Source: Tagaea sp. (GTDB lineage: Bacteria; Pseudomonadota; Alphaproteobacteria; CACIAM-22H2). From it: 64,000 nucleotides of DNA. The stretch spans positions 2,897,116 through 2,961,115 of the forward strand of contig OZ257249.1 in the NCBI GenBank assembly GCA_965279565.1, written 5' to 3'. Below are positions 1 through 64,000 of the stretch, one piece after another. The translations under genes were made by a program, and so were the position numbers. Every line of letters begins with the position of its first letter. Positions within the stretch are counted from its first letter, which is position 1. Under the pieces are notes generated by a model. The model was not told where the DNA came from, searched no databases, and saw only the letters and a program-made list of their open reading frames with translations.

Positions 1-129
1 GAACGACGAGAATGGTGCCGAGCGACATGGTGTTGAATCCTTGGTTGGGAAGGTGGCCGCACCTGCCATTCGGGCGCGATTCGCGGTTGTATCGCGATGC
101 ATGCGGCAGCGGTCAGCCCCGGAAACTAC

Positions 130-690
130 TCAGGACCCGACAGCGGCGAGATGAACGATAGGTTCGGATGAGGAATCGCCAAGATGCGTGTCGAGGTGCG
201 CCGGACCAGTGTCTGCAAGAATCGCGCGCGCGCGGCCGATATCGGTTCCGACGCCATGCGCCATGACGACAAATCCGTCGGCCTTTACGGCAAACTCAAA
301 TTGGATCGCGCTGTCTCTCGGGATGCCGATGCCGGCGAGAGCGACACCGATTGCATTCATGCCGCCGTTATCGGTCAAACCTTCGACAGCCGACATTGCC
401 GTCGTCGCGAGATGCCCGAGCACGATGACCGGGCCGACGACGGGGACGGTGACAAACAGGCCACCTGAAAACAGGCTCCACATGCGTCCCCAGAAGACGC
501 CCCGTTCGCCCCAGAAGCGGACTTGTCCGCCCGTGTTGTAGAAGCCGACGACTTTCTCGTCCCGATCGTAGGCTTTACCGAGAACACTGAGAGATTCGAC
601 CATGAATCCGCCCGCCGTCAGGCGCCGAACGGCCATCTCGGCGGCTCCTTGATCGGCGAACACGGCGATGACCGAATCTGATTCTTGCAT
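130..690 (-). CDS. DUF1269/YflT-like general stress membrane protein
   Basis: ORF 130..774 trimmed to the internal ATG at 690 (MQESDSVIAVFADQGAAEMAVRRLTAGGF...). Gly-rich hydrophobic core typical of the DUF1269/GsiB-like family. The upstream 28 codons of the listed ORF are Arg-rich filler. Confidence 0.5.
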   Translation of the reverse strand: MQESDSVIAVFADQGAAEMAVRRLTAGGFMVESLSVLGKAYDRDEKVVGFYNTGGQVRFWGERGVFWGRMWSLFSGGLFVTVPVVGPVIVLGHLATTAMSAVEGLTDNGGMNAIGVALAGIGIPRDSAIQFEFAVKADGFVVMAHGVGTDIGRARAILADTGPAHLDTHLGDSSSEPIVHLAAVGS

Positions 691-852
691 GGCATTACCC
701 TCGAATCGTGCACGCAGACGGCGATTCCACATCGCAGTTCGCCGAACCCAAGCCACATCTAGCTGCCGAAGCACTGCCCGGGCCAGATTCGGAAACTACT
801 CATTTTCAATTCAGGTGGAGCCGACCCGGCGAATTACGACCTTGGAGCAGGC

Positions 853-3150
853 ATGCGTGATAGGGTCGCTTCCGAGTTCATTCCGCGCGATGCCCTTCGA
901 GGAGCAACAATCACAATGCGCGGAACCAAGTCGCCATCGACCGGGAAAGCACCGTCGCTGCAGCGCCGCCTGGCGAGCGACCTCCAGAACGTTCTTTACA
1001 GCACGGATGTCGCCACGATCTTTCTGGATACCCGGCTGAACATCCGCCTCTTTACGCCTGCGACAAAGTCGCTGTTTCGCGTAATTCCCGGCGATATCGG
1101 CCGCCCGCTTGCCGACCTGCAGTCGCTTGCTTCGGACGTGACGCTTCTGGCCGACGCGCACGACGTGCTGCGGGATCTGCTGCCGATCGAGCGAGAAATA
1201 CAATCCACAAGCGGCGTCTGGTTCATCCGCCGCATCCTGCCGTGTCGCGCGCAGGACGACGCGGTTGAGGGTGTCGTAATCACCTTCACCGACGTGACCG
1301 AGCGCAAGCATATTGCGCTCGCGCTGGAAGCGGCCAAGCATCAGGCCGAGCAGGCCAATGTCGCCAAGTCGCGGTTCCTTGCCGCGGCAAGCCACGACCT
1401 GCGCCAGCCGTTGCAGACGCTCGCATTGCTCCAGGGATTGCTCGCAAAGACCGTCGATGCGGCGAAGATCCAGAAGTTGGTCGTGCGGCTTGATGAGACG
1501 CTTGCCGCCATGTCGGCAATGCTCAATACGCTCCTCGACATCAACCAGATCGAGGCCGGTATCGTGAAGGCCAAGATAGTCCGGTTCCGGATCGACGATC
1601 TGCTCGACCGGGTCCGGGAGGAGTATGCCGACCAGGCGGAATCTGCGGGGTTGACGCTGAGAGTCGTCGGATGCGGGCTGTCGGTTGCCAGTGACCGGCA
1701 CCTGCTCGAGCAGATGCTTCGCAATCTCGTGTCGAACGCGCTCAAATATACCAAGCGCGGCAAGGTGCTGGTGGGCTGCCGGCGCCGGGCGGGAATGCTG
1801 AGCATCGAGGTCTGGGACACGGGCATCGGAATCCCGAAGATCGAGTTCGAGGCGATCTTCGAGGAGTATCACCAACTCGGAAATGTGGCGCGGGAACGAA
1901 GCCTTGGCCTCGGTCTCGGTCTGTCGATCGTCAAGCGCCTGAGCTCGCTTTTGAAGCATAGGGTTCGCATCGATTCAAAATTAGGTCAGGGTTCCGTCTT
2001 CGCCATCGACATCCCGGAGAAGGGCGATATGGCCCTGGGAGTGCCGGCATCGAGTGTGCGTGGGGCGGATGCCGAGGCATCGAAGAACTCGCGACACACC
2101 GGCACGATCCTTGTCGTCGAAGACGATCCCGAGGTGCGTGGACTGCTTGAACTCCTGCTTGCCGAAGAAGGGCATCGCGTCGTTACGGCATCGGATGGAG
2201 TTGTCGCGGTCGGCCTTGTCCAGAGCGGAAAGGTGCGCCCGGATATCGTCCTAGCGGACTATAATTTGCCGAACGGCCTCGATGGATTGCAGGCCGTCGC
2301 GAAGGTTCGCGAGAGCCTTCGCCGGCTCGTTCCGGTCGTCATCCTTACCGGGGACATTTCGACGGACGCGCTCCGCGAAATCGCGCGACACAACTGCGTT
2401 CTCCTCAACAAGCCGATCAAGACAAGGGAACTGGTCCAGGTCATTGAACGGCTGCTCATGGAGAATCCGCCTGGTGCCGATCTAGCGGAACTGGCGAGCG
2501 AGAGTGGTGGGGCATCGCAGCGCACGATCATTCATATCGTTGACGATGACGACGGCGTGCGTGGAGCGCTGCGAAGCGTCCTAGAGGCGGACGGGCACGC
2601 TGTCGAAGACTACGCAAGTGGCGAAGCCTTCCTTGCGGCATTCCACCCCGGGGGTGAAGGCTGCCTGCTGGTGGATGCCCATCTGCCCGGAATGAGCGGG
2701 CTTGAGCTTCTGCAGCATCTTCGCGCGGCCGGCGGCCGGTTGCCGGCGATCATGATTACGGGCGGCGGCGACGTTCCGATGGCGGTGGAGGCTATGAAGG
2801 CGGGTGCCGTCGACTTCGTCGAAAAGCCGATCAGTGCTGCCGATCTTTCCGCCAGCGTGGAACGGGCACTCGATCGGTCGAAGGATTCGAACAAGCTTGC
2901 CGCGTGGCAGGCGAGTGCCGGCGATCAGATCGCCGGCCTCAGCCGGCGCCAGCATCAGATCATGGACATGGTCCTCGCCGGCCATCCCAGCAAGAATATC
3001 GCAGTGGATCTTGGCATCAGCCAGCGCACGGTCGAGAACCATCGTGCGGCAATCATGAAGAAGACGGGGGCAGGATCGTTGCCCGCACTTGCACGGCTCG
3101 CCCTTGCCGCCTCGCAGGGCAAGGGTGAGGTACCGATGGGCCAAGGCTAG
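853..3150 (+). CDS. hybrid sensor histidine kinase: PAS - HisKA - HATPase_c - REC - REC - LuxR/FixJ-type HTH
   Basis: 765-aa ORF with GGAGCAGG SD before the ATG. PAS-like N-terminus (TDVATIFLD...VVITFTDVTERK), H-box SRFLAAASHDLRQPLQ, HATPase motifs (EVWDTGIGIP, GLGLGLSIV), receiver 1 (ILVVEDDPEV...VLADYNLPNGLDG), receiver 2 (IIHIVDDDDGVR...LLVDAHLPGMSG), and a C-terminal LuxR HTH (LSRRQHQIMDMVLAGHPSKNIAVDLGISQRTVENHR). Confidence 0.8.
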   Translation: MRDRVASEFIPRDALRGATITMRGTKSPSTGKAPSLQRRLASDLQNVLYSTDVATIFLDTRLNIRLFTPATKSLFRVIPGDIGRPLADLQSLASDVTLLADAHDVLRDLLPIEREIQSTSGVWFIRRILPCRAQDDAVEGVVITFTDVTERKHIALALEAAKHQAEQANVAKSRFLAAASHDLRQPLQTLALLQGLLAKTVDAAKIQKLVVRLDETLAAMSAMLNTLLDINQIEAGIVKAKIVRFRIDDLLDRVREEYADQAESAGLTLRVVGCGLSVASDRHLLEQMLRNLVSNALKYTKRGKVLVGCRRRAGMLSIEVWDTGIGIPKIEFEAIFEEYHQLGNVARERSLGLGLGLSIVKRLSSLLKHRVRIDSKLGQGSVFAIDIPEKGDMALGVPASSVRGADAEASKNSRHTGTILVVEDDPEVRGLLELLLAEEGHRVVTASDGVVAVGLVQSGKVRPDIVLADYNLPNGLDGLQAVAKVRESLRRLVPVVILTGDISTDALREIARHNCVLLNKPIKTRELVQVIERLLMENPPGADLAELASESGGASQRTIIHIVDDDDGVRGALRSVLEADGHAVEDYASGEAFLAAFHPGGEGCLLVDAHLPGMSGLELLQHLRAAGGRLPAIMITGGGDVPMAVEAMKAGAVDFVEKPISAADLSASVERALDRSKDSNKLAAWQASAGDQIAGLSRRQHQIMDMVLAGHPSKNIAVDLGISQRTVENHRAAIMKKTGAGSLPALARLALAASQGKGEVPMGQG

Positions 3151-3176
3151 CTGCGAATGATGGCCGCCCTAATTGC

Positions 3177-3337
3177 CCTTGGTTTCCGCTCAATTCCCTT
3201 CGTTGCCGGAAATTGTGGAAACTATCATTGAAATCATTGAATAAGCAGAAGTCTGGGGGACTGGGGGTCGCAGGTTCGAATCCTGTCGCTCCGACCATCA
3301 AAGAAGCCCGCTAAATCAATGATTTAGCGGGCTTCAC
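3177..3337 (+). repeat. repeat family copy A: conserved leader + tRNA 3'-half-like module (…GGGGGTCGCAGGTTCGAATCCTGTCGCTCCGACCA) + 13-bp-stem hairpin GCCCGCTAAATCAaTGATTTAGCGGGC
   Basis: Seen directly. Leader CCTTGGTTTCCGCTCAATTCCCTTCGTTGCCGGAAATTGTGGAAACTATCATTGAAATCATTGAATAAGCAGAAGTCTGGGGGA. T-arm is a 5-bp stem GCAGG/CCTGT with one G-U pair and loop TTCGAAT. Then a 7-nt acceptor strand CGCTCCG, discriminator A, CCA. Lies between the convergent HK and kdpE genes. Confidence 0.8.
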
Positions 3338-3350
3338 GGTTTCGGGATTG

Positions 3351-3520
3351 CCTCTGGTTTCCACGTAGTTTCCATCCGGTTTCCTTTGCTGCCGAAAAGG
3401 AGGGAAACTGACGTTGAAATATTTGAATAAGCAGCAGTCCAAAGGACGGGGATCTTAGGTTCGAATCCTGTCGCGCCGACCGTCAAAAAAGCCCACTGCC
3501 GGGCAACCGGCGCGGGCTTT
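3351..3520 (+). repeat. repeat family copy B, tandem to A and more diverged: leader + GGATCTTAGGTTCGAATCCTGTCGCGCCGACCG + hairpin GCCCACTGCCGGgcaaCCGGCGCGGGC-TTT
   Basis: Same architecture and strand as copy A with an internal insertion in the leader (TTTCCATCCGGTTTCC). Ends 5 nt before the kdpE stop. Confidence 0.7.
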
Positions 3521-3525
3521 GTCGT

Positions 3526-4221
3526 TCAGGTGCCCAATATGAATCTATAGCCCACACCGGGTTCGGTCAGAATGAAGCGTGGCGCGGCAGGGTCGTCTCC
3601 AAGCTTCTCGCGAAGCTGCCGTACATAGACCCGCAGGTACTGCGTATCGGCGACGTGCGCCGGCCCCCAAACGCGCTCGAGGACCATGCGGTGTGTCAGG
3701 ACCTTGCCGCCCGCCTGAGCAAGCAGCTTCAGCAGATCATACTCCTTGGGCGTAAGCTTGATCTCCGCGCCGGCTAGGCGGACGCGGCGCTGCACCAGAT
3801 CGATTTCGAGATCACCGCTGCGGATGATCGGCTCGGCGCCGGATTCTTGGAGTCGGTGCCGGAGGGCTGTGCGCAGGCGCGCGAGAAGTTCCGGCATGCC
3901 GAAGGGCTTGGTGACGTAGTCGTCTGCGCCCTCATCGAGTGCGGCAACCTTCTCGTCTTCACCGGCGCGCACCGACAGCACGATCACCGGTACGGCGGAG
4001 AACTCGCGGATGCGCGTCAACGCCGTGTGCCCGTCCTCGTCCGGCAGGCCGAGATCGAGGAGTACGGCGTCCGGCTTCTCGCGTGCGACGGCAGCAACGC
4101 CTTCGCGGGCGGTCGCGGCCTCGATCACGGTGTCGCCCTCGGCCTCCAGCGCCACGCGTAGCAGTTTGCGCAACTGCGGCTCGTCGTCGATGACCAGGAC
4201 GCGGCGCTTGGATGAGTTCAT
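3526..4221 (-). CDS. kdpE: KdpE, OmpR-family response regulator of the kdp operon
   Basis: MNSSKRRVLVIDDEPQLRKLL...winged-helix C-terminus (LTPKEYDLLKLLAQ...GYRF). The ATGA overlap with the kdpD stop indicates translational coupling. Confidence 0.9.
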   Translation of the reverse strand: MNSSKRRVLVIDDEPQLRKLLRVALEAEGDTVIEAATAREGVAAVAREKPDAVLLDLGLPDEDGHTALTRIREFSAVPVIVLSVRAGEDEKVAALDEGADDYVTKPFGMPELLARLRTALRHRLQESGAEPIIRSGDLEIDLVQRRVRLAGAEIKLTPKEYDLLKLLAQAGGKVLTHRMVLERVWGPAHVADTQYLRVYVRQLREKLGDDPAAPRFILTEPGVGYRFILGT

Positions 4222-6941
4222 CTCGGCTCCGGCCGGGCTTCGTCGGGCTGCGGATCGACCGGCAGGTCGACGATCGCGCGCGTACCGTAGCCGTCGAAGA
4301 TCGGGCTTTCCAGCCGGACCGTCCCGCCGTGCGCCTCGACGAGGCCACGGCAGATCGCAAGCCCCAATCCGGTTCCGGCGATCTGCCGGTCGCCCCAGCG
4401 CCCGTCCTCCCCGCCACGCACGCGATAGAACTTGTCGAAGACGCGCTCGAGATCGGCGGCAGGCACGCCTCGGCCGCGGTCCTCGATGGCGATTCGCAGC
4501 CGCGAGCCGGTTACGGAAGTCGCGACGGAGATTGACGTACCGTCCGGTGAGTATTTGGTCGCATTGTCGAGAAGATTGTAAAGAGCCTGACCGAGCAGTG
4601 TCGGATCGACACGCAGCAGCGGCAAGTTCGGGCTGGCGGATACCGTCACTTCGCGTGCGGGAAGTCGTTTGCGCAGTCGGGCCACGGCGGTACCGACAAG
4701 TTCGCGCACATCCGTCCAGTCGCGCCGAAGTGCAAGGGCACCACCTTCCAGACGCGTCATATCGAGCAGGTTGCCGACGAATCGCGCGAGGCGGTCGGAT
4801 TCCTCGTGGATCGCGTCGAGGAGCTGCCGCCGAGAATGTTCGTCGAGGCTGCTGCCGGTCCGCAGCGTGGAAATGGCCCCGGTGATCGTTGAAAGCGGTG
4901 TGCCGAGATCGTGGCTGATCGAGGAAAGCAGTGCGGCTCGCAGCTTCTCGGATTCGGCGAGCACCTTAGCTTCGCGCATTTCTGCGTCGAGTCGCATGCG
5001 GCCAATTGCGATTGCGGCCTGGTCGGCGAGCGCGTCGAGCAGCCGGCGCGCGTCGGGATCGAGCGACTTGTCCTTCGGCGGTCGGATCCCGAGTACTCCG
5101 ACCGGGCCGGCGGCCGTGCGCATCGGCACATAGAGCCGTTCTGCCGACGGCAGCGTGCCGGAGCCGAGGCCCGCCGCTTCGCCTTTGTCGCGGGCCCAAT
5201 GGGCGGCCGCCCAGTCGCCGGCGGGCAGGTCGTCCTCGGGTGGATAGCCGCCTCGCACGACAAGCCGTTCGTCCTGCGCGAGAAGTACGACGGTGCCTAC
5301 GCCCAGCATCGTCGCAACCTGGTGGGCGACAATCCAGATGAGATCGTCCAGTGCGGCGGCGGCAGCAAGTTTACGCGCAAAGTCGTAGAGGGCCGCGGTC
5401 GTCCGGAAGCGCCGACGTGCGTCTGTCGCCTGCTCGCGAACGCGGCTCGCCTGACTCGACAGCAGGACGGCGACGACGACGAAGATCGCCAGCGCCAGGA
5501 TGTCGCGCGGGTCACCGATCGTCAGCGTCAGGTAGGGCTCGACGAAGAAGAAGTCGAATACCAGTGTGGCCAGCAGCGAGGCATAGAGCGATGGCGACAG
5601 GCCGAAGCGCACTGCCGTGTAGATGATCGACGTGAGCAGCAGGATCGGCTCGACGTTCGGCGTGTCGAACTGCAGGCGAAGGAGCCAGCACAGCCCGGCC
5701 GCGGCGAAAACGGCACCGGTCGCCTCGATGAATGGTTGTGGCCCTCGGGCCGCGCGTGCAGCAAGCCGGACACGCAATGCGGCGGTGAGCCGTTCGCGCA
5801 CCGACGGGCCATCCGACGGCACGATATGCACCCCGATGGCATCGTTTGCGCGGATCAGCTCGTGCACGAGAGACCGTCCGAACCATTCGCGCCAGCGCGG
5901 TCGCCGGGTCTTGCCGATGATGATCTGGGTAATGTTCTGGCTGCGCGCGAGATCGAGGATTTCGACGACGACGTCGGACGTGGGGATCACGCGCGCCTCG
6001 CCGCCAAGCCGGTCTGCAAGCTTCAGCGCATCGGCAATGCGCGTCTTTGCGGCCTCGTCGAGGCTGGCGTGGTGCGGGGTCTCGAAATTCACCGCCATCC
6101 ACTTGGCACCGATCTGGTCCGCCAACCGCCGCGCTGCGCGAACGATAGGGGCGGGATCTGGATAAGCCGATATGCAGGCGAGGATGCGCTCGCCCGCCGG
6201 CCACGGCCCCGGAATCGCCTGGCGCAGCATCAGCCCGACCATCTGGTCGTCGACGCGCTCGGCGGTGCGGCGAAGTGCCAGTTCGCGTAAGGCGGTCAGG
6301 TTGCCGGGTCGGAAGAAATGCTCGGCTGCCCGTTCGGCATTGGTGCCCTTGTAGATCTTGCCTTCCTTGAGGCGCTTGATCAGGTCATCCGGCGTGAGAT
6401 CGACGAGTTCGATCGCGTCGGCGCGCTCGAGTACGGAATCCGGCAGCGTCTCCTGCACCCGCACGCCAGTGATTTTCGCGACGATGTCGTTGAGGCTTTC
6501 GAGGTGCTGGACATTCAGCGTCGTCCAGATATCGATGCCGGCGGCAAGCAATTCCTCGACGTCTTGATGGCGCTTGGGGTGACGCGATCCCGGCGCGTTC
6601 GTATGAGCGAGTTCGTCGACGAGCAGCAGGCCCGGCCGGCGGGAGAGGGCGGCGTCGATATCGAATTCTTCGATTTCGTGCCCGCGATGCGCGAGTCTGC
6701 GACGGGCCAGGACCTCGAATCCGTCGAGCTTGCCAGCGGTGGCGTCACGACCATGCGTTTCGATGATGCCGGCGACGACATCGATCCCCTCGGCTTTGCG
6801 CGCCTGTGCTGCTTCAAGCATCGCATAGGTCTTGCCCACGCCGGGGGCTGCACCCAGGAACACCTTCAGGCGGCCGGCCCCTTCGGACTTGGCGACCGCC
6901 AGCAGCGCATTCGGATCCGGGCGGTCGTCGGCGTTGGTCAT
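4218..6941 (-). CDS. kdpD: KdpD sensor histidine kinase (KdpD N-terminal domain, Usp, TM, GAF-like, HisKA/HATPase)
   Basis: 907 aa with a Walker-like N-terminal KdpD domain (FLGAAPGVGKTYAML), H-box ISHDLGTPLS and HATPase motifs (GTGLGLAICRGLVEAHGG). Confidence 0.9.
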   Translation of the reverse strand: MTNADDRPDPNALLAVAKSEGAGRLKVFLGAAPGVGKTYAMLEAAQARKAEGIDVVAGIIETHGRDATAGKLDGFEVLARRRLAHRGHEIEEFDIDAALSRRPGLLLVDELAHTNAPGSRHPKRHQDVEELLAAGIDIWTTLNVQHLESLNDIVAKITGVRVQETLPDSVLERADAIELVDLTPDDLIKRLKEGKIYKGTNAERAAEHFFRPGNLTALRELALRRTAERVDDQMVGLMLRQAIPGPWPAGERILACISAYPDPAPIVRAARRLADQIGAKWMAVNFETPHHASLDEAAKTRIADALKLADRLGGEARVIPTSDVVVEILDLARSQNITQIIIGKTRRPRWREWFGRSLVHELIRANDAIGVHIVPSDGPSVRERLTAALRVRLAARAARGPQPFIEATGAVFAAAGLCWLLRLQFDTPNVEPILLLTSIIYTAVRFGLSPSLYASLLATLVFDFFFVEPYLTLTIGDPRDILALAIFVVVAVLLSSQASRVREQATDARRRFRTTAALYDFARKLAAAAALDDLIWIVAHQVATMLGVGTVVLLAQDERLVVRGGYPPEDDLPAGDWAAAHWARDKGEAAGLGSGTLPSAERLYVPMRTAAGPVGVLGIRPPKDKSLDPDARRLLDALADQAAIAIGRMRLDAEMREAKVLAESEKLRAALLSSISHDLGTPLSTITGAISTLRTGSSLDEHSRRQLLDAIHEESDRLARFVGNLLDMTRLEGGALALRRDWTDVRELVGTAVARLRKRLPAREVTVSASPNLPLLRVDPTLLGQALYNLLDNATKYSPDGTSISVATSVTGSRLRIAIEDRGRGVPAADLERVFDKFYRVRGGEDGRWGDRQIAGTGLGLAICRGLVEAHGGTVRLESPIFDGYGTRAIVDLPVDPQPDEARPEPR

Positions 6942-6953
6942 ACGGACTTTCGG

Positions 6954-7514
6954 CTAGGGCCGCAGTGCATCGAGGGCGAGATTGAGGCCGAGAACATCGA
7001 CCCGTGGCTGGCCCAGTATGCCGAGTTCGCGGCCGTGCGTGAACTGCGCCAAAAGATTCCGGACCCGGTCCTCCGGGACCCCGCGTGCGGCGGCAACCCG
7101 CGCCACCTGGCGCTCGGCATTTGCGGGCGAGATATGCGGGTCGAGGCCGGATGCGGATGCCAGCACGGCATCCGCGGGGATCGGCTTCGGCCCCCCAAGC
7201 GTTTCGACGTCGCTCTTCACGCGCTCGACAAGCTTGGCCGACGTTGGCCCGAGATTGGCACCGCCAGAAGAGGTCGCGTCATATCCGGCGCTGCCGGCGG
7301 CGGAGGGCCGACCGTGGAAATATCGGTCGCTGGCGAAACTCTGGCCGATCAGCGCCGATCCGACGACACGGCCGTCGCGTTCGATCAGCGAGCCGTTGGC
7401 GGCATGGCTGAACGCGATCTGGCCGATTCCGGTGACTAGCAGCGGATAAAGCACGCCGCAAATCACCGAAAACACGATCAGCAGAACGAAGGCGGGGCGG
7501 ATATGGACGTACAT
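6954..7514 (-). CDS. kdpC: KdpC, K+-transporting ATPase subunit C
   Basis: Real protein starts at the internal ATG (MYVHIRPAFVLLIVFSVICGVLYPLLVTGIGQ...), 186 aa. The listed 357-aa ORF carries an Arg-rich spurious N-terminal extension that overlaps kdpB. Confidence 0.85.
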   Translation of the reverse strand: MYVHIRPAFVLLIVFSVICGVLYPLLVTGIGQIAFSHAANGSLIERDGRVVGSALIGQSFASDRYFHGRPSAAGSAGYDATSSGGANLGPTSAKLVERVKSDVETLGGPKPIPADAVLASASGLDPHISPANAERQVARVAAARGVPEDRVRNLLAQFTHGRELGILGQPRVDVLGLNLALDALRP

Positions 7515-7522
7515 GGCTAACC

Positions 7523-9562
7523 TCACGCGAGCCCGAGGGCGGAAACGAGAATGTCGACGGCCTTGATGCCAACGAACGGAACGAGGATGCCGCCCAGCCC
7601 GTAGACGAGCAGGTGACGGCGCAGAAGTTCGCCGGCCGGCATCGGGCGATAGGCGATGCCCTTCAGCGCCAGCGGGATCAGCGCCACGATGATCAGGGCA
7701 TTGAAGATCACTGCCGACAGGATGGCGCTTTGCGGCGTGGCCAACCCCATGACATTGAGTGCGCCGAGCTGCGGGTAGGCGGCGACAAACAGGGCCGGGA
7801 TGATCGCGAAGTATTTCGCGACGTCGTTGGCGATCGAGAACGTCGTCAGCGCGCCGCGCGTCATGAGGAGCTGCTTGCCGATGCCGACGACCTCGATCAG
7901 CTTGGTCGGGTTCGAATCGAGATCGACCATGTTGCCGGCCTCGCGCGCAGCCTGCGTGCCGGTCTGCATGGCAAGCCCGACATCGGCCTGGGCAAGGGCA
8001 GGCGCGTCGTTCGTACCGTCGCCGCACATCGCCACCAGCCGGCCCTTGGCTTGTTCGGCGCGGATGAAGGCGAGCTTGTCTTCGGGCGTCGCCTCTGCGA
8101 TGAAATCGTCTACGCCAGCCTCGGCGGCGATGGCCGCGGCTGTCAGCTTGTTGTCGCCAGTGACCATCACCGTGCGCACGCCCATCCGGCGAAGCTCGGC
8201 AAAGCGCTCGCGGATCCCGGCTTTGACGATGTCCTTCAGGTAGATGATGCCGAGGAGACGGGTACCTGTGGTACCGGTCTCTGCGACAGCCAGCGGCGTG
8301 CCGCCGCTGCGCGCGATGCGTTCGACTTGTTCAGCCACCGCCGTCGGCAGCGGGACGCCCGCGAACCGCACGATTGAATCGACGGCCCCCTTGCGGATAC
8401 GTCGCCCCGGCAGGTCGACACCGGAAATCCTGGTCTGCGCAGTGAAAGGGACGAACACGGCCGCAGGGTCGCCGGCGGGGGCCGCTCCAAGCCGTTCCTG
8501 GGCGAGACGGACGATCGAGCGTCCTTCGGGCGTCTCGTCGGCGAGCGAAGCGAGGAGGGCCGCCTCGGCGAGTTCCCGCTCCGATACGCCCAGTGCGGGC
8601 GCGAAAGCCGTCGCCATGCGATCGCCCAGCGTGATCGTCCCGGTCTTGTCGAGCAGCAGCACATCGACGTCGCCGGCCGCTTCGACCGCGCGGCCCGACG
8701 TCGCCAGCACGTTGAACTTCACCAGCCGGTCCATGCCAGCTATCCCAATCGCCGAGAGCAGACCGCCGATGGTGGTAGGGATCAACGTCACGAACAGCGC
8801 GACCAGAACCGTCAACGACAGGGCAACTCCGGCGTAGGCCGCGAATGCTGGCAGGGTCGCGACGACCACAACGAAGATCAACGACATCCCGGCGAGAAGA
8901 ATGTTCAGCGCGATCTCGTTGGGCGTCTTCTGCCGAGAGGCACCCTCGACGAGGGCAATCATCCGGTCGAGGAAGCTCGATCCCTGTGCTGCCGTGATCT
9001 TGATCCTGATCCAGTCCGACAGGACGACCGTGCCGCCGGTGACGGCCGACCGGTCGCCTCCCGACTCTCGGATGACCGGGGCGGATTCGCCGGTGATGGC
9101 GCTTTCATTGACCGACGCGATGCCTTCGACGACGGAGCCGTCGCCCGGGATCGTGTCGCCCGCCTCGACCATGACGACGTCGCCAACCTCTAGCTCGGTC
9201 GCGGACACCTTCTCGTATATGTCGCCGGGGCCGTAGACGATCCGCTTGGCCCAGGTCTCGGTCTTCACCTTGCGCAGCGCGTCGGCCTGCGCCTTGCCGC
9301 GCCCTTCGGCGACGGCTTCGGCGAAATTGGCGAACAGGACGGTGAACCAAAGCCATGCCGCGATCTGGCCAGAGAATCCCGCCGAGTGATCGCCGGCGAG
9401 ATCCCGGACGAAGGTGAGGGTTGCGACGCCAGCAACCACGGCGGTTACGAAGATGACCGGATTGCGGACGAGGCCGCGCGGATCGAGCTTGGCGAAGGCC
9501 GCACGGGCGGCCGGCAGCAGGATCGCGGGGTCGAAAAGCGAGATTTCCTTGGCGCGTGCCAT
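7523..9562 (-). CDS. kdpB: KdpB, P-type ATPase catalytic subunit
   Basis: 679 aa with phosphorylation motif DKTGTIT, plus TGDN and [10 protein letters not shown] motifs. Confidence 0.95.
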
Positions 9563-9586
9563 GGTCGTTGTTCCTTTTCTGCGCGA

Positions 9587-11296
9587 TCAGAAGGTCTGGC
9601 CGGCGAGCATCGCGAAATGCTCGACGATCGGACCGAGAGCGAGGGCCGGGAAGAAGCTGAGGCCACCGACGACTAGGATTGTGCCGGCAAGCAGCACGAC
9701 GAACAGCGGGCCATCAGTCGGGAAGGTGCCATCGGAGGCAGGCACGCGCTTCTTGGCAGCAAGCGCGCCAGCGAGTGCGAGCACCGGCACGATGATTGCG
9801 AAGCGTCCGACCAGCATCGCGATCCCGAGCGTGGTGTCCCAGAACGGCACGCTGGCGGTGAGCCCGGCAAAGGCCGAGCCGTTGTTGCCTACGGCCGACG
9901 TGTAGGCATAGAGCGCCTCGGAAAAGCCGTGCGGACCGTCGTTGTTGAGCCCGCCGAGAGCGCCCGGCCAGAGCAGGGCAAGGGCCGTGAACGCCAGGAT
10001 GAAGACCGGTGGCACAAGTACGACGAGGCTGGCAAGCTTGACCTCGCGCGCCTCGATCTTCTTGCCGAGATACTCGGGCGTACGCCCGACCATCAGGCCG
10101 GCAACGAACACTGCGATCACTGCATAGACCAACATGCCGTACAACCCCGAGCCCACGCCGCCGAACACGATCTCGCCAAGCTGGATCATGAACATCGGCA
10201 CGAGGCCACCGAGCGGCGTGAAGCTGTCATGCATTGCATTGACTGAGCCGTTGGAGGCGGCAGTGGTGACTACGGCCCAGATAGCCGACCAGGCAATGCC
10301 GAAGCGGGCTTCCTTGCCTTCCATGTTGCCGTCGGCAGGGTCGAGGCCAAGTGCGATCAGGATCGGGTTGCCGGCAGCCTCCGCGGCGTAGCAGGCGGCA
10401 AGCCCTACAAGCAGCAGCACAGTCATAGTTGCGAGCAGGACGGTTCCCTGGCGCGATGCGCCGACCATCCGGGCGAACGTCACGGTGAGTGCGGCGGGGA
10501 TAGCCAGAATCGCCCATAACGAAAGCAGGTTCGTCCATCCGTTCGGATTTTCGAATGGGTGGGCGGAGTTGGCATTGAAGAAGCCACCGCCGTTGGTGCC
10601 GAGCTGCTTGATCGCAATCTGCGAGGCGACAGGGCCTAGCGCGATCGACTGCGAGGCGCCTTCGAGCGTTGTCGCCTCGACATTGGCCGAAAAGCTCTGT
10701 GGAATGCCGAGTGCGACGAAAGAGATCGCCAGAGCAAGTGACAATGGCAGCAAGACATAGAGGGTTCCGCGTGTCAGGTCCGCCCAGAAATTTCCCACCC
10801 CGCGTGATTCAATGCGCGCAAAGCCGCGCGTCAAAGCCAGTGCCAACGCGATGCCCGTCGCCGCAGATACGAAGTTCTGCGTCGCGAGACCGAACATCTG
10901 CGACAGATGGCTCATCGTCGATTCGCCGCCATAAGACTGCCAATTCGTGTTGGTGACGAAGCTGACCGCCGTATTGAATGCCAAATGCGGGTCGAGCGCG
11001 GCAAGGTCGTTCGGGTTGAGCGGCAAAACGCCCTGCAGGCGAAGCAGCCCATAGAGTAGAACGAAACCGGCTGCATTGAAGGCGAGCATCGCACCGACAT
11101 AGCCGAGCCATCCCTGGTCGCGAGTCGCGTCGATGCCGGCGAACCGGTAGAGATCCACCTCGATGCGTCCGAGGAGCGGGGACAAGAACGTCCGCTCGCC
11201 GGCGAAAACGCGCGCCATATAGACGCCGAGAGGGACAGCACTGGCGAGAACCAGGCCGACGACAAGCAAGATCTGTAGCCATCCCATCGGGGTCAT
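9587..11296 (-). CDS. kdpA: KdpA, K+-translocating subunit
   Basis: 569 aa polytopic membrane protein ([31 protein letters not shown]...). Canonical position between kdpF and kdpB. Confidence 0.95.
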
Positions 11297-11324
11297 GGCG
11301 GGTACTCCGGTTCTCTCGTGTGTT

Positions 11325-11411
11325 TCAGAATTTTTCGGGCGCCAGCAGGGCGACCGCGAGATAGGCGAAAAGGGCGATTGCGACGGCGCTGCCCAGGATC
11401 AGTTCGAACAT
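11325..11411 (-). CDS. kdpF: KdpF, small hydrophobic subunit (28 aa: [28 protein letters not shown])
   Basis: Not in the ORF track. Found by reading the minus strand immediately upstream of kdpA. A single TM peptide ending 29 nt before the kdpA start. Confidence 0.7.
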
Positions 11412-11421
11412 CGGGGCGCCC

Positions 11422-11505
11422 TCACAGCCGCGTGCAGGCGCGCGCGAACAGTGCCATCGCGGCGAACAGTCCACTTCCGAGTACCAAATAGAGAAGGTCT
11501 TCCAT
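11422..11505 (-). CDS. candidate 27-aa hydrophobic leader or small membrane peptide upstream of kdpF (MEDLLYLVLGSGLFAAMALFARACTRL)
   Basis: Not in the ORF track. Strong SD (GGAGGCGGAC-ATG). Stop lies 10 nt before the kdpF ATG. Confidence 0.35.
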   Translation of the reverse strand: MEDLLYLVLGSGLFAAMALFARACTRL

Positions 11506-11610
11506 GTCCGCCTCCAGCGTTGAGGTCGGGACTATGGATCCGGCTGGCGTAGAGGTTCGATGCGGAACTCGGGATCGAGGCGTAAGGATTCTATAAGGGC
11601 AGTTCGTTTT

Positions 11611-11772
11611 CCTTGGTTTCCGCTCATTTCCCTTCGTTGCCGAAAATTATGGAAACCGTCGTTGAAATCATTGAATAAATAGAAGTTTGGGAGACTGGGG
11701 GTCGCAGGTTCGAATCCTGTCGCTCCGGCCATCAAAGAAGCCCGCCGATCGGAACGCCGGTCGGCGGGCTTC
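11611..11772 (+). repeat. repeat family copy C: leader + GGGGGTCGCAGGTTCGAATCCTGTCGCTCCGGCCA + hairpin GCCCGCCGATCGGaacgCCGGTCGGCGGGC
   Basis: Roughly 90% identical to copy A over about 135 nt by eye. Sits between the kdp promoter region and the stop of the threonine-aldolase-family gene. Confidence 0.8.
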
Positions 11773-11792
11773 GAAGTCTTCGATGAAAATCT

Positions 11793-12839
11793 TCAAACGA
11801 TATTCGAGTCTAACTCGACGAGCGTCCTGGCGACATCCGCGGGTGATTTTCCAAGAAGCGTAGGGTTCGCGCGTATCAGAACACGATCTCCATCGACGTC
11901 CCCAAGCACTATGCCGGATTCCCGGGCTTTCACCTTGAAGGTCGCGACGCCGGACTTCGGTTTCAGCCAGACGCAGTTTGTCGGGGCATCTCCCACGGGG
12001 ATCAATGTCGGGCCATCTGTCATCGAGAGCGACTGCGCGAACGCATCGCGCCATTCGAGGCTGCGTTTCCAGTCCGGTTCGAGCCGGTCGATTTCCGCCA
12101 GCACGACGGCGGCGATCGGCCAGAGTTGGGGCAGCGCGCCCCCGTGGCGGCGGCGATCATGTTCGACTCCGTCGAGCAGCTCGATCGGTCCCGCGAGGAC
12201 GGCGCCGAAGGGCAGACCGAACATTTTCCAAAGCGACAGGTAGATCGTGTCGTAGTCGGCGGAAAATTCTGCCATCGACCTGCTGGCTGCCGCTGCGGCG
12301 ATCGGAAGGCGTGCGCCGTCCAAATGCAGGCCGATCCCGAGCTGGTGCGCCGCCGCGATCGTGTCGGCGAGGAGATCGGCCGGGAATGCCTCGTTCCGGC
12401 GGCGACGGACAGGCGTTTCGATGCATATCGCGCCCAGCGACTGGGCGACCTTGCCGGTTCGGGCGCTCGCGGCGGCATCGCGCACCGCCCGGCCCGAGAA
12501 GCCCGCCCCGGTGGGCGTCGCCGCGACAACGGTCAAGCCCTTAACGGCCGCAAGCGAATCGCCCGTGTCGTTCATTACGTGGCTGTCGGGATGCACAAGA
12601 ACGCGGCGTGCACGCGGTCCGCATAGCCGGTCGAGTGCGATCATGTTCGCGAGTGTCCCGGTCGGAAAGAGGACGGCGCGCGCCTTGCCGAGGAGTTTTG
12701 CGAGCGCGGCTTCGCATTCGCGCACGAGCGGCCCCTCGCCGTAGCTGTCGGGTGCCGCAACGCGGTCGAGTGCCGCCGCCAGCCGCTGCGCGAAGCTCGT
12801 ATCGGCATAGGCGCCGTCGACGTCGAGATGGATTGCCAT
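11793..12839 (-). CDS. threonine aldolase / beta-eliminating lyase family PLP-dependent enzyme
   Basis: Real start is the internal ATG (MAIHLDVDGAYADTSF...), 348 aa, with PTGTLANMIALD and SLWKMFGLPFGAV motifs. The listed 958-aa ORF upstream of this is Arg-rich out-of-frame noise. Confidence 0.75.
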   Translation of the reverse strand: MAIHLDVDGAYADTSFAQRLAAALDRVAAPDSYGEGPLVRECEAALAKLLGKARAVLFPTGTLANMIALDRLCGPRARRVLVHPDSHVMNDTGDSLAAVKGLTVVAATPTGAGFSGRAVRDAAASARTGKVAQSLGAICIETPVRRRRNEAFPADLLADTIAAAHQLGIGLHLDGARLPIAAAAASRSMAEFSADYDTIYLSLWKMFGLPFGAVLAGPIELLDGVEHDRRRHGGALPQLWPIAAVVLAEIDRLEPDWKRSLEWRDAFAQSLSMTDGPTLIPVGDAPTNCVWLKPKSGVATFKVKARESGIVLGDVDGDRVLIRANPTLLGKSPADVARTLVELDSNIV

Positions 12840-12850
12840 TCGCTGCTCCC

Positions 12851-14362
12851 TCAGAGGCCCGGCCGCTTTCCGAAGGCCATTGCTGCGGCTTCCGCCGAAA
12901 GCCGCTTGCGATCCGGCTTGTTGGTTGCCGCCAGCGGAATCTCGTCCCTGAACGAGACGAAACGGGGGTGAGCGAAGGCCGGCCCGTTTGCGAGGGCGAA
13001 TCCCTTCACGTCGGCCTCCGTCGCCGCCGTGCCGGGTGTGCGGACCACGAAGGCGAAGGGAAGGGTCCCCTTTACGTCGTCGGGCACCGGCACCACGCAA
13101 GCCTGATGGATTCCGGGCATTCGTTCGAGCAGACGTTCGACTTCGCCTGGCCAGACATTCTCCCCGCCGACGACGAACATGTCGTCCGCGCGTCCGACGA
13201 AATAGAAGAAACCGTTCGCGTCGCGCCGGAAGATGTCGCCCGACCTGTACCAGCCATCCTTCAGGACCTCCGCGGCTTTCGCAGGCAGATTCTTGTAGCC
13301 TTCCATCATCATCGGGTTGTGCATGTAGAGCACGCCCTCGTCGGGTCCGGGGCCCTCGCGCAGTTCGACCTGGCTGCCCGGAACCGGATAGCCGCAGGCC
13401 AGCGGCGGGCGCGGGATGCCGGCGGGATGGATGCCGAAGGGGGCCGGCCCCGCTTCCGTCGTGCCGTAGCTGTTGTTGATCAGCGCCTTGGAGAAGATTG
13501 ACTGGACCTTGTCGATCAGGGCCTGCGTGAGCGGCGCTGAGCCCATCGTGACGTTGGTAACCGAAGAAAAATCTAGACCGCCGATGAGGTCGCGCTCGCG
13601 CGCGACGAGCGCCAGCATCGTCGGCACCGAGGTCAGCCATGTCACCGCGAACCGCTCGATCGCCCGGGCGTAGAGTTTGGCGTCGAACGCAGGCAGCAGG
13701 ACGATGCTCGAGCCGGCAGCAAGGGCACCCTTGATGCTGATCGTTGCGTTCATGTGGAACATCGGCGCGCCGACGACATAGCGGTGGTGCGAACGGTCGC
13801 CGTAGAGCTTCGCCGAGGTCTCCAGCGACCAGCGTTGCGAATCGTGCGACAGGAGCACGCCTTTGGGCATGCCGGTCGATCCCGACGTGTAGAGGATCAT
13901 CGCAAGTTCGCGCGGATCGGGCTCGACCGTATCGAAGGGGCCGGGATCGCGGAGTGTGGCATAACCCCCGTCGTCGAAACCGAAGCCGGGCAGCCCGGCC
14001 GGCCGCAGCGCGGCACGGTCGCGGTCGTAGAAGACCGCACGCAGGCCGGAGTCGGAAACGATATGGTCGACCGTCTCGCGCGCGAGCTTGAACGAGATCG
14101 GGACCGCGACCATGCCCGCACGCATGATGCCGAAATAGGCGTAGAGCAGTTCGAGCCGGTTCAGCGACATAATCCCGATGGCATCTCCGCGCACGAACCC
14201 CTGTGCCAGGAGTCCGCGCGCCACGGCATCGCACTCGCGATCGAAAGCCGCATAGGTCGCCTCGCGCGGCGCGTTCCAGTCGGCAAGCTCGATCAGCGCG
14301 ATCTTGTCGGGGGAGACGGAGGCGTCGAAGCAGCGGCCGAGATTGCGGGATGGGATTGGCAT
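12851..14362 (-). CDS. AMP-dependent synthetase/ligase (acyl-CoA synthetase family)
   Basis: 503 aa from the internal ATG (MPIPSRNLGRCFD...). AMP-binding motif LYTSGSTGMPKGV and the C-terminal lid region are present. Confidence 0.8.
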   Translation of the reverse strand: MPIPSRNLGRCFDASVSPDKIALIELADWNAPREATYAAFDRECDAVARGLLAQGFVRGDAIGIMSLNRLELLYAYFGIMRAGMVAVPISFKLARETVDHIVSDSGLRAVFYDRDRAALRPAGLPGFGFDDGGYATLRDPGPFDTVEPDPRELAMILYTSGSTGMPKGVLLSHDSQRWSLETSAKLYGDRSHHRYVVGAPMFHMNATISIKGALAAGSSIVLLPAFDAKLYARAIERFAVTWLTSVPTMLALVARERDLIGGLDFSSVTNVTMGSAPLTQALIDKVQSIFSKALINNSYGTTEAGPAPFGIHPAGIPRPPLACGYPVPGSQVELREGPGPDEGVLYMHNPMMMEGYKNLPAKAAEVLKDGWYRSGDIFRRDANGFFYFVGRADDMFVVGGENVWPGEVERLLERMPGIHQACVVPVPDDVKGTLPFAFVVRTPGTAATEADVKGFALANGPAFAHPRFVSFRDEIPLAATNKPDRKRLSAEAAAMAFGKRPGL

Positions 14363-14373
14363 CGTGTTCTCCG

Positions 14374-15849
14374 TTATGTGGCAGCGGCCATGCGACCGGC
14401 GATCCGCCCGCCGACGAAACTTTCGGCGATGTTGCCACCCGACATGTAGAGGTGGCCGAACACGCTGCCCAGTTCGCCCGCGACATAGAGATGCGGGACC
14501 GGGCTGCCGAACGCGTCGAGGACCCGTTGCTGGGGGTCGTGGGCAAGCCCGCCTTGCGTGTTCGAGACGATCGGCCAGACGGCAGCCGCCGAGAAGGGCG
14601 GCGTCGCGATCGGCACCATGCTGCCCGGCGGGCGGCCATAGGCGTCGTCCCGGCCGTCGGCACATGCATCGTTCCATGCGGCGACCGTCCGTTCGAGTAC
14701 GGCCGGATCGATGTCGAATTTGGCAGCGATTTCCGAAAGCGTGTCGGCCTGTGTCAGGATGCGGGCATCGAAATCCCGCGGCGTGTTGTCGCGATACCTG
14801 GCGGCCACGCCGGCGTCGTTCCAGGTCGGCGCGCTCAGCGGATAGCGTTCGCGGCCCTTGGCATCGACCAGCATCAGGGACGGAACGCGCGGGAAGCGCT
14901 GGCAGACCGGGTCGAAATGCTCGAGCGCGCGATGCCCGGTATCCTGCATGTAGGGATCGTACTCGTTCATGAAGCGCCGCCCGTCGCGGTCGACGAGGAT
15001 CCAAGTCATCGCGATGTCTTCGCGCAATCCGTCCGCCGGGTTCCAGTCGGGCAGACGCTTGACGCGCACGCCGAACGGATAGGCTGGGTCGGGATGGCGG
15101 AAGCCGTACGATCCGTGGAAGTGCCACATATGCCAGAGCTGCGCGCCGGCGGCCTGCCCCATGCGGATGCCGTCGCCGGTGTTGAACGCGACGGCCGCCG
15201 ACAGGACGGGCTTCAGCACCCAGTGCTGGAGCTGCAACGCCGGGTCGGCTTCGAAGCCACCGCATGCGAGGATCACGCGGCGTGTCGGGATCGATGTCCC
15301 GCCGGCGACGATGCCAGCGGCGGCACCACCGGCCAGTACAAGCCGCTGGGCGGGCGTGCCGAGCCATACCTCGATGCCGCGCCGTTCGACGTTGCGGCGC
15401 ACGACTTCGAAAATGCGTGCACCGGCCGGCGATCCGCGGACGTCCGGGTAGCTCCGGGCGGGATCGAAGCCGGGGAAATCCTCGACATAGGCAAACCCGA
15501 ATGTCCGGTAGCCGGGCAACGGATAATTCGCCGGCGAGGGGCGCACGTCGAGCTTGGCACCGACCGATTCGCACAGGGTGCGCGCGAAGTCGGCAAGCCC
15601 GGCCATGCCATTCGCCAGCTCGGCGAGGACGGCTTCCGGCGTGGTCCCGGCGTTGGTTGCGACGAGGTAGGCAAGTGCTTCGTCCGCGTTTTCGGCAATG
15701 CGCAGGCCGCCGGCCGAGCACACCGAGATGCCGCCGGGAACATTGCCTTTCTCGACGATCAGCACGCGCGCACCGGCATCGTGCGCGGCGATCGCCGCCA
15801 CGCCGCCGGCAAAGCCGTAGCCGACGACGATGACGTCGTATCCGGTCAA
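14374..15849 (-). CDS. FAD-dependent oxidoreductase (FAD_binding_2 / KstD- or fumarate-reductase-flavoprotein-like)
   Basis: N-terminal dinucleotide-binding motif YDVIVVGYGFAGGVAAIAAHDAGARVLIVEK. No in-frame ATG upstream, so the start is inferred as a TTG that overlaps the upstream stop (TTGA). Confidence 0.65.
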   Translation of the reverse strand: MTGYDVIVVGYGFAGGVAAIAAHDAGARVLIVEKGNVPGGISVCSAGGLRIAENADEALAYLVATNAGTTPEAVLAELANGMAGLADFARTLCESVGAKLDVRPSPANYPLPGYRTFGFAYVEDFPGFDPARSYPDVRGSPAGARIFEVVRRNVERRGIEVWLGTPAQRLVLAGGAAAGIVAGGTSIPTRRVILACGGFEADPALQLQHWVLKPVLSAAVAFNTGDGIRMGQAAGAQLWHMWHFHGSYGFRHPDPAYPFGVRVKRLPDWNPADGLREDIAMTWILVDRDGRRFMNEYDPYMQDTGHRALEHFDPVCQRFPRVPSLMLVDAKGRERYPLSAPTWNDAGVAARYRDNTPRDFDARILTQADTLSEIAAKFDIDPAVLERTVAAWNDACADGRDDAYGRPPGSMVPIATPPFSAAAVWPIVSNTQGGLAHDPQQRVLDAFGSPVPHLYVAGELGSVFGHLYMSGGNIAESFVGGRIAGRMAAAT

Positions 15850-16601
15850 GTTCCCAGCGTCCGCAGGCCGGCGACGAGCTCGCCGACCATGGTCGCCAGC
15901 ACGGTCCGTCCCTTTTCGGCGGTCGCCGCGCGCGGATCGCCGCGCACGCCCGAAACACTGTAGTCGGGGCCCGCGGCGGGATCGTCGCGGAAAATCGACG
16001 GTACGTAGAAGACCGTGTTGGGCTCGCTCAGCATGTTGCCGTAGTCTTCGATCGCCCGGTCGAGATGCACGCGCTCGGGCGCGATCGCCATGACCACCGA
16101 CGTTTCCATCTCGTCGGCATGCCCGCCCAGCTTCTGGCGCATCAGCCCGCGATTGGCGCTCCCGAGCGCACGAATATTGGCCACGGGAATGCGCACGCCT
16201 TTTTTCTCGAGAGTCTCGCGCACGACGACGGTGACCGGCCCCTCGGTCGACACGCCGGTGTTGACGATGGCGATGCGCCGCGCCTTGTGCCGAATCAGGC
16301 CGTCGACGATGTCGTGCAGCACGGCGGCAAAAGTTTCCGGGCGCAGATGCTGGCTGCCAGGGTAGCCGACGAAGGCGGGGTAGTAGCCGAAATCGACGAC
16401 GGGTGCCACCAGTACGGGAAGCTCTTTTGCGACACCGTCGCACAGCGCCCGGGCGACGAGATAGTCGGTCTGCATGGGCAGATGCGGCCCATGCTCCTTC
16501 GCCCGCGCGCCGATGGGGATCAGGACGGTCGCGTGCTCGATCCGGGCGGCGACTTCCGGCCAGGTCAGGTCTTCGATCCAGGCACCGGGCGTGACGGTCA
16601 T
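15846..16601 (-). CDS. creatininase-family amidohydrolase
   Basis: 251 aa from the internal ATG (MTVTPGAWIEDLTWPEVAARIEHATVLIPIGARAKEHGPHLPMQTDY...). GGAG SD present. ATGA overlap with the upstream hydrolase gene. Confidence 0.8.
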   Translation of the reverse strand: MTVTPGAWIEDLTWPEVAARIEHATVLIPIGARAKEHGPHLPMQTDYLVARALCDGVAKELPVLVAPVVDFGYYPAFVGYPGSQHLRPETFAAVLHDIVDGLIRHKARRIAIVNTGVSTEGPVTVVVRETLEKKGVRIPVANIRALGSANRGLMRQKLGGHADEMETSVVMAIAPERVHLDRAIEDYGNMLSEPNTVFYVPSIFRDDPAAGPDYSVSGVRGDPRAATAEKGRTVLATMVGELVAGLRTLGT

Positions 16602-17689
16602 AGGTAAAGCTCCAGGAAGCGGCGGATGTCGGGTGCCCAGATATGCTGGGCGGTGCTTTCGAACAGATGGCCTTCCCAGGGCAGGAAGCCGTAAGGCGGG
16701 TAGATCTTCGACCAGACGACGCGCCCGTTGCCGGCAAGCGATGCCGCCAGCTCCTTGGTCGGACGGATGCTGTAGTCGTTTTCGGCCTGGATCAGGAAGA
16801 GCGGCATCGTCACGCGAGATGCGGCACCAAGCATCAGTTCGCGCAGCTTCGGCGTGTTGTCCCAGTTCATCGCGGCACCGGCGAAGTCGATCGCACAGGT
16901 GAAGCGGTCGGTCTTCGAGGCGGCGAGGAGTGTGTTGGTCCCGCCGAACGACGAGCCCATCACACCGATGTGATCGGCGCGGATCTCCGGCATGGCGGCG
17001 ACGCAGTCGAGTGCGGCCAGCACGTCGGAACTTTCGCGATCGAGGCGGGTGGAGACCTGCTGGTCGTATTCGGGCGTGCCGAACGGGGCGCTCGCCTCCT
17101 CGCGCCAGGCGGGGCCGGGCGAATTCCCGTAGCCGCGCCGGTGCGGCAGGAACGACGCGATTCCCCACGACATCAGCAGGGCCGCACCTTCAGGCCGGCT
17201 CACGTCGAGCGAGCCCTGCTGGATGCCGCTGCCATGGTTGCGGATCAGGCAGGGGAACGGGCCGCTACCGGGCGGAAGGTAGAGATAGCCCGCAAGCTCG
17301 CGCCCGTCGGACGTGAATTTCACCTCGCGCGGCACGATGGGCAGGCCGTGCAGTTCGACCGGCCGGATGCCGCTTGCGAGTGGTGCATCGTCCTCGACGA
17401 CGACCACGCGGTCGAACGCGTCGATGTTCGCGCCCATTTCCTTACGAACCACCTCGAACGCCGGGCTTGCCGCGCGCGCTGCCAGATCGGCGGCATGGCT
17501 GGCCCTGTCCGGGAAATCGCATTCCCAAGTCACGTCCGGCACGCGACCGGTGCTGCCTTCGGCGCGCACGAAGACGCGACCGGAACGCAGGCCGATGGAA
17601 AGGCGCACTGCGCAGGCCCGCCGGCGGGTCGCAAGGACGGCTTCGGCCCGTCCGGGTTTGGCGAAGTAGTGCGTGCGTTCGATCAGCAT
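16598..17689 (-). CDS. two-domain alpha/beta hydrolase (dienelactone-hydrolase-like C-terminus, nucleophile motif GVMGSSFGG) with a small N-terminal ABM/Dabb-like domain
   Basis: Start trimmed to MLIERTHYFAKPG. DLH-type motifs LPPGSGPFPCLIRNHGSG and GSSFGG. Confidence 0.65.
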   Translation of the reverse strand: MLIERTHYFAKPGRAEAVLATRRRACAVRLSIGLRSGRVFVRAEGSTGRVPDVTWECDFPDRASHAADLAARAASPAFEVVRKEMGANIDAFDRVVVVEDDAPLASGIRPVELHGLPIVPREVKFTSDGRELAGYLYLPPGSGPFPCLIRNHGSGIQQGSLDVSRPEGAALLMSWGIASFLPHRRGYGNSPGPAWREEASAPFGTPEYDQQVSTRLDRESSDVLAALDCVAAMPEIRADHIGVMGSSFGGTNTLLAASKTDRFTCAIDFAGAAMNWDNTPKLRELMLGAASRVTMPLFLIQAENDYSIRPTKELAASLAGNGRVVWSKIYPPYGFLPWEGHLFESTAQHIWAPDIRRFLELYL

Positions 17690-17699
17690 CGGGTTTCCG

Positions 17700-18634
17700 T
17701 CAGTTCGGGAAATGGCAGCGGACGAGATGGCTGGCACGGCGCTCGACGAGGACGGTATCCTCGATGCGGCAGCGCGCCTGCGCCTTGGGGCAGCGCGGAT
17801 GGAAATGGCATCCGGTCGGCCGGTCCCGCGCGCTCGGAATCTCGCCGGCAAGCGGCGGCGGTGCAATGGAATCCGCCGTCGGCTCGGGGACGGCCGCGAT
17901 CAGCGCCTGGGTATAGGGGTGGGCGGGCCGCTCGAAGATGTCGGCTTCGCTGCCAAGTTCGACGATGCGGCCCAGATACATCACGGCGACCCGGTCGCCG
18001 ACATGCCGGACGGCGCCGAGGTTGTGCGAGATGAACAGCATGCTGAGTCCGAACTGTGCGCGCAGGTCGCGCAGCAGGTTCAGGACCTGGGCCTGGACGG
18101 ACACGTCGAGCGCCGACGTCGCCTCGTCGCAGACGACGATGCGCGGATTGGAGGCGAGAGCGCGCGCGATCGCGATGCGTTGGCGTTGTCCGCCCGAGAA
18201 GGCATGGGGATAGCGTTCGCCCGCATCCGCCGGCATGCCGACGATCGACAGCATCTCGTCCACGCGCCCGGCGCGCGCGCCGGCGTCGACGCCGGCGGCG
18301 CGCATCGGTTCGGCGACGATGTCGCGCACGCGCATGCGGGGATTGAGCGAGGAAACGGGATCCTGGAACACCGCTTGGATCTGGCGACGCAGCGGCCGCA
18401 TACGGGATTCGTCGAGATCCGTCACGTCCTGCCCCGCGATCTCGATGCGGCCGGCGGTGGCTGGCAGGAGCTTGAGGATCATGCGGGCAAGCGTGCTCTT
18501 GCCGCAGCCGGACTCGCCGACCACGCCGAGGGTCTCTCCCTCGGCCAGTGAAAAGCTGACGTCCTCGACGGCGACAAGCGGCCGCACGCCGCTGCCGAAC
18601 GTGCGGCCGAGGCCACTAACCTTCAGCACGTCGC

Positions 18635-18638
<4 letters not shown>
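17700..18638 (-). CDS. peptide/nickel ABC transporter ATP-binding protein (DppF/OppF-like)
   Basis: GTG start overlapping the upstream stop (GTGA). Walker A GESGCGKST, signature FSGGQRQR, and a C-terminal oligopeptide-ABC domain. Confidence 0.85.
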
Positions 18639-19630
<992 letters not shown>

Positions 19631-20503
19631 CTAGCGCCCCTGCAGCTTGGGATCGAGCGCGTCGCGCAGCCCGTCGCCCAGCAGGTTGAACCCGATGATC
19701 GTCGTGCCGAGGGCCAGGCTGCCGAACAAGGCGAGGTAGGGGTCCGTGCGCAGGGCGGGCAGGCCGTCGCGGATCATGCCGCCCCAGCTTGCCTGCGGCT
19801 CCTGGATGCCGAGGCCGAGGAAGGAGAGCGTCGCCTCCGCCATGATGATGAAGCCCACGCCGACCGACGCGCGCACCAGCAGCGGTGCCGCGATGTTCGG
19901 CAGGAGGTGGCGCCAGAAGATCATCGCCGTCGAGGTGCCCGCGACGATGGCGGCATCGATATAGAGCTCCTCGCGGATCACCAGCACGAACGAACGCGTC
20001 AGGCGCGTGATGCCGGGCCACCAGACGAGTGCCAGGGAGACGACGACGGTGAGCGGGCCAGCCCCCATGACGGAAGCGACGAGGATCGCGATGACGACTT
20101 CCGGGAAGGCGAGCATGATGTCGACGATGCGCATCAGGATCGAGTCCGTGCGCCCGCCGACATAGCCCGCGAGCATCCCCAGGGTCGTTCCCACGGCGAG
20201 CGTTATCGCGAGCACCGCGCTTGCGACGAGCAGCGATGTCTGCGCACCGGCGATCAGGCGGCTGAGAATGTCGCGTCCCAGCTTGTCCGTTCCCAGGAGA
20301 TTGGGGCTGCCGGGCACGGCCCACGTGTTGAACAGGTCGGTCTCTTCCGGCGAATGCGGTGTCAGCAGCGGGGCCAGCAGGGCGACCGCGACGACGAACG
20401 CGACGATGGTGCCGCCGATGACCACGTTTCGCTGGCGGGCGAGCCGGCGTGTCAACCGGCGCCAGTCGAGGCCCGGGGCAGGTGCCATGGCGGTCGAACT
20501 CAT
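19631..20503 (-). CDS. peptide ABC transporter permease (DppC-like)
   Basis: 290 aa polytopic protein with a BPD_transp_1 EAA-like loop (AGYVGGRTDSILMRIVDIMLAFP). Confidence 0.85.
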   Translation of the reverse strand: MSSTAMAPAPGLDWRRLTRRLARQRNVVIGGTIVAFVVAVALLAPLLTPHSPEETDLFNTWAVPGSPNLLGTDKLGRDILSRLIAGAQTSLLVASAVLAITLAVGTTLGMLAGYVGGRTDSILMRIVDIMLAFPEVVIAILVASVMGAGPLTVVVSLALVWWPGITRLTRSFVLVIREELYIDAAIVAGTSTAMIFWRHLLPNIAAPLLVRASVGVGFIIMAEATLSFLGLGIQEPQASWGGMIRDGLPALRTDPYLALFGSLALGTTIIGFNLLGDGLRDALDPKLQGR

Positions 20504-21438
20504 GCCTGGACCATGCGCTGGCGGATGCGCGGATCGATGATCGCATAGGCGACGTCGACCAGCAGGTTGATCAGCACGAAGAAAGCGGTGAACAGCATGA
20601 CGATGGCCATCGCGACCGGATAGTCGCGCGCGAACACCGAATCGATGGCCATCCGGCCCAGCCCCGGAATGTTGAAGATCGTCTCGACGACGAACGTGCC
20701 GCTGATGAGCCCGCCGAAAATGATGCCCATCGAGGTGAGCAGCGGAACCATTATGTTGCGCAGCGCATGGCGCAGGATCACGACCGGCTCGCTCAGGCCC
20801 TTCGCCCGGGCCGTGCGGATGTAATCCTGCCCGAGCACTTCCAGCATGAAGGTGCGGGTGAGGCGGGCGATATAGGCCGCACTCGGAATCGTCAGGATCA
20901 GAACCGGCAGCACGGCCTGGTCGAGACGGCCCCAGCCGGCGACCGGCAGCACGCCGAGCTTGATCGAGAACGCATAGACGAGAAACGTCGCGACGGCGAA
21001 ATTCGGGACCGACAGGCCGGCGACGAGGATCAGGATGATCGCTGTGTCGGTCGCCGTGTTGCGCCGGATCGCCGCAATCACGCCAGCAAGCGTGCCGATC
21101 GAGGCGCCGAGGCCGAGTGCGGCGAGCGCGAGCAGTGGGCTGATCTTCAACCCGTCCTGCAGCACCTCGACGACGGGAATACGGACATATCGGTAGGACA
21201 TGCCGAAATCACCGGTCAGGACGCCGCCGACATAAACGGCGAACTGCTCCCACATCGGCCGGTCGAGGCCGTATTCGGCACGCAGCCGGGCGGCCATTTC
21301 CTCGTTCGAGGAGTGGTCGCCCAGCATAACCATTACGGGATCGCCTGGCAGCGCATAGGTGGCAAGAAAGGTCGCGATGAGCACCACCGCAAGCACCGGC
21401 ACGATCATCACCAGCCGCCAGACGACGAACCGCAGCAT
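20500..21438 (-). CDS. peptide ABC transporter permease (DppB-like)
   Basis: 312 aa. ATGA overlap with the downstream permease gene. Confidence 0.85.
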   Translation of the reverse strand: MLRFVVWRLVMIVPVLAVVLIATFLATYALPGDPVMVMLGDHSSNEEMAARLRAEYGLDRPMWEQFAVYVGGVLTGDFGMSYRYVRIPVVEVLQDGLKISPLLALAALGLGASIGTLAGVIAAIRRNTATDTAIILILVAGLSVPNFAVATFLVYAFSIKLGVLPVAGWGRLDQAVLPVLILTIPSAAYIARLTRTFMLEVLGQDYIRTARAKGLSEPVVILRHALRNIMVPLLTSMGIIFGGLISGTFVVETIFNIPGLGRMAIDSVFARDYPVAMAIVMLFTAFFVLINLLVDVAYAIIDPRIRQRMVQA

Positions 21439-21453
21439 GTGTGGGTTACGCCT

Positions 21454-22998
21454 TTACTTGATCTCCGTCGCTATGAAGCGGTCAAATCCGAAAGGCGTGA
21501 CGGACGCGTTAGTCACGTTGGGCTTGATGAGCGCTACGTTCGCCGGCATGGGAAGGGGGGCCGCTCCTATGTCTTCGATATAGACCATCTCGGCCTGCCG
21601 GTAGAGCGCGAAGCGCTTCGTGTTGTCGACGGTGCCGACGGCTTCGTCGATAAGCGCATCGAACTTGGCATTGCTCCAGCGTCCCCGGTTATACGGGCTC
21701 TTCGAGTGCCACATCTGCTGGAGATAGTACATCGCGTCCGGATAGCCCGACGTCCAGCCCCAGGGGAAGAACGCGATCTCGCCGGCGTTCATCCCGCGGA
21801 TGAAGGTGGCGCGCTCCGCCACGTTGACGTTGACCTGCATGCCCAGCGTGCGGTTCAGCTCGTTGGCATAGTAGGTGAGCTCGTCCTTGAAGACGGCCGT
21901 GCAGGTGATGTCGATCGGCGGCAGGCCCCGGCCGCCCGGATATCCTGCCTCGGCAAGCAGCTTCTTGGCGCCTTCCGGATCGTATTTCGGCTTGGGCAGG
22001 TCGGCGAAATAGCCGGCCACGCCCGGCGTCGTGACGCCATGGAGCTGGAAGGCGGCGTTGTCGTAGAAGCCGCGGATCATCGCGTCGCGGTTGATCGCCA
22101 TCGAGATCGCCTCGCGCACGCGCTTGTCCTTGAACGGCGCGTAGACGTTGGCGTTCATGCCGAGATAGCGCGACTGCGCGCGCGGCACGACATGGCGCTC
22201 CTTCTGCTTGCTGGCGTCGCGCATCACGCGGCGCAACGTGTTCTCCTGCACGTCGAGAAAGTCCAGCTCGCCGGCTTCGTACTGCGACAGGGCCGTGTCG
22301 CCGCTGGGGATGACGAGGAAGCGGATCCCGTCGATCTTGGGCGAACCGGCCCAGTACGCCTTGTTCGCCTCGATCTCGACATGCACGCCGCGGCGCCATT
22401 CCTTGAACTTGTAGGGGCCGGTGCCGGCCGAGACACTGCGGACCCAGTCCACGCCTTTTTCAGCGACGATACCGGAATCCATGAACCAGATCGGATAGAT
22501 CGGGAACAGCACGTCGGGCTTCGTGAAGCGCACTTCGATCGTGTGGTCGTCGACGATCTTGATGCCGGAAAGCTCCTTGGTCGTCCCGGCCTTGACGGCG
22601 GCGACCCCCACGATGTTGGCGACGTAGCCCGCACCCAGGCCCGCCTTGGTGTCGGGGGCGGCGAGCTGCTCCATCGTGTACTTCACGTCCTTGGCCGTGA
22701 AGGTCCGGCCGCTATGGAACTTGACGTTCTTGCGCAGATTGAATCGGAACCCGTGCTCGCCCGGCAGCGCGGTCCAGGATTCGGCCAGCACGTTGATGAT
22801 CTTGCCGTCCGGCGTGTAGTCCGTGAAACCTTCATAGACGTTGCGGATGACGCGGCCGGCGATGATCTCGGAATAGGTGATCGGATCCATCATTGCCGGA
22901 TCGCCGGTGACGTTGATCCGGAGCGTCTTCGCGTCGACCGGGGTCGCCAGGGCCAGGGCCGCCAGCATGACGGCAAACGCGCTGCTGATGTACTTCAT
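21454..22998 (-). CDS. ABC transporter substrate-binding protein, family 5 (peptide/opine/nickel type)
   Basis: 514 aa with a signal peptide (MKYISSAFAVMLAALALATPVDA) and SBP_bac_5 architecture. Confidence 0.85.
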   Translation of the reverse strand: MKYISSAFAVMLAALALATPVDAKTLRINVTGDPAMMDPITYSEIIAGRVIRNVYEGFTDYTPDGKIINVLAESWTALPGEHGFRFNLRKNVKFHSGRTFTAKDVKYTMEQLAAPDTKAGLGAGYVANIVGVAAVKAGTTKELSGIKIVDDHTIEVRFTKPDVLFPIYPIWFMDSGIVAEKGVDWVRSVSAGTGPYKFKEWRRGVHVEIEANKAYWAGSPKIDGIRFLVIPSGDTALSQYEAGELDFLDVQENTLRRVMRDASKQKERHVVPRAQSRYLGMNANVYAPFKDKRVREAISMAINRDAMIRGFYDNAAFQLHGVTTPGVAGYFADLPKPKYDPEGAKKLLAEAGYPGGRGLPPIDITCTAVFKDELTYYANELNRTLGMQVNVNVAERATFIRGMNAGEIAFFPWGWTSGYPDAMYYLQQMWHSKSPYNRGRWSNAKFDALIDEAVGTVDNTKRFALYRQAEMVYIEDIGAAPLPMPANVALIKPNVTNASVTPFGFDRFIATEIK

Positions 22999-23095
22999 CG
23001 CCGTTCTCCTTGCGCGTCCGGCACGGAGGCGCCGGAAACTCGTTGATCACAAATACTGCGTCCTATTGTGCGGTGCGTCAACGAGCTCCTGAAGG

Positions 23096-24109
23096 TTACG
23101 GCGCCACGATCACCTTGCCGAAAACGCCCCGTTCGTCGAGGAGCCGCATCGCCTCGCCGGCGCGCTCCAGAGGGAAGCGCTCGGGATGGAGGACGGGCTT
23201 CAAGCTCCCGTCCTTGACCATCGCCAGGAGGGCAAGCACGTCGGCACGGGCCCAGCCGTTCGAGCCGACGATGTTGAGCTCGAATGTCCAGATGAAGCGG
23301 ATATCCTCGGGCGGGTCGTAGCCGGCCGTGGCGCCGCACGTCAGCATGCGGCCGTCGCGACGCAGCACGCGCAGCGCCTTGGTCCATGTGTCGCCGCCGG
23401 TGAAATTGACGACCACGTCGATGCCGCCTTCGTCGCGCCGCGACGTCCGCGCGCGGCCGAACAGCCGGTGGCATTCGGCCACCCAATCCGTCGTCGCATA
23501 GTTGATCCCGACATCGGCACCCAGGGCACGCAGGTGTTCGAGCTTCGTCTCGCTGGACGTGCACGCGACCACGCGAGCGCCGGCGCGGCGGGCCAGTTGC
23601 ACGCAGCAGGTTCCCACGCCGCCCGAAGCGCCGAGGATCAGGATGGTCTCGCCGGCGCGCAGTTTTCCGCGCTCCAGCACCATGCGATGCGCGGTGCCAT
23701 AGGCCGTGGGCAGCGCTGCCGCTTCGGCATAGCCGATCGCCGGATCGAGTGGGACGCACATGTGCGCCGGGACGCGGACGAGTTCGGCAAGGCCGCCATC
23801 GAAAGTCTCGCCCATGAAGCCGCGCTCGGCGCGGTTGATCGGATCGATCAGGACCCTGTCGCCGGGTCGGAAGTCCGTGACCGCACTGCCGACCGCTTCG
23901 ATGTCGCCGGCCGCGTCGATTCCCATGATGAGCGGGAACGGGATCTTGATCCCGGGCATGCCCTTTCGCGTGAAGACGTCGTGGTAATTGAGCGCGCAGG
24001 CGCGCACGCGCACGATCACGTCGCCGGGACCGGGCTGCGGATCGCGGTAGCCCGCCTCGAATGTCAGCTTCTCGAGGCCGCCATGTTCGCGGATGACGAC
24101 GGCGCGCAT
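23096..24109 (-). CDS. MDR-family zinc-type alcohol dehydrogenase / quinone oxidoreductase
   Basis: 337 aa with GroES-like N-terminus, Rossmann motif LILGASGGVGTCCVQLA, and catalytic/structural Cys and His residues. Confidence 0.8.
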   Translation of the reverse strand: MRAVVIREHGGLEKLTFEAGYRDPQPGPGDVIVRVRACALNYHDVFTRKGMPGIKIPFPLIMGIDAAGDIEAVGSAVTDFRPGDRVLIDPINRAERGFMGETFDGGLAELVRVPAHMCVPLDPAIGYAEAAALPTAYGTAHRMVLERGKLRAGETILILGASGGVGTCCVQLARRAGARVVACTSSETKLEHLRALGADVGINYATTDWVAECHRLFGRARTSRRDEGGIDVVVNFTGGDTWTKALRVLRRDGRMLTCGATAGYDPPEDIRFIWTFELNIVGSNGWARADVLALLAMVKDGSLKPVLHPERFPLERAGEAMRLLDERGVFGKVIVAP

Positions 24110-24122
24110 CGGCTCTCCTTAT

Positions 24123-24758
24123 CTACGGACCAGTGAGAACCAGCTTGCCACGCGGCGTCTCCAGTTCGGCAAGGAAACCTGGGGTGAGCGCCCGCTCGAC
24201 GCGGACCGGAACACTCAGGGCGCCATAGATCGCCTCGAGCCGTTCGCGGTCGGGATGGAGGGCGACGAAATTCAGCAGCCGGAGGCCACGCGGTGTCGAG
24301 CCGGATGGATGGGGGGAGTTGCCCCAGTCGATCGCGAACGGGACCGAGTCGCCGAAAGACTCGTCGCCGAAATAGAGGATCGACCAGTCGAGCCGCACGC
24401 CGTCGGCCCGCGTTCGGCCCATCGAGACCGGTCCGCGGATCGGGATGCCGGCCGATTGCGCCGCAAGGCGTATCGCCGCGAGATCGTCGCTGCGCACGGA
24501 GAAAGCGGTCAGTCCGGGGCGCGGCTGGGCCGCGATGCGTGCGCCGCGCGTTCCGGCGAGATCCTGCGCCGGATCCGGCGCGATGATCTCGAAATATAGG
24601 CCGTCACCGAGCGACAGCAGGCTGTTGCGTGTGCCGAAGCCCGCATGCACGCCGCCGCGCGCCGGCTTCACGCCGGACAGCACCGTGAAAAGTCGCTCGC
24701 CGGCTTCGAGATCGGGTGCGCCCCAGAGAATGTGATCGAGTTCCACCTTCACCCGCAC
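24123..24758 (-). CDS. VOC (glyoxalase/bleomycin-resistance/dioxygenase) superfamily protein
   Basis: 211 aa with paired beta-alpha-beta-beta-beta module pattern (LDHILWGAPDLEAGERLF...). Weak family-level call. Confidence 0.55.
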   Translation of the reverse strand: MRVKVELDHILWGAPDLEAGERLFTVLSGVKPARGGVHAGFGTRNSLLSLGDGLYFEIIAPDPAQDLAGTRGARIAAQPRPGLTAFSVRSDDLAAIRLAAQSAGIPIRGPVSMGRTRADGVRLDWSILYFGDESFGDSVPFAIDWGNSPHPSGSTPRGLRLLNFVALHPDRERLEAIYGALSVPVRVERALTPGFLAELETPRGKLVLTGP

Positions 24759-24764
24759 TTTCCT

Positions 24765-25190
24765 TCAGGTCTTGCTGAGATAGACGCCGCGTCCGCTCGC
24801 GACAAGCGCCCCGGCCTCGTCGTGGATGCGGGCCTCGGCTGTGCATAGTGTGCGCCCGAGTTTGAGAATACAGGACTTTGCCAGAAGCGGGCCAGGCATG
24901 GCCGGCCGATGGAAGTCGACGCGCATGTCGACCGTGGGCAGGCCATGGCCGAGACGAGCCGCTATCGCATAGTCGCCGGCGATGTCGACGAGCGCGCCGA
25001 GAATGCCGCCATGCGTATACCCGATCCCGGCGACAGAAACGAATTCGGGCCGCCAAGGCATCAGTAACTCGACTCCTTCCTTTGACAAGGCGTGAAGGCG
25101 CACACCAAGCCATTGGTGAAACGGAGATCGGCGCACCATTTCGTCCAGCGCCCCGAATGTGATCGAGGTATTGTCGGCCGAGGCGGTCAT
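24765..25190 (-). CDS. PaaI/YbgC-type hotdog-fold thioesterase
   Basis: 141 aa with the HGG motif region (GIGYTHGGILGALVDIAGDYA), typical of PaaI-family thioesterases. Confidence 0.75.
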   Translation of the reverse strand: MTASADNTSITFGALDEMVRRSPFHQWLGVRLHALSKEGVELLMPWRPEFVSVAGIGYTHGGILGALVDIAGDYAIAARLGHGLPTVDMRVDFHRPAMPGPLLAKSCILKLGRTLCTAEARIHDEAGALVASGRGVYLSKT

Positions 25191-25625
25191 TCCAGTCGCA
25201 AGGCCATTCTGGCGCTACCTGTCCGCTGACATTCAGGTGGATGGAGGGAGAGAGCTTCCCCCCGTTCCGGGTGGGATTCAATAACTTAAGCGCTTCGGTG
25301 CCTCCGTCGTCGACCTAACCGACACGCCCCCCGCGACGCCGCTGATCGGGCGAGGCCCGCACGTCAATCTCCATCACAATCTCGTGCACGCCGTTCAGGG
25401 CGGCGATGTCGATCTTACGGCGTCGATGGTGGAATGCTCGTGACGGCCGACATTCACGAACTGATCGCCCGTATACATTCGATCGTGCCGGGGCTTCTGT
25501 CGCGCCGCGCATCCTATCTGGCGTCGGACGACAGGATACCGTCGGTATGCACATCGGTATGTACAACGGTGGCTTGACCTTCTTGCTGGCATTTCGATGG
25601 CACGGCTCTCGGAGTGTATTCATTC

Positions 25626-25760
25626 CCCTTGGTTTCCACTCCTTTCCCTTCGTTGCCGGAAATTGTGGAAACCGCCATTGAAATCATTGAACTTCTGGAA
25701 ACCGGGGGCGACTGGGGGTTGCAGGTTCGAATCCTGACGCTCAGACCGTCAAAGAAGTCC
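25626..25760 (+). repeat. repeat family copy D: leader + GGGGGTTGCAGGTTCGAATCCTGACGCTCAGACCG
   Basis: Leader about 85-90% identical to copies A and C by eye (CCTTGGTTTCCACTCCTTTCCCTTCGTTGCCGGAAATTGTGGAAACCGCCATTGAAATCATTGAA...). Followed 30 nt later by a distinct tRNA 3'-end fragment. Confidence 0.75.
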
Positions 25761-25791
25761 GCCGCCGGGTGACCGTTCGGTGAGCATTGCC

Positions 25792-25820
25792 GTAGGTTCG
25801 AGCCCTACGGCGCCCACCAT
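25792..25820 (+). other. tRNA 3'-end fragment with intact CCA (GTAGGTTCGAGCCCTAC-GGCGCCC-A-CCA), different from the repeat-family tRNA module
   Basis: Perfect 5-bp T-stem and 7-nt loop, 7-nt acceptor strand, discriminator and CCA. No D-arm or anticodon arm upstream, so not a full tRNA. Typical of an att-site scar. Confidence 0.5.
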
Positions 25821-25826
25821 CGCTTT

Positions 25827-26666
25827 TCAAGCCGCCGCGACCGGCACAATGCGGCCATAGACCTCCGGCATCGCCGAAATGTCGTCCAGAGCCAGCCCGT
25901 CGACCGTCTCGAGACGTGTCCGGAATGCGCCGCCGGGATCGAGCTCGAGCGTCACGTAGCCGACGAGTTTCGTTCCGAACCGCTCCTGGTGCCCGTCACC
26001 GACGATGAATGCCGTCGACGGCGCCCAGACATGAACCGTCTCGCCGTCTTCGAATCGTCGGTACTGATGCATGTGGCCGCTCGCAATTAGCGTGGGGTGC
26101 TTCGCGCCGAACGCCTCCCAAAGGCGCGTCCGTGCGACGTTCCCGACTCGCCAGTAGGTGCCATCCGGATCGACGATCGCACCGAGGCGAAGCGGCTTGT
26201 GCGCGAAAAGCGCGATATGGCGATCGCCTGCCTCCCGCACCGCGGCGGACAGGAACTCGAACTGCGCCTCCGTATCGGGCCCTGCGGCCCCGGCCAGCAG
26301 CGTGTTGATTCCGATCAACCGCCAGCCCGGCACGTCGCGCACGAAGCGGTCGTCGCCGAAATGGGCGCGATAGCGCGCCAGGCGTGTCGCGTCGAGCGGC
26401 TGCTTGCGGGCGACCGACGGATCGTCGCCGACATCGTGGTTTCCCGGAACGGCGAGCCAGTCGAGCCCGATCCCGGAATGCAGGTCGCGGGCGAAGGCGA
26501 GATCCTCGGCGCTGTCGGCGCCATCCAGCGAGATGTCGCCGGTGTTGATCACGAGATCGGGTTCATCCCTGCGGAGCTTTGCGGCGATTGCCCTGAAATT
26601 TCCGACGAAATGCGGCTTCGAGGGCGAAAGGTGCGTATCGGATATCTGAGCGATCCGGAACGTCAT
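25827..26666 (-). CDS. metallophosphoesterase (calcineurin-like phosphoesterase)
   Basis: MTFRIAQISDTHLS...GDISLDG...GNHD motifs. Start chosen at the ATG preceded by a GGAGAA SD. Confidence 0.8.
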   Translation of the reverse strand: MTFRIAQISDTHLSPSKPHFVGNFRAIAAKLRRDEPDLVINTGDISLDGADSAEDLAFARDLHSGIGLDWLAVPGNHDVGDDPSVARKQPLDATRLARYRAHFGDDRFVRDVPGWRLIGINTLLAGAAGPDTEAQFEFLSAAVREAGDRHIALFAHKPLRLGAIVDPDGTYWRVGNVARTRLWEAFGAKHPTLIASGHMHQYRRFEDGETVHVWAPSTAFIVGDGHQERFGTKLVGYVTLELDPGGAFRTRLETVDGLALDDISAMPEVYGRIVPVAAA

Positions 26667-26727
26667 GGGGTTCTCCATCGGCGATAGGGCGCCGCACGGA
26701 ACGATCCGTGCGGCGCCGCATTGGAAC

Positions 26728-28023
26728 TCAACCGCGCGGGACGAGCTTGCGCACTTCGGTCGCCATGTCGGCCAGGACCTGCTCGGGCGTCGCCCGCTGT
26801 TCGGCTATGCGGGCGAGGTTGTCCACCATCACGTTGGTGACGCGCACCGAGTTGGCGCCCGGGAACGCGTACCAGGGGACCATCAGGTGGACCTGCTTCG
26901 TCGCCGCCTGGAACAGCGGGTTCTCGCGGTAGAAGGCACCCAGATACTTCGGATCGTCGATCGCGATCTGGTTGCACGGCACGTAACCGGTGTTGATCGC
27001 CATCAGCGTCGTGCCCTCGGCCGAGGTCGCGAACTTGACGAACTCCCAAGCCGCGCGCTGCTTGGCCGGATCCTTCGTCACGATCATGGCGCCGGCCCCG
27101 CCGGTCGGCAGGCGGCCCTTCTGCGGATCGATGACCGGCATCGTCGTGGTCTGCAGCACGAAGTTCTTGCCGACCGATTCGGAAATGCCGCGCACCTGTG
27201 CGGTCGTGCGGAACATCATGCCGAGCTTGCCGGCTGCGAACGCCTGCAGGTCGGCCGTGCCCGCGTAGTTGGGCATGCCGCCTTCCTTGACCATCCGGTC
27301 GAGCAGACGCAACGCGGCGAGGCCCTCGGGGCCGTTGAACGCCACATCGGTCTCCTGATCGTTCAGCATGCGCCCGCCATGGCCGTAGAGCAGGGCCGAG
27401 AACATCCAGTCGTCGCCGGGCCAGCGGAAGAACATACCTTCCGTGCCGTCACCCAGCGCCCGGATGCGTTTCGATGCGGCGATGGCGTCATCCCAGTTGT
27501 TCGGGAAGCGCGCCGGATCGAGGTTCGCCCGCTTGAACAGATCGACATTGTAGTAGGAGATCGGGTTGGAGGTCGCGAAGGCGAGGCCCGCCTGCATTCT
27601 CCCGTGGAAGCCGAGACCGAGCAGGGCCGGCGAATAGCCGAGCTTCGCCGGATCGCCCTCCTGCGCCAGCAGCGGGCGCAGGTCGACCGCGATGCCGCGC
27701 TCGGCGAACAGCCGCAGGCGGTTGAGGCCCTGGAACGACACGTCGGGGAGGTTCTGCGTGGCAGCCCCGCGCAGCAGCAGCTGGGCGCCGTCCTCGTAGG
27801 TCGGCGACGGGTTGGCATAGGTCGCCTGGATGTTCGGGAAGCGCTTCGCGAATGCCTCCATCACGGCGTCCTTCGCCGGCTTGAAGATCGCGGGCATCGA
27901 ATAGTGGACGCTGATCGCGACGGGGGCCTGCGCGCGTACGGCCGGGGCAAACAGGGCGGTGGTGGTAGCACCGGCCACGACGGCCAGCGCCGAACGTCGG
28001 GACAGGTTTCTTTCGATTTTCAT
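26728..28023 (-). CDS. sugar ABC transporter substrate-binding protein (family 1)
   Basis: 431 aa with signal peptide MKIERNLSRRSALAVVAGATTTALFAPAVRA and SBP_bac_1 features. Confidence 0.85.
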   Translation of the reverse strand: MKIERNLSRRSALAVVAGATTTALFAPAVRAQAPVAISVHYSMPAIFKPAKDAVMEAFAKRFPNIQATYANPSPTYEDGAQLLLRGAATQNLPDVSFQGLNRLRLFAERGIAVDLRPLLAQEGDPAKLGYSPALLGLGFHGRMQAGLAFATSNPISYYNVDLFKRANLDPARFPNNWDDAIAASKRIRALGDGTEGMFFRWPGDDWMFSALLYGHGGRMLNDQETDVAFNGPEGLAALRLLDRMVKEGGMPNYAGTADLQAFAAGKLGMMFRTTAQVRGISESVGKNFVLQTTTMPVIDPQKGRLPTGGAGAMIVTKDPAKQRAAWEFVKFATSAEGTTLMAINTGYVPCNQIAIDDPKYLGAFYRENPLFQAATKQVHLMVPWYAFPGANSVRVTNVMVDNLARIAEQRATPEQVLADMATEVRKLVPRG

Positions 28024-28054
28024 GTGTATCTCCTTCTCGGTTGGAAACGGGGCC

Positions 28055-28891
28055 TCATCCCTTGAAGCCGGTCATCGTGATGCCTTCGATGAAGCGCCGC
28101 TGGGCGAACAGGAACGCCAGCACCAGCGGTGCGGTGACGAGCGTGGCGGCGGCCATCAGCGCGCCATAATCGTCACCCGCCTCTTCGGCGCGGAAATAGA
28201 GGACACCGAGTGCAGGCGTGTAGAGGTCGCCTTTCGTGACGACGATCAGCGGCCAGAACAGGTCGTTCCAGTGTGCGACGATCGAGAAGATCGCGAAGGC
28301 CGTCGCGGCAGGCCACGCGTTCGGTACCGCGACGCGCCAGACGATCGACGCTTCGCCCATGCCGTCGATCCGTGCCGCGTTCACGAGATCGTCGGGCAGC
28401 GCCTTGAAGAACTGCCGGAACAGGAAGATCGCGAAGACGGAGATCGTGAACGGTGCCGCGAGCGCGGAGTAGGTATTCAGCATTCCCGTGCCGGCGAGCG
28501 CGATGTAGATCGGAATAGCCGGCACGTGCGTCGGGATCAGCAACCCGAGGATGACGAAGGCGAACAGGGTCTCCCGTCCGCGAAAGTGCAGCTTGGCGAG
28601 CGCGTAGCCCGCGGGAAGCGCGAAGGCGAGCTGGAAGGCAAGAATCAGCGCGCAGACGATCAGGCCGTTGATGATGTAGCGGCCGACGGGTACCTCGGCG
28701 AGGACGCGGCCGTAGTTCTCTGCCGCGTACCAGACTTGGGGCCAGAGTGAAAGCGTGGCGCTGAAGACTTCCGACCGCGGCTTGACCGACACCGCGAGCA
28801 TCCACACATATGGCATCAGGAACAGGAGGGCGAGCGTGCCCAGCAGGGCGAGCCGGGGCAGGTCCGCGCGCAGACTGGTGCGGTCAGCCAT
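28055..28891 (-). CDS. sugar ABC transporter permease (MalG-like)
   Basis: 278 aa with an EAA loop (AARIDGMGEASIVWRVAVP). Confidence 0.85.
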   Translation of the reverse strand: MADRTSLRADLPRLALLGTLALLFLMPYVWMLAVSVKPRSEVFSATLSLWPQVWYAAENYGRVLAEVPVGRYIINGLIVCALILAFQLAFALPAGYALAKLHFRGRETLFAFVILGLLIPTHVPAIPIYIALAGTGMLNTYSALAAPFTISVFAIFLFRQFFKALPDDLVNAARIDGMGEASIVWRVAVPNAWPAATAFAIFSIVAHWNDLFWPLIVVTKGDLYTPALGVLYFRAEEAGDDYGALMAAATLVTAPLVLAFLFAQRRFIEGITMTGFKG

Positions 28892-29804
28892 AATGCACCC
28901 GCCTTTCGATGAGGCGCTGCTGGACCAGCATCAGCGCGAGCACGACCGCAAGGAACACGACCGTCATCGCCGACGCGTAGCCCATGCGCAGGAACGTGAA
29001 GCCCTCCTGATAGATCGTGTAGACGATCAGTTCCGACGCCTTCGTCGGTCCGCCCTGCGTCAGGGTGGCAACCGTATCGAAGGTGCGGATGGCGCGGACC
29101 GTCGTGATGAGCACGACGAACAACATCGTCGGCCCGAGCAGCGGCCAGGTCACGAGCCGGAAGCGCTCCCAGACCGAACGAACCCCGTCCATCTCGCTCG
29201 CGGCGTAGAGTTCGCGCGGAATGGCGGTGAGGCCCGCGAGAATGAGCACGAGATTGAACCCGGCGTTCTCCCAGATCGAGATCAGGCCGAGCGAGATGAG
29301 CACCCAGTCGCTGCTTCCCAGCCAGTTCGGGCCCGCGATCCCGAAGCTCCGCAGGACGGCATTCACCGGACCGATCGTGGGGTGCAGCAGGTACTGCCAT
29401 GCCGTCGCCATGGCGACGACGAGCGAGACGACGGGCAGGAAGAATGCGGCGCGGAAGATAGCGCGTCCTCGGGCGTTCGCCTCGATGAGCAACGCAAGAA
29501 GCAGCCCTGCCGCGATCGAGGCCGGTGTCACGATCGCGACGAAGGTCGCCGTGTTCCGTATGGATGTCGCGAAGCCGCGGTCATGCAATAGTTCGGCGAA
29601 ATTCTCCAACCCGACATAGCGTAGCGACGGAAGGCCGAACTCGTAGTCGGTAAGCGCCAGCAGGCAGACGGCCAGAGTCGGCACGAGAAGGAAGCCCGCG
29701 AATGCGAGGATCGCCGGGCCGCACAGCAGCCAACCTGCGATCGCCTCGCCGGTCATCGCCATGCGCCGGCGGCCTGTCCGCCCGACGGCGGCGGCGTCAG
29801 CCAC
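28884..29804 (-). CDS. sugar ABC transporter permease (MalF-like)
   Basis: 306 aa with an EAA loop (ASEMDGVRSVWERFRLVTWP). Start may be an internal ATG. Confidence 0.8.
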   Translation of the reverse strand: MADAAAVGRTGRRRMAMTGEAIAGWLLCGPAILAFAGFLLVPTLAVCLLALTDYEFGLPSLRYVGLENFAELLHDRGFATSIRNTATFVAIVTPASIAAGLLLALLIEANARGRAIFRAAFFLPVVSLVVAMATAWQYLLHPTIGPVNAVLRSFGIAGPNWLGSSDWVLISLGLISIWENAGFNLVLILAGLTAIPRELYAASEMDGVRSVWERFRLVTWPLLGPTMLFVVLITTVRAIRTFDTVATLTQGGPTKASELIVYTIYQEGFTFLRMGYASAMTVVFLAVVLALMLVQQRLIERRVHYG

Positions 29805-30948
29805 TGACTAGCTCCGCGACGCCGCGATGGACGCGGCGGCAGGGAACGCGCCTTCCGTCCGGCCCGAAGAGGAGGGCGCGCGCGGGATCGAAACCGAGTC
29901 GTATCGGCTCGCCGGTCCGGACGTCGAGATCGGTACGGCCTTCGAGGCGCGCGATCGCGGCGGTACCCGTCGCATCGTGGCGGACATGCACGAGAACGGA
30001 GTCCCCGAGGAACTCGACATGCTCGAGCCGCGCCTTGAAACCGCCGCGTGCGAGGACCTGCAGGTCCTCGGGGCGTATCGCGAGTGTCACGGGGCCGGCG
30101 GCAGGTGCGACGAGATCCGTCGGCTCCGAGCCCAACCGGACCAGCCCGTCCGGCCCGGCCTGGGCGGGCAGTGCGTTGATGCTCGGCGAGCCGACGAAGG
30201 CGGCGACGCGCAGGTCGACCGGATCGAGATAGACCTGCTCCGGGCGGCCGATCTGGAGGATCTCGCCACTCATCATCACGGCGACCCGGTCGGCCATCGT
30301 CATCGCCTCCGTCTGGTCATGCGTGACATAGATGGTCGCCGCGCCGACGCGGCGATGGATGTCGACGATCTCCTTGCGCGTCTGGACACGCAGGGACGCG
30401 TCGAGATTCGACAGCGGCTCGTCCAGCAGGAACGCCTTGGGGTGGCGGACGATCGCGCGCCCCAGCGCCACGCGCTGACGCTGGCCGCCGGAGAGTTGGC
30501 CCGGCTTGCGGTCGAGCAGGGGGCCGATCGCGAGCAGATCGGCCGTCCGACGGATTTCGGCGTCGATCTCGGCCAGCCGGGCCCTCGTGCCGGAAAGCAT
30601 CCGCCCGACGAACGGCAGCCTCTGGAACGCGTCGAGGCGGCGCATGACCAGCGGAACCGCCATGTTCTGGCGGGCGGTCAGGTGCGGATAGAGGGCATAG
30701 GACTGGAAAACCATCGCGACATCGCGTTCGGCCGCCCGTCGTTCGGTCACGTCTATGCCGTCGATCCGAACCGCACCGGAATCCGGCGTTTCGAGTCCGG
30801 CCACGATGCGCATGAGGGTCGTCTTGCCGCAGCCCGATGGCCCCACGAGGGCGACGAACTCGCCTTCATCGACCTCGAGCGAGACCCCTCCGAGCGCCAC
30901 GAAGTCACCGAAGCGTTTGACGATGTTCTGGACACTGACCCCGGCCAT
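29797..30948 (-). CDS. sugar ABC transporter ATP-binding protein (MalK/UgpC-like)
   Basis: Walker A GPSGCGKTT, signature LSGGQRQRVALGRA, and a C-terminal TOBE-like domain. Confidence 0.85.
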   Translation of the reverse strand: MAGVSVQNIVKRFGDFVALGGVSLEVDEGEFVALVGPSGCGKTTLMRIVAGLETPDSGAVRIDGIDVTERRAAERDVAMVFQSYALYPHLTARQNMAVPLVMRRLDAFQRLPFVGRMLSGTRARLAEIDAEIRRTADLLAIGPLLDRKPGQLSGGQRQRVALGRAIVRHPKAFLLDEPLSNLDASLRVQTRKEIVDIHRRVGAATIYVTHDQTEAMTMADRVAVMMSGEILQIGRPEQVYLDPVDLRVAAFVGSPSINALPAQAGPDGLVRLGSEPTDLVAPAAGPVTLAIRPEDLQVLARGGFKARLEHVEFLGDSVLVHVRHDATGTAAIARLEGRTDLDVRTGEPIRLGFDPARALLFGPDGRRVPCRRVHRGVAELVSG

Positions 30949-31091
30949 ATCGCTCCTCCGACATTACCGGGCGGACTCTGTCGGCAAGCGGTGACGGAAA
31001 TGCTTTGGTCGAATGAAGATGCCGTTTCAGTCCGATGTGGTTCACGTGACGGCGGGTTGCGTCCGGCGGCGCGTCCGCGCAAAGTCCCGGC

Positions 31092-31805
31092 ATGGCGGAT
31101 ATGGATTCATTGGCCGGAAGCGGGCTTTTCGCGGTCGTTCCCACTCTCGACGCGGCGGCAAGTCTGGAGGCGACGCTTGCCGTAATCCGGACGGCGGAAA
31201 TTCCGATGCTCGTCGTAGATAGCGGATCCGTCGATGCGACGGTCGAAGTCGCGCGCCGGGCGAATGCACGCGTCCTCGCCGCGCCGAGCGGCCGCGGCAA
31301 TCAACTCGCCGCCGGAGCGGCAGCGGCCCTCGAGCAAGGCGGTCGATGGCTCCTGTTTGTCCACGCGGATACACGCCTTCCAGACGGCTGGATTGCCACG
31401 ATCCGCAAGTTCATCGACGCGAACGCGACAGCAAATCGAGCCGGCTATTTCTGCCTCGCCTTCGACGACGCCGGTCCACAAGCGGCGCGAGTTGCTCGGC
31501 TTGCGAACTGGCGGTCGCGTACGTTCGGCCTGCCATACGGGGATCAGACGCTGCTTGTGCCGGCGGAACTCTATCGGGCGGTCGGGGGATACCGGCCGAT
31601 CCCGCTTATGGAAGACGTCGACCTCGTCCGGCGGATCGGGCGCGCGCGTCTCGTCGAAATGGATGGTACCGCGACGACATCGGCAGACCGCTACCGGCGC
31701 GGAGGCTGGTGGCTCCGGCCGGTCCGAAACCTGATCTGCCTCGCGCTCTGGATGGCCGGCGTACCGCCCGAACGGCTGGTCGGCTTCTACCGGGGAAGAC
31801 GATGA
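31092..31805 (+). CDS. family-2 glycosyltransferase resembling 'rSAM/selenodomain-associated transferase 2' (TIGR04283-like)
   Basis: 237 aa with a GT-A fold (VVPTLDAAASLEATL...VVDSGSVDATV...DxD-like MEDVDLVRR). ATGA overlap with the next gene. Confidence 0.65.
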   Translation: MADMDSLAGSGLFAVVPTLDAAASLEATLAVIRTAEIPMLVVDSGSVDATVEVARRANARVLAAPSGRGNQLAAGAAAALEQGGRWLLFVHADTRLPDGWIATIRKFIDANATANRAGYFCLAFDDAGPQAARVARLANWRSRTFGLPYGDQTLLVPAELYRAVGGYRPIPLMEDVDLVRRIGRARLVEMDGTATTSADRYRRGGWWLRPVRNLICLALWMAGVPPERLVGFYRGRR

Positions 31806-32395
31806 GGCCCACTCTCGTGATTTTCGCAAGATTCCCGGCTCTTGGCCGCGTCAAGACCCGTCTCGCCGCCGGCATCGGCGACACCGCCGCGCTCGCCTTC
31901 CATCGGACGACGCTGGAGCGCACATGCCGGATGGCCACGCGCCTGCCGTGGCGCGTCGAACTCCATGTGACGCCAAACGCCACGTCGCGCTTCCCACGCC
32001 TCTGGCCACGTGTCGGGCGCACACGTCCGATCGCGCAGGGGAGCGGCGATCTTGGCGCGAGGATGGTCCGCGCGTTTGCCCGCCGTTGCGGACCGACGCT
32101 TCTGGTCGGCTGCGACATTCCTGAGATGACAGTCGGCCACCTGCGCTCTGCTGCATTGCTGCTGGGAGCAAGCGACGCGGTCTTCGGGCCGGCCAAGGAC
32201 GGAGGTTTCTGGCTCGCCGGCTTCCGCAACGGTCGGCTGGCCCGCAGGGCATTCGCAGGCGTACGCTGGTCGAGTCCGCATGCTCTGGCCGACTGCCTTG
32301 CCAATCTTCGGGGCCGGCGCATGGCCTTTGCCCATGTTCTGGACGACATCGACGATCGAAGCGATCTTCTGGCGTGGCGGAGGCGTACGGCATGA
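31802..32395 (+). CDS. DUF2064 protein resembling 'rSAM/selenodomain-associated transferase 1' (TIGR04282-like)
   Basis: Real start at the internal ATG (MRPTLVIFARFPALGRVKTRLAAGIG...GCDIPEMT...GPAKDGGFWLAGF), which are hallmark DUF2064 motifs. The listed ORF 31346.. carries an Arg-rich spurious N-terminus. Confidence 0.65.
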   Translation: MRPTLVIFARFPALGRVKTRLAAGIGDTAALAFHRTTLERTCRMATRLPWRVELHVTPNATSRFPRLWPRVGRTRPIAQGSGDLGARMVRAFARRCGPTLLVGCDIPEMTVGHLRSAALLLGASDAVFGPAKDGGFWLAGFRNGRLARRAFAGVRWSSPHALADCLANLRGRRMAFAHVLDDIDDRSDLLAWRRRTA

Positions 32396-32450
32396 AACCA
32401 TTTTTTCTGCGTGCGCGAACCAGATACGGGGTTTGGCGGAAGGTGGAGAC

Positions 32451-33392
32451 ATGCGGTCAGGGGAGATAGGGAAGCCAACGATGAAGTTCGTCGATCCGCA
32501 ATTCACGCTTTCCGGACAGAGTCGAGCGAAGGTGCGGCTGAAAGCGCTGCGCACGCTCTGGCTCAATACCGGTACGCTCTGCAACATCGCTTGCGCCAAC
32601 TGCTACATCGAGTCTTCGCCGCGCAACGACCGCCTTTCCTACTTGCAGCGCGACGAAGCGGCTCGCTTCGTCACCGAAGGCGTGGCGCTTTCCCCCGAAC
32701 TTGCCGAAATCGGATTCACCGGCGGCGAGCCATTCATGAATCCCGACATCATCGGAATGCTTGCCGACGCCCTCGACGCGGGCCTGCGCGTGCTCGTGCT
32801 GACCAACGCAATGAAGCCGATGTGGAACCGGCGCGAAGCTCTCGGCGCGCTGCTGCGCGACCATCCGGATCGGCTTATGCTGCGCGTCTCGCTCGACCAC
32901 TACACGCGCGAACAGCACGAGCAGGTGCGCGGTGCCGACACGTGGGAACCCGCGATCGAAGGGCTGAAATGGCTGGCCTCTGCCGGTGTCGCGCTTGCGG
33001 TCGCCGCGCGAAAGATCGGACCGGAAGGCGAGCCGGCGCTGCGTGCCGGCTTTGCGCGACTCTTCGAAGCGCAAGTCATCCCGGTCGATGCTGCGGATCG
33101 CCAGCGCCTCGTCCTCTTTCCCGAAATGGACGCGAACGCTGACGTGCCGGAGATCAGCGACGCTTGCTGGGGCATACTCGGAAAATCTCCCGACGACGTC
33201 ATGTGTTCGAGCGCAAGGATGGTCGTGCGCCGCAGGGGATCGAGCCGGGCAAGCGTCGTCGCCTGCACGCTGCTGCCCTATGACGAGGCATTCGATCTTG
33301 GGCCGACGCTTGCCGATTCCACGGGGCCGGTCCCGCTCAATCACCGCCACTGCGCCAAGTTCTGTGTTCTCGGCGGAGCTGCCTGCAGCTAG
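32451..33392 (+). CDS. radical SAM protein with a C-terminal Cys-rich domain (rSAM/Cys-rich 'selenodomain' family-like)
   Basis: CNIACANCY (CxxxCxxC) radical-SAM motif near the N-terminus. The C-terminal region is Cys-rich (CWGILG...MCSS...VVACTLLPYDE...HRHCAKFCVLGGAACS). Start at the ATG with an AGGTGGAG SD. Confidence 0.7.
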   Translation: MRSGEIGKPTMKFVDPQFTLSGQSRAKVRLKALRTLWLNTGTLCNIACANCYIESSPRNDRLSYLQRDEAARFVTEGVALSPELAEIGFTGGEPFMNPDIIGMLADALDAGLRVLVLTNAMKPMWNRREALGALLRDHPDRLMLRVSLDHYTREQHEQVRGADTWEPAIEGLKWLASAGVALAVAARKIGPEGEPALRAGFARLFEAQVIPVDAADRQRLVLFPEMDANADVPEISDACWGILGKSPDDVMCSSARMVVRRRGSSRASVVACTLLPYDEAFDLGPTLADSTGPVPLNHRHCAKFCVLGGAACS

Positions 33393-33468
33393 GCGGTGCG
33401 CCAGGAAGTTCTCCAAAACGTAACAATGCAATCACGCCCGGCTCACAGAATCAGCCTACGCAGGCGTA

Positions 33469-34755
33469 TTGCCCAAGTTTACGGAAAAGAGAACGCACGT
33501 GTTTGCAGATCGAATCGAATCCGGGTCCGCCACGCTGCGGAACATCAATGCGGCGGTGAACCGGAGCGCTGTGCTGTCGAAAGTCGGTCTTCAGGAACGG
33601 CTCTTCTCGCTCCTGTTTTCCGGGCTGGTCTATTCCCAGATATGGGAAGATCCGGCGATCGATCTCGAAGCCTTGAATCTTGGTCCCAACGACCGGGTCA
33701 TCGCGATTGCATCGGGCGGATGCAATGCACTCAGCTATCTCTCCGCGGCTCCCGCAAGAATCACGGCTGTCGATCTAAATTTCCATCACGTCGCGCTCAA
33801 CCGCCTGAAGATTTCGGCAATCCGGTATCTCCCGGACCATGACGAACTTTTCCGATTTCTCGGGAAGGCCGATTCGCCCGAGAATCTGGAGCTCTACGCC
33901 AGCCATCTGCGTGGCCGTCTCGATCCGGACTCGCGCGCATACTGGGACGGGCGCGACATCCTAGGGCGCCGCCGGATCGGGATGTTCGCCAGAAATGTCT
34001 ACCGCAAGGGCCTTCTCGGCAGATTCATCGGCGCCGGGCATGCGATCGCGCGGCTTCACGGATGCGATCCGTCCCGATTGCTGACCGCGAGATCCTTGCG
34101 CGAACAGCGCGAGTTTTTCGAGGCGGAGATCCAGCCAATCCTGCGTTCGCGCGTCGTCCGGTTTCTGGCCGACCAGCCATTCTCGCTCTACGGACTCGGG
34201 ATACCACCAGCTCAGTATGCGGCATTGCTCTCGTCGGCATCCGAAGGGATGAAGATGGCGGATGTTCTGGAGCAGCGCCTACGGCGATTGGCCTGCGCCT
34301 TTCCGGTCGCCGACAACTACTTTGCTTGGCAAGCCTTCGGACGGCGCTATCCGGACGGAGTGGACCGGACCGTGCCGCCATATCTCGCGCGCGCCAACTA
34401 CGCCCGGATCCAGTCGACGATCGAGCGGATCGAAATTCGCCACGGCAATCTGATTGACGAACTTGAGCGCGCCGAGAATGCGTCGTTAGACGCCTATGTT
34501 CTGCTTGATGCGCAGGACTGGATGACGAATGCCGTCCTGAACCGGCTCTGGACCGCGATTCATCGGACCGCGAGGCTGGGTGCGCGCGTCATTTTCCGAA
34601 CCGCCGCCGAGCCGTCCTTGCTCCCTGGGCGCGTCGATCCAAGGATCCTCGGAAAATGGCGCTACGATGCCGAGCGCTGCCGCGACTGGACCAACAGGGA
34701 CCGTTCGGCGATCTATGGCGGCTTCCATCTCTACCGTCTCGACGAAGCCGCATGA
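33469..34755 (+). CDS. btaA: BtaA-like DUF3419 protein (S-adenosylmethionine:diacylglycerol 3-amino-3-carboxypropyl transferase family)
   Basis: About 420 aa, DUF3419/BtaA-like (LFSGLVYSQIWEDPAIDLEAL...). Start ambiguous: TTG at 33469 per the ORF track, or GTG at about 33499. ATGA overlap with btaB. Confidence 0.65.
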   Translation: MPKFTEKRTHVFADRIESGSATLRNINAAVNRSAVLSKVGLQERLFSLLFSGLVYSQIWEDPAIDLEALNLGPNDRVIAIASGGCNALSYLSAAPARITAVDLNFHHVALNRLKISAIRYLPDHDELFRFLGKADSPENLELYASHLRGRLDPDSRAYWDGRDILGRRRIGMFARNVYRKGLLGRFIGAGHAIARLHGCDPSRLLTARSLREQREFFEAEIQPILRSRVVRFLADQPFSLYGLGIPPAQYAALLSSASEGMKMADVLEQRLRRLACAFPVADNYFAWQAFGRRYPDGVDRTVPPYLARANYARIQSTIERIEIRHGNLIDELERAENASLDAYVLLDAQDWMTNAVLNRLWTAIHRTARLGARVIFRTAAEPSLLPGRVDPRILGKWRYDAERCRDWTNRDRSAIYGGFHLYRLDEAA

Positions 34756-35420
34756 ATCCGATACTCGCGACCTCGAATGGCGACGCGATGGACCGCATCT
34801 ATCGCTGGCAGGTGCCAATCTACGATCTGACCCGTAAATACTATCTGGTGGGGCGGGATCGGTTGATCGGCGAACTCGACCCGCCGCCGGATGGCTCGAT
34901 TCTCGAAATCGGCTGCGGCACCGGCCGGAATCTGCTTTCCGTTTCGAGGATGTACCAGCGCGTAGAGCTTTTCGGGATCGATGTCAGTGCCGTGATGCTC
35001 GAAACCGCCCGTTCTTCTGCCCGCATGTCGAAGTACGGTGCGCGCATCGCGTTCGCGCAGGCCGATGCCGGCACGTTCGAACCGATGGCCCTGTTCGGGC
35101 GCCGGAGCTTCGACCGGATATTCATCTCCTATGCGCTTTCGATGATTCCAGATTGGCGGGCTGCGCTCGATCGGGCCATGGCGGCACTGCAACCGGATGG
35201 ACGGCTCCTGATCGTCGACTTCGGCGAAATGGAGCGGCTGCCCGGGCCGCTGCGATGCGGTTTCGGGAGATGGCTTGCCGCCTTTGCGGTCAAGCCGCGG
35301 GTGGATCTCGCACGGGTACTCGCGGTCAAGGCGGCCAGAGACGGCCTTGTGTCTCGTACGGAATCGCTTCTCGGCGGCTATGCCATCTATGCCACCGTGC
35401 GGCAAATGCCGAACGACTGA
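34752..35420 (+). CDS. btaB: BtaB-like class I SAM-dependent methyltransferase
   Basis: 222 aa from the internal ATG (MNPILATSNGDAMDRIYRWQVPIYDLTRKYY...) with SAM motif I ILEIGCGTGRN. Gene order btaA-btaB matches the DGTS betaine-lipid pathway. Confidence 0.65.
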   Translation: MNPILATSNGDAMDRIYRWQVPIYDLTRKYYLVGRDRLIGELDPPPDGSILEIGCGTGRNLLSVSRMYQRVELFGIDVSAVMLETARSSARMSKYGARIAFAQADAGTFEPMALFGRRSFDRIFISYALSMIPDWRAALDRAMAALQPDGRLLIVDFGEMERLPGPLRCGFGRWLAAFAVKPRVDLARVLAVKAARDGLVSRTESLLGGYAIYATVRQMPND

Positions 35421-35424
35421 GCAT

Positions 35425-35665
35425 CGATGTTCCTTGATTGCCTTTGGGGCGCTGGCGAGTAGCCACAAAGGCATTCGACGGCTTCGAATCCTGCACCCTT
35501 CCCCGTCGACTTCCAAATCTCGCTTGGGGCTCAATGAGGCTATTTGGGGTGGCGATGACGGAAAGCCGTTGTGGAAGGGATGGGCTCGCCATCCGATGGA
35601 GCTTCAATGCTCTTGGTTTCCACTCGCTTCCCTTAAATGCCTAAAATCGTCGAATTTCCGCCGCA
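35425..35665 (+). repeat. degenerate remnants of the repeat family: a leader-like start GTTCCTTGATTGCC with T-arm-like CGACGGCTTCGAATCCTGCACCC (35476-35498), and a 5'-only leader copy E (about 35610-35665: CTCTTGGTTTCCACTCGCTTCCCTTAAATGCC...)
   Basis: Shares the TTGGTTTCCACTC...TTCCCTT leader start with copies A-D, but the tRNA-like module is missing or decayed. Sits between btaB and the SDR genes. Confidence 0.45.
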
Positions 35666-35679
35666 GATGGCGGGGAATT

Positions 35680-36435
35680 TCAAGTGATGCAAAGTCCGCC
35701 GTCGATCCGCACGATCTCGCCGTTGACATAGGCCGACGCGTCGGAGGCGAGGAACAGGATCGTGCGCGCGACGTCGTCCGGAGTTCCCTCGCGGCGCAGC
35801 GGCACGCGCGCCGACGTCTTGGCGCGCGCGGCCTTGTTGTTGCGCCGCGTCTGGAGCGGCGTGTCGATCAGGCCGGGGGCCACGGCGTTGACGCGGATGC
35901 CGTCGGGCCCGACTTCCTTGGCGAGCGAGCGCACGAACGAAGCGACCGCGGCCTTCGCCGCCGCATAGGCCGAAGCGCCGTGGCCGCCGCCGTCGAACGC
36001 GGCCATCGAGCTCATCGCGACGATGGTGCCTTTGCGGCCCGCCATCGCGCGGATCGCGGCGCGGCAGGTGAGGAACACCGAGATCAGGTTCGTGTCGAAC
36101 GTACTGTACCAGTGGGCGAGGTCCGCGTCGGCCACGCGCACGCGGCCGAGCAGATCGCCCGCGTTCGCGACGACGATGTCGGGCGTACCGAGGCGGCGTA
36201 CGACGGTCGCGAACAGGCGCTTCGTGTCGGCCTCGCGCGTCAGGTCGGCGCGGACCGCCAGGCAGCTCTGCCCGGCGCGTTTGGCCGTGCGCTCGATCCG
36301 GGCGGCATTCGCCGCACTGGTGCGGAACGTGAAGGCGACGCGCGCACCGGCAGCAAGGAACGCGCGCACGGTGGCTTCGCCGATGCCCGACGCACCGCCG
36401 GTGACGACAACGACCTTGTCGCGCAGGCCATCCAT
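35680..36435 (-). CDS. SDR-family oxidoreductase
   Basis: 251 aa from the internal ATG (MDGLRDKVVVVTGGASGIGEA...). Catalytic YxxxK (YAAAKAAV), NAG motif. Confidence 0.8.
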   Translation of the reverse strand: MDGLRDKVVVVTGGASGIGEATVRAFLAAGARVAFTFRTSAANAARIERTAKRAGQSCLAVRADLTREADTKRLFATVVRRLGTPDIVVANAGDLLGRVRVADADLAHWYSTFDTNLISVFLTCRAAIRAMAGRKGTIVAMSSMAAFDGGGHGASAYAAAKAAVASFVRSLAKEVGPDGIRVNAVAPGLIDTPLQTRRNNKAARAKTSARVPLRREGTPDDVARTILFLASDASAYVNGEIVRIDGGLCIT

Positions 36436-36440
36436 CGCCG

Positions 36441-37220
36441 CTAGCGCCCGCCCGTCACGTCGACGAAGGCCGCGGTCGCGAAAGCGGCCTTGTCCGACAG
36501 CAGGAACAGCGCGAAATCCGCGATCTCGTCGGGGCGGCCGGGGCGGTTGAGCGGGATCATCTTCGCCATGTTGGCGTAGTGGTCGGCCCCGTCGACGTCG
36601 TGCGCCGGCGTCATGATCGTCGCCGGGCGGATGACGTTGACGCGGATTCCTTCGGGTGCCACCTCGACCGCGACGTTGAGGCTGAAGCCGTCGACCGCCG
36701 CCTTCGCCGCGGCGTAGAGCACGAGCCCGCCCACGCCGTTCTTGCGGCTGGTCGGGCCGCCGCGGCGCGCGCAGTCCGACGAGATGTTGACGATGGCACC
36801 ACCCTTGCCGCCGCGCTTCGTGGACATGCGCTTGATCGCCTCGCGCGTGCACATGATCGTCGAATAGAGATTGAGCGCCGTCACGGCCTCGATCTGCGCG
36901 AGGCTCGCGTCCTCGGTGCGGCAGCCATCGGGGCCGAGCGATATCTTCCCGCCGCCGGCATTGTTGACGAGCGCGGTGACCGGGCCCAGCTCGCGGTCGA
37001 TCGTCGCGAACATGGCGACGACTTCGTTTTCCCTCGTCACGTCGGCCTTGATCGCGACCGCCTTGCCGCCGCCCGCGCGGATATCGGCGACGACCTTGTC
37101 GGCCTCCATCGGCGACTGGTTGTAATTCACCGCGACGCGGTAGCCTTCGCTGCCGGCCTTGCGGCAGATGGCGGCCCCGATGCCGCGGCTGCCGGCCGTC
37201 ACCAGAATGACGCGATCCAT
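36441..37220 (-). CDS. SDR-family oxidoreductase (tandem to the previous)
   Basis: Start at MDRVILVTAGSRGIGAAI with a GGGAGG SD. Catalytic YAAAKAAV motif. Confidence 0.8.
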   Translation of the reverse strand: MDRVILVTAGSRGIGAAICRKAGSEGYRVAVNYNQSPMEADKVVADIRAGGGKAVAIKADVTRENEVVAMFATIDRELGPVTALVNNAGGGKISLGPDGCRTEDASLAQIEAVTALNLYSTIMCTREAIKRMSTKRGGKGGAIVNISSDCARRGGPTSRKNGVGGLVLYAAAKAAVDGFSLNVAVEVAPEGIRVNVIRPATIMTPAHDVDGADHYANMAKMIPLNRPGRPDEIADFALFLLSDKAAFATAAFVDVTGGR

Positions 37221-37326
37221 GCGCTTTACCTCCCGAACTGGAGCCTTTCCCGGCTTGACGCATTGCCCGGGCGGACTTAGCATCCCTTAGAATAGGTCAG
37301 ACCTATTTAGTCAAGTTATCTGTCCA

Positions 37327-38124
37327 TTGCGCAGCGAGGTCCAGTTGGCGGTCAAGCCCCTCAAGAAGCTCGAACGCGGCGAGGCGACGGGTGGCGAAAC
37401 GGCCGGCAAGGGCGGCTCGCGGCCGTTCTTCGTGGCCCAGATCGGCCAGCGCAAGCGTCTCTACGAAGAGATCGCGGCGCGCATCGAACAGCATCTGCGC
37501 AGCGAGAATTTCCAGCCCGGCGATCGCCTGCCGCCCGAGCGCGAGCTTGCCCAGCAGCTCGGCGTCAGCCGCCCGTCGCTGCGCGAGGCGATGATCGCGC
37601 TCGAGACCGCAGGTCTGATCGAAGTGCTGGTCGGCAGCGGCACGTTCGTGCGCGCCCTCGCCCCCGAAGGCTTCAAGTTGCCGTGGGCGCGCGCCGGCGA
37701 TCCGGGCCCGGGCGTGCGCGAACAGTTCGAGGCACGCAAGCTGATCGAGCCGGAACTGGCCTTCCTCGCCGCCGAGTTCGTCACGCCCGAGGAAATCGAG
37801 ATCCTGCACAAGGCCGTCTATGCGGCGGCCGCGAAATTCGCGCAGGGCGAGCTCGCCGAGGCGGAGGACTACACGTATCACGTGACGCTCGCGGAAGCCT
37901 CGCGCAACACCGTGCTCGCGATGCTGATCCGCCACCTGTGGGACCTGCGCCAGGGCGAGATGTGGTTCAAGCTGCGCGCGCGCGTCGTGCTGCCCGAACA
38001 CCGCATGGAAGTGATCGCCGACCGGCGCGAGATCGTCGAGGCGCTGCGCCGGCGCGACGGCGCCACCGCGAAGGCCGTGATGGTGCGCTACCTGCAGCGG
38101 GCCGAGCGCCGATTCTTCGATTAA
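37327..38124 (+). CDS. GntR-family transcriptional regulator with FadR-like C-terminal (FCD) domain
   Basis: wHTH region RLYEEIAARIEQHLRSENFQPGDRLPPERELAQQLGVSRPSLREAM plus an FCD-type all-helical C-terminal domain. Exact start uncertain. Confidence 0.8.
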   Translation: MRSEVQLAVKPLKKLERGEATGGETAGKGGSRPFFVAQIGQRKRLYEEIAARIEQHLRSENFQPGDRLPPERELAQQLGVSRPSLREAMIALETAGLIEVLVGSGTFVRALAPEGFKLPWARAGDPGPGVREQFEARKLIEPELAFLAAEFVTPEEIEILHKAVYAAAAKFAQGELAEAEDYTYHVTLAEASRNTVLAMLIRHLWDLRQGEMWFKLRARVVLPEHRMEVIADRREIVEALRRRDGATAKAVMVRYLQRAERRFFD

Positions 38125-38242
38125 TGGCCTGACCTATCAGCTTGTCGATCTGCCTGTTTGCTGGGCGAAGTTTCGTGGATAGCTCATAATATACAAGTAA
38201 TTTCAGTTATTTGATTGAATTCAATCTCCGGCATTGCGTCGC

Positions 38243-38282
38243 TTGACTCTCCAGTAGTGAAAAAATAGATTGGTCTTACCAA
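38243..38282 (+). promoter_or_regulatory. candidate sigma70-type promoter (TTGACT-N17-TAGATT) overlapped by a GntR-type palindrome TTGGTCTTACCAA
   Basis: Seen in the AT-rich intergenic region about 80-110 nt upstream of the binding-protein gene. TGGT-N3-ACCA matches the general GntR/FadR operator pattern. A second perfect palindrome GATTGAATTCAATC lies at 38213-38226. Confidence 0.35.
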
Positions 38283-38358
38283 CAGATGACCGGATCGTCG
38301 GCCGTCCGGTTCAACGCGATCCTGCCGGCAAAGGCGGGACGCCAGGGAGGAAATCGCG

Positions 38359-39657
38359 ATGAAGTCCGCATCCGTGCAGGCGAGCCTGCTGTCCTTCGGC
38401 CTCTGCGCCGCCCTCGGCGTTTCGGCCGCGAACGCGCAGACCACCGTCACGATGTGGAGTTTCCTCGATCCGGCGAAGACCAGCGGGCGCGAAGTGGCGC
38501 TGCGCACGATGATCGAGAATTTCGAGAAGGCGAACCCCGGCGTGAAGGTCCGCGTCGAGCCGCAGATCTTCTCAGAGCTGATGACGAAGTTCCTCGCCGC
38601 CAACAACACCGGCACGGCCCCCGACCTGATCCTCGTCAACACCGAGAACATGGGCGCCTTCGCCAAGTCGGGTGCGGGCGCCGACCTCAACGCGCTGTTC
38701 ATCGACAAGTGGCCGCGCGGCCAGCAGGAGGATTTCTTCGTGCGCGCCGGCTGGGATGCCGGGCTCGTCGGCGGCAAGCGATATGCCGTGCCGCTGTTCC
38801 ACGCGACGACCAGCATCTTCTATCGCAAGGACCTGCTCGCCGCGGCCGGCATCGATCCCAAGTCGATCAAGACGTGGGACCAGCTTGCCGACGCCGCGAA
38901 GAAGCTGACGGGTGCCAGGGACGCCGGCGGGCGCGTCGACGTGTGGGGCTTCGGCACGCCGCTGTCGACCGAACGCACCGGCGGCACCACCGCCTTCTCC
39001 GCGATGATGTTCGCGGGCGAGGGGATGTGGAAGGACTGCAAGCCGCTCTACGCGTCGCCCACGGGCCTGCGTGCGCTTCAGTGGCACACCGACCTGATTG
39101 CCAAGGCGGGTGCCATGCCGCGCGAGACGATCGCCAACCATGTCGACGACGTCGTCGACCAGTTCACCGCCGGGCGCTACGCGATGGCCGTGATGCCGTT
39201 CGCCCGCTTCGAGAACGTGCGCGCGCAGGCCAAGTGGGACGGCCAGCAGCTCGCCATCCTGCCCTGGCCGAACTGGACGGCCGACAAGGTCGGGCCGCAG
39301 CAGGTCCAGGGCTGGTACGCCGGCATCTGGAGCAAGTCGCGCCGCCTGCCGGAAGCCGCGAAATTCCTCGAGCACATGATCAATCCGGAATCCGTGCGCC
39401 TCTGGTCGGAAGTGGGCGGGCAGGTGCCCACGCGCTTCTCGGTCTGGCAGCAGCCGCAGTTCCGCGACGCCAAGTTCGCCTTCATGGAGACGGTCGTCGA
39501 CGCGTGGAAGGCGTGGAGCTTCCAGATCCCGACCGAGTGCACGACCACGCAGTTCGATGCCGACCTCAACCGTGCGGTCCAGCGCGTGCTCGTCGGCGGC
39601 ATCGCGCCGGCGGCCGCCATGCAGGAAGCCGAGCGCGCCTTCCTCGGCCGCCAGTAG
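38359..39657 (+). CDS. sugar ABC transporter substrate-binding protein (family 1)
   Basis: 432 aa with signal peptide MKSASVQASLLSFGLCAALGVSAANA. Paralog of the binding protein at 45387..46676. Confidence 0.85.
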   Translation: MKSASVQASLLSFGLCAALGVSAANAQTTVTMWSFLDPAKTSGREVALRTMIENFEKANPGVKVRVEPQIFSELMTKFLAANNTGTAPDLILVNTENMGAFAKSGAGADLNALFIDKWPRGQQEDFFVRAGWDAGLVGGKRYAVPLFHATTSIFYRKDLLAAAGIDPKSIKTWDQLADAAKKLTGARDAGGRVDVWGFGTPLSTERTGGTTAFSAMMFAGEGMWKDCKPLYASPTGLRALQWHTDLIAKAGAMPRETIANHVDDVVDQFTAGRYAMAVMPFARFENVRAQAKWDGQQLAILPWPNWTADKVGPQQVQGWYAGIWSKSRRLPEAAKFLEHMINPESVRLWSEVGGQVPTRFSVWQQPQFRDAKFAFMETVVDAWKAWSFQIPTECTTTQFDADLNRAVQRVLVGGIAPAAAMQEAERAFLGRQ

Positions 39658-39680
39658 CAACAGCGGAAGATCGGACGAAC

Positions 39681-40559
39681 ATGATGGCCGCCGCACGACG
39701 CTTTGACGCCCAGCCCTACGCATTCGTGGCGCCGCTGCTCGTGCTGGAGATCCTGTTCGTCGCGGTCCCGCTCGTGCTCGGCTTCTACTACAGCCTCCAC
39801 CGCGCGGACTATTTCCAGGTCACCCAGTTCCGCGGCCTTGGCAACTACGAGCGGATGCTCGATTCGCCGATGGTGCTGAACTCGCTGATGGTGACCGGCA
39901 TCTTCTCGATCTTCGCGCTGTTCTTCACCTTCATCCTCGGCTTCGCGCTCGCGCTCTATCTCGAGCGCGACACGCGCTTCAACATGTTCCTGCGCGCGGT
40001 CGTGCTGATCCCCTACATCATCGCGATGCTGGTCGGCTCGATGCTGCTCAAGTGGATCTTCGGGCAGGATTCCGGGATCCTCAACTTTGCGCTCGGTCCG
40101 ATGGGGCTGGGCCAGACGACGATCCTTGCCGATCCCAACGCCGCGATGGGCGCTCTCGTGTTCAACGCGGTGTGGCGGGATTCGGCTTTCGCGATGATCC
40201 TGCTGCTCGCCGGCCTCAAGGGCATCGACCCGCAGCTCTACGCCGCCGCGCGCGTCGACGGGGCGGGGGCGATCATGCGCTTCCGCACGCTGACGCTGCC
40301 GCTGATGCGCACGCCGATCCTGATCACGACGATCCGGCTGGCGATCCATTTCGTCAACGTGCTGACCTTCGCGCTGATCCTGACCGGCGGCGGGCCCAAC
40401 GAGGCGACGCAGACGCTGGGCCTGACGATGTACCGGATCGGTTTCGTCGATTTCCGCATCGGCCAGGCCAGCGCCATGGCGTTCATGGTGTTCCTGTTCA
40501 ACCTGGTGCTGATCTTCATCCTGCTGCGGCTGTTCAAGGAAAAGCAGGGGGTTCCATGA
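39681..40559 (+). CDS. sugar ABC transporter permease
   Basis: Real start is the internal ATG (MMAAARRFDAQPYAFVAPLLVLEILFVAVPLVLGFYYSL...). The listed 757-aa ORF is a read-through artifact. Confidence 0.85.
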   Translation: MMAAARRFDAQPYAFVAPLLVLEILFVAVPLVLGFYYSLHRADYFQVTQFRGLGNYERMLDSPMVLNSLMVTGIFSIFALFFTFILGFALALYLERDTRFNMFLRAVVLIPYIIAMLVGSMLLKWIFGQDSGILNFALGPMGLGQTTILADPNAAMGALVFNAVWRDSAFAMILLLAGLKGIDPQLYAAARVDGAGAIMRFRTLTLPLMRTPILITTIRLAIHFVNVLTFALILTGGGPNEATQTLGLTMYRIGFVDFRIGQASAMAFMVFLFNLVLIFILLRLFKEKQGVP

Positions 40560-41392
40560 CCTGGCGCAAGCGCGTCCTGCACCGCCGCCTTGCCAACGCC
40601 GCGATCGGCTTCGCGATCTGCGCGGTGGCGCTGTTCCCGATCCTGTGGGGCCTGTCGACGTCGCTGAAGCCCGCCAACCGGATCCTCGAATATCCGCCCG
40701 AGCTGATTCCGTCGACACCGACGCTCGAGCACTATTTCTACCTGTTCGAGACCGGCATCACGCGCCCGATCGTCAACAGCCTGATCGTGTCGTTCTTCTC
40801 GGTCGCGTTCAGCCTGCTGTTCGGCACGCTCGCGGGTTACGCGCTCGCCCGCTACGACTTCCGCGGCCGGGGCGGCGTCATGATGGCGATCGTCGCGGTG
40901 ATGAGCATCCCGCTGCCCTCGCTGACCGTGCCGACCTTCATCCTGCTCGCCCTCATCGGCCTCAACGACACGCTCGTCGGCCTCACGATCCTCTACACCG
41001 CCTACCAGCTTCCGATCACGGTCTGGATCCTCTACGGCTATTTCCGCACGCTGCCGCGCGAACTGGAATCCGCCGCGATGATCGACGGCTATTCGCGCCT
41101 GCAGGTGTTGCGCAAGATCGTCGTGCCGCTGTCGGGCCCCGGCCTGATCGCCTCGGGCCTGTTCGTGCTGACCTTCGCGTGGAACGACTTCGTCGTCGCG
41201 GTGGCGATGGTCTCGTCGGCCGAGACGCGCACGCTGCCGCTCGCGATCTACAACTATCTCGGATTCTTCGGGCGCGAATGGGGGCCACTGACGGCCTCGG
41301 CCATGGTCGCGACGATCCCGGTGATCGTCGTGTTCCTCGCGTTCCAGCGCTACTTCCTGTCCGGCATGACCGGCGGAAGCGTGAAGGGCTAG
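40556..41392 (+). CDS. sugar ABC transporter permease
   Basis: Start at MTWRKRVLHRRLANAAIGF. ATGA overlap with the upstream permease. EAA loop AAMIDGYSRLQVLRKIVVP. Confidence 0.85.
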   Translation: MTWRKRVLHRRLANAAIGFAICAVALFPILWGLSTSLKPANRILEYPPELIPSTPTLEHYFYLFETGITRPIVNSLIVSFFSVAFSLLFGTLAGYALARYDFRGRGGVMMAIVAVMSIPLPSLTVPTFILLALIGLNDTLVGLTILYTAYQLPITVWILYGYFRTLPRELESAAMIDGYSRLQVLRKIVVPLSGPGLIASGLFVLTFAWNDFVVAVAMVSSAETRTLPLAIYNYLGFFGREWGPLTASAMVATIPVIVVFLAFQRYFLSGMTGGSVKG

Positions 41393-41414
41393 CTCGGATG
41401 GGAATTCAACGCGC

Positions 41415-42518
41415 ATGACCAACGTGACTTTCAGCGGCGTGACGAAGCGCTTCGGCACCGTCGTGGCCCTCGAAAGCCTCGACCTCAAGATCGAGGCGGG
41501 CGAGTTCGTCTCGCTGCTCGGGCCGTCGGGCTCGGGCAAGACGACGTCGCTCAACCTGCTGGCGGGCCTGCTGCCGATCGACGACGGCGAGATCCGCATC
41601 GGCGACAAGGTCGTCAACGACCTGCCGCCGGACAAGCGCGACATCGCGATGGTGTTCCAGAACTACGCGCTCTATCCGCACATGACGGTGTTCGAGAACA
41701 TCGCCTTCCCGCTGCGCGCACGTCAGCGCCGCGTGGGCGAGGCCGAAATCGTCCAGCGCGTCGACCGCGTGGCGGGCGCCATGGGCATTGGCGACCTGCT
41801 CGCCCGCTATCCCAAGGAGCTTTCCGGCGGGCAGCAGCAGCGCGTGGCGCTGGGACGCGCGATGGTGCGCGATCCCAAGGTCTTCCTGCTCGACGAGCCG
41901 CTGTCGAACCTCGACGCGCGCCTGCGCATCCGCATGCGCCACGACATCAAGGCGCTGCACCAGTCGATCAAGTCGACGATCGTCTACGTCACGCACGACC
42001 AGGCCGAGGCGATGAGCATGTCCTCGCGCATCGCGGTCTTCAACAAGGGGCGGCTGCAGCAGTACGGCACGCCGCGCCAGATCTATGCCGAGCCGGTCAA
42101 CCAGTTCGTCGCGAACTTCGTGGGCGAACGCGAGACGACCTTCATCGACGGCACGCTCGTCGAGCGCGGCGGCGTGCCCACGTTCGAGGCCGGCGGGGCG
42201 GCGATCCCGATCGCGGGCGCGCAGACGCGCTTCCCGTCGGCGATGGGCCGGCCGGTACGCCTGGGCGTGCGCGCCGAAAGCGTGCGACTGGCCGAAGGCG
42301 GATCGCGCGGCGCCCTGCCCGCGACGGTGACGCTCAGCGAACTCTCCGGTCCCGACCAGATCCTCTATGTGCGCACGGCGGCCGGCATCGAGCTGTGCTG
42401 CCGGACCGATCCGGCGACGATCGCGCGGCCGGGCGACACGGTGCCGATCGAGTTCGTCGCGAGCCTGCTGCACGCGTTCGATCCGGCGACGGGCGAGACC
42501 CTCGCCAAAGCTTCCTGA
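41415..42518 (+). CDS. sugar ABC transporter ATP-binding protein (MalK/UgpC-like)
   Basis: Walker A GPSGSGKTT, signature LSGGQQQRVALGRA, and a TOBE-like C-terminus. Confidence 0.9.
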   Translation: MTNVTFSGVTKRFGTVVALESLDLKIEAGEFVSLLGPSGSGKTTSLNLLAGLLPIDDGEIRIGDKVVNDLPPDKRDIAMVFQNYALYPHMTVFENIAFPLRARQRRVGEAEIVQRVDRVAGAMGIGDLLARYPKELSGGQQQRVALGRAMVRDPKVFLLDEPLSNLDARLRIRMRHDIKALHQSIKSTIVYVTHDQAEAMSMSSRIAVFNKGRLQQYGTPRQIYAEPVNQFVANFVGERETTFIDGTLVERGGVPTFEAGGAAIPIAGAQTRFPSAMGRPVRLGVRAESVRLAEGGSRGALPATVTLSELSGPDQILYVRTAAGIELCCRTDPATIARPGDTVPIEFVASLLHAFDPATGETLAKAS

Positions 42519-42540
42519 AGACGGGGCGGAACCTTTCCAG

Positions 42541-43944
42541 ATGGCACAGACACTCAACCGGATCGAATTCGACGTCGTGGTGCTGGGCGGCGGTGCCGCG
42601 GGCGTGGCGAGCGCCATCGCGGCGGCGCGCAACGGGGCGCGCACGGTGCTGATCGATGCCGGGCCGATGATCGGCGGCGAGATGGTCAGCGGCATCCCGA
42701 TCGACGGGTGCCTCTCCAGCCGCGGCGAATGGGTCGTCGGCGGCGTGATCCGCGACATCTTCGCCGAGTGCGAGCGCCTGGGCGGCTATATCGGCCCGGT
42801 CAACGACTATCGCTCGCTCAACGTCGTCGCCATCGATCCCGAGATCATGAAGATCGCGATCATGAACGAGGTGCGCAAGGTGGGCGTCACGCTGCTCCTC
42901 TACACGTTCGGCGAGGATGTCGTCGTGAACAAGGGCCGCGTCGAGGGCATCGTCGTCCTCAACAAGAACCAGCGCACGCTCGTCACCGGCAAGGTCTTCG
43001 TCGACTGTTCGGGCGACGGCGACATCGCGGTCGCGGCGGGCGCGCCCTTCGAACTCGGCGACGCGTCGGCGGGCGATCTCCAGCCGATCTCGATGGTGTT
43101 CCGCATGGTCGGGATCGAGACCGAGCCGCTGCTGCGCTTCGTGCGCGACAATCCCGAGAATTGCGGCCTTGGCGAGTATCCGGGCCTCAACATGACGCGC
43201 CAGCAATGCGCCGACGCGCTCTACAAGCAGGGTCTCGCCAAGGTCTTCCTCGTCTCCGAGGGGCCCTTGATGCGCCAGGCGATCGCGGCGGGCGATCTCT
43301 ACAAATCCTCGATGATCGCGGTCACGCCGGTGTCGCTCGCGCGCAAGGAAGTCAGCCTCAACACGACGCGCATCGGCAACATCGACGCGACGAAGACCGA
43401 GCAGCTGAGCCGCGCACTGCCCGACCTGCTCGACCAGGTGTGGAACTGCACCGCCTTCATGAAAAAATACGTGCCCGGCTTCGAGAACGCGCATTTCTCG
43501 GGCCTCGCCCCGCGCATCGGAATCCGCGAGACGCGCCGCATCATGTGCGACTACGTGCTGTCCGACGACGACGTCTATCAGGCGCGCAAGAAGGATGACG
43601 GGATCGCCAAGGGTGCGCACGAGGTCGACGTCCACGGCAGCGGCACCAAGCACCTGCGCGAGGCGGTCAAGGACGGGGGGTCCTACGACATTCCCTACGC
43701 CACGCTCGTCGCGCGCACGCTTGCCAACGTGTTCGTCGCCGGGCGCTGCATGTCGGCGACGCGCGTGGCGCACAGTTCGGCGCGCGTGATGGGTACGTGC
43801 ATGGCGATGGGCCAGGCGGCCGGTACGGCCGGTGCGATGTGCGCCAGCGCCAACGCATGGAGCGGCGACATCCGCGACGTGCGTGTGCCGCAGCTTCGCG
43901 ACGTGCTGCGCGCGCAGGGGGCGGTGCTCGATGGAACCTACTAG
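42541..43944 (+). CDS. FAD-dependent oxidoreductase (FAD_oxidored-type, about 465 aa)
   Basis: Start at MAQTLNRIEFDVVVLGGGAAGVASAIAAARNGARTVLIDAG, a dinucleotide-binding motif. Confidence 0.75.
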   Translation: MAQTLNRIEFDVVVLGGGAAGVASAIAAARNGARTVLIDAGPMIGGEMVSGIPIDGCLSSRGEWVVGGVIRDIFAECERLGGYIGPVNDYRSLNVVAIDPEIMKIAIMNEVRKVGVTLLLYTFGEDVVVNKGRVEGIVVLNKNQRTLVTGKVFVDCSGDGDIAVAAGAPFELGDASAGDLQPISMVFRMVGIETEPLLRFVRDNPENCGLGEYPGLNMTRQQCADALYKQGLAKVFLVSEGPLMRQAIAAGDLYKSSMIAVTPVSLARKEVSLNTTRIGNIDATKTEQLSRALPDLLDQVWNCTAFMKKYVPGFENAHFSGLAPRIGIRETRRIMCDYVLSDDDVYQARKKDDGIAKGAHEVDVHGSGTKHLREAVKDGGSYDIPYATLVARTLANVFVAGRCMSATRVAHSSARVMGTCMAMGQAAGTAGAMCASANAWSGDIRDVRVPQLRDVLRAQGAVLDGTY

Positions 43945-43960
43945 GTCCGGGAACTAGGCG

Positions 43961-45352
43961 ATGGCGCGCGCCATCCGTTCGCTGCACTACGACGTCGCCG
44001 TGATCGGCGGCGGCAGTGCCGGCGTGGCGGCGGCGGTCGCTTCCGCGCGCAACGGCGCGCGGACGGTCCTTGTCGATGCCGGCCCGATGGCGGGTGGCGA
44101 ACTGGTCAGCGGTCTGCCGCTCAACGCCGTGCTGAACGCGCGCGGCGAATGGGTCGCGGGCGGCATCTGCCGCGAGCTGGTCGAGGCGTGCCGCGCGATG
44201 GGCGGGCTCGTCGAGCCCTATTTCGACTGGCGCTCGCTGTGGCTCGTCTGCGTCGATCCGGAGATCATGAAGATCGCGGTCGCGCGCCTGCTGCGTGATG
44301 CCGGCGTCGACCTGCTGCTCTACAGCTTCGCCGAGGACGTCGTCGTCGAGGACGGCCGCGTCACCGGCGTGTTCGTGCTCAACAAGAACGGCCGCAACCT
44401 GGTCGAGGCCGACCTGTTCGTCGACTGCTCGGGCGACGGCGACATCGCGGCGATGGCGGGTGCCCCGTGGGAGAAGGGCGGCGAGAAGGGCGAACTGCAG
44501 CCCGTCACGCTGATCTTCCGCATGATGGGCGTGGAGACCGAGCCGCTGCTCGATTTCGTGCGCAAGCATCCCGAGAACGTGGGATTGGGCGAATGCCTGC
44601 TCGAGCCGCGCTCGAAATCCGACTGCGCGGAAGAGCTCTACCGGCAGGGCGTGCCGTCGGTGTTCTTCGACGGCAAGGCGCCGTTCGTGGCGCGCGCGAT
44701 CGAACGGGGCGAGCTGCATCCGTGCGGCATCCTCGCGGTCTGCCCGCTTTCCACCCAGCGGCGCGAGGTCAGCCTCAACACCACGCGCATCGCCAATCTC
44801 GACGCGACGCGCACCGACGTGCTGAGCCAGGCCCTGCCGCAGCTCCTCGACCAGGTCTGGACCTGCGCGAGCTTCCTGACGAAGCGCGTGCCTGGCTTCG
44901 AGAAGGCCGCCTTCAGCGGGATCGCGCCGCGCATCGGCATCCGCGAGACGCGGCGTATCCTCGGCGAATACGTGCTGACCGGGGCCGACGTGCTCGCCGG
45001 GCGCAAGCGCGCCGACGGCATCTGCAAGGGCGCGCACGAACTGGACGTGCACGGGGCCGGCAGCGCGCATCGCCGCGAGATGATCGCCGAAGGCGGCTCC
45101 TACGACGTGCCGTTCGGCTGCCTGCTGCCCAAGCGCACGGCGAACATGCTCGTCGCGGGGCGCTGCCTGTCGGCGACGCGCGAGGCGCACGGGTCGGCGC
45201 GCGTGATGGGCACATGCATGGGCATGGGGCAGGCGGCGGGAACCGCCGCGGCCCTGTGCGCGGCGGATGGAACATCCCTGCGGCAGCTATCGGTGCCCGC
45301 TTTGCGCGAGCGCCTGGCTTCGCAGGGGGCGATTCTCGAAGGAACACACTAG
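43961..45352 (+). CDS. FAD-dependent oxidoreductase, tandem paralog of the previous
   Basis: MARAIRSLHYDVAVIGGGSAGVAAAVASARNGARTVLVDAG. Collinear similarity to the 42541 gene across the whole length, roughly 50-60% identity by eye. Confidence 0.75.
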   Translation: MARAIRSLHYDVAVIGGGSAGVAAAVASARNGARTVLVDAGPMAGGELVSGLPLNAVLNARGEWVAGGICRELVEACRAMGGLVEPYFDWRSLWLVCVDPEIMKIAVARLLRDAGVDLLLYSFAEDVVVEDGRVTGVFVLNKNGRNLVEADLFVDCSGDGDIAAMAGAPWEKGGEKGELQPVTLIFRMMGVETEPLLDFVRKHPENVGLGECLLEPRSKSDCAEELYRQGVPSVFFDGKAPFVARAIERGELHPCGILAVCPLSTQRREVSLNTTRIANLDATRTDVLSQALPQLLDQVWTCASFLTKRVPGFEKAAFSGIAPRIGIRETRRILGEYVLTGADVLAGRKRADGICKGAHELDVHGAGSAHRREMIAEGGSYDVPFGCLLPKRTANMLVAGRCLSATREAHGSARVMGTCMGMGQAAGTAAALCAADGTSLRQLSVPALRERLASQGAILEGTH

Positions 45353-45386
45353 GCGGATCAACCGTCATAACGAAGGAGAGGGAACG

Positions 45387-46676
45387 ATGGGACATTTCAG
45401 GAGCCTTACGGGCACGGCGCTGCTGGCGCTGGCAACGATCGGAAGCGGGGCCGCTTCCGCGCAGACGACCGTCACGATGTGGACGTTCCTCGATCCGCTG
45501 CGCACGTCGCCGCGCGAGATCGCGCTCAAGCAGATGATCGAGGGCTTCGAGAAGGCCAACCCGTCGATCAAGATCAAGGTCGAGCCGCAGGACTTCGCGC
45601 AGATGCCGCCGCGCTTCTTCCTCGGCCACGGTACGGGCCAGAATCCCGACATCGTGTGGATCGACGCCAAGAATCTCGGCGGCCTGATCCAGTCGGGTGC
45701 GGCGACCGACCTGCAGCAGACGCTCGTCTCGAAATGGCCGGCCGGCCAGCGCGAGGATTTCTTCGTGGGTGCGGGCTGGGATGCGGCCAAGCAGGGCAAC
45801 AAGCTGCACGCCCTGCCGCTGTTCCACGGTGCGAGCGTGATCTACTACCGCAAGGACCTGCTGCGCGAGGCCGGCATCGATCCGGCGACGCTGAAGAGCT
45901 GGGATGCCATCGCCGAGGCGGCCAAGAAGCTGACCAAGACGAAGGACGGCCGCGTCGACGTGTGGGGCTTCGGCATGCCGCTCGCCCCCACCAAGACGGA
46001 GAGCACGCCGCTGCTGATCGGCATGATCGACGCCGGCGGGCAGATCTTCAACGGCTGCAAGGCGAACTTCGCCACGCCGGCCGGCGTGCGCGGGCTCAAC
46101 TTCACCGCCTCGCTGATCACCCAGCACAAGGTCACGCCGCAGGAAGCGCTGGCCCAGCACGTGGACGACATCACCGACCAGTTCACGGCCGGTCGCTACG
46201 CGATGGCGATCACCGCGAACCTGCGCTTCAGCGCCGTGGCGCGCGCCGCGGCGTTCGGCGGCTCGAACATCGGCGTCCTGCCGTGGCCGACCTGGACGGG
46301 TCAGGGCACGGGGCCCATGCCGGTCTCCGGCTGGTGGGTCGCGATGTGGAACAAGTCGCCGCGCCAGGCCGAAGCCGGGAAGTTTGTCGAGTACATGACC
46401 GGGGCCGAGGGCGTGAAGCTCTGGTCGACGGTCGGCGGACAGGTCCCGACGCGCAAGTCCGTCCTCGCCGAACCCGTCTTCAAGGAGCCGCAGAACGAGT
46501 GGATCCAGACGATGGTCGCGGCGTGGTCGGCCCGCAGCTGGATCGAGCCCACCGAGTGCAACACCCGCACGATGCAGGCCGCCCTCAACGAGGCCGTGCA
46601 CCGCGTGGTGCTGCAGAACGCCAACCCGATGGACGCGCTCAGGGAAGCCGAGCGCAAGTTCAACGACGCCCAGTAA
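45387..46676 (+). CDS. second sugar ABC substrate-binding protein (paralog of 38359)
   Basis: Start MGHFRSLTGTALLALATIGSGAASA with an AAGGAGAG SD. Shares blocks with the first binding protein (QTTVTMW.FLDP, GWDA, GQVPTR, PTECNT). Confidence 0.85.
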   Translation: MGHFRSLTGTALLALATIGSGAASAQTTVTMWTFLDPLRTSPREIALKQMIEGFEKANPSIKIKVEPQDFAQMPPRFFLGHGTGQNPDIVWIDAKNLGGLIQSGAATDLQQTLVSKWPAGQREDFFVGAGWDAAKQGNKLHALPLFHGASVIYYRKDLLREAGIDPATLKSWDAIAEAAKKLTKTKDGRVDVWGFGMPLAPTKTESTPLLIGMIDAGGQIFNGCKANFATPAGVRGLNFTASLITQHKVTPQEALAQHVDDITDQFTAGRYAMAITANLRFSAVARAAAFGGSNIGVLPWPTWTGQGTGPMPVSGWWVAMWNKSPRQAEAGKFVEYMTGAEGVKLWSTVGGQVPTRKSVLAEPVFKEPQNEWIQTMVAAWSARSWIEPTECNTRTMQAALNEAVHRVVLQNANPMDALREAERKFNDAQ

Positions 46677-46742
46677 CGACGACAAGCGGCGGGGCGGCCG
46701 TCGGGCCGCCCCGGTCCGCATCAACCCGAGAGGAACGAGAAC

Positions 46743-47501
46743 GTGGACACCAAGCTTGCCGACAAGACCGTCTTCATCACCGGCGCCGGTGCCGGCATCG
46801 GGCAGTCGATCGCGAAGCATTTCGCGATCGAGAAGACGAACGTCTACGTCACCGACATCAGTGGTGCTGCGGCCGAGCAGACCGCCAAGGAAATCTGCGA
46901 TGCCGGCGGCCGTGCGACCGCCATGGCGCTCGACGTGACGAAGCGCGCGGACGTGTTCGCCGCGATCGGCAAGGTCGTGGATGCGACGGGCGGCGTCGAC
47001 GTGCTCGTCAACAATGCCGGCGTGGTGGCGCTGGCGAAGATCGAAGAGATCACCGAATCGGAGTTCGACCGCATCTATGCGGTCAACGTGAAGGGCAAGC
47101 TTTTCTGCATGCAGGCGGCGGTGCCCGCCATGAAGAAGCGCAAGTGGGGTCGGATCATCAACACCTGCTCGATCTCGGGCAAGACGGGCGGCAAGCTGCC
47201 CTACGCGCACTACACCTCGTCGAAGGCCGCTGTGTGGACCATGACGATGGCCGCCGCGCACGAGTTCGCGCCGTTCGGCATCAACGTCAACGGGATCGCG
47301 CCCGGCTCGGTCATCGGAACGGCCTTCTCGAAGGGCTTCGATCTCAACAACGATCCGGAAGTCCTGAAGGCGACGATCCCGCTGGCGCGCCGCGGCGTGC
47401 CGGACGACATCGCACCTGCCGTGGTCTTCCTTGCCTCTGACGGGGCCCGCTACATCACCGGCGAGCTCATCGACGTCAATGGCGGACTGCACATGGATTG
47501 A
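46743..47501 (+). CDS. SDR-family oxidoreductase
   Basis: GTG start. TGAGAGIG glycine motif, NNAG, YxxxK (YTSSKAAV). Confidence 0.85.
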   Translation: MDTKLADKTVFITGAGAGIGQSIAKHFAIEKTNVYVTDISGAAAEQTAKEICDAGGRATAMALDVTKRADVFAAIGKVVDATGGVDVLVNNAGVVALAKIEEITESEFDRIYAVNVKGKLFCMQAAVPAMKKRKWGRIINTCSISGKTGGKLPYAHYTSSKAAVWTMTMAAAHEFAPFGINVNGIAPGSVIGTAFSKGFDLNNDPEVLKATIPLARRGVPDDIAPAVVFLASDGARYITGELIDVNGGLHMD

Positions 47502-47511
47502 GGGCACGAAC

Positions 47512-48726
47512 GTGGCATCCCTGAAAATCGAAGCGATCGAATGCATCCCGGTCACGGTGCCGATCGAGGCGCCGATCCTGACCTGCTACGGCTCGCTCGC
47601 GGCCTATCCGCGCGTGCTGGTCAAGATCGTCGCCGAGAACGGCCTCGTCGGCTACGGCGAGACGGCGGCCCGCTACAAGCCGGAGACGTTCCGGATGTTC
47701 GAGTCGATCTTCAAGGGATCGAATCCCTGGGAGTCGACGCGGCTGATCAGCCGGATCAAGCACTGGAACTACTATCCCTGGCAGAAGCCCGAGCCGCTGA
47801 TGGCCGGGCTCGAGCTTGCGTGCCTCGACCTGGTTGGCAAGTCGATCGGCGAACCGCTGCACCGCATCCTCGGCGGCAAGATCCACAAGGAGGTGCCCGT
47901 CGCCTCCTACCTGTTCTATCGCCACGCCAACGCGGCCGGGCAGGGCAAGATCCATACGGTCGACGAGGTCGTGGCCTTCGCCAAGGCGCAGGTCGCGCAG
48001 TACGGGTTCGGCGCGCTGAAGCTCAAGGGCGGCTATTTCTCGCCGGAAACGGATCGCGACGCGCTTGTCGCACTTCGCGACACGTTCGGGCGCGACATGC
48101 GCCTGCGCCTCGATCCGCAGGGCTGCTGGACGCCGGTCACGGCCGTGCGCATCGGCCGTCAGCTCGACGCGATCGACCTCGAATACTACGAGGATCCGTG
48201 CTGGAACGCCGCCGGGATGGCGCGCGTCAAGAAGTCGGTCACCACGCCGCTGGCGACCAACATGTGCGTGACGCAGTTCGAGGAGTTCCATCCCGCGACG
48301 TCGATCGGGGCGGTCGACGTCGTGCTCAGCGATCTCTGGTACTGGGGCGGAGCGCGCGCGACGATGGCGGTCGACCGGATGTGCCATGCCAGCGGCATCG
48401 ATCTCGGCATGCATTCCAGCGCCGAGCTGGGCGTGGGCTGGGCCGCGATGATCCATGTCGCGAGCGCCATGCCGCACCTGAAGCTCGCCATCGACTGCAT
48501 GAACCTGCATCTCGTCGACGACATCATCGTCGGCGGCAAGCTCGTGCCGAAGAACGGCACGATCGCGCCGCCCGACGGCCCGGGGCTGGGCGTGGAGATC
48601 GACGAGGTGAAGCTGAAGAAGTACGCGGAACTCGCGCGTTCGGGCTCGGCGAGCGACCGCTTCCTCGATCCGACGCTGGCCGATAGTGCAAGGCCGGGCT
48701 GGCATCCGCACAGCCCGACCTGGTGA
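47512..48726 (+). CDS. enolase-superfamily enzyme (mandelate racemase/muconate lactonizing family; glucarate-dehydratase-like)
   Basis: Start at the GTG after the SDR stop, with a GAGGG SD (MASLKIEAIECIPVTVP...). MR_MLE N- and C-domains with conserved acid/base and metal-ligand positions (KLKGG, LDPQG, EDP). Confidence 0.75.
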   Translation: MASLKIEAIECIPVTVPIEAPILTCYGSLAAYPRVLVKIVAENGLVGYGETAARYKPETFRMFESIFKGSNPWESTRLISRIKHWNYYPWQKPEPLMAGLELACLDLVGKSIGEPLHRILGGKIHKEVPVASYLFYRHANAAGQGKIHTVDEVVAFAKAQVAQYGFGALKLKGGYFSPETDRDALVALRDTFGRDMRLRLDPQGCWTPVTAVRIGRQLDAIDLEYYEDPCWNAAGMARVKKSVTTPLATNMCVTQFEEFHPATSIGAVDVVLSDLWYWGGARATMAVDRMCHASGIDLGMHSSAELGVGWAAMIHVASAMPHLKLAIDCMNLHLVDDIIVGGKLVPKNGTIAPPDGPGLGVEIDEVKLKKYAELARSGSASDRFLDPTLADSARPGWHPHSPTW

Positions 48727-48743
48727 GACAAGCAGGGGACAGG

Positions 48744-49412
48744 ATGATCGATCTCGACAAGCACGACTGGCCGTCGATCGCGGCGCGCTTCAAGCGGCTC
48801 TACACGCCGGCGGTCTGCGACGTGCTCGACGACTACGAGCTGCGCCACCAGTACGTCCACCATGGCATCCGGCCGCTCGACCGCACGCTGATGCTGGCAG
48901 GCCCCGCCTTCACGATCGTCGGCATGTCGAACTCGACGCGCGACAAGTCCAAGCGCATGGGGCCGCGCGTCATCGACAGCTTCGTGCCGCATGTCGTGGC
49001 CTGCTACGACACGATGGGCAACGAGGACACCGGCGTGTGGGGCGAGCTGTGGAGCGTGGGTGCCGCCAAGCGCGGCTGCGTGGGTGCCGTCGTCGATGGC
49101 GGCATTCGCGACACGGCCTATATCCGGCGCGCGGGCTTCCCGATGTACCATCGCCACACCGCACCGGGCGACGCGGTCGGCCGTTTCAACATCGTCGATT
49201 TCAACTGCCCGGTGTCGATCGGCGGCGTGCGCGTCAATCCGGGCGACTACGTCTTCGGCGACGAGGACGGCATCATGATCATCCCGCGCGCGATCACGAT
49301 CGAGGTGCTGGAGAGGGCGGAAACCGTCTGCGCGCGCGAGAACCGCATCCGCGACGCGATCGACGGGAACACCTCGCTCGCCGATCTCTACACGAAGTTC
49401 GGCCAGTTCTGA
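48744..49412 (+). CDS. RraA-like protein (4-hydroxy-4-methyl-2-oxoglutarate aldolase / RraA family)
   Basis: Start at the internal ATG (MIDLDKHDW...) with an AGGGGACAGG SD. RraA-like fold motifs GAVVDGGIRD and IIPR. Confidence 0.75.
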   Translation: MIDLDKHDWPSIAARFKRLYTPAVCDVLDDYELRHQYVHHGIRPLDRTLMLAGPAFTIVGMSNSTRDKSKRMGPRVIDSFVPHVVACYDTMGNEDTGVWGELWSVGAAKRGCVGAVVDGGIRDTAYIRRAGFPMYHRHTAPGDAVGRFNIVDFNCPVSIGGVRVNPGDYVFGDEDGIMIIPRAITIEVLERAETVCARENRIRDAIDGNTSLADLYTKFGQF

Positions 49413-49422
49413 GCGCCGCCGC

Positions 49423-50298
49423 ATGGCCGCCCCGAAGCGCCGAATCCTGCTGACGGGATCGCTCGGCCATCTCGGCGCGGCCGTCGCGCGTGAGCTTGCC
49501 GGGGCCGGACACGAGCTGACCTGCATCGACCGGCGCCCGCCCGACGGAAACCCGCCGGGCGCCTTCGTGCGCGACGACCTGTCGGATGTCGGGCGGCTCG
49601 CGGGCCTGATGAACGGGATGGACGCCGTCGTCCATTGCGCCGCGATCGCCAGGCTGCACGCGGCCCCCGAGGAAACGGTCTTCGCGACGAACGTCACGAC
49701 GACCGCGAACATGCTGCTTGCGGCCGAACGCGCCGGGATCGGCCGTTTCGTCTATGCGTCGAGCCAGTCGGCCCTGGGTTTCGCCTATGCGCCGCGCATC
49801 GTGCCTCCCGACCGGCTGCCGGTCGACGAGACGCATCCCTGCCGGCCGGTCGAAGGCTACGGGCTGAGCAAACGCGTGGGCGAACAGCTTTGCGAGATGG
49901 TGTCCGCGCGGTCGGCCATGACGAGCGTGGCGCTGCGCTTCCCGGTCATCTGGTCGCACGAACGTTTCGAGGCGCACACGCGCAAGCGACTCGACGATCC
50001 GGTCCAGGCAGCTAAGAGCCAATGGGCCTATGTCGACCTGCGCGACGCCGCCACTGCGTGCCGGCTTGTGTCAGAGGTAACGCTCACCCATCCTCATCGC
50101 GTATACAACATTGGCGCAAGCCGGCCATTCGAGCTTACTGATGCGGCCGTAATTCTAAGAGTTTCCTATGGCGAAGTTGATGGATTGTCGGATGTTTTAG
50201 CATCGGGTGATGCGTTGTTCGATACCACCCGGGCTAGGTTCGAACTAGGGTTCCAGGCGCAATGGTGCTGGAACAGAATGCGGGTCGAGCATGTCTAA
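49423..50298 (+). CDS. NAD-dependent epimerase/dehydratase family protein
   Basis: ILLTGSLGHLGAAVARELAGAGHEL Rossmann motif. The last ~70 codons (from about 50090) are markedly lower in GC than the rest of the gene. Confidence 0.75.
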   Translation: MAAPKRRILLTGSLGHLGAAVARELAGAGHELTCIDRRPPDGNPPGAFVRDDLSDVGRLAGLMNGMDAVVHCAAIARLHAAPEETVFATNVTTTANMLLAAERAGIGRFVYASSQSALGFAYAPRIVPPDRLPVDETHPCRPVEGYGLSKRVGEQLCEMVSARSAMTSVALRFPVIWSHERFEAHTRKRLDDPVQAAKSQWAYVDLRDAATACRLVSEVTLTHPHRVYNIGASRPFELTDAAVILRVSYGEVDGLSDVLASGDALFDTTRARFELGFQAQWCWNRMRVEHV

Positions 50299-50367
50299 CT
50301 GTTCGCACTTCATTGTCGGCCAAGTTGCTGAGGAGGTCGGGGACCAGAATGCCAATTTTCGTAACCT

Positions 50368-50490
50368 CGGTTCCTTGATTTCCACTCAGTTCGTTCAAAT
50401 GCGAGAAACGGTAGAAATGCCGTTGAAATCACTGAATAATTATCAGTTTTGAGGGCTGGGGGCGTAGATTCGGATCCTGTCGCTCCGACC
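50368..50490 (+). repeat. repeat family copy F (most diverged, AT-rich): GGTTCCTTGATTTCCACTC...CGTTGAAATCACTGAATAATTATCAG...GGCTGGGGGCGTAGATTCGGATCCTGTCGCTCCGACCA
   Basis: Same modular order as copies A-D and the same acceptor-like end CGCTCCGACCA, but a degraded T-arm and no clear downstream hairpin. Confidence 0.6.
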
Positions 50491-50852
50491 AAACAAACAG
50501 GCCAGCCGGTCACAGGATCGACTGGCGTTGTTCGTTCTGCCTTGCGCTACTGCGGGGTCGGCTCATCCCGCACGATCAAGTTCATCGATCGCGACGCGCA
50601 AGCTCGGCATTGCGTCCCTGCGCGAGCCAGTCGGAGACGGGCCGGTTGTGGTGATCGATGCGCGCCATTCGATCTGGAGCCGCATCTTCGTGAACATGCT
50701 GTAGCCCGTCAGGGCAAGGAACGCCGTCGCCAGTGCGGCGAAAGGGCCGAAACCTTTTTTCTCTGACCTGCATGCACAGAACTCGTTGATCAGAGATCTG
50801 ATCGACGGGCTTTTCGAGAAAATTGCATTGCCGTACTCAAAATTCGGAAGGC

Positions 50853-52328
50853 TCACGGCTTCCGTGATCTCCATTCCCGCCAGAACGGCCAGACGAAACA
50901 TGCGGCCGCGACAAGTAGCAGGCCAAGCGATCCCGGGCGGGTCACGAGTGGCCACATCGAGCCGTCGGATATCATGAGTGCCGACCGAAGTTTCGCTTCC
51001 GCCATCGGTGCCAGGACGAAGCCGATCACGAACGGGGCAAGTGGGAAGCGTGCGAATTCCATCGCCAATCCGACCAGTCCGAACAGAAGCATGATCCAGA
51101 CGTCGGAGACCTGCCCATCGACGGCGAACGCTCCGACAATGCAGAACACGACAACGGTCGGGAACAGAATCGCGCGAGGTACGAGCATTAGCCTGGCGAA
51201 GAGAAGCACGCCTGCCGTCATCAGCACGTACATCGCGACATGCGCGACAAGGTGCGTCGCCATGATCGTGTTGACGATTTCGGGATTCGTCGAGAACAGC
51301 AGCGGGCCGGGCCGCAGGTTGTGCATGACGAGGGCCGCCAGCAGGATCGCGTCGGCGATCCCGCCGGGAATTCCCAGTGCTAGGAGCGGGATAAGCGAGC
51401 CGCCGGTCGTCGCGTTGTTGGCGCTCTCCGCCGCGACGATCGCCTCCTCGCTGCCCGTGCCGAACGCCTCCGGGGTCTTCGACACGTTCTTCGCGACCGT
51501 GTAGGCGACGATCGACGACACTGCCGAGCCTACGCCTGGGTGGATCCCGATCCACACGCCGATCAGCGAAGAACGCAGCATGTTCCAGCCATGCACGACA
51601 TAATCGCTGAGCCGGAGAAAGACGCCACGCATCGACGCGCGGACATGATCGTTGCCTTGTTCGATGTGCATCGTGTCGGCGACGAGCTGCGACATCGCGA
51701 ACAGGCCGATGACGACGGGCAAAAGCTGGAATCCGTTGGTCAGCGCTTCGACGCCGAATGTCAGACGTACGATGCCGGAAGTCTGGTCTACGCCCGGCAT
51801 CGCGACGAGGACGCCGAGCAATGCCGAAATCATACCTTTGAGGAACGAACCGCGGCTGAGGGAGGAAACGAGCACGAGCGCGGTGAGCACGAGTGCGAAA
51901 TTCTCCCAAGGCCCCAGCAATACGGCGAGATCGGCCACAGGGCGCGTCAGCAACACAAGGAAGAGCCAGCCCACGAATCCGCCGACGATCGAACCGGCAT
52001 TTCCGAGGCCCAGTGCCCGCCCGGGAAATCCCTTTTTGGCGAGCGGATAGCCGTCGAGCGTCGTCATCACCGCATTCGGCTCGCCGGGGATGCGCATCAG
52101 TGTCGCAGTGACAAGACCACCCGAGATACCGCCCACGAACATCGAGATCAACAGCACGATCGCATTGGTCGGCGACATCGAGTAGGTGAACGGCAGCGTG
52201 AGCGCCATCAACATGCCAGCCGTGATACCCGGCATGACGCCGACGGCGATGCCGATCGTCACGCCCGTCATCATGATGAGGAAGGGGAGGGGCGTTGCTA
52301 GATTGAAGAAAGCGTCCGCAAGCGTCAT
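50853..52328 (-). CDS. tctA: TctA-family tripartite tricarboxylate transporter large permease
   Basis: 491 aa from the internal ATG (MTLADAFFNLATPLPFLIMMTGVTIGIAVGVMPGITAG...). The listed 658-aa ORF has an Arg-rich spurious N-terminus. Confidence 0.9.
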   Translation of the reverse strand: MTLADAFFNLATPLPFLIMMTGVTIGIAVGVMPGITAGMLMALTLPFTYSMSPTNAIVLLISMFVGGISGGLVTATLMRIPGEPNAVMTTLDGYPLAKKGFPGRALGLGNAGSIVGGFVGWLFLVLLTRPVADLAVLLGPWENFALVLTALVLVSSLSRGSFLKGMISALLGVLVAMPGVDQTSGIVRLTFGVEALTNGFQLLPVVIGLFAMSQLVADTMHIEQGNDHVRASMRGVFLRLSDYVVHGWNMLRSSLIGVWIGIHPGVGSAVSSIVAYTVAKNVSKTPEAFGTGSEEAIVAAESANNATTGGSLIPLLALGIPGGIADAILLAALVMHNLRPGPLLFSTNPEIVNTIMATHLVAHVAMYVLMTAGVLLFARLMLVPRAILFPTVVVFCIVGAFAVDGQVSDVWIMLLFGLVGLAMEFARFPLAPFVIGFVLAPMAEAKLRSALMISDGSMWPLVTRPGSLGLLLVAAACFVWPFWREWRSRKP

Positions 52329-52837
52329 GGCAGGGCCACCAGCAGGATCTTGCGGAAGACGTGCTCGATCGCCGCTGTCGCAGTCAGAGCCACGCCGATA
52401 ACCCAATAGATGAGCGGCCGGCGCATGCGTGCCATCGCAAGTCCGAGGATTGCAAGGAACACGAATGTCGACAGGAAGAAGGGGACGTTGAGCCAGATCG
52501 CGGCGACATAGGCGGCTGTTGCCGCGAATGCAAATGCCGCAAGCCCGGGGCGCAGCGGATAACCGGCATCTCCGGCCGAAGCATCCAGCCCGCCAATCAG
52601 CGACTGCGTCGCCTGACCGATATGCAGCCCCAGCAGTGCTCGCACGAGAAGTGCGAAGCCCAACGCGAGCAGGGCAAGCGCCGCCGCCATCGGAACGGCG
52701 CCGGGACCGAGCGGATCGTAGACCGCAGGCGGCTCGCGCCAGCCGGCGACGAAGGCGACGCCGCCGACGACGATTACGACCGACGCGGCGAGCGCATCGT
52801 TCCGGTGTTCGCCCTCGGGCGGCTTCCAACTTGCCAA
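52325..52837 (-). CDS. tctB: TctB-family small permease
   Basis: 170 aa with 4-5 TM segments. ATGA overlap with tctA. Confidence 0.7.
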   Translation of the reverse strand: MASWKPPEGEHRNDALAASVVIVVGGVAFVAGWREPPAVYDPLGPGAVPMAAALALLALGFALLVRALLGLHIGQATQSLIGGLDASAGDAGYPLRPGLAAFAFAATAAYVAAIWLNVPFFLSTFVFLAILGLAMARMRRPLIYWVIGVALTATAAIEHVFRKILLVALP

Positions 52838-52847
52838 GCGCCGTGCC

Positions 52848-53798
52848 CTAACGTGCCGGTGCTGCGGTCTTGGCGACAGGCTCGATCATCTTGAAAACGT
52901 CATCGAGCCGCTTGGCGAAGGCAGGCCCGCGCATGAACTGCCCGGTCTGCGCCTGTTTCTGGAAGAACTCCTTCATGTCGGGCGAGCCGTTCGCCTTCTC
53001 CAGCGCATCGGCCATGCCTTCGATCGCCTCGCGAGAAGTTCCCTTGGGGGCGAACCAGAAATTCTCGGCACAGTAGTCGAATCCAAGGCCGAGTTCGCGT
53101 GCGGTCGGGATTCCCGGTTCGAGCGAAAGCCGCTCAGGCCCCGAATAGGCGAGTGCGCGAATGCCGTTCGCCTTGTAGGTCTGGTACTCCGAGCTCGACA
53201 GGACGGTGACCTGCGTGTGCCCGCCCATGATCGCCGCGAAATTCTCGCCGCCACCGCCGATCTGCGCGTAGCGGAACTTGGCGCCGGGGAACCCCTGTTC
53301 CATGAACAGCGCCATCATGTGGTTGAGCGCACCGATATTCACGCCGGCGACGATCGTGTTGGGCTGTGCCTTCGTCGCGTCCAGTAGGTCCTTGAGGGTC
53401 GTGAACTTCGAATCGCCCCGGACGATCGGGTGGAAGCAGAAGCCACCGGTCAGCGCGACGGGTTCGAAATTGCGATAGGAGACGCCGCGCGCGGGATCGA
53501 CGACTTCTCCCGACAGAAGGGCGAGATGGATGGCAAGAAACGTGTGGCCGTCGGGCTGGGCCGTCATGACCTGGCGCGCGCCGACCGAGAAGTGACCGCC
53601 CACATTCTGGATCGCGACTGGCTGGGAGACGATCTTGCGCTCGTCCAGCACCTTCTGGAGCGTGCGGGCGAGGATGTCGGTCGTGCCACCGGGCCCGAAC
53701 GGCACGACGATGCGGATGGGCTTTTCCGGCCAAGCCGCCATCGCAGGCACGACGGATGCAAAAACGGCGACGATCGCGGCGGCGATTCGGAGCAGCAT
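52848..53798 (-). CDS. tctC: TctC/Bug-family periplasmic binding protein
   Basis: Start trimmed to MLLRIAAAIVAVFASVVPAMA (signal peptide). Bug-family motifs KPIRIVVPFGPGGTTD. Confidence 0.85.
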   Translation of the reverse strand: MLLRIAAAIVAVFASVVPAMAAWPEKPIRIVVPFGPGGTTDILARTLQKVLDERKIVSQPVAIQNVGGHFSVGARQVMTAQPDGHTFLAIHLALLSGEVVDPARGVSYRNFEPVALTGGFCFHPIVRGDSKFTTLKDLLDATKAQPNTIVAGVNIGALNHMMALFMEQGFPGAKFRYAQIGGGGENFAAIMGGHTQVTVLSSSEYQTYKANGIRALAYSGPERLSLEPGIPTARELGLGFDYCAENFWFAPKGTSREAIEGMADALEKANGSPDMKEFFQKQAQTGQFMRGPAFAKRLDDVFKMIEPVAKTAAPAR

Positions 53799-53854
53799 CG
53801 GACTTCCTCCCCTTGTGACTTTGATTGCGAGTATTGGATTTTGGCGGCAGGCGG

Positions 53855-55264
53855 TCAAGCAAGCCTCGATACGCGGCCGATCGCATCAAGCTTGGCGTCG
53901 GCGAGATATCCGTACCTGTTGACCCAGATCCGGCCTCCGGATGCGTTCCAGGCGACCCGGCAGCGCTCCTCGAAATCGGCGACCGGCCCGTACCCGTGTG
54001 CCAGCGCATAGACGGGAACGCGGCCGGCCGCGCGGCGTGCCGTTTCAATCTTCGCTGCTTGCGCCCTTTCTCCGACTGGATGCGCTTCGTCGGGTTCGGG
54101 GTATCGCCAGTCTTCCAGCCGTGCCGGTCCTGGGCCGTCCCCTATTCCGAAGAGCCGTGCGATGCCGCGACCCAGATTGGGATTGCCTGCCAGAGAAGGG
54201 TTCGCAGCGGCGATCGTGTCGGCCCAGGCGCGCACCATCATCGGCCAGTGCATGGTGTAGAGCTTGACAGACACGCCATTACACATGCCGTCGAGCGACC
54301 CGAAGTCAAACCCGCTAAGTTGTGTCCATGGCGGCGGAAATGAATTTGGCACAAGCTTGATGTGGCCGGCACCGGCATCGTCGAGCGCGTCGCGGAAGGT
54401 CCGGATGATCTCGCCGGACAGCACCGACTTGAATCGTAGCCATGCCGCCAGCGCCGGCGTGCCGCCGAAGAGTGCTTCAACCGACGTCCGCCCCGCGGCC
54501 CAGTCGGCGAGATACTTGGGTACGAGACCGCCCAGAAGGCGCGCGCGCAGGTCCGCCGCGGCGGCTCGCATGACGGGGAAGTCGAAATCGAGCCTCTGCG
54601 CAGCCGCTTCAGCGTGCGAGCCGAAATCGAAGAAGGCGCCCTCGAGTGAGTAGGGGGGGTACTCCGGCCAGTCGACGCGCAATCCATCGATTTCGGGATA
54701 GGCGCGTACGAGATCCCGGACAAGTGCGCGCGCATAGGCGCGAACATGCGGGCTTGCGAGCGAGGCATTGTTGTCGACGCGGACAGTCGGCGACGTGCCG
54801 TCCGGCAGGCGTGGTCGGTCGTCCTCTTCCGGGCCGCCGAACTGCACGCGGTAACCGGGCGGGATGGCCGCCTGTATCTGGAGATAGACCTCGAGGCCGC
54901 GTGCCTTTGCGGCCCGGATGCTGTCCGCAATGACGCGTCCCTGTGAGATCGTGAGTTCATCGGCGACCGCAGGGCGATATCGCAAGCCGTCGTAGAGCGT
55001 TGCGTCCGGCACGAAGCTTGGCGACGTTCGCACGAATAGTTCGCGGCGACCCCAGAGAGGGCGGTCCAAAAGACGGACCTTGCCTGCACCGGCATCGGCG
55101 GGCGGCTCGCGCGATCCTGTTCCGTCTTGTGCAGGTGCCATGACGTAGGGCGACGTCGCGATCGCGGTAATGTCGGCTCGATTCACAAGATTGTCGAGTG
55201 CCGCTTCGACCCCCTCGTTCTGGAAGAACTCCGGAAAGATCGTGATTCCGACGAATCTCGTCAT
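53855..55264 (-). CDS. conserved hypothetical protein (469 aa, possibly TIM-barrel hydrolase-like)
   Basis: Start at MTRFVGITIFPEFFQ with an AAGGAG SD. No confident family assignment by eye. ATGA overlap with the sulfatase gene. Confidence 0.45.
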   Translation of the reverse strand: MTRFVGITIFPEFFQNEGVEAALDNLVNRADITAIATSPYVMAPAQDGTGSREPPADAGAGKVRLLDRPLWGRRELFVRTSPSFVPDATLYDGLRYRPAVADELTISQGRVIADSIRAAKARGLEVYLQIQAAIPPGYRVQFGGPEEDDRPRLPDGTSPTVRVDNNASLASPHVRAYARALVRDLVRAYPEIDGLRVDWPEYPPYSLEGAFFDFGSHAEAAAQRLDFDFPVMRAAAADLRARLLGGLVPKYLADWAAGRTSVEALFGGTPALAAWLRFKSVLSGEIIRTFRDALDDAGAGHIKLVPNSFPPPWTQLSGFDFGSLDGMCNGVSVKLYTMHWPMMVRAWADTIAAANPSLAGNPNLGRGIARLFGIGDGPGPARLEDWRYPEPDEAHPVGERAQAAKIETARRAAGRVPVYALAHGYGPVADFEERCRVAWNASGGRIWVNRYGYLADAKLDAIGRVSRLA

Positions 55265-56748
55265 GCCTGCTCCTTGTCCAACCTGTTCTGTTCGGGGCGC
55301 AGGTCCCAGCGGTGCTGGTCGATCGGCCTGATGCCGCGCGCCCACGCGCCGATGACGTCCTTGTCAGCACGGCGCGCGCGCATGCGCGCGTCGATGGCGA
55401 GGGGATCCCAGTCGGCAAGCAGGCGCCGTTCGAGATCCTCTCGGATACCTCTATGTGTCGCGCTATCGGCCAGATCCGTCATCTCGTCGGGATCGGATGT
55501 CAGGTCGAATAGTTGCGGTCGGTGGCCGTAGTAGTAGACGAGCTTCCAGCCGTCTTTCCGGATCATGCGCTGGCGCACAGCATCACCACCAGTCCAGGCA
55601 GGAATCGAGTCCGTGCAATACTCCGAATAGGTCTCGTCGAGCCATGTCGCTTCCGGATCGCGCGCCACGTCGAGAAAGCTCCGGCCCTGTCCGTTCGGAA
55701 GCGGTTTGCAACCCGTCGCGGCGAGTATCGTCGCGGTTGCGTCGATCAGATTGACCACGTGCCGCCGTCGCTGGCCCACTGGAAGACCGTCTGGCCAGCG
55801 AAGAATGAGCGGAACTTTTACAGACTCCTCGTAGAATGTGTGCTTCCACCACAATCCGCGCTCGCCCAATTGGTCTCCGTGGTCGGAGCTGTAGACGACA
55901 AGTGTGTCGTCGGCGAGACCAAGCTGCTCGAGCCGATCGAGGATCCGGCCGATCAGCAGATCGAGACGCGTCACGAGGCCGTAGTAGGCGGTACGGGCGC
56001 GCAGTTCGTTCGCCGGATCGGCATCGACGATGCCACGGTCTTTGCGCCACCAGGCCAGCCAGGGATGCTCGTTTGGCGGTACGGGCAGGCGTGCCGGCGG
56101 AACCTTGCCTTCGTAGGGGAGGTAGTCTTCCCGCCAGGCAACGTACGGTGGATGCGGCAGGATGAAGCCGACGCTCAGGCAGAATGGGGTGTCGTCTCCG
56201 TTTCGTCGACGGACGCCGATCGCATCGAGTTCGTCTAGTGCCGCAGCCGTCGCGTCTATGTCCTTCAGTTGATAGGCGCTTTGCCCGATACCGGAAGCGG
56301 TCAGGCTCTCGCGAAACGGATCGTTGGCGTTCTCGAGAACGCCCATTCCGTGACGCGCCACGCCGGCCCAGTTCGGGCTATGGTCGCCGACCGTGCGCTC
56401 GGCAAATCCATGCATCTGGTCCGGCCCCATCGCGTGCAGGCGGCCGACCAGGAAGGGTCTATAGCCACCGGCCCCCATCGCGTGCGGCCATGTCGCCCTG
56501 TCCGAGGCGAGGAAATCATCGTTTGTCCAGCAGTCCTGCGCCGAAGGATAGCGCGCGGTCAACATCGACATGCGGCTGGGCACGCAGATCGGCGACGGGC
56601 AGTAGGCGTTGTCAAACGTCACGCCACCCGCCGCGAGGCGGTCGAGGGCGGGCGTGCGTGCGACCGGATCTCCGTAGCAGCCTGCAACAGATCTGGCGTG
56701 CTGATCCGAAAACAGGAAGAGCAGATTCGGGCGTTTCGCTGATATCAT
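55261..56748 (-). CDS. sulfatase (formylglycine-dependent arylsulfatase family)
   Basis: 495 aa with sulfatase signature C-V-P-S-R (CPSPICVPSRMSMLTARYP), LLFLFSDQH, and GKW-type C-terminal motifs. Confidence 0.85.
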   Translation of the reverse strand: MISAKRPNLLFLFSDQHARSVAGCYGDPVARTPALDRLAAGGVTFDNAYCPSPICVPSRMSMLTARYPSAQDCWTNDDFLASDRATWPHAMGAGGYRPFLVGRLHAMGPDQMHGFAERTVGDHSPNWAGVARHGMGVLENANDPFRESLTASGIGQSAYQLKDIDATAAALDELDAIGVRRRNGDDTPFCLSVGFILPHPPYVAWREDYLPYEGKVPPARLPVPPNEHPWLAWWRKDRGIVDADPANELRARTAYYGLVTRLDLLIGRILDRLEQLGLADDTLVVYSSDHGDQLGERGLWWKHTFYEESVKVPLILRWPDGLPVGQRRRHVVNLIDATATILAATGCKPLPNGQGRSFLDVARDPEATWLDETYSEYCTDSIPAWTGGDAVRQRMIRKDGWKLVYYYGHRPQLFDLTSDPDEMTDLADSATHRGIREDLERRLLADWDPLAIDARMRARRADKDVIGAWARGIRPIDQHRWDLRPEQNRLDKEQA

Positions 56749-57863
56749 CGACGGACGGCCGATCCGAGAGAAGTCAGATACGAAATGTTGAGCGAGATAC
56801 CGAGGCCGGCGGAATTCGGGATCTTCCCTTTTCCCGATCGTGGTTTCGACAGGCTGCCAGCTACCATCGCGAAGAACGCCGGACTTTCATCATACTGGTG
56901 CTCGAGGATCGTGAAGCCCGGTAGTCCTGCGCAAAGATGCAGACTCGCGACATGCGAGACGGGTCCGGTTGGATTGTGTGGCGCGACCTGCACGCCTCTT
57001 CGGGCGGCGTAGGCGGCGATCCTGCGAAACTCGGAAAGCCCTCCGGCGTACTTAACGTCGGGCATCAGGACGTCGTAGAGATTGCTGTCGACATAGGGCC
57101 GGAAGCTCTCGAGACCGGTTCCCGTCTCGCATCCGGCCAGCAACGCGCCGGCGGAATTCGCATGCGCCTTCAGTCTGCTCAATGCGGAATAGGACGCTGG
57201 GATCTCCGGAATCGGGCATTCGAACCAATCGAGGCCGAACGCCGCAAGCGCGTCGATTGCCCGGCGCGCGCCGGCTTCGTCGAACCGCCAGTGACAATCG
57301 ACGTAGAGCTTCCGAGACGGTCCGATCTCGTCGCGTACGGCTCTTGCACGCGCGACGCCTGCAGCGATCTCCGGCGGACTGCCGGGAATCACCTCGTCGA
57401 ACGGGGCGATCTTGATCGTATCGTATCCGTCCGAGACGGCCTTTCGGGCGCTCGCCGCGAAGGATCCGGGACTTCGATCGACCGTTCTCCGATTGATGTT
57501 CGCATAGATCGCGGCCTCGGTCCGTTCGGCGTTGCCGAGCAACGCGTGGAGTGGAGTATCTGCACGTCGCGCGGCTATATCCCAAAGCGCCTGGTCGATC
57601 GCGCTGACGATAGCCGCACCATGTCGGTCGCTATGCGAAATGCCGGCGGCAGCAAGCGGATAGTCGACGGGAAATGCGGGGTGGCCGATCATGGCGCTGC
57701 CGATCCGCGCGGCGGCCAGTGACAGCTCCGATTCCTGACCGGCGAGCGTGGCTTCGCCCCATCCTTCGATTCCGTCGCTATCGGCTACGCGCAGGAATAC
57801 CCAGATTGTCTTCGGACTGATGGTGGCGGCGAACGCGTCAACGTTCCGGATCGACGCGCTCAT
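56745..57863 (-). CDS. enolase-superfamily enzyme (mandelate racemase / galactonate-dehydratase-like)
   Basis: 372 aa from the internal ATG (MSASIRNVDAF...) with a GAGGAA SD. MR_MLE motifs (KIAPFD, DCHWRF, ECP). ATGA overlap with the sulfatase start. Confidence 0.8.
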   Translation of the reverse strand: MSASIRNVDAFAATISPKTIWVFLRVADSDGIEGWGEATLAGQESELSLAAARIGSAMIGHPAFPVDYPLAAAGISHSDRHGAAIVSAIDQALWDIAARRADTPLHALLGNAERTEAAIYANINRRTVDRSPGSFAASARKAVSDGYDTIKIAPFDEVIPGSPPEIAAGVARARAVRDEIGPSRKLYVDCHWRFDEAGARRAIDALAAFGLDWFECPIPEIPASYSALSRLKAHANSAGALLAGCETGTGLESFRPYVDSNLYDVLMPDVKYAGGLSEFRRIAAYAARRGVQVAPHNPTGPVSHVASLHLCAGLPGFTILEHQYDESPAFFAMVAGSLSKPRSGKGKIPNSAGLGISLNISYLTSLGSAVRR

Positions 57864-58013
57864 TCGTGGTTCCTCGTCGTGGATGGGCCGATGTTCCACC
57901 AGATCGCATCGGCTCTCGTTCGAAAACAATGGCACACGACGCCCGGTGCGAGTCAATAATCGTCCTGACGCGATGCGCGCCGGTCCGCGACGTCGACGTC
58001 GCGGGAGGACGGC

Positions 58014-59186
58014 ATGGTGATTCCTGGATCGACGACGTTCATGGGGTTTCTTCGGGCAGACGGTTCTGTCGGTACGCGCAACCATGTCCTCGTCGTTTCG
58101 ATACTCGGACTTACGAACCGGATTGCCGACCGGATCGCACAATGCGTACCAGGCACGCTTCCGGTGACGACTCCTTACGGACGAGGACACTACGGTGCCG
58201 ACAAGACCCTCCATCGTGATCAGTTGATCGGCCTGTGCCTCAACCCGAACGTTGCCGGCGTGCTGGTTGTTGGTGCGGACAGGAAGATGGTCGACGACAT
58301 CGCTGCGGCTGCTGCCCGCGGTGGGCGGCCTGTCCGGAGCGTCGCGCTCGACGACACGCATGAGGATGCGCTCGATACGACGGCTCGCGGCATCCGGGCC
58401 GCAGGGGAACTCGTCCACGCCGCATCGCGGATGCGACGTTCGGAGCGACCGGCTTCTGCCCTGTTTCTTGGCGTCGAATGCGGCCACTCCGACGCGACGT
58501 CAGGCATCGTCGCGAATCCGGTCGCGGGCAACTGCGTGGACAGGATCGTCGATGCCGGCGGCACGGCCGTCGTCGGCGAAACCGTCGAATGGCTCGGGGC
58601 TGAACACATCGTCGCCAAGCGCGCCGCGAATGTCGCAGTTGGAGATGCGATCATCGCAGCGGTGCTGCGCCGGGAAACCGAAATATCGGCAGGTGGTCAT
58701 GACCTGACCGGCAACAACCCGGGTGCGGAGAACATTCGCGGCGGCCTGTCCTCGATCGAGGAAAAGTCGCTCGGTGCAATCGCGAAGACCGGCACCAAGC
58801 CAATCCAAGGCGTCCTTCAGGTTGCCGAACGGCCGACCCGGAACGGTCTCCATCTGATGGACGGGCCAAGCTTTTCCCCGGAATCTCTGACCGGGTTCGC
58901 CGCGTCCGGCGCGCAGCTCATGCTGTTCACGACCGGGGCAGGGAACAGTTTCTGCAATTCTATCGCCCCGACAGTGAAGCTGTCTGGGCGGCCCGATACA
59001 GTTGTGCGGCTAAAGGATCAGATAGATTTCGACGCCAGTCCAGTCTTCGAGGGTCGCGAGGATATCGCGACCGCGGGTGGCCGGCTTTTCCAGCTGGTAT
59101 TGGAGATCGCTTCCGGTGCCGCGACCTGGGGCGAAGTCCACGGCGAGGGTGCCGAAGCGATCTATCGCGCGAACGGTTCGATGTAG
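58014..59186 (+). CDS. UxaA-family (altronate/galactarate dehydratase) C-terminal catalytic-domain protein
   Basis: 390 aa with UxaA-type Cys/His-rich motifs (VECGHSDATSGIVANPVAGNCVDRIV, FTTGAGNSF). Confidence 0.7.
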   Translation: MVIPGSTTFMGFLRADGSVGTRNHVLVVSILGLTNRIADRIAQCVPGTLPVTTPYGRGHYGADKTLHRDQLIGLCLNPNVAGVLVVGADRKMVDDIAAAAARGGRPVRSVALDDTHEDALDTTARGIRAAGELVHAASRMRRSERPASALFLGVECGHSDATSGIVANPVAGNCVDRIVDAGGTAVVGETVEWLGAEHIVAKRAANVAVGDAIIAAVLRRETEISAGGHDLTGNNPGAENIRGGLSSIEEKSLGAIAKTGTKPIQGVLQVAERPTRNGLHLMDGPSFSPESLTGFAASGAQLMLFTTGAGNSFCNSIAPTVKLSGRPDTVVRLKDQIDFDASPVFEGREDIATAGGRLFQLVLEIASGAATWGEVHGEGAEAIYRANGSM

Positions 59187-59191
59187 GGGAA

Positions 59192-59518
59192 ATGAACGGA
59201 ATGGCCGGTCGATCAAGTTGGAACGCCATAGCTGTCGATCCGCGCGATAACGTCGCTATTCTGCTGCGCGATGTTGCCGCCGGCGACGAGGTTCAAATTC
59301 GTAGTGGTACGGCAAACGAACGGTTGGTCGCGGTGGAAGCCGTACCGCTCGGTCACAAGATTGCGCGCCGTGCGATCAGGAATGGGGAGCATGTGCTAAA
59401 GTACGGCGATGTCATTGCCAATGCGCGGATGGAGATTTCCGTCGGGCAGCATGTGCACGTGCACAATGTCGTCAGCAATCGTGCAAAAGTTCGACAACCT
59501 GATCACACCAAACCGTGA
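59192..59518 (+). CDS. SAF-domain protein (UxaA N-terminal-domain-like small subunit)
   Basis: 108 aa (AIAVDPRDNVAILLRDVAAGDEV...LGHKIARRAIRNGEHVLKYGDVIANA), typical of the SAF domain preceding UxaA dehydratases. Here it is encoded after the catalytic domain. Confidence 0.65.
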   Translation: MNGMAGRSSWNAIAVDPRDNVAILLRDVAAGDEVQIRSGTANERLVAVEAVPLGHKIARRAIRNGEHVLKYGDVIANARMEISVGQHVHVHNVVSNRAKVRQPDHTKP

Positions 59519-60492
59519 TGGTCAGCTGATTTTCCGGACGGCCGCATGGCCTTCAACGCCGTCGAACTCCGGGGCGCCGGGAAACGTTCCGCACAGACCT
59601 TGCGAAGTTCGCCAAGTAGTCGTCTGCAGGCCGGCGATAGCACACCGCTCCGGCGCAGCGTGAGGCCAACCGGTCGGTCCCAGTCGAGCCAGCCGATACC
59701 CGCCGGCACCACTCCGGCACACTCGCGGCCCGGCTCCATGGTGACCGAGGGCAGGAAGCCGAGGCAGTCGGTTTCAAGGATCATCGCCCGCATGAATGCG
59801 AGCGCATTCGTCTCGACTGCAAGGCGCGGTGCTGTCAGGCCGTGCGAATTCAGTGCGATCTCGAGATGCTGTCGAGTCACGATGGTGGTGGCAGGCAGCA
59901 CCCAGCGATAACGTTCGATCTCCTTTTTCGGCGGATTTCGAAGTTCGAGTAGCGGATGCCCTGGACGGCAGGCGACGACGACGCGGTCGACGAACAGGGT
60001 TTCCTGCACGAGATCGGATTCGTCAGGCTGTTCGACCAGATTGGAAATCACGACATCGATTTCGCCGGCGCGCAGCCATTCGAACAGCCGGTCATGCAGG
60101 CCGCCGATTACCGTGAGCTTCAGGTCGTTGCGCCCCTTCAGCAGGCGTGCGGTGGCGATCGGTAGAACGCTGGCGATGACACTGGGAGCCGAACCGATGA
60201 CGATGCGGCCTTCGCGGCCTTCGCGGATCGCTCCAACGGCGCGCTCTGCTTCGCTGACCTCGACCGCAATTGTGCGAGCGTGCTGTGCGAACTCGCGCCC
60301 GAACTCGGTCGCGAGAACACCGCGCGGCGTTCGTTCGAACAGCTTTACGCCCAGATAAGCTTCGAGACGGCGCAGACTCTTGCTGAGAGCGGGCTGCGAG
60401 ATGCCTAGCGACTTGGCGGCGCGGACGAGACTGCGGTGTTCGACAAGGGCGACCACGTGACGGAGCTGCTGGAGTTGCATAGGTATATCCAA
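59503..60492 (-). CDS. LysR-family transcriptional regulator
   Basis: N-terminal HTH LQQLRHVVALVEHRSLVRAAKSLGISQPALSKSLRRLE plus a LysR substrate-binding domain. Start may be the Met at codon 5. Confidence 0.85.
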   Translation of the reverse strand: MDIPMQLQQLRHVVALVEHRSLVRAAKSLGISQPALSKSLRRLEAYLGVKLFERTPRGVLATEFGREFAQHARTIAVEVSEAERAVGAIREGREGRIVIGSAPSVIASVLPIATARLLKGRNDLKLTVIGGLHDRLFEWLRAGEIDVVISNLVEQPDESDLVQETLFVDRVVVACRPGHPLLELRNPPKKEIERYRWVLPATTIVTRQHLEIALNSHGLTAPRLAVETNALAFMRAMILETDCLGFLPSVTMEPGRECAGVVPAGIGWLDWDRPVGLTLRRSGVLSPACRRLLGELRKVCAERFPAPRSSTALKAMRPSGKSADHHGLV

Positions 60493-60646
60493 GTGTTATG
60501 GATTGGAGACCAGATGGTAGTTGTTCCATTCTCGTGGAAGTGTCAAGTTTTTGGACATTCCGGACCGCAGCGGCATAACGCGCGGCCGGCGGAGGAGGTG
60601 CGAGTTTGTTCATCCAATCCTACCAGAGCGTTGGAATTTCCACTCC

Positions 60647-61147
60647 GTGAGCGAGCCGGAGGAATCCCCTCGGATTGCGAAGTCTGATGCCGCCTTCGCC
60701 GTGTCGATGATCGCCGTCGCTTTGCTGACGATGTGGGGCCTGCGCAACCAGCCCAAAGCGCCCTACGATCCCGTCGGTGCGGCTGCGATCCCTTTCTGGA
60801 CGGCGACGGTCGTCCTGGCACTGGCCGTCGTGCTTCTTGCGCGTGTGCTAATGCGTCATTCGACGCGCGGGAACTCGATCCAACTCTTCACGTCGTCCGA
60901 CGCCATCGACGACAGCTACGCAGTTTCTTTCAGGCTTTCATTCTACGCGGCAGGACTTTCAGTTCTCTATGCCGTGACGATCCCGCTGCTTGGATTCATG
61001 ACAGCATCGGTTACCTACATGATCCTTGCCGGCTGGGTACTCGGTGATCGGACGCCGCGCGCACTTGCGACCGTGACGGTAATCGCGATCGCGGGTGGCG
61101 TGGGACTCGATCTTGGGTTTCGCGCGCTTCTCATCGATCTTCCATAG
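60647..61147 (+). CDS. tctB: TctB-family small permease (start uncertain: GTG 60647 or ATG 60707)
   Basis: Hydrophobic, about 150 aa (MIAVALLTMWGLRNQ...), immediately upstream of a tctA paralog. The N-terminal part of the listed ORF is unlikely to be coding. Confidence 0.5.
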   Translation: MSEPEESPRIAKSDAAFAVSMIAVALLTMWGLRNQPKAPYDPVGAAAIPFWTATVVLALAVVLLARVLMRHSTRGNSIQLFTSSDAIDDSYAVSFRLSFYAAGLSVLYAVTIPLLGFMTASVTYMILAGWVLGDRTPRALATVTVIAIAGGVGLDLGFRALLIDLP

Positions 61148-61156
61148 AGGCGCGCG

Positions 61157-62647
61157 ATGGATCTGCTTCAGGGCTTCCTTCACTTGCTCACGCCCGGGCC
61201 GCTTTCCCTGCTAATGATCGGCACGCTTCTCGGCATCGTCGTCGGCGCATTGCCGGGTCTTACGGGTGGCGCGCTGCTTGCGTTGTCGCTGCCATTTACC
61301 TACCGGATGAGCAGCGTCGATGGCGTCATCCTGATGACATCGATGTATGTTGGGGGGATTTCCGGCGGCCTCATCACGGCGACACTGATGCGGATTCCTG
61401 GCGAACCGGCGTCCGTCGTCACGACGCTCGACGGGTTTCCGATGGCGCGCGGCGGCCGTCCAGGACGGGCTCTCGGACTTGGCATATCGGCGTCCTTGAT
61501 CGGAGGCGCGCTGTCTTGGATTGCCTTGGTCACGTTGTCACCGATGATGGCGCGTCTGGCCCTTGTTTTCGGCCCGTTCGAGAACTTCGCGCTCGTGCTG
61601 ATGGCGTTGGTGCTCATCGCGGCACTTAGTCAGGGATCAGTCATCAAGGGTTTGCTCTCTGGCCTGTTCGGAATGCTCGTTTCTTTCCCGGGTATCGACG
61701 AGACGTCGGGACAGAAGCGGCTTACATTCGGATTCGAGAGCCTCGACGCGGGCTTCAGCAGCCTTGCCGTGATTCTCGGGATTTTCGCGATCAGTCAGGT
61801 GCTCGCGGACGCCATGCATGCTCGCCAGCGATTCGAACGCCTGGATCCCAGCATCAAGGGGATATTTCTATCGCCGGCCGACTATGCTCGGCAGGCATGG
61901 AACATCGTCCGATCCGCTGTAATCGGCATTTGGATTGGGATTCTACCCGGTGTCGGAGCAAGCATCAGTTCGATTGTCGCCTATTCGACGGCGAAGAATA
62001 TGTCGAAGACTCCGGAAAAGTTCGGAACAGGTTTCGAGGACGGCATCGTCGCATCCGAAACAGCGAACAACGCGAACACGGGCGGCGCGCTGATTCCGAT
62101 GATCACTCTCGGTATTCCCGGCAGCCCTGCCGCATCGATTCTGCTGGCAGGACTGCTAATGCACAATATCCAGCCCGGTCCGACTCTCTTCACAAACTCG
62201 CCGGACGTCGTCAATGCGTTGATGGCAACCCATCTTGCTGCCCATGTCGTGATGTTCATCATGATGGTTGCCGGTTGCATGATGATCGCGCGGTTGATGT
62301 ACGTGCAGCGGGCCTACATCCTGCCGATTATCCTCGTCCTGTGTGTGATTGGCGGGCTCGCCGAGAACGGCCGAATGTTCGACGTCTGGACGATGATCGG
62401 TTTCGGTCTCGTCGGCTTCGCGCTTGAAATGGTCGGCGCCCCGCTCGGACCATTCGTCATAGGTCTGATTCTGGCGCCGCTTGCGGAAGGACAGCTGCGG
62501 GCCGGACTGATGGCCTCGAACGGTTCGCTCCAGCCACTATTCGAGCGGCCGATCACCCTTTTCTTCCTGATCGTCTCCGCGCTCATGTTCATCTGGCCGA
62601 TCTGGCGCGACTGGTACCGCAAGCGGCGAATCGTCGCCGCGGCTTGA
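61157..62647 (+). CDS. tctA: TctA-family large permease (second paralog)
   Basis: 496 aa. Collinear with the 50853..52328 TctA (shared blocks GGISGGL.TATLMRIPGEP, NNA.TGG.LIP...LGIPG). Confidence 0.9.
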   Translation: MDLLQGFLHLLTPGPLSLLMIGTLLGIVVGALPGLTGGALLALSLPFTYRMSSVDGVILMTSMYVGGISGGLITATLMRIPGEPASVVTTLDGFPMARGGRPGRALGLGISASLIGGALSWIALVTLSPMMARLALVFGPFENFALVLMALVLIAALSQGSVIKGLLSGLFGMLVSFPGIDETSGQKRLTFGFESLDAGFSSLAVILGIFAISQVLADAMHARQRFERLDPSIKGIFLSPADYARQAWNIVRSAVIGIWIGILPGVGASISSIVAYSTAKNMSKTPEKFGTGFEDGIVASETANNANTGGALIPMITLGIPGSPAASILLAGLLMHNIQPGPTLFTNSPDVVNALMATHLAAHVVMFIMMVAGCMMIARLMYVQRAYILPIILVLCVIGGLAENGRMFDVWTMIGFGLVGFALEMVGAPLGPFVIGLILAPLAEGQLRAGLMASNGSLQPLFERPITLFFLIVSALMFIWPIWRDWYRKRRIVAAA

Positions 62648-62670
62648 ATCCCGTACACGGAGGACATCCC

Positions 62671-63615
62671 ATGCGTCGCAGAGAGTTCGTCGCCGGCACT
62701 TTAGCCGCAACATTGGCCACACCAGTGCTTGCGCAATCCTATCCGGATAAGCCGATCCGCATTGTCGTTCCGAACCCGCCAGGCGGCAGCGCAGACTATA
62801 TCGCGCGCTTTTTCCAGTCGCCGCTGCAGCGTGTGCTCGGACAGCCTTTGGCTGTTGCGAACGTGGTCGGGGCCGGTACCGCCGTCGGCAACCGGCAGGT
62901 GCGAGATTCGGCGCCCGACGGGCACACCGTTCTGGCTGTTCATCAGGCGCTGCTAACGGCGGCAACTCTGAAGGTGATGGACTTTGGCCCCGAAGCGTTT
63001 GCGCAGGTGGCACAGGTTGCCACCGAGTACGTCGCCGTCATCGTCAATCGCAAGGCACCCTATCAGGATCTGCCGTCGTTTCTTGCAGCAGCAAAGAGTG
63101 GCGAACTGAAGGCGGGCGTCCAGATCGGTGCCATCAATCACTTCCTTTTCCTGTCGTTGGGCGACGCGACGGGTGTCAAGTTCCGCTACGTCAATACCGG
63201 CGGCGGCGGCCCAACGCGCACGGCACTGGCTGGCGGCCATGTCGACTGCGCATTCTTGACGGTGAACGAAGCGAAGCCGCTGGTCGACTCCGGCGACCTC
63301 ACGATCGCTGGCATCTTTGCACCCCAGCGTCTCCCGAGTTGGCCGAATCTCAAGACGGCGCGCGAGCAGGGAACCAACCTGCTGCTCAACCTGAATTACT
63401 GGTGGTGGATGCCCAAGGCAACGCCCCGCGACCGGGTCGACCGCTTTGCCGAAGCGCTGCGTGCGTCGATGTCCGACAGCGAGGTTGTCCAGAAATTTGC
63501 CGAGTTCAACATGAGCCCGGCCTTCCTGAAGGGGCCGGAACTGGAAGCCGAGATTGCCCGGCAATACGAGGGAATGAAGAAGCTCGCTGAGCGCAACAAC
63601 GTCACGGCGGGTTGA
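62671..63615 (+). CDS. tctC: TctC/Bug-family periplasmic binding protein (second paralog)
   Basis: Start at MRRREFVAGTLAATLATPVLA with an ACGGAGGA SD. KPIRIVVPNPPGGSAD motif. Confidence 0.85.
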   Translation: MRRREFVAGTLAATLATPVLAQSYPDKPIRIVVPNPPGGSADYIARFFQSPLQRVLGQPLAVANVVGAGTAVGNRQVRDSAPDGHTVLAVHQALLTAATLKVMDFGPEAFAQVAQVATEYVAVIVNRKAPYQDLPSFLAAAKSGELKAGVQIGAINHFLFLSLGDATGVKFRYVNTGGGGPTRTALAGGHVDCAFLTVNEAKPLVDSGDLTIAGIFAPQRLPSWPNLKTAREQGTNLLLNLNYWWWMPKATPRDRVDRFAEALRASMSDSEVVQKFAEFNMSPAFLKGPELEAEIARQYEGMKKLAERNNVTAG

Positions 63616-63644
63616 CGGGAAAAGAAAAGAGCAGGGAGAATCAA

Positions 63645-64000
63645 ATGACAGACAAAGGTCCTGGCCGCCGCGATGTCTTCGCCGGTGCGGCCGCACTGGG
63701 AGCGCTCGGGACGATTTCCTGGGTTCCCCAGACACGTGCCCAGACGCCGAAGGCGGCGCCGTTCACGATCGTCATCAATAACTCGCCGTGGTTCGACGGC
63801 TTCCGTGGAGCCGTCGAGGCTTACGAGAAGGAGTCGGGCAACAAGGTAAATCTCGACGTCAATCCGTTTGGAGGCAGCCTCGAGAAGCAACGGGCGTCAG
63901 TGCGCGCGCGCGATGGCCTGTTCGATCTCCTGATCATGAACGGCCTTTATTATCAGGAGATGTACCATGGTGGTTTCCTGACACCGATCAACGACATCGA
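63645..64000 (+). CDS. ABC substrate-binding protein, 5' partial (runs off the window end)
   Basis: MTDKGPGRRDVFAGAAALGALGTISWVPQTRA (Tat/Sec-like signal) with a GGGAGAA SD. Truncated by the window end. Confidence 0.6.
   Translation, partial: MTDKGPGRRDVFAGAAALGALGTISWVPQTRAQTPKAAPFTIVINNSPWFDGFRGAVEAYEKESGNKVNLDVNPFGGSLEKQRASVRARDGLFDLLIMNGLYYQEMYHGGFLTPINDI

Follow-up and report, generated by a model that had tools for sequence, protein, structure and literature searches.

A 13-gene locus of a Tagaea-like alphaproteobacterium with a proposed role in the uptake and degradation of a small organic nitrogen compound

A set of ten genes, all on the minus strand, was identified at positions 11793–22998 of the window, the 64,000-nucleotide stretch of DNA that was analysed. 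These limits are exact: the ATG of the first gene has its A at 22998, and the stop codon of the last gene has its first base at 11793. GC3 frame analysis indicated unbroken minus-strand coding frames between these positions. A preliminary description had reported the same co-directional set as eleven genes, but its own list sums to ten. The gaps leave no room for an additional ORF, so the number of genes is ten. The intergenic distances are 15, −4, 0, −4, 10, −4, −4, 11 and 11 bp, matching the 0–15 bp spacers and 4-nt overlaps described before. The three overlaps cited there (ATGA at 16598–16601, TTGA at 15846–15849 and GTGA at 18635–18638) were all found, together with a fourth ATGA at 20500–20503. 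This spacing and these overlaps support a single, tightly coupled unit of catabolic type. Pfam searches returned SBP_bac_5, two BPD_transp_1, two ABC_tran plus oligo_HPY, Peptidase_S9/DLH, Creatininase, FAD_binding_2, AMP-binding and Beta_elim_lyase, in agreement with all earlier family calls except a KstD-like label. None of the ten genes scores above the curated NCBIfam equivalog cut-off for any named enzyme. The GC content reveals no compositional anomaly at the locus.

The first five genes encode a complete Dpp/Opp-type ABC importer. The periplasmic substrate-binding protein (21454–22998; 514 aa) belongs to family 5 (Dpp/Opp/Nik type; SBP_bac_5, E 1.6e-81), and its N-terminus, MKYISSAFAVMLAALALATPVDA, resembles a signal peptide. 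Its scores against NCBIfam equivalogs are all far under the cut-offs, and its closest PDB relatives are OppA-type and unnamed binding proteins. Orthologues carry G or D at the position matching Asp419, the amino-group anchor of OppA. The DppB/OppB-type permease (20500–21438; 312 aa; BPD_transp_1 and BPD_transp_1_N) is followed by a DppC/OppC-type permease (19631–20503; 290 aa; BPD_transp_1 and OppC_N), whose ATG overlaps the upstream stop (ATGA). The DppD/OppD-type ATPase (18635–19630; 331 aa) follows with a 0-bp spacer, and the predicted GTG start of the DppF/OppF-type ATPase (17700–18638; 312 aa) overlaps the stop of the former (GTGA). Both ATPases contain ABC_tran and oligo_HPY domains. Translational coupling links this importer, with its family-5 binding protein, to three enzymes of the cytoplasm, namely an S9-like hydrolase, a creatininase-family hydrolase and a flavoprotein.

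The serine hydrolase (16598–17689; 363 aa) has a weak Pfam match to Peptidase_S9/DLH. Its first 100 or so residues form a ferredoxin-like domain, which has no Pfam match and is fused to an S9-peptidase-like alpha/beta-hydrolase domain. The predicted catalytic triad is Ser247/Asp305/His341, and these three residues and the GSSFG motif are invariant in 24 orthologues. The AF2 model (pLDDT 91) gave as top Foldseek matches the catalytic domains of S9 peptidases, acylaminoacyl peptidases and S9 carboxypeptidases at approximately 21% identity; feruloyl and acetyl-xylan esterases ranked next.

The creatininase-family hydrolase (15846–16601; 251 aa; Creatininase, E 1.7e-50) starts with an ATG overlapping the upstream stop (ATGA). 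The fold of its AF2 model (pLDDT 81.5) corresponds to that of creatininase, with identity near 26%, and its NCBIfam scores are below the cut-offs for creatininase (110 vs 235 bits), MftE (97 vs 172) and IolN (56 vs 245). It shares H36, D45, H178 and E183 with the creatininase of P. putida, whereas E34 is replaced by K35, H120 by G116, E122 by S118 and W174 by G. Neither K35 nor the NTGVSTE motif varies among 18 orthologues. Identity as a standard creatininase was rejected on account of this non-canonical, remodelled metal-1 site. Because two metal-1 ligands and the substrate tryptophan are missing, creatinine is an unlikely substrate. The creatininase family also includes a C-C hydrolase (IolN), so cleavage of an amide by this homologue is uncertain.

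The flavoprotein (14374–15849; 491 aa; FAD_binding_2, E 9e-43) has neither a haem-binding nor an FMN-binding domain. Its top NCBIfam scores are 147 bits against a cut-off of 369 for TcuA, and 142 bits against 789 for KstD. Compared with Shewanella Fcc3 it keeps His365, but His504 is replaced by Asn and Arg545 by Met. The earlier KstD-like label is too specific, since the scores fall far short of the cut-offs set for KstD, TcuA and fumarate reductase, and His504 and Arg545 of Fcc3 are missing. The TTG start proposed before, which overlaps the upstream stop (TTGA), is backed by a TTG at the same codon in the closest relatives, loci L002 and L003; L004 has ATG. In many distant orthologues the overlap at this point reads ATGA, and the sole downstream alternative, a GTG eight codons further on, would cut the GxGxxG FAD motif.

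The next gene (12851–14362) encodes an ANL-superfamily acyl-CoA ligase of 503 aa with AMP-binding and AMP-binding_C domains. It reaches no NCBIfam equivalog, and its closest PDB relatives are feruloyl-CoA synthetase (E 1e-55), FadD13 and 4-coumarate-CoA ligases. The ligases found across loci split into two identity classes, of about 36% and 52–77%. The last gene (11793–12839) encodes a fold-type-I PLP enzyme of the threonine-aldolase family (348 aa; Beta_elim_lyase, E 1.7e-29), with the PLP-lysine context SLWKMFG. With 102 bits for GntG-family aldolase and 56 bits for low-specificity threonine aldolase, it stays below the respective NCBIfam cut-offs of 230 and 312. Its PDB relatives are L-allo-threonine aldolases (E ~1e-19).

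Three further minus-strand genes lie upstream. The first gene of the resulting 13-gene block (24765–25190) encodes a hotdog-fold (4HBT/PaaI-type) thioesterase of 141 aa (4HBT, E 3e-14), which scores 82 bits against NCBIfam TIGR00369, above the cut-off of 36.6. It is followed by a Glyoxalase_3 protein of the VOC superfamily (24123–24758; 211 aa; PF13468, E 3e-33) with a GTG start, for which the NCBIfam search gave no match. The third (23096–24109) encodes an MDR-family (zinc-ADH fold) NAD(P)H oxidoreductase of the quinone-oxidoreductase/enoyl-CoA-reductase type (337 aa; ADH_N and ADH_zinc_N). Its NCBIfam scores are all below the cut-offs, namely 181 bits for PIG3 quinone reductase, 148 for crotonyl-CoA carboxylase/reductase, 138 (full length) for archaeal acryloyl-CoA reductase and 114/100 for YhdH/AcuI; its PDB matches include enoyl-CoA reductases/carboxylases. 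Since these three genes (23096–25190) recur with the cluster elsewhere, the functional locus predicted from sequence is one of 13 genes (11793–25190), with the ten-gene set as its core. The limits drawn in the preliminary description thus hold for the ten-gene block but not for its functional extent.

The 97-bp spacer upstream of the binding-protein gene (22999–23095) contains a minus-strand candidate promoter, TTGACG-N18-AGTATT, read from the sequence. In an alignment of this spacer with those of Tagaea relatives (75% nucleotide identity), conservation is confined to two blocks, the boxes TTGAC and A.T.TTTG. The candidate motif was not called by a strict consensus scan. RNA folding predicts a minus-strand hairpin resembling an intrinsic terminator, GAAGCCCGCCGA...TCGGCGGGCUUC followed by UUUGAU (11737–11772), starting about 20 nt past the last stop codon (dG −35.4 kcal/mol, z −4.33; 0 of 200 shuffles fold as well). 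The conserved TTGAC-N18-AnTnTT motif and the downstream hairpin fit the ten genes as one transcript. The transcript probably begins at the predicted motif and runs as far as the hairpin that follows the aldolase gene. The three genes further upstream may be transcribed as a unit of their own or by read-through.

The block, whose genomic context differs among related genomes, is flanked by repeats that appear to derive from a tRNA-Pro 3′ end. Copy A (11604–11778, minus strand; approximately 170 nt; nhmmer score 190) closes the block and is made up of three parts: the hairpin, a 3′ half resembling that of tRNA-Pro, and a conserved tail about 100 nt long. The tRNA-like part comprises the variable loop, T-arm, acceptor strand and CCA (plus strand, 11697–11731). 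Its assignment to tRNA-Pro was made by eye, against typical tRNA-Pro 3′ sequences. Copy B (25616–25793, minus strand; score 185) lies upstream, between a metallophosphoesterase gene and the thioesterase gene. The hairpin stem is maintained with differing sequences in other repeat copies. The 13 genes move together as one 13.9-kb block among Tagaea genomes: they share 92% nucleotide identity with Tagaea locus L002 as one block with different flanks, and homology to L002 stops at 11612. The position equivalent to copy B holds a repeat copy in L003 and kdpD-kdpE in L002.

Gene neighbourhoods were compared around orthologues of the creatininase homologue. An orthologue is encoded in 128 species-level genomes, and the cluster recurs over the 80 orthologous loci examined, from Alpha-, Beta- and Gammaproteobacteria, Methylomirabilota and Acidobacteriota. 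Cultured species that carry the creatininase homologue include Nitratireductor pacificus, Pelagibius litoralis and Terrarubrum flagellatum. The genes that NCBI itself called in Terrarubrum flagellatum stand in the same order and with 4-nt overlaps, among them the one between the two ATPase genes. Because the order recurs in this genome and across 80 loci of several phyla, the arrangement is more than chance. Genes were counted in 43 loci flanked by 6.5 kb or more on each side, all chosen via the creatininase homologue; the co-occurring genes are nearly all on the same strand. The binding protein is present in 36 of the 43 loci, the permeases in 37–38, the ATPases in 36–37 and the serine hydrolase in 35, followed by the flavoprotein (29), ligase (28), MDR enzyme (24), thioesterase (19), aldolase (15) and Glyoxalase_3 protein in the form found here (10). 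About 18 further loci have a longer Glyoxalase_3 relative (Pfam; family F10) beside the gene for the ligase or the MDR enzyme. The importer and the creatininase homologue are the most constant pairing, in a neighbourhood conserved across several phyla. Of the single unit proposed earlier, this linkage stands; equal linkage of all genes does not, as the aldolase and ligase counts show.

We suggest that the cluster most likely imports and breaks down a peptide-like compound, with an N-acylated or cyclic amino-acid derivative as a plausible substrate class. Divergently transcribed Lrp/AsnC regulators, present in about nine loci, fit an amino-acid-like effector. All enzymatic steps are assigned from family membership, at 20–35% identity to characterised proteins. 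The substrate would be a peptide-like amide beyond ordinary peptidases, for example an N-blocked or cyclic compound or a lactam. The creatininase homologue would catalyse the committing amide or ring hydrolysis, the S9-like hydrolase would cut a second amide or ester bond, and the flavoprotein would oxidise or desaturate one product. A carboxylic-acid fragment would be activated to its CoA thioester, the MDR enzyme would reduce a C=C bond of this fragment, the VOC protein would possibly epimerise or isomerise it, and the thioesterase would free the acid. Only if a transient CoA ester is assumed does it make sense for one pathway to hold both a ligase and a thioesterase. The PLP aldolase would convert a beta-hydroxyl amino-acid fragment to glycine and an aldehyde.

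The aldolase and the CoA module (acyl-CoA ligase, MDR oxidoreductase, Glyoxalase_3/VOC protein and hotdog thioesterase) may instead be lineage-specific side branches, not parts of one linear pathway. About two-thirds of the loci lack the aldolase, and about one-third lack the CoA module. A minimal variant in Methylomirabilota comprises the importer, the hydrolase and the creatininase homologue, and one in Nitratireductor comprises a GntR/UTRA regulator, the importer, the creatininase homologue and, directly after it, the aldolase. The CoA module recurs in shuffled order in distant genomes; in three loci (L058, L059 and L078) the creatininase homologue is directly followed by ligase-VOC, with the thioesterase and MDR genes alongside. 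For the proposed mechanism, that the 13-gene locus of this Tagaea-like alphaproteobacterium serves to import a small organic nitrogen compound and break it down in the way set out above, we see an even chance. The earlier statement that the genes match no textbook pathway holds, with no curated equivalog reached and no description of this cluster or pathway found in the literature searched; every part of it, in contrast, belongs to a familiar enzyme family.

Ten minus-strand genes (g1 to g10), spanning positions 11793 to 22998, were predicted by third-position GC frame analysis and a survey of start codons. The window is GC-rich (approximately 0.60–0.69), and long spurious ORFs are therefore common. 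In order, the ten genes encode a substrate-binding protein (SBP; g1, 21454–22998), two permeases (g2, 20500–21438; g3, 19631–20503), two ATPases (g4, 18635–19630; g5, 17700–18638), a serine hydrolase (g6, 16598–17689), a creatininase homologue (g7, 15846–16601), a flavoprotein (g8, 14374–15849), an acyl-CoA ligase (g9, 12851–14362) and an aldolase-like PLP enzyme (g10, 11793–12839). The successive spacers are 15, −4, 0, −4, 10, −4, −4, 11 and 11 bp. Eleven genes had been claimed in the preliminary description, but its own list sums to ten and the gaps are too small for another gene. The three start/stop overlaps that it quoted (ATGA at 16598–16601, TTGA at 15846–15849 and GTGA at 18635–18638) are all present in the sequence, together with a fourth that it did not quote, ATGA at 20500–20503. 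The TTG start that it proposed for g8 is well supported. TTG occupies the same codon in the orthologous loci L002 and L003, and ATG is found there in L004. Many distant orthologues also begin at this codon, with an ATGA overlap, and the next possible start would remove part of the dinucleotide-binding motif DVIVVGYGFAGG.

The family labels first assigned to these proteins agree with the Pfam results, except that 'KstD-like' proved too specific for g8, whose best matches, TcuA and KstD, fall far below their cut-offs. None of the ten proteins reaches any curated equivalog cut-off in NCBIfam. The earlier view that the cluster matches no textbook pathway also stands, as the named enzymes compared were all rejected and no published description of the cluster was found in the literature searched, where papers on MftE were the only relevant ones.

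Three further minus-strand genes lie upstream of g1. These genes encode an MDR oxidoreductase of the quinone-reductase or acryloyl-/crotonyl-CoA-reductase type (23096–24109), a Glyoxalase_3 protein (24123–24758) and a hotdog thioesterase (24765–25190). They are separated from each other by spacers of 13 and 6 bp and from g1 by a gap of 97 bp. Within this gap, a TTGAC-N18-AnTnTT motif is kept in relatives at 75% identity, while the remaining spacer has diverged, suggesting that the ten genes may form their own transcript, apart from the three upstream genes. Downstream of g10, a hairpin was identified at 11737–11772 (dG −35.4 kcal/mol, z −4.3). The support for a single operon is indirect and comes from the overlaps and short spacers, the conserved promoter-like motif and the terminal hairpin. 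A strict consensus scan called no promoters and gave terminators at chance level; the short T-run of the hairpin after g10 caused it to be missed. Rfam searches over 11000–26000 returned sub-threshold chance matches only, and ARAGORN found no tRNA or tmRNA within the window. ARAGORN placed a 'tRNA-Cys' inside the L004 flavoprotein gene, a call that was dismissed as a false positive. The cluster has no regulator gene next to it in the window. The hairpin is followed by a kdpFABCDE operon. Two small hydrophobic ORFs on the minus strand (11422–11505 and 11325–11411) are located directly upstream of kdpA, comprising a 28-aa KdpF-like peptide preceded by a candidate 27-aa peptide MEDLLYLVLGSGLFAAMALFARACTRL.

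The products of g1 to g5 constitute a complete Dpp/Opp-type (PepT-family) ABC importer. A family-5 SBP, two BPD_transp_1 permeases (one with OppC_N) and two oligo_HPY ATPases were identified, all above the Pfam cut-offs. The SBP has a visible signal peptide and is only distantly related to OppA, DppA, NikA and AgaA. The position of OppA Asp419 and DppA Asp408, the aspartate to which an unmodified peptide ligand is anchored by its free alpha-amino group, is occupied by Gly in g1 and by Gly or Asp among 50 orthologues, in an alignment of low sequence similarity. An aspartate in a YPD motif near the OppA Asp419-equivalent position is almost invariant among the SBP orthologues.

The g7 protein belongs to the creatininase family (PF02633; 172 bits against a cut-off of 31, E 1.7e-50). 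Its AF2 model resembles creatininase structures (TM approximately 0.75, E approximately 1e-14, approximately 26% identity), and the protein has the creatininase fold. It scores 110.1 bits against the creatininase equivalog TIGR04448, below the cut-off of 235. In an alignment to Pseudomonas putida creatininase (1j2t/3a6h), E34 is replaced by K35, H120 by G116 and E122 by S118, and W174 by Gly beside a three-residue deletion, while H36, D45, H178 and E183 are retained. In the P. putida enzyme, metal 1 is bound by Glu34, Asp45 and His120, metal 2 by His36, Asp45 and Glu183, and His178 is catalytic; Trp174 is the tryptophan that sandwiches the substrate by stacking, with Glu122 grouped with it. 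On these residue roles, which come from the published structures, the metal-1 site of g7 appears to be lost, since the ligands Glu34 and His120 are replaced, along with part of the creatinine pocket. K35, G116 and an NTGVSTE motif are invariant among 18 aligned orthologues. With the metal-1 ligands and the tryptophan replaced and these residues fixed, the name 'creatinine amidohydrolase', under which g7 orthologues appear in JGI and public annotations, is probably wrong for the whole g7 branch. A genuine creatininase was rejected on the equivalog score and on the replaced metal-1 ligands and Trp174. The second-best family match is MftE (TIGR03964; 96.6 bits, cut-off 172), and the match to IolN is weaker than both (56 bits, NCBIfam). 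Assignment to MftE was also rejected, as the score is below the cut-off and no radical-SAM or mycofactocin family occurs among the scanned genes within and beside the cluster.

The g6 hydrolase carries a Ser247/Asp305/His341 triad that is invariant in orthologues. The catalytic domain of its AF2 model (pLDDT 91) is nearest to S9 peptidases and acylaminoacyl peptidases, with feruloyl and acetyl-xylan esterases ranking behind the S9 peptidases in the fold search. Residues 1–100 form a conserved N-terminal beta-alpha-beta ferredoxin-like domain (pLDDT above 90), for which no Pfam match was found. This domain occupies the place of the beta-propeller in classical S9 peptidases.

The g8 flavoprotein is a stand-alone FAD_binding_2 protein. 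Assignment to KstD was rejected, as the matches are of partial length and far below the equivalog cut-offs (142 bits against 789 and 125 against 788). TcuA was rejected with 146.8 bits against a cut-off of 369 (NCBIfam) and no TcuB-type membrane iron-sulfur family among the 13 locus genes. Compared with Shewanella flavocytochrome c3 (Fcc3), in which the dicarboxylate is bound by His365, Arg402, His504 and Arg545 (Shewanella numbering), His365 is kept, His504 is replaced by Asn and Arg545 by Met, and Arg402 falls in an unaligned gap. A fumarate reductase or flavocytochrome c3 type was therefore rejected, His504 and Arg545 being absent.

The g9 protein is an ANL acyl-CoA ligase (AMP-binding, 225.6 bits; AMP-binding_C, 54.2 bits). 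Among proteins of solved structure, it stands closest to feruloyl-CoA synthetase, FadD13 and 4-coumarate ligases, and it reaches no equivalog. The g10 protein matches Beta_elim_lyase (103.5 bits against a cut-off of 27), carries the expected PLP-binding lysine in the motif SLWKMFGLPFG and has L-allo-threonine aldolases as solved relatives. By family membership, it is assigned to the fold-type I PLP enzymes of the threonine-aldolase family. Both low-specificity L-threonine aldolase (56.5 bits against 312) and the GntG-family aldolases (101.9 bits against 230) were rejected.

A total of 1,699 relatives of g7 were found in the protein collection, the best 120 of which share at least 59% identity with it. 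A pattern scan of one genome per species detected a g7 orthologue in 128 genomes, and 80 of these loci were fetched. They span Tagaea, other Rhodospirillales, Hyphomicrobiales, Acetobacteraceae, Beta- and Gammaproteobacteria, Methylomirabilota/Rokubacteria and Acidobacteriota. The closest orthologous locus is from a Tagaea MAG (98%). Neighbouring genes were counted by tblastn of the window proteins and by an independent clustering of homology-supported ORFs, in those 43 loci that extend 6.5 kb or more to each side of the g7 orthologue through which they were selected. The SBP occurs in 36 of the 43 loci, the permeases in 37–38, the ATPases in 36–37 and the g6 hydrolase in 35. The flavoprotein (29/43), the ligase (28/43), the MDR reductase (24/43), the thioesterase (19/43), the aldolase (15/43) and the Glyoxalase_3 protein (10/43) are also found, and a longer Glyoxalase_3 relative is present in approximately 18 further loci, usually adjoining the ligase or MDR gene. 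The order importer, hydrolase, creatininase homologue and flavoprotein is kept in most of the 43 loci, in no fewer than five lineages of phylum or class rank. Accessory genes reappear in shuffled order, indicating functional linkage. For example, the order is flavoprotein, aldolase, Glyoxalase_3, thioesterase, MDR and ligase in Hoeflea, Nitratireductor pacificus and Pelagibius; in one Tagaea clade and some Betaproteobacteria, the ligase, MDR and Glyoxalase_3 genes are located upstream of the SBP gene. The architecture of the locus, the families of its proteins and its conservation are well established.

Minimal forms were also identified. The locus of Methylomirabilota contains only the importer, g6 and g7, and that of the Nitratireductor chromids contains a GntR/UTRA regulator, the importer, g7 and the aldolase. 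In three loci (L058, L059 and L078), the g7 orthologue is directly followed by the ligase and VOC (Glyoxalase_3) genes, with the thioesterase and MDR genes alongside, and the Dpp importer, the hydrolase and the flavoprotein are absent. By eye, the neighbours in these three loci include sulfatase-, Rieske oxygenase-, PhyH-like dioxygenase-, PotD-type SBP- and glutamine-synthetase-like candidates. An M24 creatinase/prolidase-like gene follows the flavoprotein gene in Terrarubrum and in three other loci (L011, L031 and L069), and a divergent Lrp/AsnC regulator is present in approximately nine loci. A g7-type locus was found in one of 72,556 records of the plasmid collection. This sole match is a Nitratireductor chromid, and an opine-type plasmid trait was rejected.

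Genomic comparison within Tagaea indicates that the ten genes and the three upstream genes behave as one unit. Over 25503–11612, the window and L002 are 92% identical at the nucleotide level, and this stretch corresponds exactly to the 13 genes and their flanking non-coding DNA. The flanks differ: in L002, the thioesterase gene is immediately preceded by kdpD-kdpE and the block is followed by a Sel1-repeat gene, and in the window, a metallophosphoesterase gene and sugar-ABC genes are located upstream and kdp downstream. L003 and L004 match the window across the block only. This sharing of the block between different flanks supports the 13 genes as one unit. The order of the block and kdp is permuted between the two Tagaea genomes (window 3468–4554 and 11612–25503 versus L002 1–14989).

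The hairpin after g10 is part of a repeat of approximately 170 nt, of which the window contains five complete or almost complete copies and a fragment, all on the minus strand and mostly just after operon ends: copy A (11604–11778), copy B (25616–25793), copy C (3166–3312), copy C2 (3359–3525), copy D (50372–50527) and the fragment (35604–35654). Copies were also found at 14824–14998 in L002, 756–933 in L003 and 14830–14906 in L004. The repeat is tripartite. Its first part, a terminator-like hairpin, varies among copies in stem sequence but keeps its pairing. The second, read on the plus strand, is highly conserved and resembles the 3' part of tRNA-Pro as judged by eye against typical tRNA-Pro sequences, with a variable loop, a T-arm GGTTCGAATCC, an acceptor strand and ACCA. 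The third is a conserved stem-loop tail of approximately 100 nt. Neither ARAGORN nor Rfam called an RNA gene at the repeat copies. The 13-gene block and the kdp operon each lie between repeat copies. The order is kdpD-kdpE, block and repeat in L002, and copy B, block, copy A, kdp, copy C2 and copy C in the window; the L002 junction shows a microhomology of approximately 7 nt. This arrangement suggests an operon-scale relocation near the repeats, which may be a recombination site or a lineage-specific intergenic repeat that promotes rearrangement. In the metagenome collection, 77 stretches with the tail motif were retrieved, four of which gave weak partial matches to the element HMM, and none is a true copy; the four HMM matches were rejected as chance matches, and the repeat looks lineage-restricted.

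Several other gene sets were noted in the window. At 25827–30963 on the minus strand, the genes of a CUT1-type ABC importer (an ATPase with TOBE, two permeases and SBP_bac_1/8) precede a metallophosphoesterase gene; this set is co-directional with the cluster, with repeat copy B between them. A second catabolic cluster (37327–49412, plus strand) encodes a GntR/FCD regulator, a CUT1-type sugar ABC importer, two paralogous PF12831 FAD_oxidored proteins, a second SBP, an SDR, an enolase-superfamily (MR_MLE) enzyme and an RraA-like aldolase, a gene content typical of sugar-acid utilisation. A tripartite tricarboxylate transporter (TctA, TctC) is encoded at 50853–53750 on the minus strand, with repeat copy D approximately 330 nt downstream of tctA. 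A 765-aa ORF at 853–3150 on the plus strand encodes a hybrid PAS-histidine kinase that combines two receiver domains with a LuxR/GerE output domain.

A general scheme, in which a peptide-like compound is imported and hydrolysed and its acid part is handled in a CoA-dependent manner, has in our estimation about an even chance of being correct. The imported compound would be peptide-like, given the importer type, the S9-like fold of g6, the M24 peptidase of some loci, the Lrp/AsnC regulators and the PLP aldolase. It would not be an ordinary peptide, since a dedicated hydrolase of the creatininase fold occurs in every one of these loci, which were selected through that gene. In this scheme, the committing step, cleavage of an amide bond or a ring, would fall to g7, and g6 would make a second cut. 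The acid part would be converted to a CoA ester by the ligase, the MDR enzyme would then reduce its C=C bond with NAD(P)H, the VOC-fold protein would act as an isomerase or epimerase, and the thioesterase would finally release the acid. The g8 flavoprotein would either introduce or remove an unsaturation, and a beta-hydroxy amino acid fragment would be split by the g10 aldolase. A fuller reading holds that g7 is the committing enzyme of an undescribed catabolism of a cyclic or N-blocked peptide-like natural product and represents a new creatininase-fold branch with a remodelled metal site (K35, G116), and that the 13-gene pathway is an operon-scale cassette whose position in the genome shifts in Tagaea, bounded by repeats derived from the 3' part of tRNA-Pro. 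Taken jointly, these propositions are tentative and rather doubtful.

Two more specific or different versions of the chemistry were considered. The cluster may degrade 2,5-diketopiperazines or small lactams, which is a specific version of the general scheme: after Dpp-type uptake, g7 would open the ring, the S9-like hydrolase or an M24 peptidase would cleave the dipeptide, and the other enzymes would treat modified side chains. The dipeptide/oligopeptide type of the importer, the cyclic amidohydrolase fold of creatininase, the proximity of g6 to S9 peptidases, the creatinase/prolidase-type M24 peptidase after the flavoprotein in Terrarubrum, L011, L031 and L069, and the Lrp/AsnC regulators are consistent with this, and the minimal variants require just one or two hydrolases. 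It leaves the flavoprotein and the frequent CoA module unexplained, however (ligase 28, MDR 24 and thioesterase 19 of 43 loci, with the VOC protein), and the literature search turned up no publication joining creatininase with diketopiperazines; we consider it unlikely. In the other version, the substrates would be conjugates of alpha,beta-unsaturated acids, e.g., hydroxycinnamic acids, with amino acids or amines. The hydrolases would then free the acid, which would pass through a feruloyl/coumaroyl-type ligase, MDR reduction and thioesterase release, with the aldolase acting on the amino-acid part. Feruloyl-CoA synthetase and 4-coumarate-CoA ligases are the best solved relatives of the ligase, the MDR enzyme is similar to enone and enoyl-CoA reductases, g8 weakly matches vinyl-phenol reductase and other enoate-type reductases, the g6 model also matches ferulic-acid esterases, and the ligase, MDR and VOC genes are adjacent in many loci. 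These similarities are at the superfamily level, though, at approximately 30% identity or less and far below curated cut-offs. FadD13 scores nearly equal to the feruloyl-CoA ligase, S9 peptidases stand above esterases in the g6 fold search, and the cluster contains no aromatic-ring catabolic genes, making this version and its route improbable.

Other explanations depart further from the general scheme. An operon for creatinine or creatine utilisation, with a genuine creatininase and downstream oxidation, is suggested by the Pfam Creatininase match (E 1.7e-50), by the JGI naming of the orthologues as 'creatinine amidohydrolase' and by the creatinase-like M24 gene after the cluster in a few loci. 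It is highly improbable in view of the g7 score (110 bits against 235) and identity (approximately 26%), the replacement of Glu34, His120 and Trp174 by Lys, Gly and Gly, the absence of creatinase and sarcosine oxidase from the window and the peptide-type importer. Cleavage of an alicyclic ring, inositol-like or a cyclic beta-diketone, would make g7 an IolN-like C–C hydrolase and the MDR enzyme an IolM-like dehydrogenase, with the SBP taking a sugar-like ligand. Weak NCBIfam matches point this way (g7 to IolN, 56 bits; MDR to IolM, 74 bits), as do weak matches of g8 to 4-oxocyclohexanecarboxylate dehydrogenases, and family-5 binding proteins of some bacteria bind sugars. The IolN and IolM matches are nevertheless much weaker than those to creatininase/MftE and to quinone/enoyl reductases, and the Lrp/AsnC regulators, S9-like fold, M24 peptidase and PLP aldolase indicate amino-acid chemistry, so that alicyclic ring cleavage is very unlikely. 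Finally, an ordinary dipeptide permease operon could lie by chance beside unrelated housekeeping enzymes that share no pathway, as Dpp/Opp operons are abundant, co-directional packing is common in GC-rich genomes and the strict consensus scan gave no delimiting promoter or terminator. This is hardly credible and was rejected as contradicted by the comparative data: the same gene order occurs in most of the 43 loci in at least five lineages, start/stop overlaps are conserved, accessory genes recur in differing orders, and the block is kept whole while its flanks change.

The enzyme combination is uncharacterised and widespread. All of its parts come from familiar families, and the architecture of importer, hydrolases, oxidoreductase and CoA module follows a standard plan for catabolic loci. 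Should the inferred pathway prove correct, it would be a new route by which at least 128 bacterial species, from lineages found in freshwater, marine, soil and wastewater environments, use an organic nitrogen compound that is apparently common, and would provide a first function for a large branch of the 'creatininase family'. Correcting the name 'creatinine amidohydrolase' for this branch would be of practical value for annotation.

Compared with known systems, the locus shares with the Dpp/Opp importers (TC 3.A.1.5) the five-component architecture and all diagnostic domains in g1 to g5. However, g1 is far below the cut-offs for DppA, OppA, NikA and GsiB, and the SBP is always tied to a creatininase-family enzyme rather than solitary, in loci selected via g7. 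Creatinine degradation (CrnA, creatinase and sarcosine oxidase) uses the same fold and family for its key hydrolase, and a few orthologous loci, in which an M24 creatinase-like gene and the flavoprotein gene directly follow, would share its logic of ring opening, second hydrolysis and flavin oxidation. In contrast, g7 is below the equivalog cut-off and has lost two of the three metal-1 ligands and Trp174, g8 belongs to FAD_binding_2 and not to the DAO/sarcosine-oxidase family, and the window locus has a peptide-type ABC importer as well as a CoA module and an aldolase with no counterpart there. MftE of mycofactocin maturation is likewise a member of the creatininase family, a fold able to cleave a peptide bond beside a lactam, but the importer context of the window locus argues for catabolism and not cofactor synthesis.

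In the opine loci of Agrobacterium Ti plasmids (agropinic-acid aga and mannopine), a PepT-family importer and a family-5 SBP are combined with lactam opening and a flavin-dependent oxidoreductase. By analogy, the window locus also couples a Dpp-type importer and SBP to a putative ring opening and a flavin oxidoreductase, and the AgaA binding protein (6hlx) is among the solved relatives of the g1 SBP (E 1e-33). The aga lactamase is of the hydantoinase type and the opine oxidases are of the DAO type, whereas g7 is creatininase-type and g8 is not DAO-type. The window-type locus is, moreover, chromosomal, near-absent from plasmids (1/72,556 records) and found in free-living aquatic and soil lineages. 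CoA routes that activate, transform and release their substrate include 4-chlorobenzoate dehalogenation (ligase, dehalogenase and 4HBT thioesterase), acrylate detoxification (PrpE and AcuI) and the ethylmalonyl-CoA pathway (Ccr and epimerase), and the VOC fold is that of methylmalonyl-CoA epimerase. The locus likewise has an ANL ligase, an MDR enoyl-CoA-reductase-like enzyme, a VOC-fold protein and a 4HBT hotdog thioesterase. None of these reaches an equivalog cut-off, though; at 337 aa, the MDR protein is without the N-terminal extension seen in Ccr-type carboxylases, the known epimerases do not belong to the Glyoxalase_3 subfamily of VOC proteins, and the window module is attached to an importer and hydrolases. 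Collectively, the locus resembles importer-linked opine, lactam and creatinine operons combined with a CoA module of the activate, transform and release type.

Follow-up and report, generated by a model that had tools for sequence, protein, structure and literature searches.

A 29-nt fragment of a tRNA-Lys(CTT) gene lies at positions 25791–25819 on the plus strand of the window, a 64,000-nt stretch of a Tagaea sp. contig, and is fused to the decayed terminator tail of a repeat unit (unit D) derived from a different tRNA, tRNA-Pro(GGG). The remainder of the tRNA-Lys gene is missing, synteny with related genomes breaks at the junction, and the units of tRNA-Pro origin are clustered in the same region. 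The fragment, hereafter the Lys relic, is an orphaned and apparently non-functional gene end, and we give an even chance to the reading that it is an att-type scar, that is, displaced tDNA which was later orphaned. The relic itself is an ordinary feature. What is moderately interesting, and merits follow-up, is the array of units that delimits permuted operon blocks with no integrase nearby.

Identity of the Lys relic

The relic reads CGTAGGTTCGAGCCCTAC-G-GCGCCC-A-CCA. At positions 25792–25819 it consists of a perfect 5-bp T stem with a canonical 7-nt T loop (GTAGG-TTCGAGC-CCTAC), followed by the 7-nt 3′ strand of the acceptor stem (GGCGCCC), the discriminator A and CCA; C25791, the last base of the variable loop, is also part of the match to real tRNAs. 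The sequence confirms the initial annotation of this DNA, which described a tRNA 3′-end fragment with a perfect T arm, acceptor strand, discriminator and CCA, except that its end coordinate, 25820, was one base too far, as the CCA ends at 25819.

Alignment with the 3′ halves of tRNA-Lys genes in viral and proviral contigs gave between 28/29 and 30/31 identical positions, the best being 30/31 to tRNA-Lys(CTT) 3′ halves. The similarity sets in with the final base of the variable loop and the 5′ strand of the T stem, and the sole mismatch to the common tRNA-Lys(CTT) 3′ end is a G, not an A, at tRNA position 66. A degenerate pattern of the relic, TAGGTTCGAGCCCTANNGCGCCCA, is present in 41 viral or proviral contigs, and the full genes among these are tRNA-Lys(CTT) or, less similar, tRNA-Val. 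In about 30 of the 41 only the 3′ half is present (...ACTCTTAATCAGCGGGTCG TAGGTTCGAGCCCTAC AGCGCCCACCA) and the full tRNA is missing. This 3′ half, the classical att core of tRNA-Lys-targeting elements, begins in the CTT anticodon loop and is about 45 nt long compared with 29 nt in the window, where the 17 nt preceding the T stem in the viral cores are missing. The exact 28-mer with G at position 66 had 0 matches in an exact search of metagenome contigs and was not found in the related loci L001–L008. The Lys relic was found in no other locus compared and is not present after any other repeat unit. BLAST searches against plasmids and phages returned partial tRNA matches of 85–93% identity, none of them better than the tRNA-Lys cores of the viral contigs.

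Nothing tRNA-like had been seen in front of the fragment, nor a full tRNA in the window, and both statements are borne out: the similarity stops at the T stem, and ARAGORN reported 0 tRNA or tmRNA genes over the whole 64 kb. An Rfam scan of the window gave nothing at the gathering thresholds, and between 25500 and 25900 no match to the tRNA clan was obtained even at E ≤ 10. The 5′ acceptor/D region and the anticodon region of tRNA-Lys were not found in the window when up to three mismatches were allowed, and no intact tRNA-Lys gene is present in the 25.8 kb upstream of the relic or elsewhere in the window. The relic has no acceptor 5′ strand, D arm or anticodon arm from which a cloverleaf could form, and the sequence directly upstream is the tail of unit D.

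The tRNA-Pro-derived units and the junction

The window contains five full units (A, B, C, D and E) and one truncated unit (F), all on the plus strand. A full unit is about 175 nt long and comprises a conserved arm, a tRNA-Pro(GGG) 3′ half and a terminator. The arm, which contains GGTTTCC repeats, is made up of an inverted repeat (GGTTTCCAC...GTGGAAACC) followed by the tandem ATTGAAAT-C-ATTGAATAA, and the core is the nearly invariant GTCTGGGGGACTGGGGGTCGCAGGTTCGAATCCTGTCGCTCCGACCA; the terminator-like hairpin that ends each full unit varies in sequence among the copies. BLAST against plasmid records followed by ARAGORN identified the invariant module as the last 47 nt of tRNA-Pro(GGG), which extend from the anticodon loop through CCA. 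As in attP sites, the tDNA 3′ fragment in units A–F starts at a crossover subsite, here the anticodon loop.

Unit A (3169–3332) has the arm, a tRNA-Pro(GGG) 3′ half with ACCA at its end, and a terminator of its own. Unit B (3355–3522) is in tandem with A, has diverged, ends in ACCG, carries a different terminator and abuts the end of kdpE. Unit C (11603–11775) is located between the start of the kdp operon and the end of the thioesterase operon (block T, see below) and has an ortholog (L005b) in a Tagaea MAG. Unit E (50366–50540) has a degenerate T loop, AGATTCGGATCC, and the truncated unit F (35603–35654), which retains the arm only, follows a methyltransferase-DUF3419-radical SAM cluster. 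A 156-nt stretch just after unit E (50595–50750) is 81% identical to the inner part of a gene of the SbmA/BacA family in a Tagaea MAG (L166, 4666–4819) and is probably a gene fragment left behind by rearrangement.

The family is also present in Tagaea sp. MAGs and in a related Rhodospirillales MAG, and within any one genome all copies point the same way and occupy a single region of 35–70 kb. In the family alignments there is no conservation upstream of the arm, where conservation begins abruptly. Three base pairs of the 5′ hairpin show double changes, and a local helix (GGGG-CG-CAGG/CCUG-CG-CUCC) can be drawn. An origin of the units from a one- or two-piece tmRNA was considered and rejected: the truncated Rfam match is weak (14.3 bits, where the gathering score is 47), the module has been identified as tRNA-Pro(GGG) and ARAGORN finds no tmRNA. 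A reading of the units as small RNAs with a tRNA/alanine-like minihelix was downgraded, as the helix uses the G-rich anticodon and the variable region of tRNA-Pro; a literature search for small RNAs with tRNA-like minihelices in alphaproteobacteria returned nothing relevant.

Unit D occupies 25619–25793 of the plus strand, as delimited by the family alignments, by BLAST to the copies in L005 and L003 and by the tRNA-Pro identity of its module. Its conserved arm (25619–25702) has the family's inverted repeat followed by ATTGAAATCATTGAA; the tRNA-Pro(GGG) 3′ half (25703–25748) is mutated, and the terminator (25757–25785, with a tail to 25793) is decayed. The copy is a decaying one: the tRNA-like end is ACCG, the terminator has several substitutions and the T tract is gone. 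Homology to the L005 and L003 copies continues through the terminator tail (GTCCGCCGCCGGGTGACCGTTCGGTGAGCATTGCCGT, against GCCCGCCGCCGGGAGACCGGTCGGCGGGCTTTACCGT in L005) up to 25793, such that the unit and the relic overlap by three nucleotides, CGT (25791–25793). A scan for sigma-70 promoters around unit D found none. The fragment had been taken to differ from the repeat module, correctly, since it is of the tRNA-Lys(CTT) type and the module derives from tRNA-Pro(GGG). The accompanying description of two tRNA 3′ scars side by side holds to the extent that two different tRNA 3′ fragments adjoin, whereas unit D is a complete unit of about 175 nt rather than a bare scar.

On the other side, the relic's CCA is followed by a 7-nt spacer (TCGCTTT, 25820–25826) and then by the stop codon of a convergent metallophosphoesterase gene (25827–26678, minus strand; Pfam Metallophos, with homologues), and the similarity to contig L050 ends at 25826/25827. 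The metallophosphoesterase gene closes a sugar-ABC-transporter operon (block M; Pfam SBP_bac_1/8, BPD_transp_1 and ABC_tran) that extends to about 30948. The next operon (block T) begins with a PaaI/4HBT thioesterase gene (24765–25190, minus strand; assigned with Pfam), whose upstream non-coding region reaches about 25503; up to that position the DNA is 93% identical to, and collinear with, the Tagaea MAG locus L161. The relic is therefore located between the end of one operon and, about 640 nt further on, the start of the next, and the 'operon switch' that had been noted at this point does not apply, both operons being on the minus strand. Upstream of unit D is a gap of 430 nt that is orthologous to non-coding DNA in the Tagaea MAG, and the open reading frames within it (25315–25623, minus; 25406–25681, plus) have no Pfam match. 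At 25497–25507 (plus strand) the sequence CTGTCGCGCCG is identical over 11 nt to the T-stem/acceptor junction of unit B (3468–3478).

Synteny and gene content

The junction of the relic with unit D is a synteny breakpoint in three independent comparisons (L050, L161 and L162/163), and breaks in synteny are found at all of the units in the window. L050 is the closest contig with the metallophosphoesterase (82% protein identity), and there the stop codon of this gene is followed after 15 nt by a convergent methyltransferase-DUF3419-radical SAM-DUF2064-GT2 cluster. The methyltransferase-GT2 cluster of the window is on the other side of the transporter operon (31.1–35.4 kb) and is followed by the truncated unit F, so that the sugar ABC/metallophosphoesterase operon and the GT2-methyltransferase cluster (together 25827–35420) are tail-to-tail in L050 and head-to-head in the window. 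More distant relatives have an acetyltransferase after the metallophosphoesterase gene. There is no tRNA gene at or near the position of the relic in the related loci.

In the Tagaea MAG locus L161, DNA that is 93% identical to 18765–25503 of the window is joined directly to DNA that is 92% identical to 3468–9143, which comprises the 3′ part of unit B and kdpE, kdpD, kdpC and kdpB. The join is a 7-nt overlap, CTGTCGC (5669–5675 in L161; 3468–3474 in the window), at the T-stem/acceptor junction of the Pro core. The first 7 nt of CTGTCGCGCCG are this same overlap, of which the window keeps the 11-nt copy. The order of the blocks is T-K in the MAG and K-C-T in the window, the two blocks, kdp and thioesterase, being in effect circularly permuted. 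The thioesterase operon of MAG-107 is 92% identical as far as the start codon, and the region upstream is different, with a full family unit oriented like D and then an ECF sigma gene; the relic is missing. The MAG (L005b) has orthologs of unit C and of the start of block T, and the block upstream of these contains an IS3 fragment, a secretin and Sel1 in place of kdp. The MAG ortholog of the sensor kinase to the left of unit A (853–3150) is on another contig, followed by unrelated genes. About 7 kb from this ortholog a gene with DUF6538 and Phage_integrase domains (L166, 1554–2789) stands beside a resolvase gene; the integrase looks unrelated to the units, and neither a tRNA nor a family unit is nearby.

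Pfam searches of about 60 open reading frames in the window identified metabolic, transport and regulatory genes only, and no integrase, excisionase or transposase domain (including Phage_integrase and rve) was found among them. GC content and skew along the window show no island-like step. The suggestion that the junction is a recombination or integration hotspot holds in so far as synteny ends at or next to it in the three comparisons above; integration by an integrase is not demonstrated by a window of some 60 reading frames without integrase or transposase, without a shift in GC content and without an intact tRNA-Lys gene.

The arm motif ATTGAAATCATTGAATAA is found, at a similar spacing, upstream of other tRNA 3′ halves in unrelated contigs. 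The 18-nt motif precedes the 3′ half of tRNA-Gln(TTG) in soil contigs and that of another tRNA in low-GC proviruses, and in the phage contig L089 it is followed by CCTTGGTTTCCAC, which is the arm sequence of the family. The 18-mer (C)CATTGAAATCATTGAATAA (window 3228–3245 and equivalent positions) is unchanged in contigs of 37–67% GC (L053–L057; L062, L074 and L129; L089, L095 and other GC-rich viral contigs). The motif has no integrase beside it in L055 and L089, and in L095 CGGAAGT iterons flank it.

Origin of the relic and of the unit array

Genomic islands catalogued with Islander (PMC4383910) have ends marked by tDNA and a displaced fragment; the attP, of about 250 bp, carries a tDNA fragment, crossovers are in the anticodon loop, the T loop or the T/acceptor junction, and tandem arrays occur, those of three or more being rare (4/3919). 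Like the displaced tDNA 3′ fragments that tyrosine-integrase genomic islands and prophages leave as attR/attL scars (PMC4383910), the relic is a 3′-terminal tRNA piece that matches the tRNA end through the discriminator and CCA, as the Islander criterion for fragments describes, and starts in the T stem, a known crossover region among the Islander subsites. Also like such scars, it is in an intergenic junction at which the gene content of relatives differs, and a core of its type serves many proviruses as an att site. The reading as an att scar is favoured because the fragment is 3′-terminal, starts in a known crossover region, corresponds to a very common att core and has att-like units around it. 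Unlike displaced tDNA scars, it is fused to another tRNA-derived unit and not to recognisable element DNA, the window has no compositional island, and a cognate full tRNA and an intervening integrase were not found in the 64 kb, the range over which they were sought.

We infer that an integrase made the Lys fragment. A tyrosine-integrase element inserting into a tRNA gene would leave the displaced tDNA end at one of its borders, and later rearrangements would then have orphaned the Lys fragment. The relic now lies at a three-way junction, with the decayed terminator tail of D to its left and the stop codon of the sugar-transporter/metallophosphoesterase operon to its right. Unit D is a member of a clustered family of attP-like units built on the tRNA-Pro(GGG) 3′ half, in a plasticity zone where multi-gene metabolic blocks bounded by the Pro-derived units are permuted, gained and lost between Tagaea genomes. 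The blocks would presumably be shuffled by recombination at or between these units, and the Lys fragment would be a passive scar that one such event left behind or brought along.

Several observations count against an att scar. No mobility domain was found in the roughly 60 reading frames of the window, in which there is also no shift in composition; the cognate tDNA would be expected upstream, yet the 25.8 kb on that side have no intact tRNA-Lys; and the blocks between the units are housekeeping-like operons (kdp, ABC transporters, dehydrogenases). The viral tRNA-Lys att cores extend for about 45 nt from the anticodon loop, and the 29-nt relic, being shorter, may owe its length to truncation at the fusion with D and not to cleavage by an integrase. 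Only 3 nt are shared at that junction, which is typical of illegitimate recombination, and the exact 28-mer with G at position 66 is in no metagenome contig.

A second explanation accounts for the data nearly as well as an att scar, and we hold it to be possible but the less probable of the two. A resident tRNA-Lys(CTT) gene, downstream of D and convergent with the transporter operon, would have been truncated by an illegitimate deletion or rearrangement at the CGT microhomology, with no involvement of an integrase; the 5′ two-thirds of the gene would have been removed and the remainder fused to the terminator tail of D. The direct fusion with its 3-nt overlap, the length of 29 nt compared with 45 nt for the proviral tRNA-Lys att cores, the absence of an integrase or island signature from the window and the demonstrable rearrangement of the locus relative to its relatives are all in agreement with this. 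A resident gene is harder to reconcile with the related loci, which have no tRNA gene at or near this position, and with the 7 nt between the CCA and the convergent stop codon, which leave no room for a terminator of the tRNA's own; in addition, the start at the T stem coincides with a known integrase crossover region. Like tRNA pseudogenes and fragments made by deletion, the relic is part of a gene with no evident function, but its exact 3′-terminal nature and its T-stem start are more typical of att scars.

The anatomy of the units points in the direction of attachment sites. With a conserved arm, a tDNA 3′ half that begins in the anticodon loop, and a terminator able to restore the target gene, they are built like an attP, and also like the internal P-O-P′ junctions that repeated integration into a single tRNA gene should leave; a terminator-like hairpin that differs in sequence from unit to unit would be expected of elements that have to rebuild a tRNA gene's 3′ end. 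The units accordingly appear to be att sites rather than small RNA genes. Tandem island arrays at one tRNA or tmRNA gene are reportedly the subject of Williams' 'Traffic at the tmRNA gene'. Like such arrays, with their internal P-O-P′ junctions, units A–F are co-oriented, occupy one region per genome and separate gene blocks, and like the junctions of serial integration each combines a conserved arm, a tDNA 3′ half and a terminator. They differ from Islander-type arrays, in which there is one integrase per island, in that at least five units are present here with no integrase in the window, the cargo is housekeeping-like (kdp operon, ABC transporters), and units A and B are adjacent with nothing between them. 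At the tyrT locus of E. coli the repeats of the rtT RNA (Rfam RF00391) are directly downstream of an intact tRNA gene and within one operon. The units resemble these repeats in that each contains a tRNA 3′ end including CCA, and differ from them in that the window has no intact tRNA and no Rfam match.

A more elaborate possibility, which we put forward tentatively and regard as rather unlikely, is an integron-like cassette zone of Tagaea-type Rhodospirillales. Blocks of operons (among them kdp and the ABC transporters for peptides and sugars), each bounded by complete attP-like units, would be excised and reinserted as circles by an integrase encoded elsewhere, and the Lys relic would be the trace of a second att system that supplies this zone as well. 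The bounding unit would consist of the GGTTTCC-repeat arm, ATTGAAATCATTGAATAA, the tRNA-Pro(GGG) 3′ half and the terminator; the permutation of K-T and T-K would have arisen through the 7-nt CTGTCGC crossover at the T/acceptor junction; and the 18-nt arm motif may be the conserved site of a recombination module shared with elements that target other tRNAs in unrelated phyla.

It is improbable that the T-arm stem of the relic has been kept as a terminator or RNA-stabilising hairpin for unit D (plus strand), for the metallophosphoesterase operon (minus strand) or for both. The stem extends to 7 bp (CCGTAGG/CCTACGG) and forms a strong hairpin on both strands (minus strand, −24.7 kcal/mol, z = −2.5), the relic is 7 nt after a stop codon, and D's own terminator is weakened by its substitutions and the loss of the T tract. 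Against such a role, a terminator scan found no site at 25785–25830 on either strand. A GC-rich stem-loop directly followed by a T run, as in intrinsic terminators, is not present: the minus strand has no T run after the stem and that of the plus strand begins 13 nt beyond it. Nor would a hairpin explain why the full acceptor strand and CCA have been kept.

Slightly more improbable still is a non-canonical tRNA-like or tmRNA-like RNA gene made up of unit D and the relic, with the units as small RNA genes bearing a tRNA-like minihelix and not att-type sites. The double changes in three pairs of the 5′ hairpin, the local helix, the strong terminators and the weak truncated match to the 3′ part of tmRNA (14.3 bits) are of the kind that such a gene would show. 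However, the supposed minihelix is tRNA-Pro(GGG) from the anticodon loop to CCA, the matches to tmRNA and YrlA are far below their gathering scores (47 and 69 bits), ARAGORN gives no match, no conserved promoter was found and conservation begins abruptly at the arm, and the relic is missing after all other units.

A generic detector of tRNA 3′ ends (a 5-bp stem closed by G-C, TTCRANN, 7 nt, N and CCA) identified three sites in the window, namely unit A, unit C and the Lys relic, when 0.007 are expected per window from 300 Markov simulations. A chance resemblance of the relic to a tRNA 3′ end, for which nothing but its short length speaks, is refuted by this expectation and by the match of 28/29 to 30/31 positions to one specific tRNA type.

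Taken alone, the relic records past recombination at a tRNA gene, which is routine, and its value is that of a pointer. Together with the Pro-derived units, it shows that what is apparently a core metabolic stretch is a modular, reshuffled zone, the borders of which carry tRNA halves and no mobility genes. Should the units turn out to be active att sites used by a distant integrase, whole operons would be moved in an unusual manner; should they be substrates for homologous recombination only, they would be a clear example of repeats structuring genome plasticity.

Two paralogous genes for FAD-dependent oxidoreductases (PF12831) are in tandem at 42367–45352, and these account for the direct repeats spaced by 1417 nt (D2, D3, D8 and D11). 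Long inverted repeats (30367–30918 and 41445–41948, 71–78% complementary) are inside two ABC-transporter ATPase genes (29797–30948, minus strand; 41415–42518, plus strand) and are consistent with paralogs on opposite strands.

Follow-up and report, generated by a model that had tools for sequence, protein, structure and literature searches.

A candidate arsenosugar-type gene cassette joined to btaAB in Tagaea sp., with a distant relative of ArsS as its radical-SAM enzyme

We analysed a stretch of 64,000 nucleotides of Tagaea sp. DNA (hereafter, the window), in which genes for a family-2 glycosyltransferase (GT2), a DUF2064 protein and a radical-SAM (rSAM) enzyme occupy positions 31092-33392. 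On balance we lean towards this locus being a minimal arsenosugar-type cassette, in which a distantly related enzyme of different build, belonging to a large unnamed family, would stand in place of ArsS. The three genes are best read as the smallest form of the arsenosugar-type set, placed in one operon-like block with btaAB. By gene association, the best reading of the radical-SAM enzyme is that of a distant ArsS analogue, which would add a 5'-deoxyadenosyl group to a methylated arsenical.

ArsS converts DMAs(III) by adenosylation to DDMAA (PMC13598754); the reaction commits the cell to arsenosugar synthesis as its first such step, and in Synechocystis arsS and arsM are co-transcribed (bioRxiv 10.1101/2022.09.23.509062; PMC12159101). 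A sequence-only reading of the window had assigned the trio to the TIGRFAMs 'rSAM/Cys-rich selenodomain' system and stated that no substrate or product was known for it. The latter statement is outdated: ArsS has been reported to adenosylate dimethylarsenite, and NCBIfam now labels TIGR04282, TIGR04283 and TIGR04167 all as arsenosugar biosynthesis families.

Organisation of the five-gene block

The features of the block are as follows.

30949..31091, no strand: 143-bp intergenic region, where the promoter of the five-gene block is presumed to lie
31092..31805, plus strand: GT2 of the TIGR04283 family, 237 aa (NCBIfam and Pfam)
31802..32395, plus strand: DUF2064/TIGR04282 protein, 197 aa, ATG start at 31802
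32451..33392, plus strand: radical-SAM enzyme, 313 aa, from an unnamed family, only PF04055 found by Pfam
33469..34755, plus strand: btaA-like gene (DUF3419), 428 aa from a TTG start, PF11899
34752..35420, plus strand: btaB-like SAM-dependent methyltransferase, 222 aa, Methyltransf_31, _25, _11 and _12

All three cassette genes are present as the sequence-only reading had described them, including the motifs FARFPALGRVKTRLA, GCDIPEMT and DGGFWL of the DUF2064 protein and the ATGA overlap between the GT2 stop and the DUF2064 start, seen at 31802. ATG 32451 is the likely start of the radical-SAM gene, given the preceding GGAAGGTGGAG and the length of 313 aa, which is that of an 87%-identical homologue. 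The adjacency of btaAB was also borne out. After a gap of 76 bp on the same strand follows a BtaA-like protein scoring 362.7 bits against PF11899 (S-adenosylmethionine:diacylglycerol 3-amino-3-carboxypropyl transferase), and then the methyltransferase, whose start overlaps the btaA stop in a further ATGA; the pair is predicted to be a betaine-lipid (DGTS) synthesis set. In Rhodobacter sphaeroides and rhizobia, btaAB forms a betaine-lipid (DGTS) operon. Similarly to these, the window has a DUF3419 gene and directly after it one for a small SAM methyltransferase, with overlapping stop and start, whereas the arrangement of btaAB in one block with three cassette genes is unlike them. We know of no description of btaAB in one block with a GT2-DUF2064-rSAM cassette, and the literature that we searched yielded none of btaAB joined to three such genes.

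The GC3 values of the five genes range from 0.71 to 0.76 (GT2 0.71, btaA 0.71, btaB 0.74), versus 0.80-0.93 in the flanking genes. The gene order GT2-DUF2064-rSAM was found again in every readable relative of the window's clade. Linkage of the trio to btaAB occurs within this clade in three gene arrangements and is confined to it, with no case among 80 surveyed genome loci.

The intergenic region 30949..31091 lies between the GT2 gene and a UgpC-like ABC ATPase gene, which is transcribed divergently. Scanning of 30800-35750 revealed no sigma-70-like promoter. Three sites resembling terminators were seen, each of them within btaA or btaB, which is no more than expected by chance. A search for the Pho box CTGTCATNNNNCTGTCAT with up to three mismatches returned one distant match, at 9091, which is fewer than the chance expectation, and none in 30949..31091. 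As neither a promoter nor a Pho-box-like repeat was detected, the regulatory role of the region is presumed from its position only, and regulation by phosphate is suggested only by the linkage to btaAB.

In agreement with the earlier observation that no selB or selD lies nearby, no selenium or arsenic genes were identified with Pfam or NCBIfam among the approximately 40 window ORFs scanned. Since arsM, MTAP and ars resistance genes are all missing from these ORFs, the arsenic link of the window locus is drawn from its relatives. An ArsM-like query gave no tblastn match within the window; hopanoid genes, tRNA and Rfam matches were not found there either. It should be added that the metallophosphoesterase encoded at 25827-26678 was considered a candidate for the system's phosphoesterase partner and rejected, having no relationship to the type found fused to, or next to, members of the unnamed radical-SAM family.

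Both transferases pass the NCBIfam cut-offs of the families proposed for them. The GT2 scored 187.4 bits against TIGR04283 (cut-off 182; model positions 4-221 of 221) and 41.3 bits against PF00535 (Glycos_transf_2, the GT-A catalytic domain; cut-off 23.3). The DUF2064 protein scored 148.4 bits against TIGR04282 (cut-off 134; model positions 1-189 of 189) and 88.8 bits against PF09837; it has a CofC/MobA-like nucleotide-diphospho-sugar transferase fold and matches PDB 3CGX, a 'putative nucleotide-diphospho-sugar transferase', with an E-value of 7.8e-16. In NCBIfam, TIGR04283 is named 'arsenosugar biosynthesis glycosyltransferase'; this name is based on gene association, and the glycosyl transfer that it implies in arsenosugar synthesis is putative. 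TIGR04282 bears its 'arsenosugar' name as a hypothetical-equivalog label. Our literature search found nothing on the function of DUF2064, TIGR04282, TIGR04283 or arsenosugar glycosyltransferases, and only ArsM and ArsS experimentally assigned among the enzymes of the arsenosugar pathway.

The radical-SAM enzyme and its relationship to ArsS

The CX3CX2C motif of the enzyme reads C44-NIA-C48-AN-C51-Y, and PF04055 was matched with 53.7 bits. Against the ArsS model TIGR04167 it scored 65.8 bits (cut-off 300), aligned only at model positions 3-148 of 303, so that the match of the trio to its TIGRFAMs counterparts, and with it the HMM check that had been proposed, holds for the two transferases and fails for the radical-SAM enzyme. 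The best NCBIfam match, covering the catalytic core, was to NF049973 of Rv1681 (MoeX), with 99.7 bits, far below the cut-off of 380 (model positions 73-219 of 326). To our knowledge, the Rv1681 family is itself uncharacterised, and the match therefore gives no functional lead. By HMM score, ArsS is the closest characterised radical-SAM family, behind only that of Rv1681. Profile alignment with ArsS by hhalign was confined to residues 11-184 (probability 97.6%, E-value 3.8e-12), and by this comparison the catalytic core is homologous to the core of ArsS.

Database searches place the enzyme in a large and well-conserved unnamed family, mostly alphaproteobacterial, with more than 8,000 database matches, mainly from soil and freshwater Alphaproteobacteria, and annotated publicly merely as 'radical SAM protein'. 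One 34%-identical relative (P0392) aligns to TIGR04167 at model positions 2-300 of 303.

The C-terminal part of the protein ends in LNHRHCAKFCVLGGAACS and is Cys-rich, as had been noted: of nine Cys residues, three belong to CX3CX2C and six (C239, C252, C272, C301, C305 and C312) lie within the last 75 residues. These six are invariant in 25 homologues. The ORF has no in-frame stop, and the earlier reading was correct in finding Cys at every candidate position with no in-frame TGA. While some ArsS proteins have a Sec form, none of 88 loci of the unnamed family carries a TGA, and the terminal position is Cys in all 88. In the AF2 model of the enzyme (pLDDT 85.5), the C-terminal domain has two strands (255-259, 268-270) and one helix (299-306). 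Its best solved folds in Foldseek are twitch/SPASM enzymes, namely BlsE (E-value 2.9e-10, TM 0.57) followed by SkfB, DesII, SuiB and anSME; the twitch HMM NF033640 scored 39.6 bits (cut-off 170). The domain is putatively twitch/SPASM-like and predicted to carry an auxiliary cluster.

ArsS and the window enzyme have a common overall architecture: both are about 315 aa long and have a Cys-rich end with HC...C...GxxC. In a MAFFT alignment, five of the six C-terminal Cys are collinear with those of ArsS, in the contexts VMC, V-x-x-C, HC, C and, at the very end, GxxC, but this alignment is without statistical support (hhalign P = 0.053). The terminal sequences in this unsupported register are HCAKFCVLGGAACS in the window protein and HCYGCTAGQGSSCGG in ArsS, and the Sec-equivalent residue in the same unsupported register would be C312, with GAAC facing GxxU. 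In comparison with ArsS, the unnamed family has C239 as an additional invariant Cys, and the Cys residues C102 and C132 of the ArsS core are missing from it. PF12345/DUF3641, present in 120 of 120 true ArsS proteins among the matches listed, was not detected by Pfam in the window enzyme. Alignment of the C-terminal halves of the two families by hhalign gave no significant match (P = 0.053, probability 1%), and an HMM of the C-terminal half of ArsS scored at most 1.9 bits on 120 members of the unnamed family. The sequence-only reading had held that a C-terminus failing to align with the Cys/Sec-rich domain would speak against it; in the statistical sense this is what we found, as the C-terminal halves showed no significant match. 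The enzyme was rejected as an ArsS (TIGR04167 member): for its C-terminal domain, none of the four tests (HMM, Pfam, hhalign and an HMM of the C-terminal half) was positive.

Gene neighbourhoods and competing explanations

Neighbourhoods were sampled at 80 species-representative loci of the unnamed family, with partners sought within 10 kb. Partners were counted by targeted tblastn, because de novo clustering of neighbouring ORFs was dominated by shadow ORFs of high-GC DNA. At least one partner was present at 40 of the 80 loci and none nearby in the other half. TIGR04282-like proteins were found at 24 loci, GT2 at 21, MerA-like at 20, fatty-acid-hydroxylase-like at 13, a specific metallophosphoesterase at 12, VTT at 11 and ArsM-like at five; ArsS was not found within 10 kb of the radical-SAM gene at any of the 80. 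The canonical ArsS locus of Cupriavidus KK10 comprises PHO4, ArsM-like, AhpD-like, ArsS, MerA-like, VTT, GT2, TIGR04282, MTAP, a second radical-SAM and DUF547, and the same partners occur at further ArsS loci. The Afipia 1NLS2 locus contains the window's radical-SAM family, ArsM-like, PHO4, VTT, MerA-like, TIGR04283, TIGR04282, AhpD-like, DUF427 and MTAP; by gene content, ArsS is substituted there one for one by the unnamed family. The loci of Afipia, Cupriavidus and Burkholderia have an MTAP gene alongside; among the window ORFs scanned there is none.

Gene fusions link the family to the same partners: TIGR04282::rSAM in P0259 (163.6 bits), DUF2064::rSAM in P0354, metallophosphoesterase::rSAM in P0073, P0257 and P0258, and, in the distant relative P0392, rSAM::ArsM-like methyltransferase (NF008823, 192.9 bits). 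An apparent fusion to an HD domain (P0260) was discarded, because its C-terminal radical-SAM motif is scrambled as is typical after a frameshift. As judged by the recurrent gene order and the 24 loci with a TIGR04282-like gene, the association of the cassette genes is not due to chance.

The ArsS/ArsM system, characterised in Synechocystis sp. PCC 6803, has the same two transferase families as the window, and its loci have ArsM-like, MTA phosphorylase, MerA-like, VTT/DedA, AhpD-like, DUF547 and second radical-SAM genes in common with those of the unnamed family. The window locus differs in lacking arsM and in being joined to btaAB instead. It is possible, albeit unlikely, that the five genes make an arsenic-free and phosphorus-free membrane lipid or head group, where the target of the radical-SAM enzyme would be a lipid or sugar, adenosylated in the manner of HpnH or modified in another way, and the DUF2064 protein and GT2 would build a glycolipid accompanying DGTS in phosphate starvation. 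In hopanoid synthesis the radical-SAM enzyme HpnH adds 5'-deoxyadenosyl to hopene, HpnG of the purine-nucleoside-phosphorylase family removes adenine, and the GT2 HpnI elaborates the ribose-derived chain; this is the same logic as that proposed for the cassette. The missing arsM, the linkage of trio and btaAB in three arrangements within the clade and the codon bias common to the five genes are consistent with such a lipid, as are the secondary HMM matches of the GT2, which are polyprenyl-phosphate sugar transferases. VTT/DedA and fatty-acid-hydroxylase/OlsE-like genes, moreover, recur in loci of both the unnamed family and ArsS, together with a second radical-SAM protein whose best matches include the tetraether lipid synthase Tes. 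Against it, the partner set equals that of canonical ArsS loci gene for gene, ArsM-like proteins included, and the fusion in P0392 is to an ArsM-like protein; the btaAB linkage is restricted to one clade, with none of the 80 loci showing it; no hopanoid genes were found in the window; the HpnH model lies outside the best 25 of 36 NCBIfam matches of the window enzyme, and HpnH (TIGR03470) scored 48.6 bits on P0392 (cut-off 225).

The C-terminal domain bears no significant similarity to DUF3641, and the substrate could for this reason differ from that of ArsS. The same adenosyl transfer to another acceptor, such as monomethylarsenite, a reduced compound of phosphorus or a species of antimony, selenium or tellurium, would explain the different domain. 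Some loci of the family adjoin genes for an ABC transporter of the phosphonate/phosphite-binding PhnD type and for a dedicated metallophosphoesterase, the latter also known from fusions; the PhnD-like protein matches a putative selenate-binding model with 82.7 bits, below the cut-off of that model, and the MerA-like and AhpD-like redox partners would suit several metalloids equally. Yet the only methyltransferase partners are ArsM-like, the transporter could equally carry methylarsonate, a methylphosphonate analogue, and nothing points to a specific alternative element, which makes a different acceptor, in our opinion, decidedly unlikely. We give very little credence to the enzyme being a twitch/SPASM-type peptide or cofactor maturase whose adjacency to the transferases has no functional meaning. 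Peptide maturases (SkfB, SuiB, PqqE) and a sulfatase maturase (anSME) are indeed among its closest solved folds, and half of the 80 loci have no recognisable partner, but the gene order is conserved, fusions join the family to TIGR04282 and phosphoesterases, no precursor-peptide-like gene lies beside the radical-SAM gene in the called-gene tables, and all SPASM and twitch HMM scores fall far below their cut-offs. Equally hard to sustain is the earlier reading of a bona fide TIGR04167 'selenodomain' system in all-Cys form and of unknown function. Both transferases do belong to the partner families and the HC...C...GxxC ending resembles the C-terminus of ArsS; as judged by the HMM and profile tests, which align only the core, well short of the cut-off, find no PF12345 and are non-significant for the C-terminus, the membership claim is already refuted, and the function of TIGR04167 is no longer unknown.

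Proposed pathway and its meaning

For the arsenosugar-type cassette that we favour, the following chemistry is proposed, all of its steps being inferred. The radical-SAM enzyme would reductively cleave SAM at the [4Fe-4S] cluster held by CX3CX2C, and the 5'-deoxyadenosyl radical would be transferred to a trivalent methylated arsenical, as by ArsS with dimethylarsenite, to yield 5'-deoxy-5'-dimethylarsinoyl-adenosine. The Cys-rich C-terminal domain would probably carry an auxiliary cluster, and the terminal C312, at what would be the position of Sec in some ArsS, may hold the arsenical. Adenine would then be removed by an MTA-phosphorylase-type enzyme encoded outside the window, leaving a ribose-1-phosphate derivative. 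The CofC/MobA-like DUF2064 protein (TIGR04282) could convert this derivative to a nucleotide sugar, from which the inverting GT2 (TIGR04283) would transfer it to a glycerol-type or lipid acceptor, forming a beta-riboside.

As the trio and btaAB lie together in a single block of five genes in this lineage, their joint expression with phosphorus-free betaine-lipid synthesis is expected. Low phosphate is the condition in which arsenate enters cells via phosphate transporters. A far-reaching extension, which we offer as a long shot, is that the five-gene block constitutes one pathway to an arsenic-containing, phosphorus-free membrane lipid made under phosphate starvation: an arsenosugar would be placed on a diacylglycerol-type acceptor, alongside or on the betaine-lipid route, and the first step of the pathway would fall to a second family of arsenic-adenosylating radical-SAM enzymes that diverged independently. 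If true, non-photosynthetic alphaproteobacteria would put arsenic into membrane lipids for phosphate sparing and not only for detoxification.

Arsenosugars and arsenolipids are major arsenic species of aquatic food webs. Surveys of the pathway would be based on the model for ArsS; should the unnamed family be a functional stand-in for ArsS, such surveys would miss it and arsenosugar capacity would be underestimated. Two differently built enzymes that possibly form the same As-C bond would, by comparison, reveal the important features of the Cys-rich tail, which includes the position that is Sec in some ArsS. The compact three-gene form is a convenient start for establishing the first biochemical functions of DUF2064/TIGR04282 and TIGR04283 proteins. 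Furthermore, the recurrent linkage to btaAB offers a testable connection between lipid remodelling in phosphate starvation and organoarsenic synthesis.

Organisation of the five-gene block

From sequence comparison, we read the locus as an arsenosugar-type cassette in which a radical SAM protein of a so far unnamed family stands in for ArsS (TIGR04167), the radical SAM enzyme of the arsenosugar pathway, and which is joined to betaine-lipid genes. The arsenosugar function is proposed from gene association only. The sequence-only reading had assigned the first three genes to the TIGRFAMs radical SAM/Cys-rich 'selenodomain' system in an all-Cys form; the kind of system was recognised correctly, while the named radical SAM family was wrong and the description 'function unknown' is outdated, as ArsS adenosylates dimethylarsenite (PMC13598754).

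Genes of the block (window positions, one strand)
31092-31805, family-2 glycosyltransferase (GT2), 237 aa
31802 (ATG)-32395, DUF2064 gene, overlapping the GT2 stop by ATGA
32451 (likely ATG)-33392, radical SAM gene, 313 aa
33469-34755, btaA-like gene, same strand as the trio (PF11899, 362.7 bits)
34752-35420, btaB-like methyltransferase gene, overlapping btaA by ATGA

The positions of the trio and the GT2/DUF2064 overlap were confirmed as first described, and no in-frame stop was found in the radical SAM gene. The latter frame is open from 32280; the ATG at 32451 is the likely start, being preceded by GGAAGGTGGAG and giving the length of a 313-aa homologue with 87% identity. The btaA-like gene follows after 76 bp. 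GC3 of the five genes was 0.71-0.76, as compared with 0.80-0.93 in flanking genes on both sides (25827-30948 and 35680-39657), or 0.84-0.93 once the metallophosphoesterase gene was set aside, and the block therefore resembles a single unit distinct from its surroundings; overall GC fell to about 0.61 across btaAB. These values suggest joint acquisition of the block (31092-35420), or a codon-usage pressure different from that on its flanks.

Among the ORFs scanned in the 64-kb window, no arsM, MTA phosphorylase (MTAP) or ars genes were found; its content includes kdp genes, ABC and Tct transporters and sugar-acid genes. Other features of the window were as follows.
3526-11296, minus strand, ordinary kdp potassium-transport locus (KdpA, KdpB-like P-type ATPase, sensor kinase KdpD, response regulator KdpE), unconnected with the cassette
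12126-18551, stretch with few recognisable genes, where three GC3-supported ORFs (12126-12626, 16065-16607 and 17673-18551) had no Pfam match
25827-30948, minus strand, UgpBAEC-like ABC transporter and calcineurin-type metallophosphoesterase, divergent from the cassette
The last-named metallophosphoesterase was rejected as a partner of the system, since it differs in type from the phosphoesterase fused to or neighbouring the radical SAM gene elsewhere.

Family assignment and relation to ArsS

GT2 and the DUF2064 protein passed the cut-offs of TIGR04283 (187.4 bits against 182) and TIGR04282 (148.4 against 134), as the sequence-only reading had anticipated. Both models are currently named 'arsenosugar biosynthesis glycosyltransferase' in NCBIfam, TIGR04282 having the status of a hypothetical equivalog. 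The radical SAM protein, in contrast, fell below TIGR04167 (65.8 bits against 300), aligning with model positions 3-148 of 303 only, and its sole Pfam domain was PF04055, whereas all 120 ArsS proteins retrieved with Thiodictyon ArsS carried PF04055 and PF12345/DUF3641; membership in the 'selenodomain' family is thus not upheld. Its best NCBIfam match was NF049973 (Rv1681 family; 99.7 bits, cut-off 380), which to our knowledge is uncharacterised.

The word-based search with this protein returned at least 8,000 scored candidates, with identities of 55-87% among the matches listed and 385 representatives at 50% clustering with E 1e-30 or better. Judged by these matches, the family is conserved and compact. 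Its species-representative hosts were mostly Alphaproteobacteria, including Rhodospirillales, Acetobacteraceae, Stellaceae, Sphingomonadales, Caulobacterales, Hyphomicrobiales and Rhodobacterales, with a few in Gamma- or Betaproteobacteria, Gemmatimonadota and Latescibacterota; a member is labelled plainly 'radical SAM protein' in RefSeq. It should be added that a divergent homologue (31.7% identity over 94% of the query, in a two-piece match) was located at 9001-9871 of the Marinobacter adhaerens HP15 plasmid pHP-187 locus (L091), where no gene is listed; it may represent a pseudogene or an intermediate family.

ArsS and the window protein are both about 315 residues long and share a homologous core and a Cys-rich tail reaching the C-terminus, the window protein ending HCAKFCVLGGAACS and ArsS HCYGCTAGQGSSCGG. 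The former has nine cysteines: the cluster motif C44-x3-C48-x2-C51 and, within the last 75 residues, C239, C252, C272, C301, C305 and C312. Comparison of profiles built from 25 window-family members and 20 ArsS proteins gave a match confined to residues 11-184 (probability 97.6%, E 3.8e-12). The C-terminal halves alone showed no significant match (P = 0.053, probability 1%), and the HMM of the ArsS C-terminal half scored at most 1.9 bits on 120 window-family members; in the statistical sense, therefore, the alignment of the C-terminus to the Cys/Sec-rich domain, on which the sequence-only reading had staked its assignment, fails. In a MAFFT alignment extending over these not significantly similar halves, five tail cysteines were in register with ArsS in similar local contexts (window/ArsS): C252/C250 in VMC, C272/C265, C301/C304 after His, C305/C307, and C312/C315 in GxxC. 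The selenocysteine site of ArsS-type selenoproteins is GxxU (PMC13188914), and C312 would be the equivalent residue; TGA occurred at this position in none of 88 loci. Furthermore, the library protein P0392, a 34%-identical relative, combines CYLC as in ArsS with IMC...YACTL as in the window family, and aligned with positions 2-300 of 303 of TIGR04167 at only 60 bits. Distant homology to ArsS over the whole protein, rather than family membership, is probable. The AlphaFold model (pLDDT 85.5) was nearest to twitch/SPASM radical SAM enzymes, namely BlsE (E 2.9e-10), then SkfB, DesII, SuiB and anSME, and the predicted fold fits an auxiliary-cluster domain.

Gene neighbourhoods and fusions

The locus of Afipia sp. 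1NLS2 encodes, in order, a window-family radical SAM protein, an ArsM-like methyltransferase (NF008823, 175 bits; other ArsM models also match), PHO4, VTT/DedA, a MerA-like FAD oxidoreductase, TIGR04283 (198.1 bits), TIGR04282 (134.2 bits), an AhpD-like protein, DUF427 and MTAP (485.7 bits). The canonical ArsS locus of Cupriavidus sp. KK10 reads PHO4, ArsM-like, AhpD-like, ArsS, MerA-like, VTT, GT2, TIGR04282, MTAP, second radical SAM and DUF547. The two have a common gene set with the radical SAM family exchanged, and differ in accessory genes, DUF427 in the former and the second radical SAM with DUF547 in the latter. The same partners were present at four more ArsS loci (Thiodictyon, Burkholderia thailandensis and two metagenomic contigs), including fatty-acid-hydroxylase-like, VTT, Pyr_redox, methyltransferase, GT2, DUF2064, MTAP, a second Tes/TrsS-like radical SAM and DUF547.

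Eighty species-representative loci of the window family were surveyed, 59 of them with at least 5 kb on each side. Half (40/80) had one or more partners within 10 kb and the other half had none; ArsS was within this distance at none of the 80. By our estimate, chance proximity at 10 kb would be about 1% for a gene in one or two copies per several-Mb genome.

Partner genes within 10 kb of the window-family radical SAM gene (loci of 80)
TIGR04282-like, 24
GT2, 21
MerA-like reductase, 20
Fatty-acid-hydroxylase-like, 13
Specific metallophosphoesterase, 12
VTT/DedA, 11
ArsM-like methyltransferase, 5
AhpD-like, 4
DUF547, 4
PhnD-like binding protein, 3

Fusion proteins support these links, and some of them could be frameshift joins of neighbouring genes. 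The radical SAM domain was fused to TIGR04282 (P0259, 163.6 bits for this part), to DUF2064 (P0354), to a metallophosphoesterase (P0073, P0257 and P0258) and, in the distant relative P0392, to an ArsM-like methyltransferase (192.9 bits). The phosphoesterase domain of P0073 is 56% identical to a Roseomonas phosphoesterase encoded four genes downstream of the radical SAM gene. An apparent fusion with an HD domain (P0260) was rejected as frameshift-like, its C-terminal radical SAM motif being garbled (YCAPVLRAGRRCLLGGG instead of HCARFCVLGGASCS), and was counted as adjacency, with an HD/YfbR-like 5'-deoxynucleotidase gene directly downstream.

The second radical SAM protein (~460 aa) recurs with the DUF547 protein at canonical ArsS loci, and the pair is also found beside the window-family gene in a Roseomonas locus (L090). 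Its best NCBIfam matches, TrsS (seleno)protein (100 bits) and tetraether lipid synthase Tes (90 bits), were far below cut-offs. The protein is encoded at the following positions.
L090, 7610-8989
L092, 12122-13513
L093, from about 14506

Betaine-lipid linkage and proposed chemistry

Within the clade of the window protein (radical SAM at least 74% identical), the order GT2-DUF2064-radical SAM is constant and the placement of btaAB varies.

Arrangement of the trio and btaAB (identity of radical SAM)
Window (100%), trio, then btaA-btaB
L094 and L095 (87%), trio, then btaA-btaB
P0244 contig (78% cluster), trio, phytase-like gene, btaAB about 4 kb downstream
L082-L084 (76%), btaA-btaB, then trio, gaps 15-46 bp
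L081 and L096 (74-75%), trio without btaAB

A linkage outlasting rearrangement suggests common regulation or function. At the 80 more distant loci btaA was absent from the vicinity of the radical SAM gene, and the link is therefore specific to this clade. Low-phosphate induction is known for btaAB in other bacteria, and solely by this analogy the five-gene block may be induced likewise; neither a Pho box nor a promoter was found upstream of the cassette. It should also be added that public annotation places two short minus-strand genes at 6708-7990 of L081, where tblastn located homologues of the window GT2 and DUF2064 proteins (63% identity in each case) on the plus strand, directly upstream of the radical SAM gene; the high-GC DNA has probably misled the gene calling.

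ArsS joins the 5'-deoxyadenosyl radical to dimethylarsenite, yielding the adenosylated arsenical DDMAA (PMC13598754); the reaction draws on ArsM products and constitutes the first committed step towards arsenosugars (bioRxiv 10.1101/2022.09.23.509062; PMC12159101). The window radical SAM protein would catalyse this reaction or a close variant of it, after which an MTAP-type enzyme would free adenine and leave a ribose-1-phosphate derivative. From the latter the DUF2064 protein, with its CofC/MobA-like nucleotide-diphospho-sugar transferase fold (PDB 3CGX, E 7.8e-16; weak CofC match), would make a nucleotide sugar; GT2 belongs to an inverting family and would give rise to the beta-riboside usual in arsenosugars. 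The altered C-terminal domain may point to an acceptor other than that of ArsS. The product may also be a lipid, with or without arsenic, with which the lipid-related partner genes and btaAB are compatible. Should the proposed arsenosugar function hold true, the known distribution of organoarsenic synthesis would be widened.
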